Shown here: positions 1 through 64,000 of the stretch, piece by piece
Layout of the letters: each line of letters begins with the position of its first letter
How positions within the stretch are numbered: position 1 is the stretch's first letter
DNA from: Bacillota bacterium
Lineage (GTDB): Bacteria; Bacillota; Dethiobacteria; DTU022
Length of the DNA: 64,000 nt
Direction of reading: 5' to 3'
Assembly (NCBI GenBank): GCA_012797175.1
Contig: JAAZPQ010000194.1
Location: forward strand, 294-64,293
The notes under the pieces: generated by a model
What the model was told of the DNA's origin: nothing
What the model saw: the letters and a program-made list of their open reading frames with translations, nothing else
The model's database searches: none
Program-made: the position numbers and the translations under genes

Positions 1-11109: not shown

Positions 11110-12201
11110 GTGTCCGGTTTGTCTGAATTTCGCTGTGATCCTATCTCCGGGCGGCAGGTGATTATTGCTCCGCTGCGTTCCGGGCGGCCCGCGGCTTTTG
11201 CTAAAGCAGGCGGCGGGGACGGCCGCGGCAGCAAACCCGCTTATGTAGAAAACTGTCCTTTCTGTGCTGGCAATGAGCAGATGACGCCGCCGGAGCTTTT
11301 CGCACTGGGACGTAATGGAACGGCACCGGATACAGCAGGCTGGAGAGTCCGGGTAGTGCCGAATAAGTATCCGGCGGTGGAATTAAGAATGGTGGAGCAG
11401 ATCTCGGAGAATATCCCCGGTTACGGAGCTCACGAAGTACTGGTCGAGATCCCGGAACATAACCGCCACCCCGGCAGCTTTCCCCCGCGACAGATGGAGC
11501 TCGTTGTTGAAACCTATTACCGGCGCGGCCGGATGCTGGCCGATTATCCGGATCTGCGTTACCTGCAGATCTTCCGCAATTACCGCCGTGAAGCGGGTGC
11601 TTCGATTGAACATCCTCATTCCCAACTGCTCGCCCTCCCCTTTGTGCCGGTTGTTGTCCGCCGGGAGCTGGAGCGGTCTCAGAGCGCTTACCTTGCCGAG
11701 GGGGCCTGCCCCTTTTGCCAGCTGCTGGAAGAAGAGAGGCGCTTGGCACAGCGAATCATTGTTCAGAGCGATACTTACAGCGCCTTTATTCCTTTTGCTG
11801 CCCGCAGCCCTTTTGAGACCTGGATCCTGCCCCGGAGACACGCAGCTTCATTTTTAGAAACAAGCGCTTCTGAGCGGGCGGACCTGGCAGAGATCCTCGA
11901 AGAGCTGCTCCGGTTAATGGAGCATGCTCTTGGCGATCCGCCCTATAATTACTATCTGCACAGCGCACCCCTGCGCAGTGCGCCGTTGCCCTATTTTCAC
12001 TGGCATATTGAGCTGCTTCCGAAGGTCAGCATCGTTGCGGGGTTTGAAATGGGCAGCGGAGTATTTATCAATATCACCAAGCCTGAAGAAGCAGCCCGGT
12101 TCATTCAGGAGAAAGGAAGAGCCGATTATGAACAATCATGGCGGAAAGATCTACTTTATCCTTGCGCTGCACAATCATCAACCGGTAGGGAACCTGGATG
12201 A
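11110..12201 (+). CDS. Galactose-1-phosphate uridylyltransferase-like (HIT superfamily branch III) enzyme; candidate NDP-glucose phosphorylase
   Basis: Zinc-knuckle CPFCAGNE and active-site HPHSQ (the H-P-H motif of GalT). The ORF track starts at 10936; the conserved N-terminus (SEFRCDPISGRQVIIAP) suggests a GTG or TTG start at 11110-11119. Confidence 0.65.
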   Translation: MSGLSEFRCDPISGRQVIIAPLRSGRPAAFAKAGGGDGRGSKPAYVENCPFCAGNEQMTPPELFALGRNGTAPDTAGWRVRVVPNKYPAVELRMVEQISENIPGYGAHEVLVEIPEHNRHPGSFPPRQMELVVETYYRRGRMLADYPDLRYLQIFRNYRREAGASIEHPHSQLLALPFVPVVVRRELERSQSAYLAEGACPFCQLLEEERRLAQRIIVQSDTYSAFIPFAARSPFETWILPRRHAASFLETSASERADLAEILEELLRLMEHALGDPPYNYYLHSAPLRSAPLPYFHWHIELLPKVSIVAGFEMGSGVFINITKPEEAARFIQEKGRADYEQSWRKDLLYPCAAQSSTGREPG

Positions 12202-14194
12202 GGTTTTCGAGAGAAGTTATCTGCAGACTTACGAGCCGTTCATTGCGGTTCTGGAGCGCTTTTCCGGCATCAGGGTAGCGCTGCATTACTCCGGCAGTCT
12301 TCTGGACTGGCTGGTTGAAAAAAGACCTGATTTTATCAGGCGCCTGAAAAGGCTTGTCGACGGTGGCCGGGTGGAGATTCTCGGGGGAGCCTATTACGAG
12401 CCGATTCTCCCGGCGATCCCGGATGAGGATAAGATTGGCCAGATCTGCCTGTTGACACACCGGCTGCAAGAGCTGTTTGGAGTGGAGCCGCGCGGGATGT
12501 GGCTGGCAGAGCGGGTCTGGGAACCGCACCTGCCCCGTCCAATCAATCAAGCCGGAATTGATTATCTCGCCGTGGACGATACCCATTTTCACGATGTCGG
12601 CTATACGAATCTGGACCACTATTACAGGACTGAAGAAGAGGGTTACCCTCTAGATCTCTTTCCGATCAACGAAGAGCTGCGCTACCTGATCCCCTTCAAG
12701 GCTCCCGAGGAGACAATCTCTTATTTCAAGGAGCACCGGGATGAGCAGCAGCGTCTTTTTGTGCTGGCGGACGACGGTGAAAAATTTGGTGGATGGCCGG
12801 GGACCTACGAGTCGGTCTACGAAAAGGGCTGGCTTGAAGAATTTTTTACTCTTTTACAAGAGCAGGAAGATTGGCTGCAGATGGTTACTTTTGAAGATTA
12901 TCGCCGCCTCTTTTCGCCGTGTGGGCCGGTCTATCTGCCGACGGGGTCCTACCGCGAAATGAAGGAGTGGTCCGGTGGTTTCTGGCGCAACTTTTTTAAC
13001 CGCTATCCTGAAAGTAACCGGATGCACAAAAAGATGCTGGCGGTGCGTAAGCGCTGGGAATCTCTTCCAGAAGGAGAGCCCCGTGAGCAGGCGCAGCGGC
13101 TCCTTTGGGCGGGTCAGTGCAACTGCGCCTACTGGCATGGTGTCTTCGGCGGCCTCTACCTGAACTTTTTACGTGCCGCCGTCTGGCAGAAGTTGTTGCA
13201 GGCTGAGAAGATGATCGATGAGCAGCTGCAGGCGCCGCCGTATCTACTGCTGCAGCGCGGTGATTACGGTTACAGCGGGGCGGAAGAGATCTATATCTCT
13301 ACCGATCGTCTCAGCCTTCTCTTTTCGCCGCAACTCGGCGGTAGCCTGTGGGAGCTTTCATGGAAACCGGCGGCGGTAAACCTTCTCGATACCCTTACCC
13401 GCCGCCCCGAAGCATATCACCAGGAATATCTGGAACAGGCGGAGGCGCCGCGCGGGTCCGGAGAGCAGGCTACTTCGATTCATCACCTGCGGGCGGTTAA
13501 GGAAGAGGGTATCCTGGAGCATCTCTTTTACGATCCCTATCCCCGCGGAGCCTTGATCGAACACTTTTTTGAAGAAGGCGGCTCTCTGGAAGAATTTGAA
13601 AAGGGAAGCATCCGGGAGCAGGGTGATTTTTTAATGCAGCCAGCCGAGGTAGAGTTAGAGCGGCTGCCGGATCCCGGTGAGGGGGAAGGGGTGCAGATAA
13701 CTTTTCAGCGGGAGGGGCGGCTTAAAGAAAACTTACCCCTGCTTCTGAAAAAAATAGTGACCGTCTACGCGGGGAAAGATCGCTTTCAAATAGAGTATCA
13801 CCTGGTCAACCGGGGTAAAGATGACGTGGTGCTTTGCTTCGGGATAGAGTTTAACCTTGCTTTTCTTTCCGGGTCCGACGATGACCGTTACTACGTTATC
13901 CCTGGGCGCGAGCTGGAGGATCGAAGAGTAGGTTCCCGCGGGACTGAAGAAGCGGTGCCAGAACTTTCGCTGGTTGATCGTCGGCGCAATCTCAGCCTAG
14001 CTCTTTGCTGGAGTCGGCCAGCCTTACTCTGGCGAATGCCGGTGGAGGCGATCTCGCTTTCAGAGGGCGGCCTGGAACGTTCGTACCAGCAGTCGCTTCT
14101 CTTGCCGAGTTGGGATTTTTACCTGGCCCCCGGTGAAAGCGGCACCGTCAATTTGCATTTGCAATTTTCCGGGGCTGCTGAAAGGCAGCCATAG
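12128..14194 (+). CDS. Glycoside hydrolase family 57, alpha-amylase/4-alpha-glucanotransferase-like (large form, about 690 aa)
   Basis: MNNHGGKIYFILALHNHQPVGN is the GH57 N-terminus, with a long C-terminal extension. The ORF track begins at 11924, but ATG 12128 has the RBS GGAGAAAGGAAG. It overlaps the tail of the GalT-like ORF by about 74 nt. Confidence 0.7.
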   Translation: MNNHGGKIYFILALHNHQPVGNLDEVFERSYLQTYEPFIAVLERFSGIRVALHYSGSLLDWLVEKRPDFIRRLKRLVDGGRVEILGGAYYEPILPAIPDEDKIGQICLLTHRLQELFGVEPRGMWLAERVWEPHLPRPINQAGIDYLAVDDTHFHDVGYTNLDHYYRTEEEGYPLDLFPINEELRYLIPFKAPEETISYFKEHRDEQQRLFVLADDGEKFGGWPGTYESVYEKGWLEEFFTLLQEQEDWLQMVTFEDYRRLFSPCGPVYLPTGSYREMKEWSGGFWRNFFNRYPESNRMHKKMLAVRKRWESLPEGEPREQAQRLLWAGQCNCAYWHGVFGGLYLNFLRAAVWQKLLQAEKMIDEQLQAPPYLLLQRGDYGYSGAEEIYISTDRLSLLFSPQLGGSLWELSWKPAAVNLLDTLTRRPEAYHQEYLEQAEAPRGSGEQATSIHHLRAVKEEGILEHLFYDPYPRGALIEHFFEEGGSLEEFEKGSIREQGDFLMQPAEVELERLPDPGEGEGVQITFQREGRLKENLPLLLKKIVTVYAGKDRFQIEYHLVNRGKDDVVLCFGIEFNLAFLSGSDDDRYYVIPGRELEDRRVGSRGTEEAVPELSLVDRRRNLSLALCWSRPALLWRMPVEAISLSEGGLERSYQQSLLLPSWDFYLAPGESGTVNLHLQFSGAAERQP

Positions 14195-14223
14195 CAAGCC
14201 CTGGCAAATAGAGGGGTGAGATT

Positions 14224-15942
14224 ATGAGCGAACAGCTGCTTTATGTAGCTTTTGTCTGGAACCAGCATCAGCCTTTTTACAGGGATGCGGTTTCTGGGGA
14301 GCTAATCATGCCCTGGGTGCGGCTCCATGCGTGCAAAGATTACTATCAGATGGCGGCGATCCTGGAGAGCTACCCGAAGGTGCGCCAGACCTTTAACCTG
14401 ACTCCGTCCCTGCTGGAGCAGTTTGAATGTTACCTGGCCGGGGAAGAAGATTATTATCAAAAAGTAAACAAGCCGGCGGAGAAACTTAACGATTCGGAGA
14501 AGCAGTATCTGCTGCATCACTATTTTGATATTCATTGGGATAAGGTCATCCGGCAGTATCCTCGCTACCAGGAACTGCTCGAGCTCCAGGGATGGAGCAG
14601 GGAACCCGAGGCGGTCCGTGCGGTCATGGAGCGCTATCGTCCGCAGGATTACCGTGATCTGCAGGTCTGGTTCAACCTGGCCTGGATAGACCCTCAAATT
14701 CGGCAATCCGATCCTCTCTTAAGCGGACTTGTTGAAAAGGGACGTAATTTTACCGAAGCAGAGCGCCGCTCGGTTATGAAGCGACAGCGTGATCTGGTAG
14801 GCGGAGTTGTCCCCCTGCACCGGCGCCTGCAGGAACGGGGTCAGATTGAGATCATGACCACCCCTTATTATCACCCGATTATCCCGTTGTTGATTGACAG
14901 CTGCAGTGCCCTACGGGCCTCTCCCGGGCTACCGCTGCCGCGCCGCTTTCAATACCCGCAGGATGCTTGCGAACAGCTGGCCATGGCCAGGGCCCAGTAC
15001 CAAAGGCTTTTTGGCAAACTTCCGCAAGGAATCTGGCCTTCGGAGATGGCCGTCAGCCCGGAAACAGTAGCTCTCTTTGCGACCTATGGCTTTGACTGGT
15101 CGATCAGCGACGAGCAGATCCTGGCCCGCTCGTTGAATGCCGAGATTATCCGCGATGGTTATGGCCACGTTTTAAACGGCGATCTGCTCTACCAGCCTTA
15201 CCGTGTCCGTGGAGCCGGGGGGGAGATTGCCATGGTCTTTCGGGATCACCATCTCTCCAACCGGATCGGGTTCGAATACCAGCATTTTCGTCCCGAAGAT
15301 GCGGCCGCCGATCTGGTGCACCGCCTGCAAAAAATTCGGGAGAACCTTTCCTGGTCCCCAGGCAATCACCTGGTAACCCTTTCTTTGGACGGGGAGAACG
15401 CCTGGGAATGGTACCAGGGAGACAAGGGCCCCTTTTTACACAGCCTTTACCGTCGCTTAAGCGAAGAGCCGCTTCTGAGATGCTGCACGGTCAGCGATTA
15501 CCTGGCGGCCAACCCGCCGCAGAGGATTATCGACAACCTGTTTACCGGATCATGGGTTGATCACAACCTGACCCGCTGGATCGGCACGGAAAATAAGAAC
15601 CTGCTCTGGGATTACCTGCTCGAGGCCCGTGAAGCGGTGGAGCACTATCGCCAGAGTAATTCCTGTCAGCCGGAGAGGTTAAAGGAGGCCCTGCACTATA
15701 TCTACATCGCCGAAGGCAGTGATTTTCCCTGGTGGATTGACAGTATGCCCTACTACCTGGCCGCTCCTTTTGAGGCTCTCTTTCGTCGACATCTTGTTGC
15801 CGTCTACCGCTCCTTGAAGAGAGCTGTCCCGGACCACCTTCGCCATCCCTTGATCCATCCTCAACCCGGAGAGAGTGCTTTTTACAATGATCCCCTTGCT
15901 GGACCGATCTCCATGGTTCCGTCCAATTCTGACCCGGAATAA
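14224..15942 (+). CDS. Glycoside hydrolase family 57 protein (AmyC-like, 572 aa)
   Basis: LYVAFVWNQHQPFYRD GH57 motif; tight spacing after the preceding GH57 gene. Confidence 0.65.
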   Translation: MSEQLLYVAFVWNQHQPFYRDAVSGELIMPWVRLHACKDYYQMAAILESYPKVRQTFNLTPSLLEQFECYLAGEEDYYQKVNKPAEKLNDSEKQYLLHHYFDIHWDKVIRQYPRYQELLELQGWSREPEAVRAVMERYRPQDYRDLQVWFNLAWIDPQIRQSDPLLSGLVEKGRNFTEAERRSVMKRQRDLVGGVVPLHRRLQERGQIEIMTTPYYHPIIPLLIDSCSALRASPGLPLPRRFQYPQDACEQLAMARAQYQRLFGKLPQGIWPSEMAVSPETVALFATYGFDWSISDEQILARSLNAEIIRDGYGHVLNGDLLYQPYRVRGAGGEIAMVFRDHHLSNRIGFEYQHFRPEDAAADLVHRLQKIRENLSWSPGNHLVTLSLDGENAWEWYQGDKGPFLHSLYRRLSEEPLLRCCTVSDYLAANPPQRIIDNLFTGSWVDHNLTRWIGTENKNLLWDYLLEAREAVEHYRQSNSCQPERLKEALHYIYIAEGSDFPWWIDSMPYYLAAPFEALFRRHLVAVYRSLKRAVPDHLRHPLIHPQPGESAFYNDPLAGPISMVPSNSDPE

Positions 15943-16082
15943 TCTACCTCGCTTTTCTTGCCGAAAGGCTCTTTTCAATAATTTTTCCCATGCCTGTTTA
16001 AATATAGCGCGCTACCTTTTAGTTTTTATGGTAATATCGAAGTAATATGTTGTTGTGGCGGGGAGGAGCTTTTTGCGTGTAC

Positions 16083-17462
16083 ATGATCATTATTGGCGGC
16101 GGTGGAGTCGGGTCGGAGCTGGCACGCAACCTTTCTGAAAAAAACTTTGATGTGGCGGTCATTGAAAAAAACCCGGAGCAGGCCCGTAAAATAAGCAATC
16201 TGTTTGACGTGATGGTTATTGAAGAAAATGGGGCTAATGCCCTGGCCCTGGAGCGGGCCGGTATCAAGTCTGCGGATATGGTAATCGCGGTAACCGAGGT
16301 TGATGAGATCAATATTATCGCCTGTATGCTGGCTAAACGCTATGGTGTTTCGTTTACCGTGGCTCGCGTGCGCAACGCCGACTATGCCCTTGATTCAGCT
16401 GTACTAACCCGGGAGCAGCTAGGTATTGATCTGATGATCAGTCCGGAGAGGAGCGCGGCTTACGAGATCTCGCGGATGCTTCATTTTCCCGAGGCTTGCG
16501 AAATTGAATATTTCAGCAAGGGGCGAGTCATGCTGCTCAGCCTGATTGCCGGCCCGGAAACCGATATTGTCAAAAAACCTTTTCATAAGCTAAATCTTCC
16601 TCCCGGTTGTATCATCGTCGGGATCAACGAGGGACAGGGAAAATTTACCATCCCCGGCGGAGAAGATACGATCAAACCCGGTTCAAGAATATACCTGCTG
16701 GGTCAATCGCGGACACTAAAGGATATCAGCCGGTTACTCCTTCATGAGCGCACCAGGATCAACCGTGTCACCATTTTCGGCGGCGGAATGATCGGCTACG
16801 AGCTGGCGAAGCTTCTGGAACAGAGCCGCAGACCCTTCCAGGTGAAGCTGGTAGAACCGGATGTGGCCCGCTGTGAACTGCTCAGCCGGGAACTTTCTCA
16901 CACCTTAATTTTACAGGGGGACGCCGCCGATCTCGATCTGCTCAGGCAGGAAGAGATGGCACAGACCGATGCTGTTGTCGCTGTTAGCGGAGATGACCGT
17001 ACTAATATCATCGCCGGAGTGTTGGCCAAGCAATCCGGGATTAAGAAGATCATCTGCGAGGTGGTTGACCCGCAGTTCGTCCCGGTATATGGCGCCCTCG
17101 ACCTGGATAGCATCATCAATCCGCGCTTGATCACCGCCTCGCAGATTCTTCGTTTTACCCACCGCGAGGAGCTGGTCTCTCTTTCAATCTTAAATGACGA
17201 GCGGGCTGAGATTCTGGAGCTGCTCCTCCCGGATTCGGCACCGGTAGCCCATAAAAAAGTGGCCGAGGCGAACTTTCCCCGGGGGATGTTGATCGGTGCG
17301 CTCATCCGCCGGCAAGAGGTGATCATTCCCAGGGGGCAGACCAGGCTTCTACCGGGTGACCACTTAATTATCTTTACCCTGCCTGAAATCAGCGGGCAGC
17401 TGCAGCATTATTTTGCTGCCGCCAGAGAGAACCGGACAAATACCAACCGCACCCGTAAATAG
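16083..17462 (+). CDS. trkA: Trk potassium uptake system NAD-binding protein TrkA (two tandem RCK/KTN domains)
   Basis: MIIIGGGGVGSELA and a second GGGMIGYELA Rossmann GxGxxG. The ORF track starts at 16047; ATG 16083 (or GTG 16077) follows GGGAGGAG. Confidence 0.85.
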   Translation: MIIIGGGGVGSELARNLSEKNFDVAVIEKNPEQARKISNLFDVMVIEENGANALALERAGIKSADMVIAVTEVDEINIIACMLAKRYGVSFTVARVRNADYALDSAVLTREQLGIDLMISPERSAAYEISRMLHFPEACEIEYFSKGRVMLLSLIAGPETDIVKKPFHKLNLPPGCIIVGINEGQGKFTIPGGEDTIKPGSRIYLLGQSRTLKDISRLLLHERTRINRVTIFGGGMIGYELAKLLEQSRRPFQVKLVEPDVARCELLSRELSHTLILQGDAADLDLLRQEEMAQTDAVVAVSGDDRTNIIAGVLAKQSGIKKIICEVVDPQFVPVYGALDLDSIINPRLITASQILRFTHREELVSLSILNDERAEILELLLPDSAPVAHKKVAEANFPRGMLIGALIRRQEVIIPRGQTRLLPGDHLIIFTLPEISGQLQHYFAAARENRTNTNRTRK

Positions 17463-17470
17463 AGAAGATA

Positions 17471-18964
17471 TTGCAGATTTCAGGATATCACCGGGAGAGG
17501 ATCGATTTAGTGCGTCGGAACAGGGTTTTTTATCTATTAGGAATTATGCTCATATTTTTAGCGGCCATGATGGCGCTGGCTGCACTCTGGTCGATCGGCG
17601 AGCAGGATGGGGACCGGCTTTCCTTTTTATGGGCTATTCTTTTCACCGCTGGTACGGGGGCCTTCTTATGTGCCCTGTTCTATCCATCGCGCCGGGAGCC
17701 GCTTTCTCTGGCTGAAAGCTTCTCCCTGGTCTCGTTGGCCTGGTTGCTGGCCGGTTTTTTTGGAGCGCTGCCCTTTTATTTTTACCATGGCTTTGACGGT
17801 ACCCTGCTCGACGCTTTTTTCGAAGCGGTCTCCGGTTTTACCACTACCGGGGCTACCGTGATTGACGATCTGGAGTGCTTGCCCCGCGGCCTTCTTTTCT
17901 GGCGTTCCCTGACCCAGTGGCTGGGCGGTATGGGGATCATTGTTCTGTTTCTTGCTGTTCTGCCGCGGTTTGGATTTAAAAGTACAACTCTTTATAAGGC
18001 GGAGCTGCCCGGCCCGGTGGCCGAGCGTTTTGTTCCCCGGGTCGTCGAGACGGCACGCTGGCTCTGGCTGATCTATGCGGCATTTACGGTTTTGCAGACC
18101 CTGCTGTTGATCTTCTGCGGGCTGAACCTTTTCGATGCCCTGGCCTACGCTTTTACTACTATGCCCACCGGAGGCTTTTCCACCTGTAATGCCAGTGTCG
18201 CCGCCTTAAATAATCCGGCTGCCGAAGTGGTCATGATCATTTTCATGTTCTTGGCCGGAGTGAACTTCACCATCTATTTTCGCCTGTTTAAAGGCGACCG
18301 GGGGGTGCTCAAAAGTGAAGAGTTACGCTTTTATACCGCCGTGCTGGTGGTCTCTATCGTGCTGGTCGCCGTTAATATCGCGCCCACTGGCTCGGATATC
18401 CTTCTCTCGATCCGGCAAAGTGCCTTCCAAGTGGTCTCGGTGGCGACGACGACCGGTTATGCCAGCGCTGATTTTGACGCCTGGCCGCATTTTTCACGGG
18501 CGCTGCTTCTTTTGTTGATGTTTCTCGGCGCCTGCGGCGGTTCAACCGGCGGGGGGATCAAGCAGATTCGCCTGCTGCTGCTGTTTAAATGTGCGCGGCG
18601 GGAGCTGCTGCGCCTGATCCATCCATCCGCAGTAGCCTCGGTTAAGCTTGACGAGCAGGCTGTTTCAGAGGAGATGCTACGGGGCGTGGCCGGGTTTACC
18701 TTTCTCTATATTCTATTTTTTGCCCTCTCCACCCTGGCCTTATGCTGGATGGAGCTCGATTTAACTACAGCGGCATCGGCTGTTGCTTCGGCTCTGGGCA
18801 ATGTCGGTCCCGGCCTTGGCCTGGTCGGGCCCCGGTTTACTTTCAACGCTGTTCCCGCTGCAGGCAAGGTGCTCTTGAGCTTGATGATGATTATGGGCCG
18901 TCTGGAGATTTACACGGTGCTAGTTCTCTTTTTGCCTGAATCGCGCCGTTGCTTCAGCAATTAA
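17471..18964 (+). CDS. trkH: Trk-type potassium uptake membrane protein TrkH
   Basis: Polytopic protein with a GGSTGGGIK pore-loop-like motif, immediately downstream of trkA. The true start may be GTG 17510. Confidence 0.8.
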   Translation: MQISGYHRERIDLVRRNRVFYLLGIMLIFLAAMMALAALWSIGEQDGDRLSFLWAILFTAGTGAFLCALFYPSRREPLSLAESFSLVSLAWLLAGFFGALPFYFYHGFDGTLLDAFFEAVSGFTTTGATVIDDLECLPRGLLFWRSLTQWLGGMGIIVLFLAVLPRFGFKSTTLYKAELPGPVAERFVPRVVETARWLWLIYAAFTVLQTLLLIFCGLNLFDALAYAFTTMPTGGFSTCNASVAALNNPAAEVVMIIFMFLAGVNFTIYFRLFKGDRGVLKSEELRFYTAVLVVSIVLVAVNIAPTGSDILLSIRQSAFQVVSVATTTGYASADFDAWPHFSRALLLLLMFLGACGGSTGGGIKQIRLLLLFKCARRELLRLIHPSAVASVKLDEQAVSEEMLRGVAGFTFLYILFFALSTLALCWMELDLTTAASAVASALGNVGPGLGLVGPRFTFNAVPAAGKVLLSLMMIMGRLEIYTVLVLFLPESRRCFSN

Positions 18965-18988
18965 TAGCGTCAGGGGGTTATTTTATAG

Positions 18989-20071
18989 ATGGCTACTTAC
19001 CGTGAAGCCGTAAAGATGATTACCGCGGGCCGTTTTGCTCCGGCCTATCTCTTTTACGGCGACGAATTTTTTTTAATTCAAGAGCTCACCGATCTGCTCT
19101 CTAATGCCTTTCTGGGAGAAGATCCGGGCTACGGGCGGGAGAAGGTCGACGGGGATAGACTAACCCTGGGCCAGGCTCTCCGACGCCTCGACGAACCAAG
19201 CCTCTTTGCGCCTCGTAAATTATTGCTGGTGGAGGAGCCCCCTTACCTGGCGGTGAAAAAAAGAGAGAGCCAGGGTGCCACAGGGGAAAAGGAAGAGCAA
19301 CAGGAGGAGAGCGGTAAAGAGGCAGCGGCACAGTTAGAAAGCTTTCTGGCCCGTGAAAAGGCGCAGAAAATCCCTTCTCGCATCATTCTTTTTCGGGCCG
19401 GTGCGGTTGATCGGCGCAGGCGTCTCTTCAAACTGTTGGAGAAGAAAGCCGTCGTGGTGCAGTGCGCTCCGTTAAGAGGAGGTGAGCTGGCCCGCTGGAT
19501 TCGAGAGAGGGTTGCCGGTCAGGGTAAAAAAATCGAACCTGCTGCCCTGCAGCGGCTCCTCTGGAGCGGGGAAAACGATCTCTACTGTCTCTCCAACGAA
19601 CTTGATAAGTATAGCACATACCTGGGCGAGGGTGAGACAACAATTACTGCCGGGGTGGTCGAGATGCTCTTTTCCGGCGATATTAAAAGCAACGTCTTTA
19701 CCCTTACCGACGCCCTTAGCGAGGGCAATCTTGACCGGGCGCTGCAGGCTCTCTCTTTACTGGCCAGAAAGCGTGAAGAGCCCCTACGGATCTTCTTTAT
19801 GCTGGTGCGCCATTTCCGTTTGCTTCTCGGTGCCCGCTCACTGCGCGAAGAGAAAGTCCCCCCGGCGGAGCATCCCCGGGCGCTGGGGGTAACCCCTTTT
19901 GAAGCCCGCAAGGTTTTTGGGCAATCGGCGGCCTTTAGCCGCGAAATCCTGGAAGAGATCATCATCCTATTGCAGAAAATAGATTACCAGATCAAGACCG
20001 GGCGGGTAGCTCCCTGGCAGGCTCTGGAGATTGCTATCGCCCAGATCCACCAGCTTACGTCCTGCCGCTAA
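18989..20071 (+). CDS. holA: DNA polymerase III delta subunit
   Basis: N-terminal AYLFYGDEFFL motif, a 360-aa AAA+-lid-like fold, and the conserved position upstream of rpsT(-). Confidence 0.8.
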   Translation: MATYREAVKMITAGRFAPAYLFYGDEFFLIQELTDLLSNAFLGEDPGYGREKVDGDRLTLGQALRRLDEPSLFAPRKLLLVEEPPYLAVKKRESQGATGEKEEQQEESGKEAAAQLESFLAREKAQKIPSRIILFRAGAVDRRRRLFKLLEKKAVVVQCAPLRGGELARWIRERVAGQGKKIEPAALQRLLWSGENDLYCLSNELDKYSTYLGEGETTITAGVVEMLFSGDIKSNVFTLTDALSEGNLDRALQALSLLARKREEPLRIFFMLVRHFRLLLGARSLREEKVPPAEHPRALGVTPFEARKVFGQSAAFSREILEEIIILLQKIDYQIKTGRVAPWQALEIAIAQIHQLTSCR

Positions 20072-20165
20072 CCGGAACACCGGGGACGTAATTACTTGTT
20101 CTATCTAACGTGAGGGAGATATGGTTTCTAGGCCCCCGTCCAAAATTTAATCCATGGAGGAACCG

Positions 20166-21266
20166 ATGAAACGATTTGGCTGGATCTGCTTAATAGCTTT
20201 GTTAATTACGGCTTTACTGCTGGGTTTTTGGAACCGGGATTTGCTCATGGGTTATCTAAATTGTTTTAACGGCGAAATGGATGTAGACGAACCGGCGCCA
20301 AATAATTTGACAGAGGATAGTTCCGCTCCGGGCGGTGGCACGGCAGAACCTGCAGTAACTGACTTAAAAAGCCTGGCCCAGCAGATCACTGTCGGAGCCT
20401 CCAGTGATTATGAAAAGTTGACGGCAATCTATGACTGGGTGACCAATAATATAGCTTACGACGTGGAGAAAGCCAAGAATATGGGGAGCGAGGACTATGA
20501 TTTCGGAGCAGAATATCTTCTAAAAAACAGGAAAGGGGTCTGTCATGATTACGCCGAGCTGACTAGGGCTCTGTTAAAGTCTGTAGGGATCAAAGCTACT
20601 TACGAGAGAGGCGAAGTTCATCCCGCCCCCGGCAAAACAGAACGCCATGCCTGGAACCACGCTTGTATCGGGGAAACCTGGTACGGCCTGGATACAACCT
20701 GGGGCGCCGGTTTTGTTGATGAAAGGAAGGGGATCTTTATCCAGAGGCCGTCGCGCCTTTACCTGACCACACCAGAAAAGCTGGCCCGGTTGCACAGTGA
20801 TCCCGATTACAAAAAGGCCTGCGAAATTGAATGGCAGAGAACCCAGGCTGCGGCAGCGAAGCCCGTCTGCTTGCCTGAACATGAGGCTCGGCTGCTGGAG
20901 CTGTTCAACGAAACGCGGACGGCGGCCGGGCTAGCCCCGTTTAAAAAAGAAACAAGGTTGCAAGATACGGTCAGGCAAAGAGCGGCTGATGCTGCGGTAG
21001 CGGCCTGCCGTGGTGAAGAATATTCTTTAGACGAGTTAAACGCGGAGCTTAAACAAAAAGCTTCGAAGCTGCGCTTATCAAAAGCGGGCCTCTACGTATT
21101 TACACTCTGGGATTACCCTACCCCCACGGCGGAAGAGATCCACCTGCTGATCATATCCCAAGAAGAAACTTTTTTGTATGACGGTATGCTTAAGGCGCTT
21201 ACTGTGGGGGTAATCCGCAGGGGGGATCTGGTTACGGTAGTCCTGGTGGGTCTCTCTTACTACTAA
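20166..21266 (+). CDS. Membrane-anchored transglutaminase-like cysteine protease domain protein with a C-terminal CAP/SCP-like region
   Basis: CHDYAELTRALL...HAWNH...D is the Cys-His-Asp transglutaminase core, with an N-terminal TM segment. The ORF track starts at 20154; ATG 20166 follows GGAGGA. Confidence 0.6.
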   Translation: MKRFGWICLIALLITALLLGFWNRDLLMGYLNCFNGEMDVDEPAPNNLTEDSSAPGGGTAEPAVTDLKSLAQQITVGASSDYEKLTAIYDWVTNNIAYDVEKAKNMGSEDYDFGAEYLLKNRKGVCHDYAELTRALLKSVGIKATYERGEVHPAPGKTERHAWNHACIGETWYGLDTTWGAGFVDERKGIFIQRPSRLYLTTPEKLARLHSDPDYKKACEIEWQRTQAAAAKPVCLPEHEARLLELFNETRTAAGLAPFKKETRLQDTVRQRAADAAVAACRGEEYSLDELNAELKQKASKLRLSKAGLYVFTLWDYPTPTAEEIHLLIISQEETFLYDGMLKALTVGVIRRGDLVTVVLVGLSYY

Positions 21267-21439
21267 ATTTAAAGTAGCCACTAAACGGTATCTAAAAAGT
21301 GTTTTCAAAAACCGGGGCGTAACGAGGGCAGCGGCTACCCTTCTGCCGCCGCCCGGTACAGAGAGGGCCCTCTTGTTTTGGCAATTTTACGTAAAAGGCA
21401 TACTGCCTGCTTAAACACATATAATGCAACAGCAGGAGC

Positions 21440-21709
21440 TTAGCCGGCTACGTTTTGGTTAAATAATCGGGTCAGGCGAGACTTTTTTCTGGCGGCGGTA
21501 TTTTTATGAATAACTCCCTTGGCCACGGCCCGATCAATCTGGCGGACAGCTTTGATTAACTTGTCCCGGGCAAGTTCGCGATCACCGCTCTGGAGCGCCT
21601 CTTCAAAACGGCGGATGGCGGTTTTAACCATGCTTTTGATGCGGCGGTTACGGGCGGTCCGTTTGCTCGTCTGCCGCATTCTTTTTTCAGCTGATCTGGT
21701 AACAGGCAA
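21440..21709 (-). CDS. rpsT: 30S ribosomal protein S20
   Basis: MPVTRSAEKRMRQTSKRTARNRRIKS..., basic and 89 aa; the classical S20 N-terminus. Confidence 0.9.
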   Translation of the reverse strand: MPVTRSAEKRMRQTSKRTARNRRIKSMVKTAIRRFEEALQSGDRELARDKLIKAVRQIDRAVAKGVIHKNTAARKKSRLTRLFNQNVAG

Positions 21710-21900
21710 ACCCGACTCCCTCCTTCCTCTCTACCAAGCATTAAAATATTACCATCTATCGCGCTGAAAAGCAAGCCTTGAAACGTCAATTTCCGGCTCC
21801 TGTGCATAGAGCAAAAATTTATTGGTTATGCTAAATTTGCAGCTAGAGGAGCTTTATAAGGCTGCAGAAGAGGAATCAATTTAAGGAAGGAGGTTTTCCA

Positions 21901-22227
21901 ATGCTGGGTTTGCTCGTTCGTTTGGTTGTATCGGCGGTTGTACTAATGCTGGTAAGCTGGCTTCTGCCGGGGTTTGCCACCCTTACCTTCGTGCATGCCC
22001 TGATCGCCGCGGTGGTGATCTCTCTGCTCGGCTTTATCGTCGAAAGCCTGTTTGGAGGCAAGATCTCGCCGCAAAACCGTGGTTTGGTCGGTTTTATTAC
22101 CGCGACGATAGTTATTTACGTCGCCCAGTTTATTATTCCCGGCATGACCGTCTCTTTTCTCGGTGCCGCGCTCGCCGCGGTAATCATCGGTATTGTTGAC
22201 CTTTTTGTCCCTACCGAATTACGATAG
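21901..22227 (+). CDS. Small membrane protein, phage-holin-4_2/DUF360 family
   Basis: 108 aa with three predicted TM helices, MLGLLVRLVVSAVVLMLVSWLLPGF. Confidence 0.5.
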   Translation: MLGLLVRLVVSAVVLMLVSWLLPGFATLTFVHALIAAVVISLLGFIVESLFGGKISPQNRGLVGFITATIVIYVAQFIIPGMTVSFLGAALAAVIIGIVDLFVPTELR

Positions 22228-22245
22228 TTAAGAAGGAGCAGAGCG

Positions 22246-23283
22246 ATGTCTTCTCAACCGGAGCAGAACGCGGGTTTTGTACCTCTTTACAATGTCAGAA
22301 CCGATCTGGCTCTTGAAGCGCAGGAGATTGTTCAGCAACAGATCGCGGCGGAGATACACGGTGTGGTTTCGGAAAACCTTCAGGAAGACGGTATTGCAAT
22401 TAACCGTCTTGAAATCGAAACCGAACAGGCGGCACAGCAGTTGGGTAAAAGCCGGGGCCGCTATCTCACCTTTGAAGTTCCCGGACTACGGCGTAAAGAT
22501 GCCGCCCTCCAAGACCGCGTTTCTGAAATCCTGGCTCGTGAGCTGGTACGCTTTTTGGAACTCCCGTCCGATCTCCAGCAGGCCGTTCTGGTAGTCGGTT
22601 TGGGGAACTGGAATGTGACCCCGGATTCTCTTGGCCCGAAGGTAATTGAAGATCTTTTGGTGACGCGGCACGCGATGATGATGGACCAAAAGATTTTAGG
22701 AGAAGGTTTCCGGGCGGTCTGTGCGCTCTCTCCGGGTGTTCTAGGGACTACCGGAATTGAAACAGGAGAGATCATTGCCGCCCTTGTCCAACGGGTTAAA
22801 CCCGGCCTTGTAATCGTAATCGATGCCCTGGCTGCCCGCCGCCTGGAGCGGCTCCATACGACCATCCAGGTGACCGATTCGGGGATCAGCCCCGGTTCGG
22901 GAGTAGGTAACAACCGCCTCGGGATCAACCGCCAGACAATCGGGGTCCCGGTAGTGGCGATCGGTGTCCCAACGGTCGTGGATGCCTCGACGATTGCCGG
23001 CGAAGCCTTTGATGCCTTGGCGGAGCATTTCAAAAAAGAGCCCCGGGGGTTTGCTCTCTCCAATGCGCTTAAAGATTTAGATTGGGATCAGCGTCGCCTT
23101 CTCATCACCGAGGTGCTCGAGCCTTACGCGGGCGGGCGCCTCATGGTCACGCCAAAGGAAACTGATGCTTTCGTCGAGGACATGGCTTATATCATATCGG
23201 GAGGGCTTAATTCAGCCCTTCACCCTCGCGTCCATAGTGAAAGCAGCGAAAAATACCTCGCGGCAGCAATGTGGCGGTTATAA
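22246..23283 (+). CDS. gpr: Germination protease Gpr, the small acid-soluble spore protein (SASP)-degrading endopeptidase
   Basis: VRTDLALE...VVGLGNWNVTPDSLGP...IDALAAR...SDSGISPGSGVGN is near-identical in its motifs to Bacillus Gpr. The rpsT-gpr neighbourhood is conserved. Confidence 0.9.
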   Translation: MSSQPEQNAGFVPLYNVRTDLALEAQEIVQQQIAAEIHGVVSENLQEDGIAINRLEIETEQAAQQLGKSRGRYLTFEVPGLRRKDAALQDRVSEILARELVRFLELPSDLQQAVLVVGLGNWNVTPDSLGPKVIEDLLVTRHAMMMDQKILGEGFRAVCALSPGVLGTTGIETGEIIAALVQRVKPGLVIVIDALAARRLERLHTTIQVTDSGISPGSGVGNNRLGINRQTIGVPVVAIGVPTVVDASTIAGEAFDALAEHFKKEPRGFALSNALKDLDWDQRRLLITEVLEPYAGGRLMVTPKETDAFVEDMAYIISGGLNSALHPRVHSESSEKYLAAAMWRL

Positions 23284-23402
23284 AGCAATTAAAGTATAAG
23301 AACAATCCGGGTTTGGCCTTCAAGAAGTACGGTCGTGGAAGCTTCGTCGATTGCCGTCAAAACCGTTGATGCCCTGGTAGCGGCATTTACTTACTCCTGG
23401 TT

Positions 23403-24500
23403 TCAATAAGGGAGCAGAGTTTTATCTCCCAGGCGGGACCGGTCTACCTGATCGACCAGCTCTTCAGGGACCACCACCGTACCGGGGTCTCCGTCGGAGA
23501 TATAGCATTTTGCGTGCTCTTCGCAAAGCCGTTCCAGCCAGTCGTATAGCCCCATCCCGCCGGTCTCCATCTCGCTGGCTCGCACTCGGGGCAACGCTGC
23601 CGGATTAAAATTTAAACTGAAGGGGGAAGGCGCAGGATTAGCTCCGACCAGGAGAACCCCTTCGTTGCAGTAGGTGGTTCCTTCAAAACTTCCTTCAAGA
23701 ATATAGCTCATCTTTTCAGGATATTCGCCGAAGGGGAGAGCCAGGCTGCGGACCGTGTAACCGGGAAGATATTCCTGCGTTCGCTTCACATGCAGGGCCA
23801 GCTCGCGGCGGGCCTGATCTGGGGAGAGGCGGCGTAGATTGCCGTGTGTATAGCAGTGGTTGCCGATCTCAAAACCTTTTTCGATGAGGTAGGAAAGCTT
23901 CTGTTGAACATATTCATTCTGCCCAAACGGAGTTTCGTAAAAGATATAGAAAGTTGCCGCCAGGCCGAAATCGGGGTGAGCGGCGTAAAATTCTTCGAGA
24001 ATACTGACGGCGCAATCAGGGTCGATCACTTGAGCGCCCTTTTGTTCCAAGTAGCGAAACTGGCCGGCCTTGCCGTCGTCGAAGGTGAGCACTACTGGGG
24101 AGCATCCCGCGGGGATATCAATATGGCCGTCGAGCAGCTCGTTCATCGAGATAAGGCGGTAGCCTGCCGCGTAGAGTGTCTCCAGGTCTTTGCGGAAATT
24201 GGCGGGGGTACGGCACCAGGTATCTTCAGGTTCCCCGATTTCATGGTACATCAAGATCATAATCTGTCCCATCTCGTTCACGCCAAGAGCCTGGTAATCG
24301 ATCTCTTCTCCCGGGTTTCCGGGGGTATCCTGATCTTCGTTTCCTCGATTTTCGTTTGCTCCTTCGTCTGTTTCTACGGTATTCCCTTCATAGCTACAAG
24401 ATATCATCAGCGTGATTACAAGTAACAGCACAACTGAGAGAAGCACCGCTTGAATCCTCTGTTTTTGCCGCCAGGATCGTATTTTTTTAAACATCGCCAC
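23403..24500 (-). CDS. Polysaccharide deacetylase (NodB-homology) family protein, membrane-anchored
   Basis: VLTFDDG and NHCYTH motifs, with an N-terminal TM or signal sequence. Confidence 0.7.
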   Translation of the reverse strand: MAMFKKIRSWRQKQRIQAVLLSVVLLLVITLMISCSYEGNTVETDEGANENRGNEDQDTPGNPGEEIDYQALGVNEMGQIMILMYHEIGEPEDTWCRTPANFRKDLETLYAAGYRLISMNELLDGHIDIPAGCSPVVLTFDDGKAGQFRYLEQKGAQVIDPDCAVSILEEFYAAHPDFGLAATFYIFYETPFGQNEYVQQKLSYLIEKGFEIGNHCYTHGNLRRLSPDQARRELALHVKRTQEYLPGYTVRSLALPFGEYPEKMSYILEGSFEGTTYCNEGVLLVGANPAPSPFSLNFNPAALPRVRASEMETGGMGLYDWLERLCEEHAKCYISDGDPGTVVVPEELVDQVDRSRLGDKTLLPY

Positions 24501-24722
24501 CCCGCCTGCTGCAAATTTCCTACAGACAATTTTCGACAGGTTATGAGCTTGCTCCTGCCGATCTAAAAAATACCAGGCTCCGAATAGAGCCGGCTGGTAA
24601 GAGGAAAATAAAAACAGGCAGAGAATGAGGAAAAGGTAATGGTTCCAAATAAAGCCGGGCAGGAGAGGCGGAAGATCCCATTTGTCCCGCTTTGTTCTGT
24701 TACGGCAGATGAGGTGAGGTTA

Positions 24723-26321
24723 ATGAAGGTGTTAACTGCCGCGGCTATGCGCGAGGCTGACCGGCGGACAATTGAGGAGCTCGGTCTTCCCGGGGCTGTT
24801 TTAATGGAGAGCGCCGGGATGAGAGTGGTCGAGGTGATCTTATCCCTTCAGCCTGTTCCGGCGCAGGTACTGGTCGCTGCGGGGCCGGGGAACAATGGGG
24901 GGGATGGGCTGGTTGTAGCCCGCTTGCTGCAGCAGGCGGGGCTGGCAGTCTCACTCTGGACCACGGTCCCGCCGGGAGGCTATCGCGGCGATGCCGCGAT
25001 CAACTATCAATTTTTAATGCATAGAGGGTTTGCGGTCAAGCATATATTAGACTATGCGGCGTTGGAGCAGTTTCAAGCCGATCTGGCCGAAGCCGATCTG
25101 GTGGTTGATGCCCTCTTCGGCATCGGCCTGGACCGGCCGGTCCAGGGGCTGCCCGCCGAAATAATCGAGGTAATTAACGCCAGCGGGACCCCGGTTGTGG
25201 CGGTCGATCTCCCTTCGGGGATCCGGGCCGACAGCGGAGAGATAATGGGTGTTGCCGTGAAGGCACACTGGACAGTCACCTTTGCCTTTCCGAAACCGGG
25301 ACTGCTGCAGCATCCAGGTGCGGCCCTGGCCGGCGAGCTCATGGTCGGGGAGATCAATATCCCTTCTTTTCTCGCGGCGGAAGAGCAGGCTGCGGTGACT
25401 ACGGGAGAGTATGTTCGGGAGCTGCTTCCGCCACGCCCCCCGGAATCGCATAAAGGGAGCTTCGGCCGGGTGCTGATCACCGCCGGCTCGACAGGGATGA
25501 GCGGTGCCGCGGCCTTGGCCTCCGCCGCGGCGCTGCGCGGCGGCGCCGGGCTGGTCTACCTAGCTGCCCCGGCCTCGATCTGCCCCGCACTGGAGACGCA
25601 GCTGTGCGAGGTGATTACCATCCCTCTTCCGGAGTGCGCACCCGGGTTAATAGATCCGGGGGCGTCGGAGTTGCTTCTCAAGAAGGCCAGCGGCTGCGAT
25701 GTGCTGGCGGTGGGGCCTGGCCTGGCGCCGGTGCAGGAGAACGCCTCTCTTCTCAAGCAGCTGCTCCGGCACTGCTCTCTTCCGGTGGTGCTCGATGCGG
25801 GAGCGCTGACTTCGCTGGCCTTGCTGCCGGAAACTGAGCGCAGAGCATTGCTGCGCTCGGCAACGCAGACGCCCCTGCTGACCCCTCACCCCGGAGAGAT
25901 GGCCAGCCTGACCGGTCTAAGCCCTGACGAGGTCCAGGGGGGGCGTCCGGAGCTGGCCTGTCGCTTTGCCCGGGAGTGGAGATGCATTCTGGTATTAAAA
26001 GGGGCTGGAACGGTCACCGCTTCTCCCGGTGGAGAGATCTATTTTAACCCCACCGGTGGACCGGCTCTGGCCACGGCGGGGACAGGAGATCTGCTCACCG
26101 GTCTGATCGCCTCGCTAATTGCCCAGGGCATGGCGCCTTTTGATGCCGCCGTGGCGGCGGCCTATATTCACGGCCTGGCGGGAGACCTGCTTCCGGAAGG
26201 GCGCGGCTCGATAGCAGGGGAGGTCCTGGCCCGCTTTCCGGCGGCATTTCGACGTCTCGATGGGGAAAGCAAGGCTCCTTCTCCCTGGGGCCCGTTTCAT
26301 CGTCAGCTCAGGCCGGTCTAA
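24723..26321 (+). CDS. nnr: Bifunctional NAD(P)H-hydrate repair enzyme Nnr (YjeF-N epimerase plus YjeF-C ADP-dependent dehydratase)
   Basis: MKVLTAAAMREADRRTIEELG is the YjeF_N start, with a C-terminal carbohydrate-kinase-like domain. The ORF track starts at 24639; GAGGTGAGG precedes ATG 24723. Confidence 0.8.
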   Translation: MKVLTAAAMREADRRTIEELGLPGAVLMESAGMRVVEVILSLQPVPAQVLVAAGPGNNGGDGLVVARLLQQAGLAVSLWTTVPPGGYRGDAAINYQFLMHRGFAVKHILDYAALEQFQADLAEADLVVDALFGIGLDRPVQGLPAEIIEVINASGTPVVAVDLPSGIRADSGEIMGVAVKAHWTVTFAFPKPGLLQHPGAALAGELMVGEINIPSFLAAEEQAAVTTGEYVRELLPPRPPESHKGSFGRVLITAGSTGMSGAAALASAAALRGGAGLVYLAAPASICPALETQLCEVITIPLPECAPGLIDPGASELLLKKASGCDVLAVGPGLAPVQENASLLKQLLRHCSLPVVLDAGALTSLALLPETERRALLRSATQTPLLTPHPGEMASLTGLSPDEVQGGRPELACRFAREWRCILVLKGAGTVTASPGGEIYFNPTGGPALATAGTGDLLTGLIASLIAQGMAPFDAAVAAAYIHGLAGDLLPEGRGSIAGEVLARFPAAFRRLDGESKAPSPWGPFHRQLRPV

Positions 26322-26351
26322 CACAGATCTCGTTTGCAAGGAGGTAGCCGT

Positions 26352-27095
26352 TTGCAGGCAAAAGAGGCTTCCGGGGGAATATTCCTGGTGTTCCGCTTGC
26401 CGCTGCTGATTTTACTGTTGCTGGGTTTTCTTTTCGGCTTAAGCTTTGGCGGCTGGTATTTCTACCATCATTACCGCAACGCTGATCCGGCAGAAAAGAT
26501 CCGGCAGCGGATGCAGGATCATATTGCCAGCTTGGAGAGCTATCATGCCCGTTTCAAGACAATACCTCTTGGTCAAGCGAATGAGCTTACATATAGTGTA
26601 GAGATCTGGAAAGAGCTGCCCGATCGTTACCGTGTTGAAATGATTACTTTCGAAGGAGGGCGGCAGAGCAACCTGCAGGTGATTATCGGTGACCGGGACC
26701 GGGTTTATCTCTATGATCAGGAAAGCGCTGATTTTATCCCTGCCGCTGATCTGGCTGAAGCAGAGATTACCGGCAGGTTCCTCGAGGATTACTGGCGCTC
26801 GATCAGTGAAGCCTCCTCTTTCAGTTATATCAGTGAAGAACGCGGCTCGCGGCATCACTACTACCAGGTTGAAATAATTCCCTCCGAACCACACCGCTAC
26901 AGGGTTTGTGAACGTGTCTGGCTGGAACAGGGCTCTTTTTTGCCGGTGCGCATTGAAAGTTTCGATGTAGCCGGCCGCCTCACCCAGGTGACCGTGTTTG
27001 AGCTGCTTCAGCTAAATCCTTTACTGGAAGCAGCCCTGTTTCAGGTTGAAGCGGATCCTTCCGTCGCTTCGGGCCCGGAACCGCCGGGCAAGTAG
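26352..27095 (+). CDS. Membrane-anchored LolA-like/DUF4367 protein (B. subtilis YdcC-like)
   Basis: N-terminal TM anchor followed by a beta-rich domain resembling LolA-like lipoprotein carrier folds. Start uncertain (26334, 26352 or 26388). Confidence 0.4.
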   Translation: MQAKEASGGIFLVFRLPLLILLLLGFLFGLSFGGWYFYHHYRNADPAEKIRQRMQDHIASLESYHARFKTIPLGQANELTYSVEIWKELPDRYRVEMITFEGGRQSNLQVIIGDRDRVYLYDQESADFIPAADLAEAEITGRFLEDYWRSISEASSFSYISEERGSRHHYYQVEIIPSEPHRYRVCERVWLEQGSFLPVRIESFDVAGRLTQVTVFELLQLNPLLEAALFQVEADPSVASGPEPPGK

Positions 27096-27119
27096 TAAGG
27101 GCTTTAAGAGCCATCTCTT

Positions 27120-28097
27120 TTATCCGCTGGTGATCTGGCGGTAGAGGCCAGCGGTTTGCTCGGCGATTAGCCGCAGATCGCAATTTTCACGGATGAATCG
27201 GCGATTCTGCTGTTGCAAAGATTCAAGAAGAGGACGATCTTTCAGCAACGTGGAGAGATCGAAGAAGATGGAACGATAACACGGCGGCTCATCTCCTTCA
27301 CCGGAGAGATCCGGAAATGAAAGAGCTGCCGGATACTGCCGCGAGTTAAAGATACCATTGTAGCTGCGGCCCATGATCAGGGCGGCATTACCACAGGCCA
27401 TTCCCTCGAGCAGGCCCCGGTAGCGTCCGATAACAACTTGCGATCTCCCGAGTACCGCAGAGCTGTTGAGTAGCCAGCCATAATAGCGACCCTTTAGTAG
27501 TGGAAGTGGCTGTGGGCAGATCAGCTCCAGATCAAGATTGGCCAGGCCCGTAGCTTTAAGCAGCGCCGCGCTGCCTTCGCCGGTAGAGCCGCCTTCTTCT
27601 AAAATAAAAGCAATTTTAAAGCCTTCTTTAGGCATTGGCCGGTAGGCCTGCAGATCGATTCCTTCCGGGATAAAGAAGGTCTTCGATTGTAGCCGGGCGG
27701 GGATTCCTCTGACCACTGGGTACGGTGTAATCAGAAAAGAGAGGCCGGGCAGTGACGAGAGGTTGATTGCCGGGGGCAGCTGATCGTGCAGGGTGATCCC
27801 GCAGGGGATTGGCCATGAGCGGAGAAGCCTCTGCGTGGTATTGATTAAAGAGAGGTCGTGAAGGTGCAACAGCTCTATACGGAAATAACGGATCAGCCTT
27901 ATGATCTCCTCCGGCCGACTTTCAGTGAAACAGGGAAAATGCCGCTGATAGTGGCGCAGCTGGTCCCGGTAACTGACAGGACAATCTGTGATCACCACTA
28001 TGGTTTTAACGTCCTGCCGGTTTAACTCTGCGGCCAGGCTAAAGATATGGTTCAGGGCCCTGCAATAGCGAAAGCGGCTTAACATTAAAATGCGCAA
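27120..28097 (-). CDS. Glycosyltransferase group-1-like protein (uncertain)
   Basis: The N-terminus MRILML and the C-terminal GLLEGMACGNAALIMG resemble the GT1/GT4 E-x7-E region; otherwise divergent. Confidence 0.35.
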   Translation of the reverse strand: MRILMLSRFRYCRALNHIFSLAAELNRQDVKTIVVITDCPVSYRDQLRHYQRHFPCFTESRPEEIIRLIRYFRIELLHLHDLSLINTTQRLLRSWPIPCGITLHDQLPPAINLSSLPGLSFLITPYPVVRGIPARLQSKTFFIPEGIDLQAYRPMPKEGFKIAFILEEGGSTGEGSAALLKATGLANLDLELICPQPLPLLKGRYYGWLLNSSAVLGRSQVVIGRYRGLLEGMACGNAALIMGRSYNGIFNSRQYPAALSFPDLSGEGDEPPCYRSIFFDLSTLLKDRPLLESLQQQNRRFIRENCDLRLIAEQTAGLYRQITSG

Positions 28098-28201
28098 AAT
28101 AGATCACCCAGAATCAGCATATGATTCCGGATGATGAAAGGTGTATCCGTTTAGCGTTTCTCCTCTTTTGCTTAGCGTTTCCTCTTCTCTTCTGTTGAAC
28201 T

Positions 28202-29041
28202 CTAGCGGGGTAAAACAAAGATCTGGGTTACCAGGTAGCCCCGACCCGGCAGGTAGATTACACCAACCCCGGTCCGGGTATAATGGGGATTGGTAATCTT
28301 GTTCCGGTGTCCCGGGCTGTTCATGAAGGCATTAAAGATTGCTTGTATGCTTCCGCCAATGCCGATATTTTCCGCGGCCAAGGAGAAATTTACTCCCGCA
28401 GCTCTAAGCATATCTCCGGAACGGCCGTAGGTAGGAGATTCATGCGCAAAATAGTGGTAATCAATCATATCCTGGCTTTTTAAGCGGGCCAGCCGGGTCA
28501 ACTGGGCGTTCAGCTGTAACGGGGCCAACCCGCGGCCGGCTCTTTCCCTGTTCACCAGGTCGAGAAGCTGCTGCTCCTGTTGATTTAAAGAGACCGTTTC
28601 TTCACCGGATGACGGTAGTTCAGGGGTAGCCGGCGGGGTAGGGAGCGGCCCGGGTTCCGGTTGTCCGGGGGGAGAGACCGGATCTTCCGGCGGTGCCTGT
28701 AGAGTAGGACCATAAAGACTACCCCGGCTGCCTGAACGGGCCAGGCCGTAAGAGCCGCCGCTGAAAGTATAGCCTGTTGATGAAGGCGGCGAAACCGGCG
28801 TGGTCGGTGCAGGCTCTGCAGGAGCAACCGGCTTTTCAGGCTGCGGAGACGGGAAAGAAGGGGTTGCCGGAAAAGCAAAGTTTTGCGGCTGTGAACTGGT
28901 TATCCCATAACCGGGTATTCTTTCTTGAGCTGAGCGGGCGATCGAAGCGCCGGCAGCAGTGGGGAAGGCCAGTGCCAGAATAAGCAGTGCGGTAAGTACG
29001 AATATCGTTTTGGATTGTCGTGGTCCGGTCATGCCAACCAT
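28202..29041 (-). CDS. Secreted CAP/SCP (YkwD-like) domain protein with a proline-rich linker
   Basis: Signal peptide, Pro/Ser-rich low-complexity region, and the C-terminal CAP motifs GHRNKITNPHYTRTGVGV. Confidence 0.7.
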   Translation of the reverse strand: MVGMTGPRQSKTIFVLTALLILALAFPTAAGASIARSAQERIPGYGITSSQPQNFAFPATPSFPSPQPEKPVAPAEPAPTTPVSPPSSTGYTFSGGSYGLARSGSRGSLYGPTLQAPPEDPVSPPGQPEPGPLPTPPATPELPSSGEETVSLNQQEQQLLDLVNRERAGRGLAPLQLNAQLTRLARLKSQDMIDYHYFAHESPTYGRSGDMLRAAGVNFSLAAENIGIGGSIQAIFNAFMNSPGHRNKITNPHYTRTGVGVIYLPGRGYLVTQIFVLPR

Positions 29042-29181
29042 CCTTTGAAATGTAATTGTTCTTTAATAATTAACCAGCTTTCAATATTATGTCAACACCG
29101 AAGACTTGCTGGCCGTGATTGTCCTACTGTTTTAAGGGGTTCATTATCTTAAAAAACGTTAACACTTAACCGATCTTAGCC

Positions 29182-30744
29182 TCATGGCTTTTTATAGTAA
29201 ATGATCCGTTCCCAAAGCTTTTTTACGCTCCAGCTACTCGCCCTGGTTTTAGACTTTAGCGCCTCATTCTCTTCACGAAGCTGCTCGATCTGGTAGAGCT
29301 GTTCGCGGTTGCGCGATTCAAGCTGGGCAATTGTTTTCTCTTTTTCCTGCAAGATATTTTCAAACTGGTGGCGCTCTTTTTTTAGTTCCTGCAGTGTACT
29401 GAGATAGCGCTTTCTTTCGGCCTCGCGGGTCTGCCGGCCCTGTTCAATTTTCTGTTTTAAGGTGTCGACGACTTGAGTAAAATCTTCTTGCAGCTTCTGC
29501 AGCTCCGCATCTTTATGCTCCAGGCTCTTTTGCAGCCGGCACATCTTTTTTTCACTTTGCTGAGAGAAGAGAAGCATCTCTTTACTTCTAGATCTTAATT
29601 CTTCCTGCAGGCGCTCTTTGGCGGTGGAGAGATCCGAAATCTGGCCGATAAGTTTTCCCGAGTAACGATCCAGCCTGGTAAAGTCGCTCTCTAGGTCGTT
29701 ATAATCCACCGCCGGCAAGATGGCGGAAGGAAGGCCGCCTGCCGCTGATTCGCTGCTCTCCACGGCGATCCAATAGTTCAGGGGTCTTCCTTCCAGGCTA
29801 AAAGAATTGCTGCGAATCAGCTGCGGTTTTTCAAACCGCTGCGGGGCGATCCGGTCCCACTGGTCACCGGCAAAGCGGTAGCGAAAAAGGGTATCGCTTT
29901 CCAGCCAGGCGATCAGTAGCTCTCCGGATTGGTAGGAAAAGAAAGGGAAAGGCGGCCCTGTCATCTCCGTAGAGATTACTGTTTCCGGCTTCCATCCTCC
30001 GGTTTTCCAGCCCGGCCCGCCCTTGAAGCGGTAACAGATATAATATTTCTCTTCAAAAACGGTGCGCCAAAGCAGGTGCAGGTTCTGGTTCTGATCGACA
30101 ACCAGGGAGGGGTAGGCTATGGCGGTGGAGGTGGATAGGGGGACGGCTTTACTCCAGTGAGCGGCTCCCGGGTCAAAGTAACGATAGTAAAGGCTGGCCT
30201 GGCTGTCCCCATCAATACGGTAGGCCAGGTGGAGACAGTCATGGGCATCGAGAGCGAGATCTCCATAATTCTCCGAGGCGCCGCTGCCGAAATCGATCAC
30301 CCGCGGCTCCTCCCAGCTGCTGCCGGTGTAACGGTGGTGCAGCAGCCACCAGCGCTCTGCGGGGAGGTCGATCGCCAGACAGATAAAGTGAAGAGCGCCT
30401 TGTTGGTCACCGGCCATCAGAAAATGGCTGCATTGCTTGCTCTCTTCCCGGTAAAATAAAACCGGGGTCTCTTCTTCCGACTCCATCGTGGGAACTAGGT
30501 GATAAAAGTGGCCCTGCTCCATGCTCACCAGGTGGGGAAGACGGTTTTTGTCCAGGACAGCGCAGTAGTTGTCCTGGTGCAGTGGGAGAGGGCGAGGTTC
30601 TCCCCAGGCGGAACCAATTCCCTCTTGCAGCAGCAGTTTACCCGCAGGGCCGGGATTAATGAGATATTGTTTGTCAGTTGAGGCCAACAGGTAGGGAGCC
30701 TCCAGGGAAAAACTCTCCTGAAGATAAGAGGGCATCATCTTCAC
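29182..30744 (-). CDS. Hypothetical protein: N-terminal repeated W/Y-rich beta-strand repeats (propeller-like) plus a roughly 170-aa C-terminal coiled coil
   Basis: Repeats such as LHLAYR..LYYRYFDP..W, LHLLWR..YICYRFKG..W and LLIAWLESDTLFRYRFAGDQW. The C-terminus has heptad-rich E/K/Q segments. Confidence 0.4.
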   Translation of the reverse strand: MKMMPSYLQESFSLEAPYLLASTDKQYLINPGPAGKLLLQEGIGSAWGEPRPLPLHQDNYCAVLDKNRLPHLVSMEQGHFYHLVPTMESEEETPVLFYREESKQCSHFLMAGDQQGALHFICLAIDLPAERWWLLHHRYTGSSWEEPRVIDFGSGASENYGDLALDAHDCLHLAYRIDGDSQASLYYRYFDPGAAHWSKAVPLSTSTAIAYPSLVVDQNQNLHLLWRTVFEEKYYICYRFKGGPGWKTGGWKPETVISTEMTGPPFPFFSYQSGELLIAWLESDTLFRYRFAGDQWDRIAPQRFEKPQLIRSNSFSLEGRPLNYWIAVESSESAAGGLPSAILPAVDYNDLESDFTRLDRYSGKLIGQISDLSTAKERLQEELRSRSKEMLLFSQQSEKKMCRLQKSLEHKDAELQKLQEDFTQVVDTLKQKIEQGRQTREAERKRYLSTLQELKKERHQFENILQEKEKTIAQLESRNREQLYQIEQLREENEALKSKTRASSWSVKKLWERIIYYKKP

Positions 30745-30961
30745 CTGCCTGATCAGAATTACTTAATCTATATGCTCTGCCGCGGTAGAATAATCTAGAA
30801 GCGTAATGCGGGGAGAGGCCCGAGCGGAGGATCTAAAAATATGATGCTGTAGATTTATTCACAATATCACCTTCTTAAGCGGTATGCATACTATGTCATT
30901 GAGCAGTACCGATAATATTTGCCACTCGCTCATCTATCACTGCGTAAAGGAGGGTTGTATA

Positions 30962-31639
30962 ATGGGATGCAGTAAGCAAGCGGGCCAGCCTGGTTACCAG
31001 AGAAAAAAAAGCGGAGAGCTTTACAGCCGCCCGGTACCTGACAATCTCAAAATAGGGCCGCTACAGCTCCCCGAAGAAGCGGAGATTGTTTGTATTAAAA
31101 CCGAGAAGGTCTACGAATCCTGCAAAAAGGTTGAAACTAATGAAGAGGTCACCGATCTCACCGGTATCGCTGTCGGTGAGATCGAGGATGTTTGGTGCAT
31201 TGATGTTGAGCTGGTAATCGATGAAGAGCACCCCTTTACCTGTGAGAAGATCTCGAACACAAACCGCGCCAGGGTTTCATTCTGGTTTTACTACCGCTTT
31301 GCCTATATTGATCAGGGCGGGCAGAAATTCTTCACCAGCCAGCCTGTTTTCTTTGAGAAGACGGTGATCTTGAGCGACCGGATCTTTGACAAGAGGCTCT
31401 TTGTCCAGTGTGAAGTATTTCTCGATTGTTTCGAGTGCTTCGTTTCAGGACCGCAGCAGGTGACCTGCTGTATCGGCAAGCTGATCCTGGTTAAATTGGT
31501 GGCCCTGGTGCAACTGCTGGTTCCCTCTTATGGTTTCTGCCCGGAACCCGACTTTTGCACTCAGATAGAGGCGGAGTGCCCGGATTTCGAGCCGGAGTGG
31601 CCGCCGTTCCCACCGCAGTCTGTCCCTACAGGAGATTGA
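30962..31639 (+). CDS. Cysteine-rich hypothetical protein
   Basis: About 20 Cys in 225 aa (FLDCFECF, VTCC, FCPEPDFC, ECPDF). A strong RBS AAAGGAGGG precedes ATG 30962. The ORF track offers 30884. Confidence 0.4.
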   Translation: MGCSKQAGQPGYQRKKSGELYSRPVPDNLKIGPLQLPEEAEIVCIKTEKVYESCKKVETNEEVTDLTGIAVGEIEDVWCIDVELVIDEEHPFTCEKISNTNRARVSFWFYYRFAYIDQGGQKFFTSQPVFFEKTVILSDRIFDKRLFVQCEVFLDCFECFVSGPQQVTCCIGKLILVKLVALVQLLVPSYGFCPEPDFCTQIEAECPDFEPEWPPFPPQSVPTGD

Positions 31640-31656
31640 GTAAATCAATTGAAGTT

Positions 31657-31687
31657 TCTGGTTGCAACCGGTGCGTGGCACCGGTTT
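31657..31687 (+). terminator. Rho-independent terminator
   Basis: aaccggtgc-gtg-gcaccggtt, a 9-bp stem, followed by TTTTTTT. Confidence 0.6.
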
Positions 31688-31764
31688 TTTTAGGTTGCTT
31701 TTCGGACAAGCTTCAGGCGGTATGGTATAATGAGCGAGAATATGGAAAAGGGGGAATTCCGGGA

Positions 31765-33063
31765 TTGAGCTCTGGGGAAACTGTTAAAGTCGGTATGCTC
31801 GGGATGGGGACGGTCGGGGGTGGTGTGGCGGCTATTCTCCAGCGCAATGGTAGCTTACTGGCCAGAAAGACCGGGATTAAGTTGGAGCTGCAGCGGGTGC
31901 TGGTGCGGGATCCTTCGCGTCGTAGGGCGGTCGACCTGCCTCCGCAGATCTATACGACCGATCCTGAGATGGTAGTCAAGGATCCCTCGATCGATGTTGT
32001 CGTGGAGCTAATGGGGGGTATTGAACCGGCGCGCACTCTGATTAGTGCGGCGTTAAAAGAAAATAAATTTGTTGTTACCGCCAACAAGGATCTTATGGCC
32101 CGGCATGGCCAGGAGCTGTTGCAATTGGCCTACTGCTACGGAGAGGATATCTTTTTTGAAGCCAGCGTCGGCGGGGGCATCCCCCTGATTCGCCCCTTGA
32201 AACATTGCCTTGTCGCCAACCGGATTGAACGGATGGTCGGGATTATCAACGGCACGACGAACTATATTCTCACCCGGATGTCCCTTGACGATATGGATTT
32301 CCAGGAGGCGTTGAGCAAAGCCCAGGAGCTCGGTTTTGCCGAAGCCGATCCCTCCAATGATCTTGAAGGGAGAGACGCCGCTTATAAGCTGACTATCCTG
32401 GCCGGGCTTGCCTTTGATTGTTCATTGAATCCCGACGATCTCTTTACCCAGGGGATCAGCGGTGTAACCAGGGCAGATATTCATTATGCCCGCGAACTCG
32501 GCTATACCATTAAACTCCTCGCTGTTGCAGAGCAGATGCCTACCGGCCTGGCCCTGGGAGTTCACCCGGCGCTGGTCCCCCTGACACATCCACTGGCTAC
32601 GGTCTACGACGAATTCAATGCTATTTTTATCAAGGGCGATCTTATCGGTGAGACCATGTTTTACGGGCGTGGAGCCGGAGCCTTGCCCACGGCCAGTGCG
32701 GTGGTTGCTGATATTATTGATGCTGCGTATTCTCTACAGTCTGGAGTTAAAGATAGGCCATCTCCGGGTAAGAGTAACAACCGGAAGATAACACTGCTGC
32801 CCCTCTCCGCCCTCTCTTCACGCTTTTATGTCCGGCTCCAGGCCCGGGATCTCCCTGGGGTTTTCGGTGCCGTGGCGACTGCTTTTGGTGAAGAAGAGGT
32901 TAGCCTGGATATGATCATTCAGAAGCGCAAGACAAACGGCATGGCCGAGATTGTTCTTGTAACCCACGATGTCAACGAGGAGCGTTTTTACCGCTCCCTG
33001 AAAAGAGTGGCCCGATTGCCTGCGATTGAGCCGGAACCCGGCGTCTTCCGGGTACTGGGGTAA
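31765..33063 (+). CDS. hom: Homoserine dehydrogenase
   Basis: VKVGMLGMGTVGGGV NAD-binding N-terminus and a C-terminal ACT region. The ORF track's 31555 start overlaps the previous gene. TTG 31765 follows AAAGGGGGA, and an extended -10 TGGTATAAT lies at 31721-31729. Confidence 0.85.
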   Translation: MSSGETVKVGMLGMGTVGGGVAAILQRNGSLLARKTGIKLELQRVLVRDPSRRRAVDLPPQIYTTDPEMVVKDPSIDVVVELMGGIEPARTLISAALKENKFVVTANKDLMARHGQELLQLAYCYGEDIFFEASVGGGIPLIRPLKHCLVANRIERMVGIINGTTNYILTRMSLDDMDFQEALSKAQELGFAEADPSNDLEGRDAAYKLTILAGLAFDCSLNPDDLFTQGISGVTRADIHYARELGYTIKLLAVAEQMPTGLALGVHPALVPLTHPLATVYDEFNAIFIKGDLIGETMFYGRGAGALPTASAVVADIIDAAYSLQSGVKDRPSPGKSNNRKITLLPLSALSSRFYVRLQARDLPGVFGAVATAFGEEEVSLDMIIQKRKTNGMAEIVLVTHDVNEERFYRSLKRVARLPAIEPEPGVFRVLG

Positions 33064-33202
33064 TAAAGCAAACGGCGGGCCCTGTGATAATTAAAAAGCA
33101 AGCCGGCGGACCCCCTTGCCCTGCCTCTTTCTCCACAAGGAGGGGCCCTGGAAGGAAGGTAGGGGCAGAAGGCCTCCCTTCCCGGTGACGGAGGTGCAGA
33201 AG

Positions 33203-34129
33203 ATGAAGAGAAAAGTAAAAGTGAGGGTGCCGGCTACCAGCGCCAACCTCGGTCCGGGGTTTGACAGTATCGGCCTGGCGCTGCAGATATACAATGAGTT
33301 GACCCTATCGGTAGCGGCGGGGCTGCAACCCACAGTTGAAGTTGTGGGAGAGGGAGCGGCATCGCTACCGCGGGACGGGAGCCATCTTTCGCTAAGGGCT
33401 GCCGACTCACTCTTTAAAGCCGCCGGTTTGAAGCCTCCAACCTGGAATCTGCACCAGTCTAACCGCATTCCGCCCGGCTCTGGGCTTGGCTCGAGCGCTG
33501 CTGCTATCGTCGGAGGGCTGTACGCCGCGAATACCTTTTTGCCGGATCCGTTTAGCCGGGAGCGGCTGTTAGAGCTGGCTATAGAGCTAGAGGGGCATCC
33601 GGATAACGTTGCGCCGGCGCTCTATGGGGGGATGGTCATTAGCTGCCGTGGCTGCGGCCGGTGGCATACTTTTCACGACGCGCCTTTCCCTGGATTACGT
33701 TTATTGCTGGCCCTGCCCGAGTTGACACTTTCGACCAGTGAGGCACGCCGTGTCTTACCGGAGCAGGTCCCGCGAAGCGACGCCGTGTTTAATACGGGCC
33801 GTGCCGCCGCTCTGACCGCTGCCCTGCTCACTGGAAATGAGGAGCCTTTAAGCTGGGCTACGGAAGACCGTCTGCACCAACCTTATCGCTGCCCTTTAAT
33901 TCCCGGGGCTGAAGCGGCGCTGGCAGCAGCCCGCCGTGCCGGGGCAAGCGGTGCGGCGATTAGCGGTGCCGGCCCCTCGATTATCGCCTTCTGGTTCGAG
34001 CGCGGGGAGGCTGACCTCAGGGCAGGGAATGTTGCCGCCGCCCTGGAGGATGCTTTTACCGGTGCCGGGATTCGCTGCCGGGTTATCTCTACTACCGTCG
34101 ATAATAACGGTGTTACCCTGCTCATTTAA
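33203..34129 (+). CDS. thrB: Homoserine kinase
   Basis: VKVRVPATSANLGPGFDSIGLAL plus the GHMP motif PPGSGLGSSAA. ATG 33203 follows GGAGGTG. Confidence 0.85.
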   Translation: MKRKVKVRVPATSANLGPGFDSIGLALQIYNELTLSVAAGLQPTVEVVGEGAASLPRDGSHLSLRAADSLFKAAGLKPPTWNLHQSNRIPPGSGLGSSAAAIVGGLYAANTFLPDPFSRERLLELAIELEGHPDNVAPALYGGMVISCRGCGRWHTFHDAPFPGLRLLLALPELTLSTSEARRVLPEQVPRSDAVFNTGRAAALTAALLTGNEEPLSWATEDRLHQPYRCPLIPGAEAALAAARRAGASGAAISGAGPSIIAFWFERGEADLRAGNVAAALEDAFTGAGIRCRVISTTVDNNGVTLLI

Positions 34130-34307
34130 CCCGGTGAAGATGGGAGCAGCACCTGCTTTACCCGCAGGCCGGGCCGGTCTTCTCAAATTTTAGCAAGTAT
34201 TGGCTGCAGGAATCAGGCAGCTTCTGTGGAATAGAATAAACAATACCGGGAGTATTACCGGTGTGAAAGATGATATGCTGTAGTTGAAACCCGATGGGAG
34301 TGTTGAA

Positions 34308-35471
34308 GTGAGCTTGCTCTCTCACCCGCGGCCGACCAGGGCGGAGATTAATCTCGATAAAATTGAGCATAACCTGAATGAATTTCGCCGGCTGCTCGGT
34401 CCAGATGTGCAGATCATGGCGGTAGTTAAAGCCGATGCCTATGGGCACGGCGCCGTTGAGGTGGCCCGGGCCGCCCTCCGGGCAGGCGCCTCTTCTTTGG
34501 GTGTAGCCTTTATTGATGAAGGGGCGGCTCTTCGGCAGTCCGGAATTAAGGCCCCGATTCTGTTGCTCGGCTATACCGATCCGGCCGATACCCCGGCGCT
34601 GATCGAGTACCGCCTTACGCCGGCCCTCTTCGATCTGGAGACAGCCCGGCTTTTTAGCCGCAACTTTTCGGAGCAGGGAAAGTGCTGGCCGGTGCATCTT
34701 AAAATTGATACCGGGATGGGGCGGATCGGCATTTCTCCGGCGGAATCCGTTGAATTCATGGATACACTTTTCCGCCTGCCGGGTCTGAAACTGGAGGGAG
34801 TCTTTACCCATTTGTCATCTGCTGATGAGGAAGAAGGGGGTGCTTATACGACCGGCCAGCTGCGTCTTTTTGAAGGTGTTATGGCCGCCGCTCGCAAACG
34901 GGGAATCTACCCTGCTGTTTACCACGCCGCCAACAGCGCCGCGGCCATGATTTACCCGCAATCACGTTACAACATGGTGCGGATCGGGATCTCTCTCTAT
35001 GGTTGTTACCCGTCGCCGTGGTTGCAACAGCGCGCTGTAGTTAAACTGCAGCCGGCGATGTCGTTAAAAAGCAAGATTGTTTACCTGAAAGAGGTTCCTC
35101 CACAAACACCGCTGGGTTATGGTCGGACTTACCATACCACCCGGAAGTCTACCATCGCGACGGTGCCGACCGGCTATGCCGATGGCTATCATCGCAGCCT
35201 CTCCAACCGCGGCGAGGTGCTCGTTCGCGGCCGACGGGCCCCGGTTGTCGGGCGCATCTGTATGGACCAGATGATGATCGATGTCAGCCACATTGAGGGT
35301 GCGGCCCTGGGTGACGAGGTTGTCCTTTACGGGAGCCAGGGTCCGGAGCGAATTGACGTTGAAGAGGTGGCCTCGCTCTTGGGGACAATAAATTATGAAG
35401 TTCTCTGCAATGTTGGCAAGCGGGTGCCGCGTTGCTATTTAAAACAGGGCCGCCCGGTAGAGGCGTGGTAA
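34308..35471 (+). CDS. alr: Alanine racemase
   Basis: VVKADAYGHG PLP-lysine motif over the full length. GTG 34308 follows GGGAG; the ORF track offers TTG 34284. Confidence 0.85.
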   Translation: MSLLSHPRPTRAEINLDKIEHNLNEFRRLLGPDVQIMAVVKADAYGHGAVEVARAALRAGASSLGVAFIDEGAALRQSGIKAPILLLGYTDPADTPALIEYRLTPALFDLETARLFSRNFSEQGKCWPVHLKIDTGMGRIGISPAESVEFMDTLFRLPGLKLEGVFTHLSSADEEEGGAYTTGQLRLFEGVMAAARKRGIYPAVYHAANSAAAMIYPQSRYNMVRIGISLYGCYPSPWLQQRAVVKLQPAMSLKSKIVYLKEVPPQTPLGYGRTYHTTRKSTIATVPTGYADGYHRSLSNRGEVLVRGRRAPVVGRICMDQMMIDVSHIEGAALGDEVVLYGSQGPERIDVEEVASLLGTINYEVLCNVGKRVPRCYLKQGRPVEAW

Positions 35472-35597
35472 AAATATTTTGCGGCGAGCGTCTTTTTTTA
35501 AGGCAGTCTGCATAACTATTAATCGAAACCGTATAATAGCCCATATGGAAGAATTGCGGCCTGGTTGTTAATACTATTAAAGGAGGTAGTTGGCATC

Positions 35598-35870
35598 ATG
35601 GGGGAGACGAAAAGGATCATGATTAGCCTGCCACAAAAGCTTTTGATGGAAGTAGATGGAATCGTGGCCCTGGAAAATCGAACCCGCAGCGAGTTTATTC
35701 GTGAAGCGATGAAACTATATCTACAGGAGCGCAAAAAAAGACAGATCCGTGAACGTATGCAGAGCGGCTACCTCGAGATGGCAAAGATCAACCTGACCCT
35801 TTCCAAAGAGGCAATTTATGCAGAAAACGAGGCCGATAGGATTCTGGAAGAGCTGGTCAGCGGAGAGTGA
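35598..35870 (+). CDS. ndoAI: Antitoxin EndoAI/MazE-like (ribbon-helix-helix, CopG family)
   Basis: [18 protein letters not shown]...[14 protein letters not shown]...LVSG is near-collinear with B. subtilis NdoAI. The RBS AGGAGG precedes it. Confidence 0.8.
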
Positions 35871-36226
35871 AGCCGGTGGAGGTAAAGCGTGGCTATATCT
35901 TTTTTGCAGACTTAAGCCCCGTGGTTGGCTCTGAGCAAGGCGGGGTGCGTCCGGTGCTGGTAATTCAAAATGATGTCGGTAATCGTTATAGCCCAACAGT
36001 GATTATTGCGGCCATTACTTCACAGATTGACAAGGCGAAGCTGCCTACGCATGTTGAGATTAACGCCGCTGAGTATCATCTTGACCGCGATTCGGTAGTG
36101 CTGCTTGAGCAGATCCGGACGATTGATAAACAGAGGCTGCAAAAAAAGATTACCGAACTGGATGAGCGAGTCATGAAGCAAGTTGATGATGCGCTGCGGA
36201 TCAGCTTGGGCCTGATTGATTTTTAG
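35867..36226 (+). CDS. ndoA: mRNA interferase toxin EndoA/MazF (PemK family)
   Basis: [31 protein letters not shown]...[13 protein letters not shown] is almost identical in its motifs to B. subtilis EndoA. Its GTG start overlaps the antitoxin TGA (GTGA). Confidence 0.9.
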
Positions 36227-36337
36227 CAACACCTCTTCTTGGCGACCCGCCGCCTCTGGTTAAAGATTGGACGCCGTCGCTACCGCCTTCTTTTTACCGG
36301 GGCGGTTTTTGATATTTTAGGGAAGGAGCACCCGGCC

Positions 36338-37051
36338 ATGCCGGAAGCATTGCGGCAGAGGCCGCTAGTCGGCATTACTGTTAACCGAAATTACCACCGG
36401 CGGGAGCTCTGGCTGCCCCCGGCCTACAGTTGCCGGATTGAGGAGGCGGGCGCTCTCCCCCTGCTGCTTCCCCCTTTACAGCCAGCTGCTGCCGGGGCTC
36501 TGCTTGGCTCCTTAAACGGTTTGTTGCTAAGCGGAGGCGGTGACGTTGCTCCTCTCTATTACGGGAAAGAACCTCGTCCCGGCCTCGATGAGGTTGATCT
36601 GCAGCGCGATGCCTGGGAGCTGGCCCTGGTTCGGGCAGCGTTGGCCCGGGGTCTGCCGGTTCTTGGGATCTGCCGCGGAATACAACTTCTGAATATCGCC
36701 CTGGGCGGAACTCTGATCCAGGATCTTAACGGGCCGGGCTATTTGCAGCACTGTCAAAAGGCGCCCCGCCATCATCCTTCGCATACCGTGGAGATTTTCC
36801 CCCGAACCCGCCTGGCCTCCCTGCTGGGAGAAGGCCACCTTGCGGTGAATAGTTTTCACCACCAGGCCCCGGCCGCAGTTGCTCCGGGGCTAAAAAAAGC
36901 CGCGGTCTCCCCTGACGGGGTGATAGAGGCTCTTGAAGATCCGAAGCACGGGTTTCTCATTGCCGTGCAGTGGCATCCGGAGACGTTGCTGCACCCTGCC
37001 TCCTGCCTTCTCTTCCAAGAATTTGTCCATGCGGCTTCGAAATTTTGTTAG
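36338..37051 (+). CDS. Class I glutamine amidotransferase / gamma-glutamyl-GABA hydrolase-like (peptidase C26)
   Basis: GICRGIQLLNIALGG nucleophile-elbow Cys plus the HH pair. ATG 36338 follows GGAAGGAG. Confidence 0.7.
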   Translation: MPEALRQRPLVGITVNRNYHRRELWLPPAYSCRIEEAGALPLLLPPLQPAAAGALLGSLNGLLLSGGGDVAPLYYGKEPRPGLDEVDLQRDAWELALVRAALARGLPVLGICRGIQLLNIALGGTLIQDLNGPGYLQHCQKAPRHHPSHTVEIFPRTRLASLLGEGHLAVNSFHHQAPAAVAPGLKKAAVSPDGVIEALEDPKHGFLIAVQWHPETLLHPASCLLFQEFVHAASKFC

Positions 37052-37273
37052 CGGTGGTTCTTCTGCGACCATTGTTCTGAGAAGAGTGTCTCCAGCAAGC
37101 TCCAGAGCTTACTGGCCGGTTAAGTATTTTGGGTTGAATTACCCGGAAGGGCATAGTATAGTAATAAAGAACAGGCTGCCGGGGAACCGGTGAAGCCGGG
37201 CTTTTAGCAGCTGGTCGGCTTTTTTCCCGACCGGTGGGACAAAAGCCCTTTTTATTAAGCGAGGTTTTTAAAT

Positions 37274-38200
37274 ATGAGATCGCTGGAGCAGGTTTTAATT
37301 AAAGCTGTAGCTGGCGACAGGGATATCAGCTGTCCGCAGGAAAGGCTGCGCCTCGGCTATATTGGCGGTTGGGTCAGCATTGCCGGTAATGCCGTTTTAG
37401 CCTCGCTGAAATTTGTCGTCGGCTTGGCTAGCGGCAGCGTCTCGTTGCTGGCCAACGCGGTCCATACCGCCTCCGATATCTTAACTTCGGTTGTAGTACT
37501 GATCGGTTTTAAGATATCGAGCAAGGGGCCGGATCGGGAACATCCCTACGGCCACGGGCGGGTAGAATACCTCATCGGGTTGACCGTGGCTGTTGCCCTG
37601 ATCGCCGTCGGTATCGGCTTTATCTATGATGCCTATCGGCGTCTTGCTAGCGGAATAACGATGCAGCCAAGCCTGGCGGCCATCATCGTGGCTCTCGGAT
37701 CGATCCTGGCCAAGGAGCTGATGTATCGTTTTGCCGGGGGGCTCAGTAAGTTAATTGACTCGGAAGCGTTGATGGCCGACGCCTGGCATCACCGCAGTGA
37801 CGCCTTTACCTCTGCCCTGGTCCTGGTGGCGGTTTGTGGCGGTTACTTTCGTATTAGCTGGCTTGATCCGGTCAGCGCTTTTCTCGTAGCTGGCTTTATT
37901 ATTTATACCGGCGCTGAGATCGCTTACCAGGCCGCAAATAAATTAATTGGGGTCTCTCCGTCCCCGGATCTGCTCGGTGATCTTGAAAAAGAGGCACTGG
38001 CCGTAGAAGGAGTCCTCAATGTTCATGATCTGGAGGTCCATGATTACGGGATCTATAAGGCAGTTACATTGCATATTCGAGTAGATGGTCAGAGCATGAG
38101 CCTCTTCCGGGCACACCAAATCGCCCACCTGGTTCAGGAGAGGCTCGAAGAAAACTTCAATTGCAAGGCGATTGTTCATCCGGATCCGCTAAATGATTAG
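37274..38200 (+). CDS. Cation diffusion facilitator family transporter
   Basis: Six TM helices with a HxxxD-type motif in TM5 (AWHHRSDAFTS) and a C-terminal cytoplasmic domain. Confidence 0.75.
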   Translation: MRSLEQVLIKAVAGDRDISCPQERLRLGYIGGWVSIAGNAVLASLKFVVGLASGSVSLLANAVHTASDILTSVVVLIGFKISSKGPDREHPYGHGRVEYLIGLTVAVALIAVGIGFIYDAYRRLASGITMQPSLAAIIVALGSILAKELMYRFAGGLSKLIDSEALMADAWHHRSDAFTSALVLVAVCGGYFRISWLDPVSAFLVAGFIIYTGAEIAYQAANKLIGVSPSPDLLGDLEKEALAVEGVLNVHDLEVHDYGIYKAVTLHIRVDGQSMSLFRAHQIAHLVQERLEENFNCKAIVHPDPLND

Positions 38201-38395
38201 TGGCCGGTCACCTGCTATTTGGCTGAAATCCCATTCAACCTGCTCCGGTCGGTGGTAACGGGTAAAAGGAGCAGGATAATCTTTATTTCAGGCTGCCTAC
38301 CCTTTTAAGATTGCTCATGTTAATGTATAATGCTGATGAAAATTCCTTTACCGGATTAAGCCGTTCCGGTTGTAATAGAAGAGGAGGCGTTGTCA

Positions 38396-38710
38396 GTGGC
38401 TGTTAATCAGGGGATTGAAGAGGAGCTGGATGAGCTCTGTGACCTGGCCTGCCTCTATCTAAGCCCCGCTGAGAAAGAGCAGATTGCCGGCCAGTTGAAT
38501 GCAATTCTGAGATTGGTAAGCCAGATTCAAAAGGTCGAGACGGACGGGGTGGAGCCGACTTTTTACCTGGCGGCCCGGCCGGTTCACTTTCGGAAGGATC
38601 AGGTTGAGCCTTCCCTTCATCCGGACCAGGTTTTCAGGAACACGGTCCACCGCAGCGAGTGCTATTTCCGTGTTCCCCGCATTGCCGGGGATGAGCCTGA
38701 GAAAGTATAG
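38396..38710 (+). CDS. gatC: Asp/Glu-tRNA amidotransferase subunit C
   Basis: About 100 aa immediately upstream of gatA with a helical N-terminus (EEELDELCDLACLYLSPAEKEQIAGQLN). GTG 38396 follows GAGGAGG. Confidence 0.75.
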   Translation: MAVNQGIEEELDELCDLACLYLSPAEKEQIAGQLNAILRLVSQIQKVETDGVEPTFYLAARPVHFRKDQVEPSLHPDQVFRNTVHRSECYFRVPRIAGDEPEKV

Positions 38711-38749
38711 CGCTGGCATAACGGCCCCATCAACGAAAGGAGCGGTCTA

Positions 38750-40222
38750 ATGAAACTTTTTGAGATGACGGCACTGGAGCTAAGCCGGCTGCTGCAGAAA
38801 AAAGAGGTCAGCGCGGTAGAGGTAACACAAAGTTTCATGGAGCACGCCGAAGCGGTAGAACCGCAGGTGCGGGCTTATATTACCCGAACCTCGGAAACAG
38901 CTCTTGCCGAAGCAGAAGCGGTGGACGAAAAACGGAGACGGGGTGAAACGATGCCCCTCCTGGCCGGGGTTCCCCTGGCCGTAAAAGATAATATCTGTAC
39001 TGGTGGGGTGCGGACTACCTGTGGCTCCCGTTTTCTTGAAGAATATTTGCCTCCGGAAGATGCTACCGTGGTAAAAAAAGCCCGTGCGGCGGGCCTGCCC
39101 CTTATGGGGAAGACCAATCTTGATGAATTTGCCATGGGCTCTTCGACGGAAAACTCGGCTTTCTTCCCCACGCATAACCCCTGGGATCTTCAGCGAGTTC
39201 CCGGTGGCTCCAGCGGCGGCTCTGCTGCCGCGGTCGCTGCCGGGATGGCGCCGCTGGCCTTGGGCACCGATACCGGCGGTTCGGTGCGCCAGCCGGCCGC
39301 TTTCTGCGGCCTGGTCGGTTTGCGTCCTACTTACGGGCGGGTTTCCCGGGCGGGAGTGATGGCCCTGGCCTCATCGTTAGACCAGGCCGGCCTTTTGGCC
39401 CTGACTACGGCCGACGCGGCCTTGTTGTTAGGTTTGATTGCCGGGGAAGACCGGGACGATCCCACCTCGTCTTCAGAACCGGTTGCCGATTACCTTTCCA
39501 CCTTGCAAGAGGGTGTTAAAGGGCTGCGGGTAGGGCTGCTTACTGAAAATATGCCGGAGCATTTTGATCGGGAGATCATCGCCGCGGTTCATCGGGCTGC
39601 CGCGGTGCTGGCGGAGAACGGGGCGGTGGTCGAAGAGCTCTCCCTACCGCATACCGGCTCCAGCCTGGAAGTATATCACCTGCTCTGCGCCGCCGAGGCC
39701 TCCTCTAACCTCGGCCGTTTCGACGGGCTTAGATACGGCCGCAGCGCGCGGGGGGAGAATGTTGCCGAGATGTACAGCCGGACACGGGGTGAGGGTTTCG
39801 GACCGGAGGTAAAACGGCGTATTCTTCTGGGCACCTGTATTCTGCGCGAAAGCCGGTATGAATCCTATTATCTACAGGCCCTGCGCGTGCGTACTTTAAT
39901 CCGCCGTGACTACGAGGCCGCCCTTAACCGTTTTGACCTGTTACTCGGGGCGGTTACCCCAACAACCGCTTTTAAACTAGGCGAAAAGAAAGACGATCCC
40001 GTGGCCATGTACCATGCCGATATCTGCCTCTTGCCCGGGCCCCTGGCCGGTATCCCGGCCCTCTCCGTTCCCGGCGGACTTGGCTCGGGGGGGCTGCCTA
40101 TCGGGGTCCAGCTGACGGCGGCACCCTTTCGGGAAGAGATTCTTTTCCGGGCGGCACATCTTTTAGAACAGGAGCGCGGCCCGGGGCCCTTGCGCTCCCA
40201 GCTTTTACCGCCTGCGTCGTAG
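38750..40222 (+). CDS. gatA: Glutamyl-tRNA(Gln) amidotransferase subunit A (amidase signature family)
   Basis: GGSSGGSAAAVAAG amidase signature and the Ser-cisSer-Lys context. Confidence 0.9.
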   Translation: MKLFEMTALELSRLLQKKEVSAVEVTQSFMEHAEAVEPQVRAYITRTSETALAEAEAVDEKRRRGETMPLLAGVPLAVKDNICTGGVRTTCGSRFLEEYLPPEDATVVKKARAAGLPLMGKTNLDEFAMGSSTENSAFFPTHNPWDLQRVPGGSSGGSAAAVAAGMAPLALGTDTGGSVRQPAAFCGLVGLRPTYGRVSRAGVMALASSLDQAGLLALTTADAALLLGLIAGEDRDDPTSSSEPVADYLSTLQEGVKGLRVGLLTENMPEHFDREIIAAVHRAAAVLAENGAVVEELSLPHTGSSLEVYHLLCAAEASSNLGRFDGLRYGRSARGENVAEMYSRTRGEGFGPEVKRRILLGTCILRESRYESYYLQALRVRTLIRRDYEAALNRFDLLLGAVTPTTAFKLGEKKDDPVAMYHADICLLPGPLAGIPALSVPGGLGSGGLPIGVQLTAAPFREEILFRAAHLLEQERGPGPLRSQLLPPAS

Positions 40223-40236
40223 AAGGAGGTTTACCG

Positions 40237-41667
40237 ATGGAATACGAAGCGATAATCGGCTTGGAGATACATGTCGAGTTGCAGACACGCTCCAAAATAT
40301 TTTGCGGATGTAGCACTGCCTTTGGAGCTGAACCGAACACAAACTGCTGCCCGGGTTGCCTGGGACTGCCCGGGACCCTGCCGGTGCTGAACCGCCGCGC
40401 CGTGGAATATGCTGTCCTAGCGGCCCTGGCATTGAACTGCCAAGTGCAGGAGAAAAGTGTTTTTGCCAGGAAAAACTATTTTTATCCCGACCTGCCAAAA
40501 GCCTACCAGATTTCGCAGGACGAGCAACCGCTGGCCTGGGGAGGCTACCTTGAAATCGATTTTCCCGAAGGAAGCCGCCGAGTCAACCTGGAGCGGGTTC
40601 ACCTCGAAGAAGAGGCCGGCAAGCTCATTCATGCGGGGGATTCAATCATCAGCGCCGCTTACTCCCTGGTTGACTACAACCGGGCCGGAGTACCGCTGCT
40701 AGAGATTGTCACTGCCCCGGAGCTTTATTCAGGAAGGGAGGCGCGGCTCTTTCTGCAGGAGCTGCGGACGCTGTTGCGCTACATCGGCGTCTCCGATGTG
40801 AAGATGGAAGAGGGCTCTCTACGCTGCGATGCCAATATTTCACTTCGCCCGGTCGGAACGAAAGAGCTGGGCACCCGGGCAGAGGTAAAGAACTTAAATT
40901 CTTTCCGGGCGGTGGAGCAGGCTCTGAACTACGAGGCTGAACGACAGGCCATGATTCTCGCCCGCGGGGGCGAGATTATCCAGTCTACCTGCCACTGGGA
41001 TGACAGCCGTAAGGCTACCGTGGTAATGCGGCTGAAAGAAGGGACCGCGGACTACCGCTACTTTCCAGAGCCGGATCTGCCGCCGCTTATTCTGGAGCGA
41101 TCGTCTATTGAGGCGCTCAAGGAAAGGCTTCCCGAGCTACCCCGACAGAGGCGCCGCCGTTTGCAAGAACAATACGATCTTACAGCCGAAGAGGCGGCCG
41201 TAATGACCGATTCCTGCGAGATGGCCGACTTTTTTGAGAAGGCGGCCGCAAGTTATCCTGACTACCGCAATTTGGTCAACTGGGTACTGGGAGATCTAAT
41301 CTACCAGCTTCGTGAAGCCGGGAAAGAGGTTGCTCAGCTCTCTCCCGCGCTGCTGATTGAGCTGCTCGAACTGTTCGACGCTGGTGAAATCAATCGCCCC
41401 GTAGCCAAGGAGCTTCTGGCGGAGATGATCAGAAGCGGCGCGTCACCCCGTCAAATGGTCCGGCAGCGGGGCCTGGGAAAAATATCGGGGCGGGAGGAGC
41501 TGGCTCCTCTGGTAGAACAGGTTATTGCCGAAAACCCCGATGCAGTGGAAAACTATCGCAAAGGAAAGAAGAAGGCGCTGGCCTTCCTTGTCGGCAAAGT
41601 GATGGCCTTAACTAGGGGCCGGGCCGACCCGCAGGAGTTAAACCGTCTTTTTGAGGAGAAGATTTAG
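40237..41667 (+). CDS. gatB: Asp/Glu-tRNA amidotransferase subunit B
   Basis: N-terminus MEYEAIIGLEIHVELQT... and a C-terminal GatB/YqeY domain. Confidence 0.9.
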   Translation: MEYEAIIGLEIHVELQTRSKIFCGCSTAFGAEPNTNCCPGCLGLPGTLPVLNRRAVEYAVLAALALNCQVQEKSVFARKNYFYPDLPKAYQISQDEQPLAWGGYLEIDFPEGSRRVNLERVHLEEEAGKLIHAGDSIISAAYSLVDYNRAGVPLLEIVTAPELYSGREARLFLQELRTLLRYIGVSDVKMEEGSLRCDANISLRPVGTKELGTRAEVKNLNSFRAVEQALNYEAERQAMILARGGEIIQSTCHWDDSRKATVVMRLKEGTADYRYFPEPDLPPLILERSSIEALKERLPELPRQRRRRLQEQYDLTAEEAAVMTDSCEMADFFEKAAASYPDYRNLVNWVLGDLIYQLREAGKEVAQLSPALLIELLELFDAGEINRPVAKELLAEMIRSGASPRQMVRQRGLGKISGREELAPLVEQVIAENPDAVENYRKGKKKALAFLVGKVMALTRGRADPQELNRLFEEKI

Positions 41668-41856
41668 GGTATACCGGGCGCTTTCTTGTCGGAACATTTC
41701 TGTTTGTACTCCGGGGGCTGTCCTAAGGACAGCCCTTCCTGCTCGGCTCTATCCAGTTATATCAGAACCCCCTTAGACTCCCTCTCTCCGCCGGGAGGAG
41801 GGTGGGGGTAAGATGTTACCACAATAGGGGATAGAGAACCCGTTCCCTGTAGTCCC

Positions 41857-43491
41857 CTATTTTTCAAGAAGCTCTAACCGACGGCGGCGCTGCTCCTCGA
41901 TGGCCAGGTCTTTACGGAGAAACTTTCCGACGTTTGTTTTGGGCAATTCGCTGCGGAATTCAACCTGGCGGGGCACTTTATACTTGATCATCCGGGGCCG
42001 GCAGAATTCGATAATCTCCTCCGGGGTAGCCTCGGCCCCATCTTTGAGCACTATAAACGCCTTCACTACTTCGCCGAAAAACTTTTCAGGAATGCCAATA
42101 CAGACTGCTTCGGCGACTTTGGGATGTTCGTAGAGCACCTCTTCTACTTCTCTGGGGTAGATTTTATTTCCGCCGTAGATAATCATATCTTTTTTCCGGT
42201 CAACAATATAAAAATAGCCGTCTTCATCCATCCGGGCGATATCACCGGTATAAAGCCAGCCGTTTTTCAGGGTACTAGCGGTATCATTAGGCCGGTTCCA
42301 GTAACCTTTCATTATTTGCGGTCCCTTAATTATTAGCTCGCCTTCTTCGCCGATAGGCAGCTCCCGCTCTCCATCGTCAGGGTCAACAATTTTACAGTCA
42401 GTATCCGGATAGGGTATTCCGATACTGCCTGGCTTGCGCACTCCGAGGAAGGGATTACTATGGGTTATCGGTGAAGTTTCTGAGAGGCCGTAGCCTTCCA
42501 GGATACTGGAACCGGTGATCTGTTCAAACTGCTCAATTGCCTCCACCGGCATCGGTGCGGCACCGCTGATGCAGACATCGATCGAATCGAGGTCGTAATT
42601 TTGCACCTCGGGGTGGTTCATCAAGGCCATAAAAGCGGTTGGCACTCCTGGAAATATAACCGGTTTGTATTGTTGTATCAGGTAAAAAATCAGATCGGCG
42701 TTAAACTGCGGCACCAGAAGCAAACCGGCAGGTATGGTCAGCCCTACATTCAGGCACACGGTCATCCCGTATGAGTGAAAGAAAGGCAACAGGCCCATGC
42801 TATAAACTTCTTTTCCGCCGAACTTCTTTAACCATTCACGTAGTATCTCCGCGGTCATCTCCGCATTGGCGACCAGGTTATAATGAGTCAGCATGGCCCC
42901 TTTAGGGAAACCGGTGGTCCCTCCGGTATATTGCAGTACGGCCAGATCTTCTTCGGGGTTAATCTCCACATCGGGAGGATTGGGTTCATGCTGCTGTAGA
43001 ATATCGTCGAACGGCCTGGCGTTGACATTGATTTTCTCCCCGGTTAGGGGAACGACGATCAAGTTCTCAATATCCTGGTCCAACATGGCCTGCTCGATAG
43101 TTTGAAAAACTGCATCGGCGGCGATAAGCACCCTTGCATTTGAATCCCGAACAATAAAGCTTAATTCTCTGGCGGTTAAGAGAGGGTTAAGCTGGGCTAC
43201 AACCAGCCCCTGCCTCATGGCGGCAAAATAGCAGTAGACATAAGCGAAACAGTTGGGGAGCATCAGGGCGATGCGGTCACCTTTTTGCAACCCCATCGCG
43301 GTAAAGGCGGCCGCCATCCGGTCTATATTTTCCATCATCTCCCGGTAAGTGACCCGGTCGGCGATAAAAATAAGCGCGGTTCGGTTAGGATACTGGTCTG
43401 CTACCTTTTTCAGGTAATGGTAGAGTGATATTTTAGGGTAATCGAGCGTTGATCGTGTTGGATAGTTCTTTAGCCAGAGACGGGTGTCCAT
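41857..43491 (-). CDS. Long-chain fatty acid--CoA ligase (AMP-binding enzyme family)
   Basis: YTGGTTGFPKGAMLTH AMP-binding motif; 544 aa. Confidence 0.85.
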   Translation of the reverse strand: MDTRLWLKNYPTRSTLDYPKISLYHYLKKVADQYPNRTALIFIADRVTYREMMENIDRMAAAFTAMGLQKGDRIALMLPNCFAYVYCYFAAMRQGLVVAQLNPLLTARELSFIVRDSNARVLIAADAVFQTIEQAMLDQDIENLIVVPLTGEKINVNARPFDDILQQHEPNPPDVEINPEEDLAVLQYTGGTTGFPKGAMLTHYNLVANAEMTAEILREWLKKFGGKEVYSMGLLPFFHSYGMTVCLNVGLTIPAGLLLVPQFNADLIFYLIQQYKPVIFPGVPTAFMALMNHPEVQNYDLDSIDVCISGAAPMPVEAIEQFEQITGSSILEGYGLSETSPITHSNPFLGVRKPGSIGIPYPDTDCKIVDPDDGERELPIGEEGELIIKGPQIMKGYWNRPNDTASTLKNGWLYTGDIARMDEDGYFYIVDRKKDMIIYGGNKIYPREVEEVLYEHPKVAEAVCIGIPEKFFGEVVKAFIVLKDGAEATPEEIIEFCRPRMIKYKVPRQVEFRSELPKTNVGKFLRKDLAIEEQRRRRLELLEK

Positions 43492-43717
43492 GTTGAAACC
43501 TCCTTAACAAGTTTACCAAAATTACGTCAGACAATAATATATTTCCGCAAGAATTTAATAATTCCTGCAATTATTCCTGCACTTGTTATTATAAAGAACT
43601 AAAAAGTAGGCAAACAGAAGAGCTGCCTCCCGGGGCCACTTTTAGTATAGACAAAGCTGTCAGATAATTATATTATATAAAACAAGTAAATATATTTTAA
43701 CAAGAAGGGGTGAAACG

Positions 43718-45142
43718 GTGGCTACAGCAGTTAACGGGTGGAGCTTTATCCTTCTGTTTGCTTACCTGAGCATCGCTTTATTGCTCGCTACTTTTTTAAG
43801 AAAGCAGTTTCTCTTTTTGCAGCGCTTGATGATTCCCAATGCGATTATCGCCGGCCTGATCGTACTATTATGCAGCGGGCAGCTTTTTGGGATTATCCAG
43901 ATTTCTTTGGATCAGCTCAACCTGACAGTTTATCATCTTATAACCGGAATTTTTATTTTGATTGGTCTAAGGGAACCCCGTTGCAAGGATAACCGGGCAG
44001 TATTTACTACGACCATGATTATCGGCCAGGGTTACGCCCTTCTAGCCGTGGTCGGTTGTCTCTTTACCCTGATCTGGATCGGGGTGCTGTTCCCGAATTT
44101 TTACCCTTCTTTCTCCATGCTGCCGCTGCTCGGTTTTGGCTTTGATCAGATCATCGCTGCGGGCATCGGTTTACAATGGGAGCAGGTCGGTTTCATCGGG
44201 GGCGGCCGTGCCGGTTTTTCTTTCGGAGTGATGGGTCTTTTCTGGGCTTATTTGGGAGGCACCATTATGGTTCTCTGGTTGCGCAAGCGGCAACAGAAGA
44301 ATGGCTTGGTAAATTCGATCAGTCGCGAGGCCCAAGAAGGGATTATTCCTCGGGAAACTGAAAAGCCGGCCGGAGGATACCTGACTACCGCACCTGAAGC
44401 GATGGAATCCCTGACTTTACACCTGGCTTTAATCGGCTTTCTTTACCTGATAGCTTTTTCCGGAACAAACCAGCTCAGCGCCTGGTTGGCACAGTTTGGT
44501 AATGTCGGTCAGCTCCTTGGAGAATTTCTGTGGAGCTATAACTTTCTAATCGGTCTTCTTTTAGGTTACCTGGGCCGTATAGTAATTAACTGGCTTGAGT
44601 TGGGTTATCTTTTCGACAGCGGGACCATGCAAAGAATCTCCGGGGCCATGGTTGATTACATGATTACCGCTGCCCTGGCGGCGGTACCGCTGTTGATTTA
44701 TGTAGACTACTGGCCTGAAGTGGTCATTTTATCGCTAATCAGCGGTGTGGCCGTGGTACTTTTTGTGTATTTTACCTCTTATAAAATGCATACCGATCAT
44801 CATCTGACCAGATGCGTGTCGACATTCGGTTATCTTACCGGGACGATCGCTTCAGGATTAGCCCTGCTGCGCATGGTTGATCCTGAACTGGAATCCCCTG
44901 CGGCTGAGGAGCTAGCCTGTGCCGGCGGGCTTTCTCTTCTGATCGGTCTTCCGCTTTTTGTATTGATTAATTACCCCTTATATGGAGCCGACAGACCGCT
45001 GCCCTCTCTCCTGATCACGCTGAGCCTATTTGCTGGGTACGGCCTGCTGCTCTTTTTGATCTGGTTTTTCTGGAACCGGCGGATCGGAAAAAGTAAAAAA
45101 TCCGTTCACTCAACTGCGGGCAGCCAGGGTCCGACCCCGTAA
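43718..45142 (+). CDS. Sodium/glutamate symporter family (GltS-like) transporter
   Basis: Polytopic 474-aa protein whose N-terminal topology and motifs resemble the GltS/ESS family. Moderate confidence only. Confidence 0.5.
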   Translation: MATAVNGWSFILLFAYLSIALLLATFLRKQFLFLQRLMIPNAIIAGLIVLLCSGQLFGIIQISLDQLNLTVYHLITGIFILIGLREPRCKDNRAVFTTTMIIGQGYALLAVVGCLFTLIWIGVLFPNFYPSFSMLPLLGFGFDQIIAAGIGLQWEQVGFIGGGRAGFSFGVMGLFWAYLGGTIMVLWLRKRQQKNGLVNSISREAQEGIIPRETEKPAGGYLTTAPEAMESLTLHLALIGFLYLIAFSGTNQLSAWLAQFGNVGQLLGEFLWSYNFLIGLLLGYLGRIVINWLELGYLFDSGTMQRISGAMVDYMITAALAAVPLLIYVDYWPEVVILSLISGVAVVLFVYFTSYKMHTDHHLTRCVSTFGYLTGTIASGLALLRMVDPELESPAAEELACAGGLSLLIGLPLFVLINYPLYGADRPLPSLLITLSLFAGYGLLLFLIWFFWNRRIGKSKKSVHSTAGSQGPTP

Positions 45143-45298
45143 TTTCAACAGTTTTCCAGCAAATCCGGAGGGGCTTCTTCGCAAGGGAAGCCCCTTAGAA
45201 ATTCAAGCCCGAGATAGCAGCAGGTTTTAGGTTTCTTCTGACGAATTACTTTTAAACAGGCAGATGTTATTCTAAAGGGGTGAAGGTATCAGTGAAGC

Positions 45299-45444
45299 GG
45301 AAAGGATTAGGAGGCGTACTTTTAGGGGTTTGGCTGATTGCCAAAGGTCTTTTACCATATTTGACCTTAACTATCCCCTACCAGGAGACGATCTTATCTG
45401 CCCTGGCGGTGGCCGCCGGTATTTTAATTATTATAGAGCGCTAA
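45299..45444 (+). CDS. Small hydrophobic protein (about 48 aa, two predicted TM helices)
   Basis: A GTG ORF not in the track (under 60 aa). RBS AAAGGGGTGAAGG; no homology recognised. Confidence 0.25.
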
Positions 45445-45457
45445 GGGGCAGTTCTGG

Positions 45458-46528
45458 ATGAAGATATTACATACGGCAGATCTACACCTTTGTGAAGGCG
45501 CTGCCGAACGGTGGGCCGCGTTGGAGAAACTTGCCGACCTGGCCCGGGAGAAAGGTGCTGCAGTTATGGCCATCTCCGGCGACCTTTTTGATCAGCATGT
45601 TGATGCGGCGCTTCTCCGGCCCCGGCTGCGGAAAATATTTAGGGCGGGGGATTTTATCACGGTGATCCTCCCCGGTAACCATGATCATAGCGTTTATCAA
45701 GGCGGCCTTTTTTTTGGCGAGGGGGTCAGGGTGATCCGTGATTGGAGAGAGCCGGTTGAAGTTGATGGAGTTAGATTCTGGGGGCTGCCTTTTGAACCGC
45801 TGGATAGCGCTGCACTGGTTCTCAGGCTACAAAATCTAGCTGGCCTGATACCGGCAGAGGGAACCGATATCTTGCTTTATCATGGGGAGCTTCTCGATGC
45901 CTTCTATGCGCGGGAGGAGCTCGGCGATGAGGGCAACAAGCGCTATATGCCGGCCCGGCTCGATTATTTCCGGATTCTTCCTGTAAGCTGTATCCTGGCG
46001 GGCCACTTTCATAGTCGCTTTGCTGCCTGGGAACTGGGTCCGGGGCGCTTTTTTGTTTACCCGGGCTCGCCTGTCGCGGTAACGCGCCGTGAAATCGGGC
46101 CGCGCAAAGCTCATCTTTGGCAAGAAGGAGCTTCCCCTGAGGAGATAGTTCTCGATACCTTTCACTTTGTCGAGATGAGGCTAATCTTAGATCCCTTTGA
46201 CCGGGAAGAGGCCGATCCGGTCACCGTGCTCCGGCAGCGGTTGGCCGGCCTGCATCCAAAAGCGCGGCTCTTGCTAAGCGTGCAGGGGTTCTACGATGGG
46301 CAGAAATCCGGTTACAGCGAAGTAGAGCTGGTCGATGCGCTGAAAGAGGCTGCTGGTGAGAGGCTCTACGGTGAGCCGGAATTTAGCTTTATGGATATCA
46401 GGCAGGTTCTGGAAGATCCTTTGTTCCAAGCTTTTCATCAAAAATTGACCGCGGCAGACTACCCTGTGGAACAGAAGAAGCAGATCCGGAGGGCGGCAAT
46501 CCGGGCGATGATGGAGGTGCGGGCATGA
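45458..46528 (+). CDS. DNA repair exonuclease, SbcD/Mre11-like metallophosphoesterase (YhaO-like)
   Basis: MKILHTADLHL, GDLFD and LPGNHDH phosphoesterase motifs. Its stop overlaps the start of the next gene (ATGA). Confidence 0.75.
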   Translation: MKILHTADLHLCEGAAERWAALEKLADLAREKGAAVMAISGDLFDQHVDAALLRPRLRKIFRAGDFITVILPGNHDHSVYQGGLFFGEGVRVIRDWREPVEVDGVRFWGLPFEPLDSAALVLRLQNLAGLIPAEGTDILLYHGELLDAFYAREELGDEGNKRYMPARLDYFRILPVSCILAGHFHSRFAAWELGPGRFFVYPGSPVAVTRREIGPRKAHLWQEGASPEEIVLDTFHFVEMRLILDPFDREEADPVTVLRQRLAGLHPKARLLLSVQGFYDGQKSGYSEVELVDALKEAAGERLYGEPEFSFMDIRQVLEDPLFQAFHQKLTAADYPVEQKKQIRRAAIRAMMEVRA

Positions 46529-48843
46529 GGATCAGCGAGTTTTCTCTACAGCGTTACGGGCCCCTTTTAGAAAGCGGGCGCCGAAAGCTGGGCCGGTTTA
46601 ACCTTTTTTACGGCCCCAATGAGGACGGAAAAACCCTGACCATAGATGCTCTGGTCAAGCTGTTGCTAGGCAGGGGCCTGCGCCTTTTTAACGCAATTAA
46701 CCGGGTTGACGAATCGCCGGAAGGCTACCTGGTTCTTGAACATAAGGGGGCCGTGCTGAAGCTGCCCGAAGCTGGTTTCCTCCCCGGGTTGCTGCAGATA
46801 AGCCCCGAAGAATGCCGGAATATCTTTGTGGTCCGTGACAGTGACCTGGCCCTGGCCAGGGAGAGCGATTTTTACAGGGGCGTAGCTCACCGCCTGACCG
46901 GGCTGCACAGCGCGGAGATCGGGGAGATCACGGGAAAACTTCGGGAGCTGGGCCGGCTGACCCCGGGCCACGACTTTCAGAATACCAGCCCCTTGAAGCT
47001 AAAGAGCAATCTTCGGAAAGCAGGCGCGCTGGTAGATTCAATGGGCGGCCTCGTCGAGCGCCTGGAGCGGGACGGTTACGACCGGGCAGAGCAGCGACTG
47101 GTCGATCTGAAGAGACAGCTGTGCGAGAAGGAACAGCGACTGGAGCAGCTCGAGGCTGCCCGTAAGCGGGAGCTCTTTGAAAAGGGGAGCAGCGCCTTAA
47201 AGATCCTGCGAAGTACTCTTGAAAAAATTGCCGCGTTGCGAGATTTTAATTCGGCAGACGAAGCCAGATGGCAGCATCTCCTGGATAATCTTGCCGGGAA
47301 TCAGGAAAGAGAAAAGCGGCTACGTGAAGAGCTGGCCCGCGAAGAGGAGTTGGCCCGTCGCGCTGCCGGCAGGGTGAAGATTGCCACGGCTGCGGTAGAG
47401 GAGTACCTGCAGAGAAAGGAGCTTCTCGTCGATAGAGTGACACCATTACTGAAACAATCGGCCGAACTGAGTTGCACCTTGAAGAAAAAAGAGCCTGCCA
47501 GCAGGCGCCGCTTTCTGGGCCGGACCGCTATTTTTTCAGCGCTACTCTTTCTACTGGCCTTAGCCGGGCTGTTACTCCGGCCGTCCTGGTGGCTTTACCT
47601 GTTTTTAGCTGCCAGCGGCGGAATACTCCTTTATTATGGCTGGCTTAAGATCGACCTGCTGCGGGAGCGGGGAGCTCTCGCGGAGATCAACCGGGAGCTT
47701 GCCTTCGAGGCGGCCAGGCTGGGCTTTGATGCATCCGATCCGGTTGAGCTTCAGACGGCTATTGATGAATTTTACCGTGGCCTGGAGGCAGCAGAAAAGC
47801 AGTTGAGTGAAGCGGATAAAGAGGCGGCTGTCCGGAAAAATATCTGTGAGCGGCTCGCCTCCGAACTGGATGGATTACTCCGTCAGATCGACGCTGACCG
47901 GAGATCACTGCGCCAGTTGAAAGAGAAGTTGCAGGTTGATACGATCGAGGCTTACCGGGAAAAAATGCGTCTAAAAAGAGATCTGCTAAGCAAGATTGAC
48001 CGGCAGAAGGCGATTTTAGAAAGCCACTTCGGAGATGCCGAAGCGGGGGCGAATCTTGAAAAGGCGCTTGCTGCCTGGCAGAAAGAGCTCTCCTGTTATT
48101 TGCCCTTCCGCGAAAAGGCCCTGGGGCTTTCGTACAGCGAAGAGCAGGCGGCCAACCTGAAAAGTGAGCGGGAGCTGCTCCTCGAGAAGAGAGACACTTT
48201 GGGATACCGGTTGGAGCAGTATCGCGACGAGCTGCGGCTAATTGAAAAAGAGCTCAATGAGATCTTGAACCTGTTCGGTAGAAGTTACCTTCCCTGCCAG
48301 ACGATCCCGGATCTGAGAAAGGCTGTCGAAGAATTAAGCTGCTGGGTCAGTGCCCAGAAAGAGAAGAAGGGGGCTGCGGAGGCGGCGATTAAAATTTTCA
48401 ATGAAATTAAACTGGAAGAAGAAATAAAGATCGGGGAGCTTTTTGACAAAGAGAGCTCCGTGAGTGATTATTACCGCCGCATCACCGGAAACCGCTACCA
48501 GGAGGTGCTCTTTGACAGTGAAAACAAAGAGATCATGGTGCGCTGCCAGGACGGATCGTCCCTGGCAGCCTCAAAGCTTTCCGGGGGCGCCTACGACCAG
48601 CTCTATTTTGCAATCCGCCTGGCACTCGGTGAAAAACTGCTTCACGGTGAAAAAGGTTTTTTTATCCTCGACGATCCTTTTATCAAGGCCGATCCGCACC
48701 GGCTGGCCATCCAGCTGGAGATGCTTAAAACAGCTGTCTCCCGGGGCTGGCAGGTACTCTATTTTAGTGCCAAGGGTGAAGTAAAGGAGGCGCTGCAAAA
48801 AGAGATTAACCGCGGCCTGGTCAAGCTCTTCACGGTTAGCTAA
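46525..48843 (+). CDS. SbcC/RecN-like AAA ATPase with a long coiled coil interrupted by two TM helices (YhaN-like)
   Basis: N-terminal Walker A FYGPNEDGKT. C-terminal signature KLSGGAYDQ, Walker B FFILDDP and D-loop. The central coiled coil contains the hydrophobic hairpin AIFSALLFLLALAGLLL...WWLYLFLAASGGILLYYGWL. Confidence 0.7.
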   Translation: MRISEFSLQRYGPLLESGRRKLGRFNLFYGPNEDGKTLTIDALVKLLLGRGLRLFNAINRVDESPEGYLVLEHKGAVLKLPEAGFLPGLLQISPEECRNIFVVRDSDLALARESDFYRGVAHRLTGLHSAEIGEITGKLRELGRLTPGHDFQNTSPLKLKSNLRKAGALVDSMGGLVERLERDGYDRAEQRLVDLKRQLCEKEQRLEQLEAARKRELFEKGSSALKILRSTLEKIAALRDFNSADEARWQHLLDNLAGNQEREKRLREELAREEELARRAAGRVKIATAAVEEYLQRKELLVDRVTPLLKQSAELSCTLKKKEPASRRRFLGRTAIFSALLFLLALAGLLLRPSWWLYLFLAASGGILLYYGWLKIDLLRERGALAEINRELAFEAARLGFDASDPVELQTAIDEFYRGLEAAEKQLSEADKEAAVRKNICERLASELDGLLRQIDADRRSLRQLKEKLQVDTIEAYREKMRLKRDLLSKIDRQKAILESHFGDAEAGANLEKALAAWQKELSCYLPFREKALGLSYSEEQAANLKSERELLLEKRDTLGYRLEQYRDELRLIEKELNEILNLFGRSYLPCQTIPDLRKAVEELSCWVSAQKEKKGAAEAAIKIFNEIKLEEEIKIGELFDKESSVSDYYRRITGNRYQEVLFDSENKEIMVRCQDGSSLAASKLSGGAYDQLYFAIRLALGEKLLHGEKGFFILDDPFIKADPHRLAIQLEMLKTAVSRGWQVLYFSAKGEVKEALQKEINRGLVKLFTVS

Positions 48844-48895
48844 TCTTAGAATTGGGCATCATAATTCGCTTGGACTCTGCGGGGGGAATAATTAT

Positions 48896-50131
48896 TTGAG
48901 GAGCAGAAATGCGATGCTGTTCACAGCGGTATGGATCATTCTGGGGACAGCGGCCCTGCTTTACCTGGGTTCTATTCTTGTCGGCATGCTGGCGGCTGCC
49001 CCCGGGAGCGATGCGGTGGAGCGTTATTTCAGCGAGCCTTTTCTTGCTCGTGCCGCGGCCTACCAAAAAGCCGTCCTGACCGTCTTTTTGCTACAGCAGG
49101 TGCTCTACCTGGTTTTTCTGGTCGCTGTTGCCTATACCGCCCTGTGCTATTTCCAGGCCGCACCACGGCTCTCTCTGCCCGCTGCAGCGGGCTATATCCT
49201 GCTCTTTTTAATTGCAGCCCAACTGATAAACCTGCCTTTCGATTTCTATCGCGGGTCTATCATCGAACGGCGCTTTGGCCTATCCGCTCAAGCGGTGGCC
49301 GGATGGTTTACTGATTACGGCAAAAGCGCCCTCATCAGCCTGCTGCTCTCCGCGGTTGCGCTAACCGGTCTCTACGTTCTCATCACCTGGCGCCCGGCAC
49401 ACTGGTGGTTCTTTGCCGGGACAGCTTTTGCCCTTTTTCTGATCCTGGGCAGTTATCTATATCCGTTACTAATCGACCCTCTTTTCTACCGCTTTACAGA
49501 GCTGGAAGACCGGCAGCTGCAAGAGGAGATCATGAAGATCTCCAGTAAGGCGGGCCTTGAGGTGGAGCGCATCCTCGTCGCTGATGCCAGCCGCCGTACC
49601 CATAAAGCGAATGCTTACTTTAGCGGGATTGGCGGAACCAAGCGGATTGTGATCTACGATAATTTACTGGAGCGCTTTACCCCTGAAGAGGTGCTTGCGG
49701 TGATCGCCCATGAGATGGGGCACTGGCGCTACGGGCACCTCTGGCGGGGACTGTTGATCAGCGCCGCCGGCTCATTTGTTGCCTTTTACGCTCTGCAGCT
49801 AATCCTGCAGAAGGTGGGGCTACATGCTGATTTCAGAGCCCTGCCGTTAATCTTACTTTTCTTCGCCCTACTCTCTCTGGCCGCAGTCCCGGCTCAAAAT
49901 GCGCTTTCGCGGTGCCGTGAACAAGAAGCAGATCGCTATGCTTTTGCTCTCATTGGGGACCCGGCGCCCTTTGTTTCACTTTATCAAAAGCTGGCCCGGA
50001 CCAACCTCTCGGTAGTGCAGCCCCATCCCCTTTTAAAGGCGGCGCTTTACACCCATCCTCCGTTGATGGAGCGTATTGAAGCAGCACAGCAGGAGGCGGT
50101 GGAGAGAGGGGAGGATGGTAAAAGAGAGTAG
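48896..50131 (+). CDS. M48-family zinc metallopeptidase (HtpX/Ste24-like), membrane-bound
   Basis: HEMGHW (HExxH) plus N-terminal TM helices. The start is either 48896 (TTG) or ATG 48914. Confidence 0.75.
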   Translation: MRSRNAMLFTAVWIILGTAALLYLGSILVGMLAAAPGSDAVERYFSEPFLARAAAYQKAVLTVFLLQQVLYLVFLVAVAYTALCYFQAAPRLSLPAAAGYILLFLIAAQLINLPFDFYRGSIIERRFGLSAQAVAGWFTDYGKSALISLLLSAVALTGLYVLITWRPAHWWFFAGTAFALFLILGSYLYPLLIDPLFYRFTELEDRQLQEEIMKISSKAGLEVERILVADASRRTHKANAYFSGIGGTKRIVIYDNLLERFTPEEVLAVIAHEMGHWRYGHLWRGLLISAAGSFVAFYALQLILQKVGLHADFRALPLILLFFALLSLAAVPAQNALSRCREQEADRYAFALIGDPAPFVSLYQKLARTNLSVVQPHPLLKAALYTHPPLMERIEAAQQEAVERGEDGKRE

Positions 50132-50176
50132 GGCTGTGCCACAGCTCTACCGGTTACATGACTAAGGAGGCTTTTT

Positions 50177-50917
50177 ATGAAATTGACCGTGCTTGGATGT
50201 TGCGGGCCTTATCCCGCAGCGGGCGGGGCCTGCTCGGGCTACCTTTTGGAAGAGGACGGATACCGGGTTTTGATTGACTGCGGCAACGGTGTCTTAAGCC
50301 GGCTACAGCAGCATCTGAAATCCTGGGAGCTGGAGGCGGTGCTACTTTCGCACCTGCATTTTGATCATACCGCCGACCTGATGGTGTTGCGCTACGCCCT
50401 GGACTATGCCCGGGCCCGGGGTTTGCGCCTTCGGCCGCTGCCGCTTTACTCGCCCTCGGAGCCGGCTTCTGAATTCCGGAGGTTGCTCTACAAAGAGCTC
50501 TTCGAACCGGTTCCGATAAGTGCTGGTGAGACGTTGTCGCTGGGGCCGTTTTTCTTAACATTCCTGGAGACGATCCATTCCTTACCTTGCCTGGCCATGC
50601 GTATCGAGACAGAAAAAGGTGTTCTGGTTTACTCCGGGGATACCGAATACTTTGACGGGCTAGCTGGGTTTGCCGCCGGTGCCGATCTTTTTCTCTGTGA
50701 AGCCAACTTTCAAGAAGAGGATATGGCACAGTCTCCCGCAAACCATCTTTCAGCAGCTGGCGCAGCCCGTCTCGCCGCCCGCGCTGGTGTAAGCAGGCTT
50801 TTGCTGACCCATTTTCACCCCGAGCGCCAGCTGGCGCTCTCCCTTGAAGAGGCCCGGAAAAACTTCGCGGCGGCGGAGTTGGCGCAGGAAGGGGAATCTT
50901 ACCGGGTTGCCAGGTAA
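50177..50917 (+). CDS. MBL-fold metallo-hydrolase (RNase Z/BN-like, short form)
   Basis: LSHLHFDHTADL HxHxDH motif; 246 aa. Confidence 0.7.
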   Translation: MKLTVLGCCGPYPAAGGACSGYLLEEDGYRVLIDCGNGVLSRLQQHLKSWELEAVLLSHLHFDHTADLMVLRYALDYARARGLRLRPLPLYSPSEPASEFRRLLYKELFEPVPISAGETLSLGPFFLTFLETIHSLPCLAMRIETEKGVLVYSGDTEYFDGLAGFAAGADLFLCEANFQEEDMAQSPANHLSAAGAARLAARAGVSRLLLTHFHPERQLALSLEEARKNFAAAELAQEGESYRVAR

Positions 50918-51094
50918 AAGAAAGGCCGCCAGCGCGCTTGCTAACGGTTAAAGTTCAGGTTAGCTTACCGGCAAAGAAGGAAAGGCAAATAAAGAGTATA
51001 TCTGATGAGATAATTTTTATTAAGCAGGAATTGGCGAACTTTTGTTGAAGTTAAAACTTAGTTGAAGTTACTGGGTACAAGTAAGTAATTTACG

Positions 51095-51250
51095 GGATTT
51101 AGTTCAGGGAAGCCGGTGCAAATCCGGCGCGGTCCCGCCACTGTGAGGGGAATCGGCCCTGCATGATGCCACTGTCACTATTGGATGATGGGAAGGCGCA
51201 GTGCTGAAAAGAACCCAAGCCAGGAGACCTACTATTTCCCGCTGGTTACA
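51095..51250 (+). promoter_or_regulatory. Cobalamin (adenosylcobalamin/B12) riboswitch aptamer
   Basis: The conserved blocks are readable in order: AGGGAAG, GGTGCAAATCC, CCCGCCACTGTGA (B12 box), GGGAAGGC and GCCAGGAGACCT. A possible promoter lies upstream: -35 TTGAAG near 51062 and -10 TAATTT near 51086. Confidence 0.85.
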
Positions 51251-51313
51251 CTGCTCTACGCGAGATGGGGAAGTGGTCTTTTTGTTTGAGCGATTCTGCT
51301 TGGGCAACTCTTG

Positions 51314-51343
51314 CCCCGTTTCTGCATAGAGACGGGGCTTTTT
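51314..51343 (+). terminator. Intrinsic terminator, likely the riboswitch expression platform
   Basis: ccccgt / acgggg stem with a 12-nt loop, followed by CTTTTT. Confidence 0.5.
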
Positions 51344-51412
51344 AATGGCTCTGTGCTGAGGTGAAATCGAAAGTTTTATTAAAGCGTACCGGTTAAACCC
51401 ATAAGGTGCTTA

Positions 51413-51450
51413 GGGGCGGGCGAGTTCCCCTGCACCCGCCCCGCTTTTTT
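51413..51450 (+). terminator. Second strong GC-rich hairpin plus T-tract in the riboswitch leader
   Basis: ggggcgggcg ... cacccgcccc stem followed by GCTTTTTT. Confidence 0.55.
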
Positions 51451-51548
51451 AGAGCTGACCGTCGCCCGGGGAGGAAGCGTTTTTTGATCTTTCAGCTAAA
51501 TTGTTGAAGCAGGATCTCTAACCGGTAAAGACCAGGGGAGTGAAGATA

Positions 51549-52286
51549 ATGAAACGGACTTATCTAGTACCGCTACTGCTGCTGTTGTTGGCGGGATTGG
51601 CGATCCCGCTGTGGTATTCCGTCGGGAGGGGTGGTGAGCAAAACGAGGCTCCGGCGGCGGAGGAGTACCTTTTGGAGAATAAACTTCAAATACCAGATGG
51701 TGGCGAGGCCGAACCTTCCCTCGAAGTTAAAGGGGAAGCCGGAACCGCACTCTCAGAAAAGGTGGAGAAAGCCGGACCGTCTCCGGAAGAGCCATCAACG
51801 GATAGGCCATCCCCGGAACAAAAAAATAAGCCACAGGCCAAGAAGCGGTCCGCCCTGAAAAGCTCTCCTTCTTCTCCCGGGCAATCAAGTAGCGTTTCTC
51901 CGAAAAAAGAAAAAAATGAGGGCTCTTCTGCAGACCGCGTTATCTGCACAGTGCAAATGAAGATTTTCGGTCAGGGAGGCAAACTGCTTTATGGGCCCAA
52001 CCGCGTCGATATCAAGGAAGGTAACCGGTGGGGAGCCACGGTTTTAGGCGCCCTAGAGGCGGCGGACGGGGTTTCTTATAATTTAAAAGAATATAGCTAT
52101 GGCCCTTATGTCGAATCGATTTATGACCTGGAGGCTAAAGGTATGTCCGGCTGGATGTACCAGGTAAATGACAAGAAAGGTGCTGTCGGGGCTGACAAAC
52201 ATGCTCTTCAATCGGACGATCGTATCATCTGGTGGTACAGTGAAAGTTATGATCAACCAGTACCAAGATGGCAAGATCTTCCATAA
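51549..52286 (+). CDS. Secreted DUF4430-domain protein, a putative cobalamin-binding accessory protein
   Basis: Signal peptide, Pro/Ser/Lys/Glu low-complexity linker, and a C-terminal domain (ICTVQMKIFGQGGKLLYGP...GWMYQVNDKKG...IIWWYSE) typical of DUF4430. ATG 51549 follows AGGGGAG. Confidence 0.6.
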   Translation: MKRTYLVPLLLLLLAGLAIPLWYSVGRGGEQNEAPAAEEYLLENKLQIPDGGEAEPSLEVKGEAGTALSEKVEKAGPSPEEPSTDRPSPEQKNKPQAKKRSALKSSPSSPGQSSSVSPKKEKNEGSSADRVICTVQMKIFGQGGKLLYGPNRVDIKEGNRWGATVLGALEAADGVSYNLKEYSYGPYVESIYDLEAKGMSGWMYQVNDKKGAVGADKHALQSDDRIIWWYSESYDQPVPRWQDLP

Positions 52287-52378
52287 CACCAGGCAGATCG
52301 ATCAAGCTAGCTTTTAACCACACCACCGTCGTGGCGGTTGTAGTTAGGTAGTTTAAAATCTGGGGAAAGGATCAGTTT

Positions 52379-53308
52379 ATGCTCGAGAATTTTTGCTATA
52401 AGCATAAGGGCGCATTTTTGCAAACTCTTCACCCGGTAGCGGCATTGACTTACCTGGCGGCATTGCTGCTGCGCCCCCTGATCTTCAACCACCCGCTTTA
52501 CCTGGTGGGCATACTGCTGGCCTCTCTGCTCGCCGCTGTGGTTTCAGATGCACTTGGCGAATGGTTTTCATATTTTACGGTGGGGCTATGGATGGCAGCT
52601 CTAGTGCTCTTTCTGAACCCCCTGCTTTGCCAGAGCGGGGAGACGGTCCTTTTGTCCCTGCCTTCTCTGCCGCTAATCGGAAGACGTTTTTTTACCCTGG
52701 AAGCGCTCTGCTACGGTGCGGCCATGGGTATACGGCTACTGGGTGTGATCACCGCTTTCGCTCTTTACAATACCCTGGTGCATCCCGATAAAGTCACCGG
52801 CCTTTTATCTCGTTTTGCCTGGAAATCGGCGCTGGTAGTCTCTATGTCGACACGGATGATCCCGGCGCTGGCCCGGGATCTAGCCGCCGCCCGGGAGGTC
52901 CAGCAGATGCGGGGGGTTGACTTCAGCTCGGGAAACTTGCGGCAGCGGCTGCAGAAATACGGTTGGCTGTTGGAGCTGCTGCTGGTCTCTTCCCTGGAAG
53001 GCTCTCTCCAGACAGCGGAAGCCATGCAGGCGCGGGCTTTTGGCTGCGGTCCTCGTAGCCATTATCGTCATGAATTGGTTCGCCCCAGGGATTATCTTTG
53101 CTTTCTAAGCGGTCTTTTTGCCCTGTTGCTCTCGGTTTATGCCCGGGTGCGGGGTTATTCTGCTTTCTCTTTTTATCCAAAGCTTGCTCAACCGGCCGCC
53201 GGAAATATCGTTCTTTTCTGGTTTCTTATGCTCATGTTCTGTTTGCTTTTTCCTTCAATCCTCGCTTGGGGGTGGCAACGCTGGCCTTTTTTGAGATCCA
53301 GGATTTAA
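52379..53308 (+). CDS. Energy-coupling factor transporter transmembrane (T) component (EcfT/CbiQ family)
   Basis: Polytopic protein with the EcfT-like coupling region (...SRMIPALARDLAAAREVQQMRG). It lies upstream of the duplicated ATPase. Confidence 0.7.
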   Translation: MLENFCYKHKGAFLQTLHPVAALTYLAALLLRPLIFNHPLYLVGILLASLLAAVVSDALGEWFSYFTVGLWMAALVLFLNPLLCQSGETVLLSLPSLPLIGRRFFTLEALCYGAAMGIRLLGVITAFALYNTLVHPDKVTGLLSRFAWKSALVVSMSTRMIPALARDLAAAREVQQMRGVDFSSGNLRQRLQKYGWLLELLLVSSLEGSLQTAEAMQARAFGCGPRSHYRHELVRPRDYLCFLSGLFALLLSVYARVRGYSAFSFYPKLAQPAAGNIVLFWFLMLMFCLLFPSILAWGWQRWPFLRSRI

Positions 53309-54969
53309 CTTACTATTACCCTACCCGCGATAAACCGTCATTGGACCAGATCAACCTGCAGATATCCGAAGGTGAGTTTCTTCTAGTTACCGGGTGCTCC
53401 GGCTCGGGGAAGTCAACCCTGGCCCGTCTGATCGCCGGGTTAATTCCTGAATTTTACGGCGGGAGGCTGCAGGGGAAGGTCTTGCTGCGCGGGGTAAAGC
53501 TTCAGGGCAGGCAGCGCAGCGCCTTGCATACCGAGGTGGGCATTGTTTTTCAAGATCCGGAGCGGCAGCTGGTGATGACCTCGGTCGAAGCGGAGATCGC
53601 CTTCGGTCTTGAAAACCTGGGGCTCCCCCGGCCGGAGATGTTCCGGCGCGTCGCTGAAGTGATGACCTTTTTAAACCTTTTGCCGCTGCGCGATCAATTT
53701 ACTGCCGCCCTTTCCGGGGGGGAGAAACAGAAGCTAGTTCTCGGCTCTGTCATCGCCATGCATCCGCGAATTCTTGTTTTGGATGAGCCGACCTCTCAGC
53801 TTGATCCGGTTGCGGCAACAGATATTTTTAACCTCGTTGAATCCTTGAATCGCGAGATGGGCTATACCGTAATTTTAATCGAGCAGCGCCTGGAGAGATG
53901 TTTTCACCTGGCCGACCGCCTGGTTGTGATGGAAGAGGGAAAAATCATCTGCGATCAGGCCCCGGGTGAGGCTGCCCGCTGGCAGGTGAAAGAGGGTTTA
54001 CCTTTTATACCGCCGGTAGCCCGGTTTTTTGCTGCTCTTTCTCCCGGGTCCGACTCCCCAATCCCCCTGACCGTAAGAGAAGGGCGCCGGGAACTGCAAA
54101 ACAGGTTGCCGTCTTTTCCGCCCCGGGTGAACAAGCGGGATTGTCGAAAAAAATCTTCAGCGCAGGAGCAACAGAAGCCTTTACTTCTCCAGGCGCGTGG
54201 TCTCTGGTATGCCTATCCGAACGGCCCGGAGGCAGTGAGGGGGTTATCTTTGCAGATAAGAGAGGGGGAGCTGGTTGCCGTCATCGGTCCCAACGCCTCC
54301 GGGAAAAGCACCCTCTTGAAGCTGTTAGCGGGGATAATCAAGCCGGACCGGGGGACGGTGCAGCTGCAAGGGATAAACACCCGCAACCTGCCGCCGTCTG
54401 AAATGGGGCGTAATATCGGCTATCTCTCTCAAAACCCAAATGATTACCTGACCCGGGATACAGTGGAGGATGAGTTGAAATTTACGCTAGAGAACTTTAA
54501 CCTGCCGGATAACGGTATCGGCATTAAAATATTACAACGGCTTGGGCTTGACCACCTCCGGCAGGCCAACCCCAGGGACCTGAGCAGTGGTGAGCGCCAG
54601 CGGGTGGCCTTAGCCTCTATCCTGGTGACGGAGCCGCCGCTGCTACTGCTCGACGAGCCCACCCGGGGGATCGATTGCCGCTTGAAAATAGGGCTCGGCA
54701 GCCTGCTCCAAGAGATAGCCTCTTCCGGTAGGACGGTTGTAGTAGTGACCCATGATCTGGAATTCGCCGTGGAATATGCCGCCAGGGTGGTAATGCTCTG
54801 TGACGGGAAGGTAGCCTGTGACGGCCCCCGGCAAATTCTCGGGGACTCTATTTTTTATGCGCCTCAAATGGCCCGACTGTTCCGGGGCCAGGCCGAGGGT
54901 ATTCTGACTGTTGATGAAGCTCTTGCCATTATGCAGGGGGGTGGCGCCGGTGCCTGTCAGGACGCTTAA
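53272..54969 (+). CDS. Fused duplicated ECF transporter ATPase (EcfA-EcfA')
   Basis: Two ABC cassettes with Walker A GCSGSGKST and GPNASGKST, signatures LSGGEKQK and LSSGERQR, and Walker B LVLDEP and LLLDEP. The start is uncertain: GTG 53272 overlaps the end of ecfT, and the ORF track starts at 53098. Confidence 0.75.
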   Translation: MATLAFFEIQDLTYYYPTRDKPSLDQINLQISEGEFLLVTGCSGSGKSTLARLIAGLIPEFYGGRLQGKVLLRGVKLQGRQRSALHTEVGIVFQDPERQLVMTSVEAEIAFGLENLGLPRPEMFRRVAEVMTFLNLLPLRDQFTAALSGGEKQKLVLGSVIAMHPRILVLDEPTSQLDPVAATDIFNLVESLNREMGYTVILIEQRLERCFHLADRLVVMEEGKIICDQAPGEAARWQVKEGLPFIPPVARFFAALSPGSDSPIPLTVREGRRELQNRLPSFPPRVNKRDCRKKSSAQEQQKPLLLQARGLWYAYPNGPEAVRGLSLQIREGELVAVIGPNASGKSTLLKLLAGIIKPDRGTVQLQGINTRNLPPSEMGRNIGYLSQNPNDYLTRDTVEDELKFTLENFNLPDNGIGIKILQRLGLDHLRQANPRDLSSGERQRVALASILVTEPPLLLLDEPTRGIDCRLKIGLGSLLQEIASSGRTVVVVTHDLEFAVEYAARVVMLCDGKVACDGPRQILGDSIFYAPQMARLFRGQAEGILTVDEALAIMQGGGAGACQDA

Positions 54970-55669
54970 CCGGCTGGCCAGGATAGCCGCTGCCGTCCTT
55001 CTGACAGCCGGAGTTTTGGCCCTGGCCAGCTGGCAGTTGCGCTTTATTCTTCAGCACTGGGCGGTTTTTGCCCTGCTTCTGCTTCTAGCTGCGCTGGTGC
55101 TCTTTTTCATTCATTTTGAAAAGAGTACGCTCTCCTCGCGGGAAGTGGGGCTGATCTCTATTCTGGCCACCCTGGCTGCTGTTAGCCGGGTGCCTTTTGC
55201 TGCACTCCCCAGCATCCAGCCGACTACCTTTTTAACGATTGTTTCAGGCTATGTTTTCGGGGCGCAAGCGGGTTTCATGGTCGGAGCCGTTGGAGCGCTG
55301 GGATCAAATTTCTTTCTGGGCCAGGGTCCTTGGACTCCCTTCCAGATGCTTTTCTGGGGTTTGGCCGGGGCGAGTGCCGGAGCGCTGGGAAAATATTTTC
55401 CCGATGTTAGCCGCGTGGGTATGACTATTTTCAGTGCCTCCTGGGGCTTCCTTTTTGGTTGGTTGATGAACTTATTTTTTGTCGTCTGCTTTATCGAGCC
55501 GCTGACCTGGTCATCTATTCTTCTGGCCTATGCTGCCAGCTTTCTATTTGACTGCATGCATGCCTTTGGTAATGTTTGCTTTTACTTGCTGTTAGGGCCT
55601 TCTGTGATCAAAGTGCTACAGCGCTTTAAAGCGAAGATCACTTATACGGAGAGTCAGGTTCCAGGGTGA
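54941..55669 (+). CDS. ECF transporter substrate-specific (S) component, putatively cobalamin-specific (CbrT-like)
   Basis: About 240 aa, six TM helices, the last gene of the riboswitch-controlled operon. The start is 54911, 54941 or 54950; a G-rich RBS lies at 54934-54940. Confidence 0.55.
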   Translation: MAPVPVRTLNRLARIAAAVLLTAGVLALASWQLRFILQHWAVFALLLLLAALVLFFIHFEKSTLSSREVGLISILATLAAVSRVPFAALPSIQPTTFLTIVSGYVFGAQAGFMVGAVGALGSNFFLGQGPWTPFQMLFWGLAGASAGALGKYFPDVSRVGMTIFSASWGFLFGWLMNLFFVVCFIEPLTWSSILLAYAASFLFDCMHAFGNVCFYLLLGPSVIKVLQRFKAKITYTESQVPG

Positions 55670-55770
55670 CCGTTTTGAGTGCGCCAGGGCGGTCCAAGCC
55701 TATTGATGGAGAACAATACTTCAAATACCGGATGGAAAATTAAACGCTGTTCGTTTGAAACATTTTAAAG

Positions 55771-56676
55771 TTAATCTTTATCGGCCAGTGCCTTGACGAT
55801 TCGCCCGGCCAGCATGCCAATCAGGCAGGTCGCCTCTTCCTGAACAGGGGGGTATTCCACCACAATGGTCAGGGCCAGCGGCGGCCGGTGGGGAAAATAA
55901 AGCAGGGCCATATCGCCGATAAGATCACTGACCGTGCCGACCTTGTTGGCTACTACCACCCGATCCTTGATGAAGCGCCCGATCCGTCCCTTGTCTACAG
56001 TTGCAGCCATCATCTTGATCCCTTTACGGGTAAGTTGCTCCCCGGCTACTTTTCTATTTTGCAAGGCCAGCAGCATCTGCGTCAGCTCGTAAGCGGTGGC
56101 CACGTTTGAAGGAAGCCCCGACTCAAGATCATAGATCTTCCGGGTGAAGGCGCTATCCTTAAGGCCAAGTCTTTCCGCCGTGGCGGCGCAGCCCGCCGCT
56201 CCGATCTGTTCAAAGATAATATTTGTGGCCACATTGTCGCTAAGGCTGATCATTAGGCCGAGGAGCTCTTCGAAGGTATAGATGTTTCCCGCAGTAACAA
56301 ATTGTAGTATTCCCGTTCCGGTAACCGGGGTTTTGCCAGCATATTTATCGCTTTCTTGAAGAACATAAGGGCTCTCCAGCGATAACTTCCCTTGCTCAAC
56401 CTGCTCCAGTGCGGCCAGCAAAAGCAGCGTCTTGATCATGCTGGCCGGGTAGAGCCGCCGGTGTGCTTCCAGCTCGGCTCGTTCTCCCGTGGCAAAGTCG
56501 TAGAGGCAGAGCCTGGTTTGCAGAGTGTTTACGGCAACCTGCTTATGCAGATCTTCTTCCAGATCGACGATAGCAGCCGCTTCTCTCCGGCAAGGCGGGT
56601 GCTGTTGCGGCCATTGTTTAAAAATCCAGGAAGGAACAGTCGCTGAGTTCAAGTAGTGCGCTTGCCTTTCCGTCAA
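55771..56676 (-). CDS. Class A beta-lactamase-like serine hydrolase (no signal peptide)
   Basis: SMIK (SxxK), SDN and a KVG(T) triad variant; 301 aa. Confidence 0.55.
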   Translation of the reverse strand: MTERQAHYLNSATVPSWIFKQWPQQHPPCRREAAAIVDLEEDLHKQVAVNTLQTRLCLYDFATGERAELEAHRRLYPASMIKTLLLLAALEQVEQGKLSLESPYVLQESDKYAGKTPVTGTGILQFVTAGNIYTFEELLGLMISLSDNVATNIIFEQIGAAGCAATAERLGLKDSAFTRKIYDLESGLPSNVATAYELTQMLLALQNRKVAGEQLTRKGIKMMAATVDKGRIGRFIKDRVVVANKVGTVSDLIGDMALLYFPHRPPLALTIVVEYPPVQEEATCLIGMLAGRIVKALADKD

Positions 56677-56874
56677 AGAAGATATCCCTCCAGATGATTA
56701 GTAAAGCTGTCCGGAGTTACGGGCGCCAATGCCAGAGTGATAGCGCGGTCGTGACGCCCTGGTTTATAATATATGTATCGGGGAGCTTTGAAATAATAAA
56801 AGGTTCTTAGATGTTTTGTGAAGGAGCCAACAAACAAGCCTCTGTTGTTCGGCATCTGTTTTCTTGTTTCTTGT

Positions 56875-56903
56875 TTGCCAAGGCGTCTTCTTTCTTGCTA
56901 TAA
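56875..56903 (+). promoter_or_regulatory. Putative sigma-A-type promoter for the selA operon
   Basis: -35 TTGCCA (56875-56880), a 17-nt spacer, then -10 TATAAT (56898-56903). Confidence 0.35.
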
Positions 56904-56940
56904 TCTTATAAGCAATTAAATTTTGAAACGGAGGTTGCCC

Positions 56941-58371
56941 GTGGCTGATTTACACCCTATCCTGCGCGAGTTGCCTGCGGTGGACCGGTTGCTGAAGGAA
57001 CCGGCTCTTGGTGAATTGCTCGAGCGGTTACCGCGCCGGTTGGTTCTGGCCGCGGCCCAGGAAACACTGCAGTCTTATCGACAGAAAATTTACGCCAGCA
57101 GCAAAACCGGCCAACCTGTTACCGGCCTGGACCTTTCTCCCGCTGTGCTGGCCCGTGAAGCGGCGGCGCTGGCCCTGAGCCAGTCTACGCCGAGCCTGAG
57201 GCCGGTCATAAATGCTACCGGGGTTGTTCTCCATACCAACCTGGGGAGAGCACCCCTGGCCGCGGCGGCGGCGGAAGCGGTAGCTGGAATCATGGAGCAT
57301 TACTGCAACCTGGAGATCGACCTGGAAGAAGGCGTGCGCAGTTCACGGCAGGCCCATCTGGAGGGGCTGCTCTGTGATCTGACCGGAGCCGAAGCAGCGG
57401 TAGTGGTGAATAACAATGCCGCTGCCGTTTTTCTGCTTTTGAACAGCTGTGCGACTGGCAAAGAGGTGATTGTTTCGCGGGGGCAGCTGGTGGAGATCGG
57501 CGGCTCCTTCAGGCTTCCCGAGGTGATGGCGGCCAGCGGTGCCCGCCTCGTGGAGGTAGGGACAACGAATAAGACCTACATACGTGATTACGAGATGGCG
57601 ATTAGTGACGATACCGTAGCCCTGATGAAGGTTCATCCCAGCAATTATCACCTGGTTGGCTTTACCACTTCGGTTGAAACCGCTGACTTGGCCTCCCTGG
57701 CGCATGACCGTAATCTACTGGCCATCGAGGACCTGGGCAGCGGTCTCCTCTTTGATCTAACCAGGTACGGGCTTCCCCCGGAACCGCGCGTTCAAAATAG
57801 TATTGCCGCTGGGATAGACCTGGTTGCCTTTAGCGGGGATAAACTGCTTGGAGGGCCGCAGGCAGGGATCATTGTCGGGCGGCATGAGCTTATCCAGAGG
57901 ATCCGCAGTAACCAGTTGGCCCGGATGTTACGGGTGGATAAACTGACAGTGGCCGCTCTTGAAGCCACCCTGCGTCTTTATCTGGAAGAAGAGAAGGCGC
58001 TTCAAGAAATACCGGTCTGGCGAGCGCTGACGATGCCACTTTCCCAGCTGCTGGAGCGGGTCGAAACCCTGGCTGTACTACTTCAAGATTACTTTGGTAA
58101 AGAGGGGGTTATCCTCTGGGAAGGTAGCTCCCGGGTCGGCGGCGGCAGCCTGCCTACGGCGGAGCTGCCGACAGTACTTCTTTCTTTACAGGTGCCCCAC
58201 CTGGAATCATCCGAGCTGGCCAGGCGCCTGCGCTGCGGCGACCCGCCGGTGATGGTGCGGCTGCAGCAGGAGAGGTTGCTGCTGGATCTGCGCACGGTTA
58301 ATCCGGAGCAGGACGGATTGCTTCTTAAAGCCATTCTTGCCGCCGTGGGGATGGACGGTCCTGAGAAATGA
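56941..58371 (+). CDS. selA: L-seryl-tRNA(Sec) selenium transferase
   Basis: PAVDRLL N-terminus and the PLP-lysine motif SGDKLLGGPQAG. GTG 56941 follows GGAGG; the ORF track starts at 56923. Confidence 0.85.
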   Translation: MADLHPILRELPAVDRLLKEPALGELLERLPRRLVLAAAQETLQSYRQKIYASSKTGQPVTGLDLSPAVLAREAAALALSQSTPSLRPVINATGVVLHTNLGRAPLAAAAAEAVAGIMEHYCNLEIDLEEGVRSSRQAHLEGLLCDLTGAEAAVVVNNNAAAVFLLLNSCATGKEVIVSRGQLVEIGGSFRLPEVMAASGARLVEVGTTNKTYIRDYEMAISDDTVALMKVHPSNYHLVGFTTSVETADLASLAHDRNLLAIEDLGSGLLFDLTRYGLPPEPRVQNSIAAGIDLVAFSGDKLLGGPQAGIIVGRHELIQRIRSNQLARMLRVDKLTVAALEATLRLYLEEEKALQEIPVWRALTMPLSQLLERVETLAVLLQDYFGKEGVILWEGSSRVGGGSLPTAELPTVLLSLQVPHLESSELARRLRCGDPPVMVRLQQERLLLDLRTVNPEQDGLLLKAILAAVGMDGPEK

Positions 58372-58432
58372 TTGTGCTTCTAACTTTTATTTTATCCGGC
58401 TTACGGGAAACGAACATGAAAGGCTGATTGTT

Positions 58433-60352
58433 TTGGAACATCTTATTATCGGGACTGCCGGGCATGTCGATCATGGCAAAACCGTTTTGATCAGGGCACT
58501 TACCGGGGTCGATACCGACCGTCTGCGGGAAGAAAAGAAGCGCGGCATCTCCATTGATCTCGGGTTTGCCCCCCTTGAGCTTCCTGGCGGCCGCCTGGCC
58601 GGGATTGTCGATGTCCCGGGCCACGAGCGTTTTATCCATAATATGCTTGCCGGGGCCGCCGGGATGGACCTGGTTCTGCTGGTGGTTGATGCTACCGAAG
58701 GGGTTATGCCGCAAACGAAGGAGCATCTGCAGATATTACAGCTTTTAGGATTGGAAAAAGGGATCGTCGTCATTACCAAGACTGACCTGGTTGACGAAGA
58801 GTGGCAGGAACTTATCCAGGAGGAGATCTCCGCGGAGCTGGAAGGGACCTTTCTTGCCGATGCTCCTATCCACGCCGTCTCTGCTTTTACCGGCGAAGGT
58901 ATTGACGAACTGAAAGAGCGGATCAGTTCGGCTACCCTTGAGCTGTCTCCCCGGGATTCGTCGGGGCCGCTGCGGTTGCCGGTGGATCGTTCTTTTACTA
59001 TCGCCGGCTTTGGTACCGTGATTACCGGAACACTTTTCCGCGGGAGCGTCCGGGAAGGCGATAGAGTTGAGATTGTTCCATCCGGCCTGGAGGCGCGCGT
59101 GCGCAACATTCAGGTTCATGAGCGTAACCGGCAAGAAGCCCGGGCCGGACAGCGGGTGGCGTTAAACCTGGCCGGAATTGAAAAGGCAGAAGTCCGGCGC
59201 GGCAACGTTATCGCCTCGCCCGGCTACTACCAACCGACAAAGCTTCTCGACGCTTCGCTTTCGCTGCTGCCAGGAGCTCCCCGGCCGCTTAAAAATTTGG
59301 ATCCGGTTCACTTATTTTTGGGAACCGCCCGGGTGGTGGCGCGCCTGTTGCTGCTTGATTGCGATGAGCTCAGGCCGGGTGAAAAATGCTTCGTTCAGTG
59401 CCGCCTTAACCACCCCCTGGTAGCAGACCGGGCCGACCGTTTTATTATCCGTTCATACTCACCGATGACCACGATTGGGGGAGGGCGGGTGCTCGACCCC
59501 GCTCCGGCACGGCATCGCCGTTTTCGCCGGGCCTCTTTTGCACACCTTGAAGATATGGAGCAGGACCCGGAGGCGGGAGGAGACGAGGCTTTCATCTACC
59601 AGAAACTATCCGGCCTGCTTATCGCCGACCCGGCTCACCTGGCCCGGGAGACTCGCCTGGACGAGAAGCGGCTGCATGATATCCTTAAGCGGCTAACCCA
59701 AAAAGGGGTTGTCGAGAAGCTTGGCCAAAGCTATCTTACCCGGAAGTGCTTTGAAGAATGGGAACGCCGACTGTTGCACGAAGTAGAAGAATATCATCGT
59801 GATCATCCCTTGCTACCGGGTATCTCCCGGGCACGGTTAAAGGGAGCCTTGCCTCGTGAACTGGGCTTGCGGGAATATGACCTTTTTCTAGAGCGGCTAC
59901 AGGAGCAGGGGCAGGTCGTGCTGCAAGGAGATCTGGTCAGCCGGAAAGGTTTTACTCCCAGGCCTTCTACGCAAGAGCAGGCGCAGCTTGCACGTTTAAC
60001 GGAAGTGTATGCCGGGGCCTTGTTCCAGCCTCCCACGGTTAAGGAGGCACTCTCCCGGGCGGGGATTGAAAGCCAGCAGCCGGAAGACTATTACAGCTAC
60101 CTGGTAAACCGCGGCCAGCTGGTGAAAATAAATGACGAGCTTTATTTTCACCGGGAGGCCTACGATGAAGCGGTTGAGCTGCTGCGCGCTCATTTCACTA
60201 CTGCCGATACAATTACCCTGGCCCAGTTTAGAGACCTTACCGGCAGTTCGCGGAAGATCGTGCAGCCGTTACTCGAGCATTTCGACTATTTAAAGCTGAC
60301 CCGCCGCGTCGGCGATCACCGCGTCCCCGTGAAACTGTTAAACCATGGCTAG
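58433..60352 (+). CDS. selB: Selenocysteine-specific translation elongation factor SelB
   Basis: GTAGHVDHGKT (G1) and DVPGHE (G3) motifs, with a long C-terminal winged-helix extension. It overlaps the selA stop. The start is probably TTG 58433 (MEHLIIGTAGHVDHGKT). Confidence 0.85.
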   Translation: MEHLIIGTAGHVDHGKTVLIRALTGVDTDRLREEKKRGISIDLGFAPLELPGGRLAGIVDVPGHERFIHNMLAGAAGMDLVLLVVDATEGVMPQTKEHLQILQLLGLEKGIVVITKTDLVDEEWQELIQEEISAELEGTFLADAPIHAVSAFTGEGIDELKERISSATLELSPRDSSGPLRLPVDRSFTIAGFGTVITGTLFRGSVREGDRVEIVPSGLEARVRNIQVHERNRQEARAGQRVALNLAGIEKAEVRRGNVIASPGYYQPTKLLDASLSLLPGAPRPLKNLDPVHLFLGTARVVARLLLLDCDELRPGEKCFVQCRLNHPLVADRADRFIIRSYSPMTTIGGGRVLDPAPARHRRFRRASFAHLEDMEQDPEAGGDEAFIYQKLSGLLIADPAHLARETRLDEKRLHDILKRLTQKGVVEKLGQSYLTRKCFEEWERRLLHEVEEYHRDHPLLPGISRARLKGALPRELGLREYDLFLERLQEQGQVVLQGDLVSRKGFTPRPSTQEQAQLARLTEVYAGALFQPPTVKEALSRAGIESQQPEDYYSYLVNRGQLVKINDELYFHREAYDEAVELLRAHFTTADTITLAQFRDLTGSSRKIVQPLLEHFDYLKLTRRVGDHRVPVKLLNHG

Positions 60353-60407
60353 TGCCCGGTCCTAAAATTTACTAACTTAAAAAAAGACCAGGCGGGAGGT
60401 GTTAGCT

Positions 60408-61457
60408 ATGAAAAAGGAAAAGATCCGGCTTACATCGATGACCTCAAGCGCTGGGTGAGCGGCAAAAATTGGGCCTGAAGCCCTGGCACAGGTTCTGTGC
60501 TGTTTACCGTCTGTCGACGATCCGGCTTATCTAAACCGGCATCAGCACTATGCTGATGCCGGAGTCTACCGCCTCTCTGAAGAGATGGCCTTGGTCCAGA
60601 CTATTGATTTTTTCACTCCGGTGGTTGACGATCCCTATCTTTTCGGGCAAATTGCGGCGGCCAATGCTCTCAGCGATCTTTACACCATGGGGGCAAAGCC
60701 ACTGACGGCTTTAAACCTGGTCTGCTTTCCATCTGAGAAACAGCCTTTGAATATATTGGCGGAGATTTTGCGTGGCGGATTTGATAAAATTAGGGAATCC
60801 GGGGCGGTCTTGATTGGGGGTCACAGCGTTGAAGATGACGAACCGAAGTACGGGCTGGCCGCGACCGGGGTGGTTGACCCGCGGCAGATGATTACCAGCG
60901 CCGGTGCTCGTCCCGGCGATCGGCTCTTTTTAACTAAACCCCTCGGCAGCGGCATTATCACCACCGCGATAAAGGGCGACCAGCTCACCGTTCAGGAGGC
61001 CGGGGAGGTCTTGCAGGGAATGGCTGCTCTCAATGCTGCTGCTGCGGAGGCAATGGTTGAGGCCGGGGCCTCTGCGGCCACCGATATTACTGGTTTTGGC
61101 CTGCTTGGCCATCTACATGAGATGCTTGTCGCCAGCGGCGCCGGAGCTAAAATATATCGTAAAGCGGTTCCTGTTTACCACGGGACCGGGGAGATGGCGG
61201 CGAAAGGACTGATACCCGGGGGAGCCTACCGTAATCTGAGCTATTTTCAAGGCTCGGTTTACTGGGCGGGAGAGGAGCAGAAAAAGGAGGAATGCCTCTT
61301 AATCTTTTTTGATCCTCAGACTTCGGGGGGCCTATTGATTGCCGTGCCGCCAGAGCGCGCTGCAGCTTTGAGCGCAGCTTTGGAAAAGCGGAATCTCAGG
61401 AAAGATTATATCGGGGAGATTACCGCGGACGCCCCGGGGAAAATAACCGTATCTTGA
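60408..61457 (+). CDS. selD: Selenide, water dikinase SelD, with an in-frame UGA (selenocysteine) at 60456-60458
   Basis: ATG 60408 follows GGGAGGTG. Translation reads MKKEKIRLTSMTSSAG-U-AAKIGPEALAQVL, aligning with E. coli SelD [21 protein letters not shown] at the Cys/Sec17 position. Downstream TIDFFTPVVDDPYLFGQIAAANALSDLYTMGAKP matches SelD strongly. The ORF track reports only the part after the TGA (60585..61457). Confidence 0.8.
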
Positions 61458-61460
61458 CCT

Positions 61461-61628
61461 TTAGCTTATATTGTTGTTTCTGTTTTTCATCGCTTCCAGA
61501 ATTAGCAGGTCAAGTTCGGCACTTAGTTTCAAGACATCATGGTTGGTTAAATTTTTTTCTTGGTGCAACTTATCTCTTAATATTTCTATCTGTTGAAAGA
61601 GGCGATGCTTACTATTTACCGGATCCAC
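61461..61628 (-). CDS. Spo0E-family sporulation regulatory protein-aspartate phosphatase-like (about 55 aa)
   Basis: ...HRLFQQIEILRDKLHQEKNLTNHDVLKLSAELDLLILEAM matches the Spo0E-like helical hairpin pattern. GTG 61628 follows GAGGTGAGAGTA; the ORF track offers ATG 61673. Confidence 0.5.
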   Translation of the reverse strand: MDPVNSKHRLFQQIEILRDKLHQEKNLTNHDVLKLSAELDLLILEAMKNRNNNIS

Positions 61629-61870
61629 TACTCTCACCTCAAAATTGGGATGGTAAGTATGGCTATTCGACATAAAAGAGTGAATACCTTTTTTTCACAA
61701 GGAATATTTTCATAATAATACAATCTTCATCCATTAATGTAAGTTGATTAATGAGGTTGTAAGAACTTGGTTCAAGGGCAAGTCTACAATATTTTGCAAT
61801 TATACTGCTATATAAGCAGAAGTTAACAATAAAATACAAAATTATTAACTTCCATTCTTGCCGGTTCTGT

Positions 61871-62023
61871 TCACTGGTTGCGGTGTAAGGCGGTTAAATA
61901 AATTTCTCCGGCAGAATCCGTTTCGTCACCGGGGTAGCGGTTAATAGCTGTTTCAGCTTCTTTCAAGATTTGCAGCGCTTCCTCGTTAAGCCTGGGGTAA
62001 AGTTTTTCGGCTTCTAGGGCCAT
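61871..62023 (-). CDS. Small hypothetical ORF (50 aa) in an AT-rich spacer
   Basis: MALEAEKLYPRLNEEALQILKEAETAINRYPGDETDSAGEIYLTALHRNQ. The SD-to-ATG spacing is poor. Not in the ORF track (under 60 aa). Confidence 0.2.
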   Translation of the reverse strand: MALEAEKLYPRLNEEALQILKEAETAINRYPGDETDSAGEIYLTALHRNQ

Positions 62024-62303
62024 TCACCTCATGAAAACGTTTACCTCATATTATAACCGGGGCCGGGTGCTCTTATTCTGCAACCGGGTTTGTGGCTAAA
62101 GCCTGGCAATATTCTAATGTAAAATGTTTTCGAATTGCTAGAAGGATTTAGGACGTGTAACGTCGAAAACAAGGGATTGTAGGTTTGTATTGACACATTA
62201 AAGAGTTATTTCCTAAAGTTCAAAAGGGGGTTGGTGATAGCAGTATTAAGATTTTTTCATTTCCTCAGCCCGTGCCGCGGCCTGGAGGAAAAATATTTTA
62301 CTG

Positions 62304-63476
62304 ATGCGGGGTATGAAGATGACTACCGAAAACCAAACTTTTGCTGAAAAGTTTGACCTGCTGGGTTGCATTCAATGCGGGCGGTGTACCGGCGGTTGCC
62401 CGGTAACGGTGCGGACAAATTTAAATGTACGCCGTTTTGTCTATGACGCTTACAATGAAGATCTGCTGGACGAGCTCTCCAGGATGGCCGAAATTTGGGA
62501 CTGCACCGGCTGTCATACCTGCGCGGTCCGCTGCCCAAAGGGGCTGAAGCCACTGGAGGTATTGATCGGCCTGCGGTCGCTCGTTGTCGAAAGCGGCAAA
62601 ACCCAGCCAACGGTGCGGGATGCCCTCGAGAGCACTTTTATGGAAGGCAATCCCTGGGAAAAGCCGAGAGCCACCCGCGGTGATTGGATGGAAGGATTGG
62701 ATGTAAAAATTGCTCAGCCTGATCAGAGCGTCGAAAACCTGTTCTTTGTCTGCTGTACGATCGCCTACGATCCGCGTGTCAAGATCGTTGCTCAAAACAT
62801 GGTCCGCCTGCTTGAGAAAGCCGGTGTAGATTACGCGTTTCTCGGTGAAGATGAATCTTGTTGCGGCAGCGAGGTTTTCACCCTTGGTGAAGACGGCCTT
62901 TTTGAAATGATTGTCGAGGATAATACAGAACTGTTAAATGAATACCAGGCTAAACGGATCGTGGCCCTTTCGCCGCATTGTTTTACTACTTTCAAGACTC
63001 ATTACCCCGATTTAAACAAACCGGTACTTCATTATACTCAACTGCTGGCGGAGCTACTGGAGCAGGAGAAGCTGGTTTTCAAGAACGGCCTGGCAAAAAA
63101 GATTGTTTTTCATGACCCCTGCTACCTGGGCAAGCAGAGCGGAGTGTTTGATGAACCGCGCCGCTTGTTGAAAGCCATTGAGGGAGTGGAACTGGTCGAA
63201 TTTAATCGGGCCCGTGAACGCAGCCTCTGCTGTGAGGGTGGTGGCGGGAAAATGTGGGTGGAATCTGAATCAAAAATAGAGCGCCTGGCCGAAACGCGAA
63301 TTAAAGATGCCCGCGCTCTGGAAGCCGATATCGTGGCGGTGGCTTGCCCCTTCTGTGTCCTAACCTTGGAAGATGCCGTGAAGGCATTGGGATATGAAGA
63401 GGAGATGCGGGTGGCTGAAATCATGGAGCTTTTGGGAGAGTTGGACGGAGCGCAGGATAAATCTAATTCCGCTTAG
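62304..63476 (+). CDS. (Fe-S)-binding oxidoreductase with two [4Fe-4S] CxxCxxCxxxCP motifs and two CCG domains (HdrD/GlcF/LutA-like)
   Basis: CIQCGRCTGGCP and CTGCHTCAVRCP ferredoxin motifs, plus CCG-type clusters (CCGSE.., CCEGGGG). It lies directly upstream of etfB. Confidence 0.7.
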   Translation: MRGMKMTTENQTFAEKFDLLGCIQCGRCTGGCPVTVRTNLNVRRFVYDAYNEDLLDELSRMAEIWDCTGCHTCAVRCPKGLKPLEVLIGLRSLVVESGKTQPTVRDALESTFMEGNPWEKPRATRGDWMEGLDVKIAQPDQSVENLFFVCCTIAYDPRVKIVAQNMVRLLEKAGVDYAFLGEDESCCGSEVFTLGEDGLFEMIVEDNTELLNEYQAKRIVALSPHCFTTFKTHYPDLNKPVLHYTQLLAELLEQEKLVFKNGLAKKIVFHDPCYLGKQSGVFDEPRRLLKAIEGVELVEFNRARERSLCCEGGGGKMWVESESKIERLAETRIKDARALEADIVAVACPFCVLTLEDAVKALGYEEEMRVAEIMELLGELDGAQDKSNSA

Positions 63477-63491
63477 GAGGTGGAGGATTAA

Positions 63492-64000
63492 ATGAAAATT
63501 TTTACCTGTATCAAGTATGTGCCCGATACTTCGGAAGCGGAGATTAAACTTAATCCGGAGGGCACGGAGGTTGATAGCAGCCGCTTTTCTTTTGATATCA
63601 ACGACGCCGATAATTACGCGGTAGAAGAATCAGTTTTAATCAAGGAGAAATATGGAGGCAATGTCACCGTGGTCTCTATCGGGCCGAAGGAATCAGATGT
63701 CATGATCCGTATGGCCATGGCCAAGGGCTGTGACAATGCCATCCGGATCGAGGATGAACGTATTGCCTCCCATGATCCGTTGATGGTGGCCCGGGTTCTT
63801 GCCGGGGCGATCAAAGATCAGGAATTCGACCTGGTCCTCACCGGGTGCATGGCCAATGACTACGGTCAAGCGACTACCGGGGTAGCCTTGGCTGAAATAC
63901 TGGGTGTTCCCCATGCTGCCTATGTCAAAAAAGTGGAGATCGAGGATGGTAAGGTTAAAGCATACCGCGAACTCGAGGGTGGGCTGATGGAGGTAGTTGA
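63492..64000 (+). CDS. etfB: Electron transfer flavoprotein beta subunit (partial; runs off the window end)
   Basis: MKIFTCIKYVPDTSEAEIKL... is the typical EtfB N-terminus. The RBS GGAGGTGGAGG precedes it. Confidence 0.75.
   Translation, partial: MKIFTCIKYVPDTSEAEIKLNPEGTEVDSSRFSFDINDADNYAVEESVLIKEKYGGNVTVVSIGPKESDVMIRMAMAKGCDNAIRIEDERIASHDPLMVARVLAGAIKDQEFDLVLTGCMANDYGQATTGVALAEILGVPHAAYVKKVEIEDGKVKAYRELEGGLMEVV

Follow-up and report, generated by a model that had tools for sequence, protein, structure and literature searches.

An SbcEF-like nuclease-ATPase operon whose ATPase carries a predicted transmembrane hairpin

The window analysed here, a 64,000 nucleotide stretch of DNA from a Bacillota bacterium, carries four genes on the + strand (45458-50917), and the positions of their open reading frames match those of the initial annotation. 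They encode, in order, a phosphoesterase, an ABC-type ATPase, an M48 protease and an MBL-fold hydrolase. The locus raises two questions: do the first two genes specify a membrane-tethered counterpart of the Mre11-Rad50 complex, and do the last two belong with them?

The first gene (45458..46528, + strand) encodes a Mre11/SbcD-fold, YhaO/SbcF-like metallophosphoesterase of 356 aa. It matches Pfam Metallophos (5.1e-11), and scores 39 bits against the NCBIfam profile of the SbcD N-terminus (TIGR00619), under the cut-off of 77.65. When its AF2 model (pLDDT 89.4) was compared with the PDB by Foldseek, the top 50 matches were all Mre11/SbcD proteins, the best at 1.5e-13. The metal-ligand motifs D8-x-H10, G41-D42, G73-N74-H75-D76, H142 and G182-H183-x-H185 show little or no variation among 25 homologs. 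Besides its nuclease domain and its capping domain, the protein has two helices at the C-terminus (aa 321-355), at the site of the Rad50-binding helix-loop-helix of Mre11. No hydrophobic segment was found in it.

Its stop codon overlaps the start codon of the second gene, as can be read in the sequence ATGA (46525..46528, + strand). The nuclease and ATPase genes of related loci overlap again, by 4 or 10 nt, and the translational coupling noted initially is upheld. The second gene (46525..48843, + strand) encodes a Rad50/SbcC-like ABC ATPase of 772 aa, with YhaN/SbcE architecture. The expected distribution of motifs, with Walker A at the N-terminus and both signature and Walker B at the C-terminus, was recovered (aa 30, 685 and 712). 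In an alignment of 24 sequences, residues N32, E33, G35, K36 and T39 at the Walker A motif (GPNEDGKT, aa 30-37, 46612..46635, + strand) are invariant, as are L685, S686, G688, D691 and Q692 of the ABC signature (LSGGAYDQ, aa 685-692, 48577..48600, + strand). Walker B (FFILDDP, aa 712-718, 48658..48678, + strand) was identified by motif reading and alignments; its Asp717 occupies the position of the catalytic Glu in ABC ATPases. Lys750 is invariant and stands opposite the H-loop His in the alignment with Bacillus YhaN (YFSAK versus FFTCH), and no conserved Q-loop Gln stands out in the family alignments. Compared to Rad50, the ATPase has a DD Walker B, a Lys at the H-loop and no evident Q-loop Gln, and its ATP turnover may differ accordingly.

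In profile searches with the ATPase, Pfam AAA_27 (PF13514) is matched at 24.0 bits for a cut-off of 22, over aa 1-49 only (profile positions 1-52 of 206). The same PF13514 annotation is precomputed for many homologs, one of which is called 'uncharacterized protein YhaN' by JGI. The C-terminus matches NCBIfam Rad50_Sulf at 4.2e-10 (38 bits, for a cut-off of 1000 bits), and the family profile matches the C-lobe of Rad50 in the PDB at 4.7e-11. In the AF2 model (pLDDT 79.7), long helices extend across aa 159-639; together with a central hydrophobic hairpin, they lie between the N-lobe and the C-lobe of the head along the chain. The best Foldseek match is Rad50 (7zr1, 6.6e-14), followed by Smc5/6, MukB and JetC. 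With the PDB fold matches of both proteins, the reading of the genes as a Mre11/SbcD-like and Rad50/SbcC-like pair is borne out. At E<=1e-30, the ATPase family comprises 590 clusters (50% identity), the best 150 being mostly ~770 aa long, and its main hosts are not Bacilli but uncultured anaerobes from a range of phyla.

The central segment of the ATPase is predicted to be a transmembrane helical hairpin (aa 333-375, 47521..47649, + strand), TAIFSALLFLLALAGLLL - RPS - WWLYLFLAASGGILLYYGWL, the last segment being its second helix (aa 356-375). Two hydrophobic helices of ~20 residues are thus joined by an R-P-S turn, and both flanks are K/R-rich. The Kyte-Doolittle mean (19-residue window) peaks at 2.17 over aa ~329-357, and the AF2 model has helices at 329-351 and 355-398 (pLDDT ~71-82). 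The two adjacent hydrophobic helices reported initially in the middle of the coiled coil are not a peculiarity of this protein: all of the first 120 matches of the ATPase have a hydrophobic stretch, as do 246 of 247 full-length homologs. Its centre lies at 0.457 +/- 0.006 of the length of the protein, and its median span is 51 aa. No second hydrophobic window was found elsewhere in these homologs, 36% of whose residues are D, E, K or R. Each hairpin helix in the homologs has 18-23 residues, is devoid of D/E/K/R, and has a KD mean of ~2-3; the 3-residue turn xPS is conserved. Hydropathy, helix length, absence of charge, K/R-rich flanks and conservation all enter the prediction that the hairpin spans the membrane. 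The arms on its two sides (aa ~159-327 on the N-side, aa ~376-639 on the C-side) differ by ~90 residues, meaning that the hairpin may not be located at a simple symmetric apex.

We consider it rather probable that the pair forms a membrane-tethered, SbcEF-like complex for the processing of DNA ends; the DNA substrate and the insertion into the membrane are the parts that we infer. Motifs and fold show that the ATPase folds back on itself, its N- and C-terminal lobes making a single ABC head, and the long helices of its model would form an antiparallel arm. The tip of this arm would be the two-helix hydrophobic hairpin, at the position held by the CxxC zinc hook in Rad50. The hairpin would enter the cytoplasmic membrane from the inside; the nuclease would remain cytoplasmic, as would the head and both K/R-rich flanks. 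By analogy with Mre11-Rad50, a dimer of ATPases, held together by their ATP-bound heads, would carry a dimer of the nuclease, and pairing of the hairpins within the bilayer may replace the hook. The product would be an ATP-gated DNA-end clamp with its nuclease, suspended up to ~25 nm below the membrane, and acting close to the envelope on the ends of broken or incoming DNA. Such a machine agrees with reports on SbcE of B. subtilis, which takes part in double-strand-break repair, contributes mildly to transformation, and forms foci at the poles of competent cells, traits known from that species alone (Krishnamurthy et al. 2010, PMC2811018). Some features count against this reading: the ATPase motifs depart from those of Rad50, the arms are unequal, no LexA/Cheo box was found upstream of the pair, and the family is distant from YhaN in sequence (see below).

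Alternatively, the hairpin could be a buried dimerisation core, or a hydrophobic hinge replacing the zinc hook, in a complex that is soluble and associated with the nucleoid. The SbcE-YFP fusion gives discrete nucleoid foci in ~10% of growing B. subtilis cells, which by analogy would suit an unattached complex no less than one bound to the membrane, and the isolated central domain of SbcE is reported as insoluble rather than as membrane-bound (PMC2811018). The turn carries an R or a K in 14 of the 24 aligned sequences, a charge seldom seen in extracytoplasmic mini-loops. However, charge-free helices of 18-23 residues with basic flanks, kept across many phyla, are the signature of lipid-exposed segments, whereas a soluble four-helix hinge would normally retain amphipathic helices. 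We therefore regard a buried core as unlikely, and retain the membrane-tethered complex as the more probable reading.

Does this complex include the products of the two downstream genes? The third gene (48896..50131, + strand) encodes a Ste24-type M48 zinc metalloprotease of 411 aa, counted from a TTG start codon; the true start may instead be an ATG in the same frame at 48914, 11 nt past a GAGGAG motif. The protein matches Pfam Peptidase_M48 (5.2e-35) and Peptidase_M48_N (3.6e-19), carries a HEMGH motif, and is a polytopic membrane protein with at least seven hydrophobic segments by hydropathy. The fourth gene (50177..50917, + strand) encodes an MBL-fold phosphodiesterase of 246 aa, of YhfI/BA1088 type. 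It matches Pfam Lactamase_B_2, as well as the PDB entries 1zkp (4.6e-52) and 6kns (1.6e-47), and reaches 148 bits with the NCBIfam cyclic-nucleotide-degrading phosphodiesterase, under the cut-off of 400. One homolog (locus L001) is annotated as Pfam Anti-Pycsar_Apyc1, and the enzyme belongs to the RNase Z / Apyc1-like group. The identities first given to these two proteins, a membrane Zn-protease and an MBL-fold hydrolase, hold with the Pfam matches and the HEMGH motif.

Their association with the pair is another matter. In all 79 loci with upstream DNA, the nuclease and ATPase genes adjoin or overlap, and the pair was found in Bacillota, Chloroflexota, Aerophobetes, Aminicenantes, Thermotogota, Planctomycetota and some archaeal MAGs. 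In 30 of 82 loci, all from one Bacillota clade, the pair is followed by an MBL gene, and both stand within a syntenic chromosomal gatAB...selAB housekeeping region; none of the non-Bacillota loci examined has an MBL gene beside the pair. The M48 gene adjoins the pair in three of the 82 loci (L003, L039 and L063), i.e. in four with the window. Loci with neither gene have unrelated housekeeping neighbours. Neighbourhood conservation, proposed as a check, thus holds for the adjacency of the pair, while the M48 and MBL linkage is limited to lineages, and the four genes do not make one conserved unit. We conclude that the conserved unit is the two-gene nuclease-ATPase operon alone. The YhfI-like MBL gene is a lineage-specific third gene of the operon, in the place of the exoribonuclease gene yhaM of Bacillus. 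The M48 gene is a lineage-specific later insertion outside the conserved module.

These counts bear directly on a second alternative, in which the four genes are one system and the M48 and MBL enzymes act with the membrane-tethered ATPase-nuclease; the hairpin protein, for example, might be processed or regulated by the protease, and the MBL enzyme might break down RNA/DNA ends or a nucleotide signal. The genes share one strand with gaps of 46-71 nt, no strong internal terminator was found across the four, the M48 gene adjoins the pair repeatedly, the 30 loci with an MBL gene present at least three distinct flanking contexts, the gene following that of the ATPase directly in 28 of them, and the third gene of the Bacillus operon, yhaM, also encodes a nuclease. 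The absence of MBL genes beside the pair outside Bacillota, and the rarity of M48, go against this. Moreover, the Bacillota loci show long-range synteny, so that adjacency may be inherited gene order, and the MBL protein is an ordinary YhfI/BA1088-type enzyme present in many genomes devoid of the pair. We find a four-gene system improbable. An anti-phage or anti-plasmid module cutting DNA on its entry through the membrane, a position suited to the interception of incoming DNA, is highly improbable: defence systems commonly pair a Rad50/SMC-like ATPase with a nuclease (Lamassu, Wadjet, PARIS, Gabija) and weak, partial PADLOC matches exist (nuclease with PDC-S10, 1.3e-7; ATPase with mad3, 5.6e-5), but similarity to PADLOC-DB is no more than that of a generic ATPase and phosphoesterase, with nothing significant, the locus lies in a stable syntenic housekeeping region, searches for copies of the pair on plasmids, phages and viral contigs found none, and the 116 neighbouring genes (196 Pfam families, each recurring at most 3 times) have no defence-island signature, so that the defence role suggested initially is not upheld.

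How does the pair compare with known systems? With Mre11-Rad50, or SbcCD, it shares a nuclease that has the Mre11 fold, all metal-ligand motifs, the capping domain and the C-terminal helices; an ATPase head split by a long helical arm, probably antiparallel; and a two-gene operon. The best PDB fold matches of the two proteins are Mre11/SbcD and Rad50, yet their scores fall far under the curated SbcD and Rad50 cut-offs. The arms of the ATPase are shorter than those of Rad50, and a hydrophobic hairpin stands in the place of the zinc hook, no CxxC motif being found anywhere in the 772 aa.

The MBL protein aligns over its full length with B. subtilis YhfI (6kns) and B. anthracis BA1088 (1zkp), MBL phosphodiesterases related to RNase Z and to the phage protein Apyc1. 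It differs from them by the operon linkage of its gene to a Rad50-like pair, and it misses the equivalog cut-off. In Bacillus, yhfI is not known to be linked to yhaN.

The closest layout is that of Bacillus SbcE/SbcF, or YhaN/YhaO (COG4717, AAA_27), where the gene of an SbcD-like nuclease likewise lies directly upstream of that of an SMC-like ATPase. SbcE binds YhaO in a yeast two-hybrid assay, lacks CxxC and is insoluble on overexpression; its central domain is hydrophobic and conserved, and has a conserved proline (PMC2811018). The AAA_27-type N-terminus, the missing hook and the central hydrophobic domain are common ground with the window ATPase, as is a Walker B of hhhhDD followed by F (IIDDSF in YhaN, ILDDPF here), and in both layouts a third gene downstream encodes a nuclease or phosphodiesterase. 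The hairpin does not set the pair apart from YhaN: in two Bacillaceae-type yhaO-yhaN-yhaM loci, a comparable two-helix hydrophobic hairpin lies at ~0.49 of yhaN. The differences are in size (772 aa versus ~960-975 aa for YhaN), in the signature (canonical LSGG versus degenerate LSQAT in the Bacillus type), in the H-loop (Lys versus His), and in the third gene, which encodes an MBL-fold enzyme in the window family and the HD/OB exoribonuclease YhaM in Bacillus. The head lobes resemble those of Bacillus YhaN weakly but significantly (E of 2e-4 and 1e-8), the similarity being limited to the heads; no homology of the central regions was detectable (hhalign probability 1.3%). The family C-lobe scores 46 bits with YhaN, for which the Bacillus-type sequences are frameshifted fragments, and 45 bits with P. 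furiosus Rad50, and the nuclease family profile finds Bacillus yhaO fragments weakly (27 bits). The YhaN/YhaO assignment thus stands for the architecture, whereas in sequence the family is equidistant from YhaN and archaeal Rad50. Since it is no nearer to the former than to the latter, the hairpin shared with YhaN could be convergent. As the SbcE/SbcF pair has the same layout, we conclude that the pair is not a new system, and is an uncharacterised relative of the little-studied SbcE/SbcF kind.

Four ORFs lie on one strand between 45458 and 50917 of the window. They encode a 356-aa Mre11/SbcD-like nuclease (45458-46528), a 772-aa Rad50-like ATPase (46525-48843), a 411-aa M48 protease (48896-50131) and a 246-aa MBL-fold protein (50177-50917). 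The initial annotation had reported these ORFs and two hydrophobic helices inside the ATPase; the helices were confirmed, and the coordinates of the ORFs match exactly. The nuclease and ATPase genes are coupled by an ATGA overlap (46525-46528), and gaps of 52 and 45 nt precede the M48 and MBL genes, respectively (70 nt for the former when counted from an in-frame ATG at 48914). A terminator-like hairpin (45403-45419) is found upstream of the block, and a cobalamin riboswitch (RF00174, 51083-51250, + strand, 105 bits) opens the next transcription unit. Given the common strand, the short gaps and these flanking elements, the four genes can be read as a single operon. Although the listed start of the M48 ORF is a TTG at 48896, the ATG at 48914, which stands 11 nt past a GAGGAG motif, is the more likely one and would yield a 405-aa protein.

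No Cheo/LexA box (CGAAC-N4-GTTCG, at most 2 mismatches) was found upstream of 45458, with a consensus that may not be that of this lineage, and the number of boxes across the whole window equals the chance expectation. For that reason, this search is uninformative about SOS control. A 50-codon ORF with a GTG start, preceded by the Shine-Dalgarno-like motif GGGGTGAAGG, occupies 45292-45444 (+ strand), with 13 nt between its end and the start of the nuclease gene. Its small product has two hydrophobic helices; it is kept in no related locus, and its weak holin-like family match is not significant (E 0.08). On the other side of the block, the riboswitch is followed by a terminator-like hairpin (51313-51338) and by genes for a DUF4430 protein, a CbiQ-like membrane protein and a double ABC ATPase (51540-54969). 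Riboswitch and genes together probably form an ECF-type uptake operon under B12 control, inserted, by comparison with the synteny of related MAGs, between the MBL gene and the bla-like, selA and selB genes. The listed CbiQ-like (52379-53308) and double ATPase (53098-54969) ORFs overlap by 211 nt, and the TTG start of the latter is probably set too far upstream.

The nuclease matches Pfam Metallophos, while curated SbcD models match it at the N-terminus alone, below their cut-offs. The metal-ligand motifs of Mre11 (D8-x-H10, G41-D42, G73-N74-H75-D76, H142 and G182-H183-x-H185) are invariant or nearly so in a 25-sequence alignment. With a confident AlphaFold2 model (pLDDT 89.4, pTM 0.85), the 50 best matches in a PDB fold search were all Mre11 or SbcD, the best being full-length T. 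maritima Mre11 chains complexed with Rad50. No hydrophobic segment was found in the nuclease protein.

The ATPase has a Walker A motif (GPNEDGKT, aa 30-37), a signature (LSGGAYDQ, from aa 685) and a Walker B motif (FFILDDP, from aa 712), and its AlphaFold2 model (pLDDT 79.7) is helical almost throughout aa 159-639. Rad50 came first in the PDB fold search (7zr1, 6.6e-14), followed by Smc5/6, MukB, condensin and JetC, and Rad50 C-lobes were the sole matches of the family profile among PDB sequences (4.7e-11). Pfam AAA_27, which describes YhaN-type N-termini, is matched over aa 1-49 only, with 24 bits for a cut-off of 22. The 772 residues hold no CxxC motif. Throughout the family, the Walker B acidic pair (aa 716-717 of the 46525-48843 product) is invariantly DD, in contrast to the usual DE, and Lys750, opposite the H-loop His in an alignment with Bacillus YhaN, is invariant as well; no Q-loop glutamine stands out as invariant in the family alignment. 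The DD pair and the Lys at the H-loop position suggest that ATP hydrolysis chemistry may be atypical in this family. Folds, motifs and gene order together support the initial description of an SbcD/SbcC-like, YhaO/YhaN-like pair.

The two hydrophobic helices occupy the position of the zinc hook of Rad50. Helix 1 (about aa 333-352) reads TAIFSALLFLLALAGLLL and helix 2 (aa 356-375) reads WWLYLFLAASGGILLYYGWL, with R-P-S between them and K/R-rich stretches bordering the hairpin on either side; AlphaFold2 places helices at aa 329-351 and 355-398. All 120 homologs among the matches listed have the hairpin. Two independent searches supplied 247 full-length homologs; with a Kyte-Doolittle window of at least 1.6 as criterion, 246 of them have a central window of this kind. 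The median length of the hydrophobic span is 51 aa, 236 homologs have one of at least 38 aa, and its centre falls at 0.457 +/- 0.006 of protein length. A second hydrophobic window was found elsewhere in none of the 247, proteins in which 36% of residues are charged. The hairpin, predicted to be transmembrane, is conserved beyond chance. Its features are typical of a helical hairpin inserted in a membrane, both ends of which would be cytoplasmic.

Rad50, SbcC and SMC proteins are usually viewed as soluble and chromosome-bound, with arm tips that dimerise via a zinc hook or a hinge. The best-supported reading of the present pair, which we consider probable, is a membrane-tethered Mre11/Rad50-like complex. 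Heads engaged with ATP would lie in the cytoplasm together with the nuclease dimer, presumably in a 2:2 assembly acting on DNA, the arms would reach up to about 25 nm, and the hairpin would be inserted in the membrane at the hook position, perhaps paired there with the hairpin of the partner. A membrane-spanning hairpin would put the DNA-end clamp and the nuclease on the inner membrane face. Alternatively, the hairpin could be a hydrophobic hinge in a soluble complex. This is unlikely in our opinion, and its main support comes from B. subtilis SbcE (YhaN), which in growing cells is seen as nucleoid foci; the same protein is insoluble when overexpressed and, in competent cells, gathers in foci at the poles (PMC2811018), two properties that a membrane-spanning hairpin would explain. 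Such a hairpin leaves the view of what the enzymes are unaltered.

The extent of the conserved unit was examined across genomes. A genome scan in which each species was represented once gave 292 relatives, from which 80 loci were kept; two more from a metagenome look-up brought the set to 82. Wherever DNA upstream of the ATPase gene is available (79 loci), the gene immediately before it is that of the nuclease, which either overlaps or abuts it. The hosts are nearly all uncultured anaerobes: Bacillota (many labelled Syntrophomonadaceae), Dehalococcoidia and other Chloroflexota, Aerophobetes, Aminicenantes, Atribacteria, Thermotogota, Planctomycetota, Sumerlaeota, Thermodesulfobacteriota, and a few archaeal MAGs. 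In the latter (loci L015, L023 and L074, from Methanobacteriota, Thermoplasmatota and Bathyarchaeia MAGs), the pair is 34-38% identical and the contigs are short (2.7-21 kb), so that either horizontal transfer or binning contamination may account for its presence. On a 461-kb Chloroflexia contig (L080, 8001-10337) the ATPase gene is in two ORFs, 8001-8606 and 8607-10337, owing to a frameshift, to an in-frame stop or to an error in the assembly. An exhaustive profile search returned 590 clusters (50% identity) at E<=1e-30, and nearly all of the best 150 of these are about 770 aa long. The ~770-aa ATPases are a tight, sizeable family, for which no specific NCBIfam model exists.

The initial annotation had listed the M48 and MBL genes along with the pair; the neighbourhoods do not support a unit of all four. 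Thirty loci, all from the Bacillota clade, have an MBL gene downstream of that for the ATPase (immediately next in 28), within a long-range synteny that runs gatA-gatB-purA, pair-MBL, then flavin reductase-selA-selB; the window has this frame too (gatA 38750, gatB 40237, selA 56923). The MBL protein of the window is closely related to B. anthracis BA1088 (1zkp, 4.6e-52) and to the 6kns enzyme (1.6e-47), which we take to be B. subtilis YhfI, and scores 148 bits with the NCBIfam cyclic-nucleotide-degrading phosphodiesterase model, against a cut-off of 400. The M48 protein has both Ste24-type M48 domains, an HEMGH motif and at least 7 hydrophobic segments. Only the window and two related loci, L003 and L063, have its gene between those for the ATPase and the MBL protein, and in a third, L039, it follows a pair without MBL; adjacency in these four loci is the only tie found to the pair. 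We regard the MBL gene as a third gene specific to its lineage and the M48 gene as a local insertion, and neither adds anything established to the picture.

Outside the Bacillota clade, 116 neighbour genes fell into 196 Pfam families, each seen at most 3 times. With de novo clustering of neighbours in the 82 loci, these counts gave sporadic recurrences only (6 loci with a HIT-domain protein, 4 with a glyoxalase and a Zn-ribbon protein), and no conserved partner beyond the pair. The HIT protein (164 aa) is encoded at most two genes from the pair in L005, L006, L036, L059, L078 and L082, from lineages as different as Syntrophomonadaceae, Deltaproteobacteria, Clostridia and Thermodesulfobacteriota. 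HIT enzymes include aprataxin, a DNA-end deadenylase, but the recurrence is too sparse for an association to be claimed. Neighbourhood conservation, put forward earlier as a check, thus holds for the nuclease-ATPase adjacency and for no further partner across the 82 loci. Since neighbours vary while this adjacency is constant, we conclude that the conserved unit is the pair. A true four-gene system, as the possible operon might suggest, is accordingly quite improbable. Of the two other roles proposed initially, segregation is not supported, and a defence module at the membrane is very improbable and was rejected: PADLOC gave weak, partial, generic matches only, no copy was found by tblastn among 72,556 plasmids and 50,697 phage genomes, and none was confirmed when viral contigs were scanned with a pattern.

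A wider reading, which we offer tentatively as a whole, would make the ~770-aa family (at least 590 clusters) membrane-inserted Rad50-like ATPases, distinct from SbcC and Bacillus YhaN, with a transmembrane hairpin as hook. Together with SbcE, they might form an overlooked membrane-tethered Mre11/Rad50 class acting at the cell envelope, possibly the main or only such system in many uncultured anaerobes. If so, targets could include incoming DNA, septum-trapped DNA, and membrane-attached chromosome ends or regions. Compact, widespread and devoid of accessory genes, the family is a convenient subject for studying hook function and envelope tethering of end processing.

On membrane-anchored YhaN or Rad50, our literature search found nothing beyond the SbcE paper (2009/2010, PMC2811018). 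In this one experimental study found (Krishnamurthy et al., PMC2811018), SbcE is SMC-like and nearest to SbcC, lacks CxxC, interacts with YhaO (SbcF) by yeast two-hybrid, and contributes to double-strand-break repair and transformation. Its central domain is unique and kept in all homologs; it contains a conserved proline, its first half is hydrophobic, and it is not termed transmembrane (PMC2811018).

Bacillus-type genes were fished with a 74-aa bait approximating YhaN-type N-termini, used as a retrieval device only. It retrieved short AAA_27 fragments only, two of which led to loci of Bacillaceae type, L083 and L084. Their gene order is Bacillus-like (YhzD, yhaO, yhaN, and yhaM with OB and HD domains), and Spore_YhaL and PrsA are also present in one of them. 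Both assemblies are frameshifted throughout the locus, with genes in 60-300-aa pieces, which is why yhaN appears only as fragments in the protein collection; such frameshifting is typical of uncorrected long-read assemblies. Read frame by frame for this reason, both yhaN genes encode a central two-helix hydrophobic hairpin, ICFLLLLMNIGVLLTSVFL-DNRT-LLFTSVIFFVLIVLAFVLY in L083 (at about 0.49 of the gene) and LATMLFYLLFSGFFLWSL-TTMHY-LSMAGALIGLIVLSYTAW in L084. This means that the hairpin is common to the YhaN type and is no mark separating the ATPase of the window. Between the latter and the two yhaN products, only the head lobes are similar (38% over 48 aa, E 2e-4; 29% over 84 aa, E 1e-8), and a profile comparison of the central regions of the ~770-aa family and Bacillus YhaN detected no similarity. 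The likeness to YhaN/YhaO proposed initially stands for architecture and hairpin; the C-lobe is no nearer YhaN (46 bits with the family profile) than P. furiosus Rad50 (45 bits). With a common architecture and head-only similarity, the pair is filed as SbcEF-like by architecture, orthology to YhaN being unproven.

SbcE/SbcF thus share with the pair the hairpin and the nuclease-ATPase gene order, and differ by their third gene, the exoribonuclease gene yhaM, in the position taken by the MBL gene in the Bacillota clade of the window, a parallel that is no evidence of a common role. We conclude that the pair is an uncharacterised member of the known, barely studied SbcEF-like kind, and that a membrane anchor replacing the hook is a testable, under-appreciated idea, already implicit in Bacillus SbcE.

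Follow-up and report, generated by a model that had tools for sequence, protein, structure and literature searches.

A putative riboswitch-controlled corrinoid uptake operon whose second leader hairpin appears to be the relic of a deleted gene

The window analysed here is a stretch of 64,000 nucleotides from a Bacillota bacterium (GCA_012797175.1 JAAZPQ010000194.1:294-64293). Between 51083 and 55669 it carries a cobalamin riboswitch, two hairpins with T-tracts and four genes (Table 1), all of them found where the initial annotation had placed them. Pfam matches to each gene, and TIGR matches to the ATPase, bear out the operon composition that had been read from the DNA, namely a DUF4430 protein followed by the T component, the fused A-A' ATPase and the S component of an ECF transporter.

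Table 1 Features of the locus, with coordinates counted from the first nucleotide of the window.
Feature	Coordinates	Strand	Basis
Cobalamin riboswitch aptamer (RF00174)	51083..51250	+	cmscan, 105.1 bits, E 2.9e-25
Post-aptamer hairpin, P13-like regulatory helix	51249..51275	+	RNAalifold consensus, 8 relatives
Predicted antiterminator	51260..51325	+	RNAfold of nascent transcript 51249-51327, -27.5 kcal/mol
Terminator 1, intrinsic	51313..51343	+	Terminator scan: 11-bp stem + TTTTT; conserved
Deletion junction (approximate; ancestral gene 1, ~1.5 kb, removed)	51360..51373	+	Junction alignment
5' leader segment derived from the ancestral spacer between gene 1 and gene 2	51374..51548	+	mafft, blastn vs L086, L088, L092, L091
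Hairpin/terminator 2, GC-rich	51413..51450	+	Folding; 79% identity to L086 3502-3543
DUF4430/SLBB transcobalamin-beta-like protein, 245 aa	51549..52286	+	PF14478, E 8e-16
ECF T component (EcfT/CbiQ-like), 309 aa	52379..53308	+	PF02361, E 7e-11
Fused EcfA-EcfA' ATPase, ~565 aa	~53272..54969	+	Two PF00005 (ABC_tran) stretches
CbrT-family S component, 239 aa	54950..55669	+	PF12822

The riboswitch is upheld by a match to RF00174 over the full length of the model (1-189), to be read against a gathering score of 31.5 bits; this is the sole Rfam family matched in the 64 kb. Within the aptamer, which is 85% identical to its orthologue in the relative L086, the B12 box GCCACTG (RNA GCCACUG) at 51167-51173 aligns to the RF00174 consensus, and the core junction GGGAA...GGUG.AA.UCC in the cmscan alignment fits it as well. 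The 10 pairs of the post-aptamer hairpin are kept, with near-invariant sequence, in 8/8 relatives, and the hairpin is also seen in the folded leader. Its 3' half doubles as the 5' strand of the predicted antiterminator, in which 51260-51275 pairs with 51309-51325 around a small hairpin. According to RNAfold, this antiterminator excludes, and is excluded by, both the post-aptamer hairpin and terminator 1; it is partly conserved, and L086 and L088 have an analogous AUGGGG/CCCCGU pairing. When B12 is scarce, 51260-51275 is thus predicted to bind the 5' arm of terminator 1 and let RNA polymerase read through. Once cobalamin is bound, the post-aptamer hairpin would capture the same segment, so that terminator 1 could form and transcription would end. 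Such a predicted ligand-dependent switch would place the operon under transcriptional attenuation.

Both hairpins fit the form expected of an intrinsic (Rho-independent) terminator, with a GC-rich stem-loop followed by a U-tract (U5 and U6, respectively). The stem of terminator 1 (51313-51338; -20.2 kcal/mol) has 11 pairs, 7 of them G-C, followed by TTTTT, and is kept in 7 relatives with compensatory changes in 2 pairs. Hairpin 2 proper spans 51413-51442 (GGGGCGGG...CCCGCCCC; -23.0 kcal/mol) and has 8 bp of G-C and inner pairs, followed by GC and then by TTTTTT up to 51450. The terminator scan has a loop length limit and missed hairpin 2 solely because its loop is too long. Overall, that scan returned 11 sites against 8.2 expected in shuffles, i.e. 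no enrichment, so the case for both hairpins lies in their strength and in their conservation at orthologous positions in relatives. An equivalent of hairpin 2, likewise strong, occurs in 9/9 relatives examined; a T-tract follows it in L088 and L092 but is missing in L086, L090, and L094. Compensatory base changes could not be demonstrated in hairpin 2. Five independent assemblies of this species share one and the same leader sequence, which rules out an assembly artefact.

The relatives point to the origin of this double terminator. In syntenic genomes the operon has an extra first gene (gene 1), encoding a protein of 485-489 aa with a DUF4430 domain and an alpha/alpha toroid (weak Prenyltrans/SQHop matches), and this gene is placed between the riboswitch terminator and a GC-rich intercistronic hairpin. 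It is kept in L086/L087, L088, and L092, whose flanks are those of the window: M48 peptidase, MBL, then beta-lactamase2, SelA, SelB, and SelD. Window positions 51094-51348 are 85% identical to L086 1677-1928, and positions 51407-51447 are 79% identical to L086 3502-3543, a site between gene 1 and gene 2; by these alignments, both hairpins are homologous to their counterparts in the relatives. There, the hairpin-2 orthologue lies ~1.6 kb downstream, 3' of the ~1.5-kb gene 1 and distant from the aptamer (L086, L088, L092, and L091). Homology to the L086 leader stops on the 5' side near 51359, and homology to the L088/L092 sequence just past the gene-1 stop codon begins at 51374 (TTTTATT...CGGTTAAACCC). 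As judged from the junction, the lineage of the window deleted gene 1 cleanly, and the two hairpins, now within 70 nt of each other, thereby came to lie in one leader. The deletion ran almost exactly from the ribosome-binding region of gene 1 to its stop codon. A tblastn search with the toroid part of the relatives' gene 1 found no remnant of it in the 64-kb window (best E at least 0.1); gene 1 could lie elsewhere in the genome, beyond the window. The ancestral product would have been a surface protein, the bacterial counterpart of full-length transcobalamin.

The new point of this work is that the second hairpin is an intercistronic hairpin left over from a deleted ancestral first gene. The initial annotation had taken the two hairpins for an unusually long expression platform, and this reading is not borne out: an antiterminator alternative is predicted for hairpin 1 only, while folding of the leader shows no alternative pairing between hairpin 2 and the aptamer, so the apparent platform is a deletion scar and no tandem riboswitch device. 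A purpose-built tandem platform, in which the riboswitch would own both terminators for a tighter or two-step B12-dependent attenuation, could account for two strong hairpins with T-tracts on the same strand between aptamer and first gene, and for an arrangement fixed in five assemblies. It is nevertheless unlikely, given that the hairpin-2 orthologue follows a 1.5-kb gene in four relatives, that terminator 1 has a clear antiterminator and hairpin 2 no pairing that ties it to the aptamer, and that L093, which is also without gene 1, has a single terminator.

As a deletion relic, hairpin 2 would now probably do no more than attenuate transcription in part, constitutively, or affect RNA stability from within the 5' UTR. 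If the hairpin and its T6 tract terminated efficiently, the operon would be nearly silent. Hairpin 2 might instead end a short riboswitch transcript, with an operon promoter downstream of 51450 and an expression largely independent of B12; its full T6 tract is in keeping with this, as is a GTTGAAG motif found at two sites upstream of the aptamer and at a third, ~51503, downstream of the hairpin. We hold this to be very improbable, as a scan of 50900-55900 on the + strand found no sigma-70-like promoter, either after hairpin 2 or elsewhere in that range, and in the relatives the same hairpin is internal to the operon (a T-tract follows it in L088 and L092), where the downstream transporter genes must still be expressed through it.

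The genes behind this leader encode a dedicated (group I) ECF transporter, with a T component, two ECF-type ABC domains and an adjoining S component all in one operon. The T component has phmmer matches to EcfT chains (5D3M_D, 4HZU_T, and 4HUQ_T). The fused ATPase exceeds the cutoffs of both TIGR04520 (381 bits; cutoff 315) and TIGR04521 (336 bits; cutoff 330), and its gene, called at 562-567 aa, overlaps the end of the T gene and, by 20 nt at its 3' end, the start of the S gene. As a single sequence, the S component has one meaningful match in the PDB, CbrT (6FNP_A), to which its identity is low, with one local alignment at E 8e-10; the profile of its family matches residues 10-176 of the 182 in 6FNP_A (E 8e-18). 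Structures of other S-component families exist, and the biotin- or thiamine-specific ones in the PDB gave no match. The S component is therefore CbrT-like by homology, in agreement with the cobalamin-type S component foreseen in the initial annotation; its ligand would be a corrinoid. Neither of the two results that would have told against that annotation, a missing RF00174 match or an S component of the biotin or thiamine type, was thus obtained. Relative to L. delbrueckii CbrT it has an N-terminal extension of ~55 aa. ECF-CbrT is an experimentally proven B12 transporter that moves Cbl and Cbi, with a Kd for CN-Cbl of about 9 nM, and hemin does not inhibit its transport (PMC5997447). Within the CbrT family, cobalamin or cobinamide has been shown to be bound with high affinity and transported at the expense of ATP for the L. 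delbrueckii protein alone (PMC5997447).

Matches of the T component to PF02361 (CbiQ) and of the ATPase to the cbiO subfamily TIGR01166 might suggest a CbiMNQO-type importer of cobalt. Cobalt transporters are commonly under B12 riboswitch control, which adds to the appeal of such an assignment. It is scarcely credible all the same, since no CbiM or CbiN homologue is present, the S component matches PF12822 and CbrT instead of CbiM, the T component scores 19 bits against the CbiQ equivalog (cutoff 112), and a partner with the transcobalamin fold would have no role in the uptake of a metal ion.

That partner, the DUF4430 protein, consists of an N-terminal hydrophobic helix (residues 6-25), a disordered linker of ~100 aa rich in P/S/E/K, and a C-terminal beta-grasp domain matched by PF14478 at residues 165-234 (58.7 bits; gathering score 23.8). 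In the AF2 model, the domain has a pLDDT of 88-97, staying above 88 over residues 131-231. Its best Foldseek matches are the transcobalamin beta domains 5NP4/5NO0 (TM 0.74-0.77, E about 1e-6); the top 17 PDB matches are all transcobalamin, haptocorrin or intrinsic factor, the next being 3U7Z, a bacterial DUF4430 structure. The modelled domain thus has the transcobalamin beta-domain fold, in keeping with the association of this family with B12 binding that the initial annotation had named. Its description of the protein as secreted needs amending. The helix and linker argue for a surface location, but the N-terminus has neither a lipobox nor a clear cleavage motif, and the protein is probably membrane-tethered, with its domain presumably held on a long flexible tether from the helix. 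The window has no alpha/alpha toroid fused to or beside this SLBB protein that would make a two-component transcobalamin analogue. Transcobalamin holds B12 between its alpha and beta domains, so binding by a protein with the beta domain only may be weak or absent.

Riboswitch, DUF4430 (SLBB) proteins and T-AA'-S genes recur together across Bacillota. Among 75 genome loci with the order T-AA'-S, SLBB domains occur in 69 and an SLBB gene directly adjoins T in 42; an alpha/alpha toroid is present in 59/75, and also in L086, L088, L090, L091, L092, and L094. A same-strand cobalamin riboswitch was counted in 32/75, within the upstream sequence covered, and is Rfam-confirmed in L086, L088, L089, L090, L066, L034, and L014. 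In many family members, including the Bacillus cereus group and Lactobacillaceae, a B12 riboswitch was not detected. Together with the report of heme uptake in L. sakei, this means that the substrate may vary within the family. The lsa1836-1840 operon of that species has the same architecture (S, fused AA', T, transcobalamin beta-like and alpha-like proteins), and the experiments in the preprint are said to support its role in heme uptake (bioRxiv 10.1101/864751). By analogy, the window could encode an importer of heme or another tetrapyrrole, with the transcobalamin-like protein scavenging heme. We give this little credence, because a high-scoring cobalamin riboswitch directly controls the locus here and in close relatives, and because the S component is a CbrT homologue and hemin is no competitor of Cbl transport by CbrT (PMC5997447).

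Based on the above data, the locus is very probably an uptake operon for corrinoids (vitamin B12 or cobinamide), attenuated by its riboswitch and carrying hairpin 2 as a relic of the deletion. With the riboswitch, the CbrT-like S component and the transcobalamin beta fold all pointing the same way, a B12-scavenging ECF system with an extracellular binder, as originally suggested, remains the best reading. The DUF4430 protein would most likely capture the corrinoid outside the wall and hand it to the S component, and the dedicated transporter (T, fused A-A' and CbrT-family S) would bind and translocate it, as expected from homology. We also consider, much more tentatively, that a beta-only, membrane-tethered SLBB protein may suffice as the corrinoid receptor that hands over to a CbrT-type S component, and that hairpin 2 may have been taken over as a second, constitutive attenuator that keeps maximal expression low. 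Were this true, the window would hold a natural minimal case of an ECF transporter served by an extracytoplasmic binding protein. To our knowledge, the textbook view is that ECF transporters need no such protein, and this proposal would run against it.

The individual parts resemble known systems. The riboswitch is real but ordinary: it shares with class I (AdoCbl-type) cobalamin riboswitches the full RF00174 architecture with the peripheral extension and, as predicted, the post-aptamer regulatory hairpin and antiterminator/terminator switch of those with transcriptional platforms, and the platform itself is ordinary once hairpin 2 is counted as foreign to it. The C-terminal domain of the surface protein has the beta-domain fold of human transcobalamin, intrinsic factor and haptocorrin at 14-19% identity; those proteins are soluble, whereas the protein of the window is probably membrane-tethered, and neither it nor the locus has an alpha domain. 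ECF-CbrT of L. delbrueckii (6FNP; Santos et al. 2018, PMC5997447) has a homologous S component, matched over nearly the whole CbrT chain, and likewise a T component and two ATPase domains, with a corrinoid substrate expected here. Its solitary cbrT, in the cluster nrdJ-cbrS-cbrT-pduO, shares the ECF module (group II), whereas the module of the window is dedicated (group I) and differs further in its fused ATPases, the extension of S, the DUF4430 surface protein and the riboswitch. L. sakei lsa1836-1840 has the same gene set; heme uptake is claimed for it, and the word riboswitch does not occur in that paper (bioRxiv 10.1101/864751), whereas the window has cobalamin riboswitch control and lacks the alpha-like partner.

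The locus, a candidate B12 scavenging system in the initial annotation, does not represent a new one, since a comparative-genomic study of 2007 already described the association (PMC1796856) and the characterisation of ECF-CbrT followed in 2018 (PMC5997447). In the passages retrieved from the former paper, Burroughs et al. 2007 predicted that SLBB proteins in CbiO/CbiQ operons scavenge B12; neither the riboswitch (0 matches for the term) nor a CbrT-type S component is mentioned in them. There, the genes for a CbiO-like ATPase and a CbiQ-like membrane protein accompany those for extracellular SLBB proteins, which often come as a pair of paralogues, one of them joined to an alpha/alpha toroid. 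This is also the association of the window, and L086, L088, L090, L092, and L094 fit it exactly. Measured against the same passages, the window has lost the toroid paralogue; the short SLBB protein, probably tethered to the membrane, is all that is left, which makes the locus a minor variant of a known operon type in which the beta-domain binder alone remains.

Upstream of the operon, an Rfam search matches the full RF00174 cobalamin riboswitch model at 105.1 bits (gathering score 31.5, E = 2.9e-25), the sole above-threshold Rfam match in the entire 64-kb window. The riboswitch, the two hairpin-plus-T-tract structures 3' of its aptamer (terminator 1 and hairpin 2) and the four-gene composition of the operon all lie where the initial annotation had placed them. 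The four genes are co-directional and either overlap or are separated by short gaps. The leader sequence is identical across five independent assemblies. Since the terminator scan as a whole shows no enrichment (11 sites versus 8.2 expected in shuffled sequence), the case for both hairpins lies in their strength and in their conservation in relatives. The leader as a whole folds with no extra stability relative to shuffles (z = -1.5), which makes global folding energy uninformative, and when 50900-51600 was searched against Rfam with permissive settings for another RNA element around or between the hairpins, the only matches were sub-threshold and due to chance.

Features of the operon, its leader and the downstream selenium genes in the window
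Feature	Position	Strand	Remarks
Cobalamin riboswitch (RF00174)	51083-51250	+	
Terminator 1	51313-51338	+	11-bp stem, then TTTTT; terminator scan; -20.2 kcal/mol
Hairpin 2	51413-51442	+	GGGGCGGG...CCCGCCCC, then GC + TTTTTT to 51450; -23.0 kcal/mol
DUF4430 protein	51549-52286	+	
T component	52379-53308	+	CbiQ/EcfT type
Fused A-A' ATPase	~53272-54969	+	single protein, two ABC domains; matches both ECF ATPase equivalogs
ECF S component	54950-55669	+	
SelA	56923-58371		5' of SelD
SelB (probable)	58337-60352		5' of SelD; from synteny with related locus L086
SelD	60408-61457	+	in-frame TGA at 60456-60458

The 34 nt 3' of the aptamer are nearly invariant across relatives, and a conserved hairpin forms at 51249-51275. 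In a fold of the nascent RNA that still lacks the 3' arm of terminator 1, 51260-51275 pairs with 51309-51325 (-27.5 kcal/mol), a segment that includes the 5' arm of terminator 1; an analogous pairing is also present in L086 and L088, two of the related loci, which were fetched for comparison as contigs encoding the nearest relatives of the S protein. On this folding model, the leader is predicted to be a standard terminator/antiterminator switch. Ligand binding would stabilise the post-aptamer hairpin and allow terminator 1 to form; with no ligand, the antiterminator would form and transcription would proceed.

Two repeats were also observed in this region. A 13-nt direct repeat, TT(T/A)GTTGAAGTTA, occurs as two copies 17 nt apart just 5' of the aptamer (51041-51070) and is absent from the L086 leader; its GTTGAAG core has one further copy at ~51503, 3' of hairpin 2. 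These copies may serve as -35-like boxes or as the site of a regulator, and the promoter scan called none at that place. A 28-nt inverted repeat (71% complementary) links 51274-51301, the U-rich segment after the post-aptamer hairpin, to 51507-51534, immediately before the DUF4430 gene's ribosome-binding site, and may be due to chance.

Comparison with relatives gives hairpin 2 a different origin from that of terminator 1. L086/L087, L088 and L092 share the neighbourhood of the window, in the order M48 peptidase, MBL-fold protein, operon, convergent beta-lactamase2 gene, SelA, SelB and SelD. In these loci an additional gene (gene 1) comes first, after the riboswitch and a single terminator. 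Its product of 485-489 aa carries a signal sequence, a DUF4430 domain, a region weakly matching Prenyltrans and squalene-cyclase (alpha/alpha toroid) models, and a hydrophobic anchor at the C terminus. Intergenic sequence of 122-195 nt separates gene 1 from a ~236-aa DUF4430 gene (gene 2), after which come T, AA' and S. The aptamer and terminator 1 of the window (51094-51348) are 85% identical to L086 1677-1928, and hairpin 2 (51407-51447) is 79% identical to L086 3502-3543, which lies inside the intergenic region between genes 1 and 2. On the 5' side the window follows the leader of the relatives as far as ~51359; from 51374 it matches the L088/L092 sequence just past the gene 1 stop codon (TTTTATT...CGGTTAAACCC). 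The spacing agrees with a deletion: in the relatives, ~150 nt separate the aptamer from gene 1 and up to ~195 nt separate gene 1 from gene 2, and in the window the start codon lies 298 nt from the aptamer. A tblastn search of the window with three gene 1 proteins found no remnant, its only match being the paralogous DUF4430 domain in the gene still present, and the alpha/alpha toroid partner is absent from the window. The most economical reading of these alignments is that gene 1 was cleanly deleted at this locus in the lineage of the window.

Such loss seems recurrent in the clade. Gene 1 is kept in L091, whose S protein is the nearest to that of the window (74% identity); L089 has it only as frame-shifted fragments, and in L093 it is missing and there is just one terminator. 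The toroid-SLBB first gene of L089 (1433-3500) is split into several short ORFs in different frames beside intact DUF4430, T, AA' and S genes; it is either a pseudogene, and thus a second independent loss, or the product of indel errors in the MAG assembly.

A strong GC-rich hairpin occupies the intergenic position of hairpin 2 in every relative examined. The T-tract after it is T5-T6 in L088 and L092 and T3 in L091; L086, L090, L094, L089 and L006 have none. RNAalifold found no compensatory pairs in hairpin 2 across 9 relatives, in an alignment that is misregistered; its support comes from folding each sequence singly and from positional homology. The presence of two terminators 3' of one aptamer could suggest a tandem platform in which both are controlled by ligand. 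Two findings contradict this: hairpin 2 is homologous to the relatives' intercistronic hairpin, and it lacks coupling to the aptamer, having, unlike terminator 1, no alternative pairing of the antiterminator kind. Given the deletion of gene 1 and this homology, we read hairpin 2 as an inherited intercistronic element outside the expression platform, so that what the initial annotation took for an unusually long platform is a deletion scar. More generally, tandem terminators 3' of a riboswitch can mark a gene deletion and not necessarily a regulatory design.

In the relatives, by ending a share of the transcripts or by stabilising 3' ends, this hairpin probably determines how much gene 1 mRNA there is relative to mRNA for the transporter. 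The most it would do in the window is to attenuate transcription constitutively or to form a structural part of the 5' UTR. The promoter scan called no + strand promoter either 5' of the aptamer or 3' of hairpin 2; without such a site 3' of hairpin 2, some read-through would be needed if the operon is expressed.

The proteins point to cobalamin as the substrate. By sequence, the S component has one match among solved structures, 6FNP chain A (E = 8e-10), from the structure of ECF-CbrT of Lactobacillus delbrueckii; the name CbrT reportedly goes back to Rodionov et al. in 2009. A profile built from 15 S-family members picks out this chain as well (E = 8e-18, residues 10-176 of 182) and no other S-component chain in the PDB, the only other listed match being an unrelated signal peptidase subunit (E = 0.22). 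The S component is thus CbrT-like and does not fall with the biotin- or thiamine-specific proteins, a grouping that would have counted against the initial annotation. Together with the riboswitch, this supports the reading of the operon as a B12 uptake ECF system. A cobalt importer, a role suggested by a CbiQ/EcfT-type T component, is contradicted and ranks low: CbiM and CbiN are absent, and the T component scores 19 bits against a CbiQ equivalog cutoff of 112.

NCBIfam holds no model for the S component or the DUF4430 protein. Two large homology searches with the latter returned few matches, owing to its low-complexity linker and short domain, which have few exact words in common with relatives; its AlphaFold2 model was consequently built on a shallow alignment of 9 sequences. 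The model comprises an N-terminal helix (residues 6-25), a disordered P/S/E/K-rich stretch (~31-123) and a beta-grasp domain (131-231, pLDDT 88-97). Single-sequence and profile searches of the PDB gave nothing relevant, and fold comparison alone was informative: the top Foldseek matches of the domain are the isolated human transcobalamin beta domain (5NP4/5NO0, TM 0.74-0.77, rmsd 2.3 Å), ahead of full-length transcobalamin, haptocorrin and intrinsic factor; a bacterial DUF4430 structure, 3U7Z, ranks after these. Because the protein has neither a lipobox cysteine nor a clear signal-peptidase motif, we infer that it is tethered to the membrane through its N-terminal helix, from which the linker could span the wall.

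A genome scan with the S-family alignment yielded 80 loci, mostly in Bacillota (Moorella/Neomoorella, Desulfotomaculum relatives, Pelotomaculum, Bacillus, Paenibacillus, Clostridium and Lactobacillaceae), with a few in Actinomycetota and archaea. The order T-AA'-S is kept in the 75 loci where T could be mapped. An HMM search of ORFs found at least one SLBB/DUF4430 domain in 69 of these 75; two or more SLBB domains lie 5' of T in 46, an SLBB gene ends directly at the T start in 42, and an alpha/alpha toroid homologue lies nearby in 59. Within the sequence fetched, nhmmer placed a cobalamin riboswitch on the same strand 5' of T in 32/75, confirmed by Rfam in the submitted subset, and by nhmmer/Rfam none was detected in some groups, including the Bacillus cereus group and Lactobacillaceae.

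Several features of the surroundings were recorded. SelD of the window has an apparent UGA in the motif SSAG-U-AAKIGPE, upstream of the start of the mechanical ORF at 60585, and is probably selenocysteine-containing. Further cobalamin riboswitches lie a few kb 3' of S in L090 (9062-9285), L093 (9490-9630), L081 (11396-11586 and 12023-12163) and L007 (8883-9083), with no counterpart in the window; those of L090 and L093 precede small or unannotated genes (141 and 304 aa) with no Pfam match. A DUF4198 (PF10670) gene follows S shortly in L089 (13595-14338), L090 (8086-8841), L093 (7990-8730) and L094 (9801-10550), beside an Opp-type ABC system or SBP_bac_5 protein in L089 and L094; the window has instead the convergent beta-lactamase2-family gene. 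At a cutoff of E 1e-5, Pfam gives no match for two + strand ORFs of the window, 43718-45142 (474 aa) and 46525-48843 (772 aa). The latter lies directly 3' of, and overlaps, a calcineurin-like phosphoesterase gene (45458-46528), a pair kept in L001-L005, assemblies of the window's species, which occurs in digester or sediment samples.

The locus is a well-resolved case of a widespread, biochemically untested class of Gram-positive B12 importers, in which an ECF-CbrT-type transporter is paired with transcobalamin-like surface proteins. The window holds a natural minimal version with only the short tethered beta-domain protein left, and close relatives retain the alpha/alpha toroid partner. This offers a clean comparison for asking whether the beta domain alone binds corrinoids, and bears on whether ECF transporters use external binding proteins. 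The putative hand-over from extracellular binder to transporter is a question for the whole class, not one raised by this locus alone. The literature searched contained no experiment on whether DUF4430 proteins of bacteria bind corrinoids.

The association itself is not new. Burroughs et al. 2007 describe SLBB proteins that resemble transcobalamin, are extracellular and often come as a pair of paralogues, one with a fused alpha/alpha toroid. The operons encoding them also specify an ATPase like CbiO and a membrane protein like CbiQ, and the authors predict B12 scavenging (PMC1796856); by that description the window locus is a member of this class. The L. sakei operon lsa1836-1840, for which heme import has been proposed (bioRxiv 10.1101/864751), has the same gene set. 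Heme uptake is possible for family members lacking the riboswitch. At the window locus it is contradicted by the cobalamin riboswitch and by an S component related to CbrT, and ranks low. [quoted passage not shown] We liken the window locus to it in function; judged from its genes, the window's version is a dedicated group I system with fused ATPases and, relative to its nearest relatives, it has lost the toroid-containing binder.

Follow-up and report, generated by a model that had tools for sequence, protein, structure and literature searches.

With high confidence, the selD gene at 60408-61457 of the window (the whole 64-kb stretch of DNA that was analysed) encodes a full-length selenophosphate synthetase in which the catalytic residue 17 is selenocysteine (Sec), specified by the UGA at 60456-60458. 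The right annotation for selD would then be 60408-61457 with Sec at codon 17. On this reading, selenocysteine is in use in an uncultured Dethiobacteria-like Bacillota lineage, whose SelD would require selenium for its own synthesis. The gene and its parts are located as follows.

60408 to 61457, plus strand: complete selD, with 349 codons before the stop; read as a selenide, water dikinase with Sec at residue 17
60394 to 60401, plus strand: Shine-Dalgarno site GGGAGGTG, read from the sequence, with a 6-nt spacer to the selD ATG at 60408
60456 to 60458, plus strand: predicted Sec codon UGA (U17); its homologue in E. coli SelD is the catalytic Cys17
60585 to 61457, plus strand: truncated 290-aa ORF as gene callers give it, without the catalytic N-terminal loop

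The selD start codon is the ATG at 60408-60410, and the terminal stop is the TGA at 61455-61457. Inside the gene there is a single in-frame TGA, located at 60456-60458 and corresponding to codon 17. The peptide at this codon is ...IRLTSMTSSAG-U-AAKIGPEALAQVL..., giving the reading U-AAKIGPEAL. The distance from 60408 to 60585 is 177 nt, or 59 codons, and the ATG at 60408 is in the same frame as the 60585-61457 ORF. A preliminary description of this DNA had placed the start, the in-frame TGA, and the shared frame at these positions, and every coordinate was reproduced from the sequence. It had also claimed that the ORF caller lost 59 codons of selD; the ORF list and the public gene calls do begin at the ATG at 60585.

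For the profile searches, Cys was written at position 17 of SelD. The read-through product matched TIGR00476 with 369.7 bits (cutoff 125), residues 7-317 falling on profile positions 1-310 of 311, and NF002098 with 316.8 bits (cutoff 299) over residues 1-347. The families PF00586 (AIRS) and PF02769 (AIRS_C) both match the C-terminal 290 aa. In the PDB alignment, the catalytic loop S-A-G-U17-A-A-K20 aligns to G-A-G-C17-G-C-K20 of E. coli SelD, so that the TGA falls on Cys17, in agreement with the earlier assignment to the GAG-C-GCK loop; position 17 also falls on the Cys of the Aquifex aeolicus loop S-S-G-C-A-A-K (2yye). The protein keeps K20 and the motifs DAGVY, TIDFFTP, NALSD, and TDITGFGLLGH, which are aligned to the E. 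coli motifs. The metal- and ATP-binding Asp/Asn residues of E. coli SelD are D51, D68, N87, D91, and D227. A failure to align at the N-terminus had been named as a possible argument against the gene model; the alignment begins at residue 7 for TIGR00476 and at residue 2 for the E. coli structure 3u0o. On these matches, the product is identified as a full-length SelD, a selenophosphate synthetase of the PurM-like AIRS superfamily. The match of the read-through frame is far above chance, because the 59 upstream codons fit the SelD profile and the TGA is kept in relatives and in independent assemblies.

For the conservation of the codon, we used the 80 loci that are the nearest homologues of selD in a species-level genome collection. 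TGA is present at the homologous codon in 77 of these, with the peptide conserved on both sides, so that most close relatives have Sec here, in line with the preliminary statement that many anaerobes do. The remaining three loci have Cys codons (TGT in two, TGC in one), and six more Cys-type SelD homologues were found beyond the 80 loci. Four independent metagenome assemblies share the same 261 nt around the selD TGA, and the first 183 nt of selD, TGA included, recur unchanged in two further assemblies. Among database SelD homologues, P0130 and P0131 have Leu (SSG-L-AAK) and Trp (GAG-W-ASK), respectively, where Sec or Cys is expected; for the Trp, the probable explanation is a TGA that was translated with the wrong genetic code.

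The truncated form of SelD is widespread in public data. The exact 290-aa protein is encoded on 89 public contigs, where it is named 'selenide,water dikinase', and the cluster to which it belongs has entries under the name Dethiobacteria bacterium. In the collections searched, the public gene calls of the window selD are the truncated form. In a collection of 5.8 billion proteins, about 110 of the best 120 homologues cover only 82-94% of the SelD query; truncation of SelD is therefore systematic. The truncated entries include NCBI nr/UniRef sequences from Dethiobacter sp. and Moorella mulderi, which start just after the Sec codon. Analyses built on such entries therefore miss the catalytic loop.

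Two short hairpins lie downstream of the UGA within the coding sequence.

60471 to 60483, plus strand: hairpin A, GGGC-CUGAA-GCCC, on the Gly-Pro-Glu-Ala codons
60485 to 60501, plus strand: hairpin B, proposed as the core of the SECIS; GGCACAG-GUU-CUGUGCU, a 7-bp stem whose loop, GUU, is at 60492-60494

The preliminary description had suggested folding 60459-60510 in search of a SECIS hairpin, and a conserved stem-loop was found within this stretch. The loop G and U of hairpin B fall at +37 and +38 when the U of the UGA is counted as +1. The folding energy of hairpin B in the window is -8.9 kcal/mol with z = -2.24, which is modest as a single-sequence score. We aligned 69 nt around the TGA from 77 Sec-type loci, including the window; the alignment is gap-free, and hairpins A and B occupy columns 22-34 and 36-52, respectively. 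For hairpin B alone, 76% of the cells are paired, and both-sided changes occur in five of the seven pairs. The model combining A and B has 72% of cells paired and a covariation score of 0.284, compared to at most 0.137 for slid controls, and none of 500 shuffles reached 0.284. Hairpin B holds most of this covariation signal. Its pair 39:49 is AU in 24 sequences, GC in 22, CG in 4, and UA in 4, and pair 42:46 is GC in 43 and AU in 14. At least six of the seven hairpin-B pairs are found in 44 of the 77 sequences, and the loop in those 44 is always GUN; the sequences without hairpin B are mainly Syntrophales-like, together with some Clostridium-like loci. The close relatives of the window retain both hairpins. 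In one locus (L001), a compensatory A-U to G-C change in the hairpin comes at the cost of a Cys-to-Arg substitution.

Sec-type and Cys-type genes were compared within one Desulfuromonadales-like clade that has the same peptide, LAQVLRQLP, at the hairpin. The Sec-type genes of this clade have all seven hairpin-B pairs in 14 of 14 cases, with energies of -11 to -14 kcal/mol, whereas the Cys-type loci L085, L086, L087, and L010, which encode the same or nearly the same peptide, have four to six of the seven pairs and energies of -0.4 to -9.5 kcal/mol. The mean hairpin-B energy is -2.4 kcal/mol in nine Cys-type loci and -10.8 kcal/mol in the Sec class with hairpin B; most of the Cys-type controls belong to a single clade and thus represent few independent events. 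Given that the pairing differs between Sec-type and Cys-type genes while the peptide is the same, hairpin B tracks the UGA and not the protein. A comparison of Sec-type and Cys-type sisters is a simple, reusable test that separates SECIS from coding constraint. Because hairpin B is conserved, covarying, and specific to Sec-type genes, we propose that it is the SECIS element of selD.

Searches of Rfam at gathering and at permissive thresholds gave no match to a SECIS family; the matches in the window were two chance hits and a cobalamin riboswitch located elsewhere. This riboswitch (RF00174, 105 bits, 51083-51250, plus strand) lies 5' of a DUF4430, CbiQ, ABC ATPase, and ECF-transporter cluster, and together they are a standard B12-regulated arrangement. 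The relatives fall into at least two hairpin arrangements, and for this reason RNAalifold found no common structure when applied to all 77 Sec-type sequences. For the 51 nt of the window, the RNAfold minimum free energy structure is a long, UGA-anchored hairpin. It was rejected as a candidate: in the alignment, 56% of its cells are paired, and its covariation score is 0.132, compared to slid controls of up to 0.140.

Hairpin A is weaker in the window (4 bp, -6.5 kcal/mol, z = -1.3). It is missing from several relatives that have hairpin B; in relatives lacking B it is dominant, and many of these have a strong version (GGUCC-GGG-GGACC), complete in about half. As the main SECIS element, hairpin A was rejected on account of its weakness in the window and its absence in several hairpin-B relatives; it is possibly a lower or auxiliary part of the SECIS. 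Compared to E. coli fdhF, the distance from the UGA to the loop is about 14 nt longer in selD, and hairpin A fills exactly this extra distance.

Two stronger inverted repeats are found nearby. A perfect 12-bp palindrome, CCGGCATCAGCA-cta-TGCTGATGCCGG, at 60536-60562 (plus strand) is placed within selD (codons 43-52), 78 nt 3' of the Sec UGA. Its RNA has a folding energy of -22.9 kcal/mol (z = -7.06), and no U-tract follows. It is identical in six assemblies of this lineage and weakens to -14.8 kcal/mol in L002, -11.1 kcal/mol in L093, and -9.2 kcal/mol in L001. The second inverted repeat, at 60113-60160 (plus strand), is located at the 3' end of selB (residues ~560-578, peptide LVKINDELYFHREA); it has a perfect 14-bp core stem and folds at -27.1 kcal/mol (z = -5.96). 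In relatives encoding the same peptide, this selB stem is not the best local fold. Neither repeat was retained as a candidate conserved structure, since the relatives do not keep them. One could imagine a bipartite SECIS, in which 60471-60483 is a folding spacer that returns the GGU loop to the canonical distance, and, separately, a role for the 60536-60562 hairpin in coupling successful Sec decoding to the translation or stability of the selD mRNA. We consider this scheme improbable; if it were true, the 60536-60562 hairpin would be a selenium-sensing switch for a self-dependent SelD.

Two further genes of the Sec machinery are the ORFs immediately 5' of selD, on the same strand.

56875 to 56904, plus strand: promoter-like site before selA, near-consensus sigma-70 with an extended -10 (TTGCCA, 18 nt, TG-TATAAT; 11 of 12 consensus matches)
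56941 to 58371, plus strand: selA, L-seryl-tRNA(Sec) selenium transferase, 476 aa (TIGR00474, 588.6 bits, cutoff 267.9; Pfam Se-cys_synth_N and SelA)
58433 to 60352, plus strand: selB, selenocysteine-specific elongation factor, 639 aa (TIGR00475, 386.2 bits, cutoff 242.25, profile positions 1-577 of 581)

The lengths given for selA and selB are those called on identical public contigs. The Pfam domains of SelB are GTP_EFTU, Beta-barrel_SelB, WHD_2nd_SelB, and WHD_3rd_SelB; the C-terminal winged-helix domains are the SECIS-binding part of a SelB. Judged by its consensus match, the site at 56875-56904 is the probable promoter of the selA-selB-selD genes, and given this promoter-like site before selA, the three genes probably form a single operon. 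ARAGORN detected no tRNA gene, including the gene for tRNA-Sec (selC), in the 64-kb window. On longer contigs, no tRNA gene was found within 10 kb on either side of selD, nor was selC found in L001 and L002. Since selC was not found within this reach, we infer the Sec-decoding ability of the genome from selA and selB only, and selC would presumably sit elsewhere in the genome.

The region 3' of selD contains, at 62304-63476 (plus strand), an HdrD/GlpC-like CCG-domain Fe-S protein. A longer contig (L081:12908-18157) extends past the window and continues with EtfB, EtfA, an HdrA-like flavoprotein (~670 aa), and FlpD/MvhD. Sec is frequent in the HdrA and GlpC families of anaerobes.

Within the window, TGA is the ordinary stop codon of 13 of the 45 long ORFs, selD itself included. 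For three further long ORFs with a terminal TGA, the in-frame extension beyond this stop has no family match, and a search for a second selenoprotein candidate in the window found none. The other TGA-interrupted candidates, at 4415, 12199, and 28106 (minus strand), were rejected as the ordinary stops of glycosyltransferase and GalT-like genes. A glycogen/sugar-nucleotide cluster at 3137-14194 (plus strand) comprises a GT4 glycosyltransferase, an NTP-transferase/phosphoglucomutase fusion, a GalT-like gene, and a GH57 amylase/glucanotransferase; the TGA stops of this cluster are ordinary.

The internal TGA of selD could be explained in other ways. A single base separates TGA from TGC or TGT, and Cys codons occur at this position in three of the 80 relatives; the TGA might thus stem from faulty sequencing or assembly, or from a recent mutation that turned a Cys codon into a stop and selD into a pseudogene. 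The preliminary description had itself named a sequencing error at 60456-60458 as grounds for abandoning the Sec reading. However, six independent assemblies, made from different samples, agree exactly around the TGA, the 77 loci with TGA at the same codon come from many orders, and a hairpin specific to Sec-type genes is kept downstream. An error or a pseudogene is effectively refuted, and we assign it a negligible probability. If the UGA were instead a true stop, the products would be a 16-residue peptide and a functional, N-terminally truncated SelD starting from the ATG at 60585. An in-frame ATG is indeed present there, and public pipelines call the 290-aa product; however, the 59 skipped codons are conserved as protein and fit the SelD profile from residue 7. 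The product starting at Met60 would be without its active site, because the skipped codons hold the Sec/Cys17-Lys20 loop and the DAGVY Asp motif. In addition, GAAGAG abuts the ATG at 60585 without spacing and is not a good ribosome-binding site, whereas the ATG at 60408 is preceded by the GGGAGGTG site. Termination followed by a restart is extremely unlikely.

The UGA might also be read as a standard amino acid (Cys, Trp, or Arg), either through near-cognate suppression or under a reassigned code. Sec-independent read-through of UGA has been proposed for the hymenopteran SPS1-UGA (PMC4561486), and the absence of selC from the window and from the 10 kb on either side of selD would fit such a reading. 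Against this reading, TGA is a normal stop in the window, and the extensions of the GT4 and GalT-like genes past their TGA have no family match. In addition, complete selA and selB genes are located in the same probable operon, and the hairpin after the UGA is specific to Sec-type genes. We regard decoding as a standard amino acid as very unlikely.

Returning to Sec as residue 17, the decoding of selD can be described as follows. SelB, carrying Sec-tRNA(Sec) and GTP, would bind the hairpin at 60485-60501 (apical A-[G]GUU[C]-U) with its C-terminal winged-helix domains, possibly assisted by the weaker hairpin at 60471-60483, and would deliver Sec as residue 17 to the ribosome paused at the UGA at 60456. 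Translation would then run on through AIRS and AIRS_C, the catalytic domains. The SelD product would make selenophosphate for SelA, creating a positive feedback loop; as the supplier of selenophosphate to SelA, SelD would be needed for its own synthesis. The selenium self-dependence of SelD synthesis is a long-discussed feedback loop.

Sec-containing SelD is textbook knowledge. Together with FdhA, SelD is one of the two most widespread bacterial selenoproteins (Zhang et al., PMC1794560). The same study counts SelD among the selenoproteins of Clostridia, Deltaproteobacteria, and other groups, and gives Sec-containing SelD for Haemophilus influenzae, Clostridioides difficile, Moorella thermoacetica, Geobacter, and Syntrophus (PMC1794560). 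Bacterial SECIS elements have been recovered in Sec-containing selD genes (Mariotti et al. 2015, PMC4561486).

Compared to E. coli SelD (3u0o), the window protein is aligned over residues 2-345 (E = 7e-69), with the catalytic loop, Lys20, and the Asp motifs kept. The E. coli enzyme is of the Cys type, with Cys17 where the window protein is read with Sec17, and the E. coli gene needs no SECIS. The alignment with A. aeolicus SelD (2yye, 2zod) extends over residues 5-340 (E = 4e-68). A. aeolicus belongs to another phylum; both proteins are of the Sec type, with the loop S-S-G-[U/C]-A-A-K, and the A. aeolicus structure has an engineered Cys at the Sec position.

The hairpins of E. coli fdhF and Moorella thermoacetica fdhA are SelB-binding SECIS elements. 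The fdhF SECIS has the apex GCA-GGUC-UGC, with the loop G and U at +23 and +24. Hairpin B of selD shares with these two elements a short stem, a loop starting G-G-U, and a location in the coding sequence 3' of the UGA; its apex, CA-GGUUC-UG, resembles GCA-GGUC-UGC of fdhF. The differences are that the loop G and U of selD, at +37 and +38, are about 14 nt farther from the UGA than those of fdhF, that no bulged U is evident in hairpin B, and that a second small hairpin fills the gap.

The closest known system is the class of Sec-containing bacterial SelD itself. The window protein belongs to the same family (TIGR00476), with the Sec position in the Gly-rich loop G-U-x-x-K; the genes are alike in the in-frame UGA and the stem-loop within the coding sequence, in the linkage to selA and selB, and in their truncation by gene callers. 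Nothing substantive differs, and the window copy comes from a metagenome-only, Dethiobacteria-like Bacillota lineage. Because the window selD agrees with this class in every feature that could be tested, a Sec-type selD with its SECIS is a correct but ordinary finding here, one that is already known.
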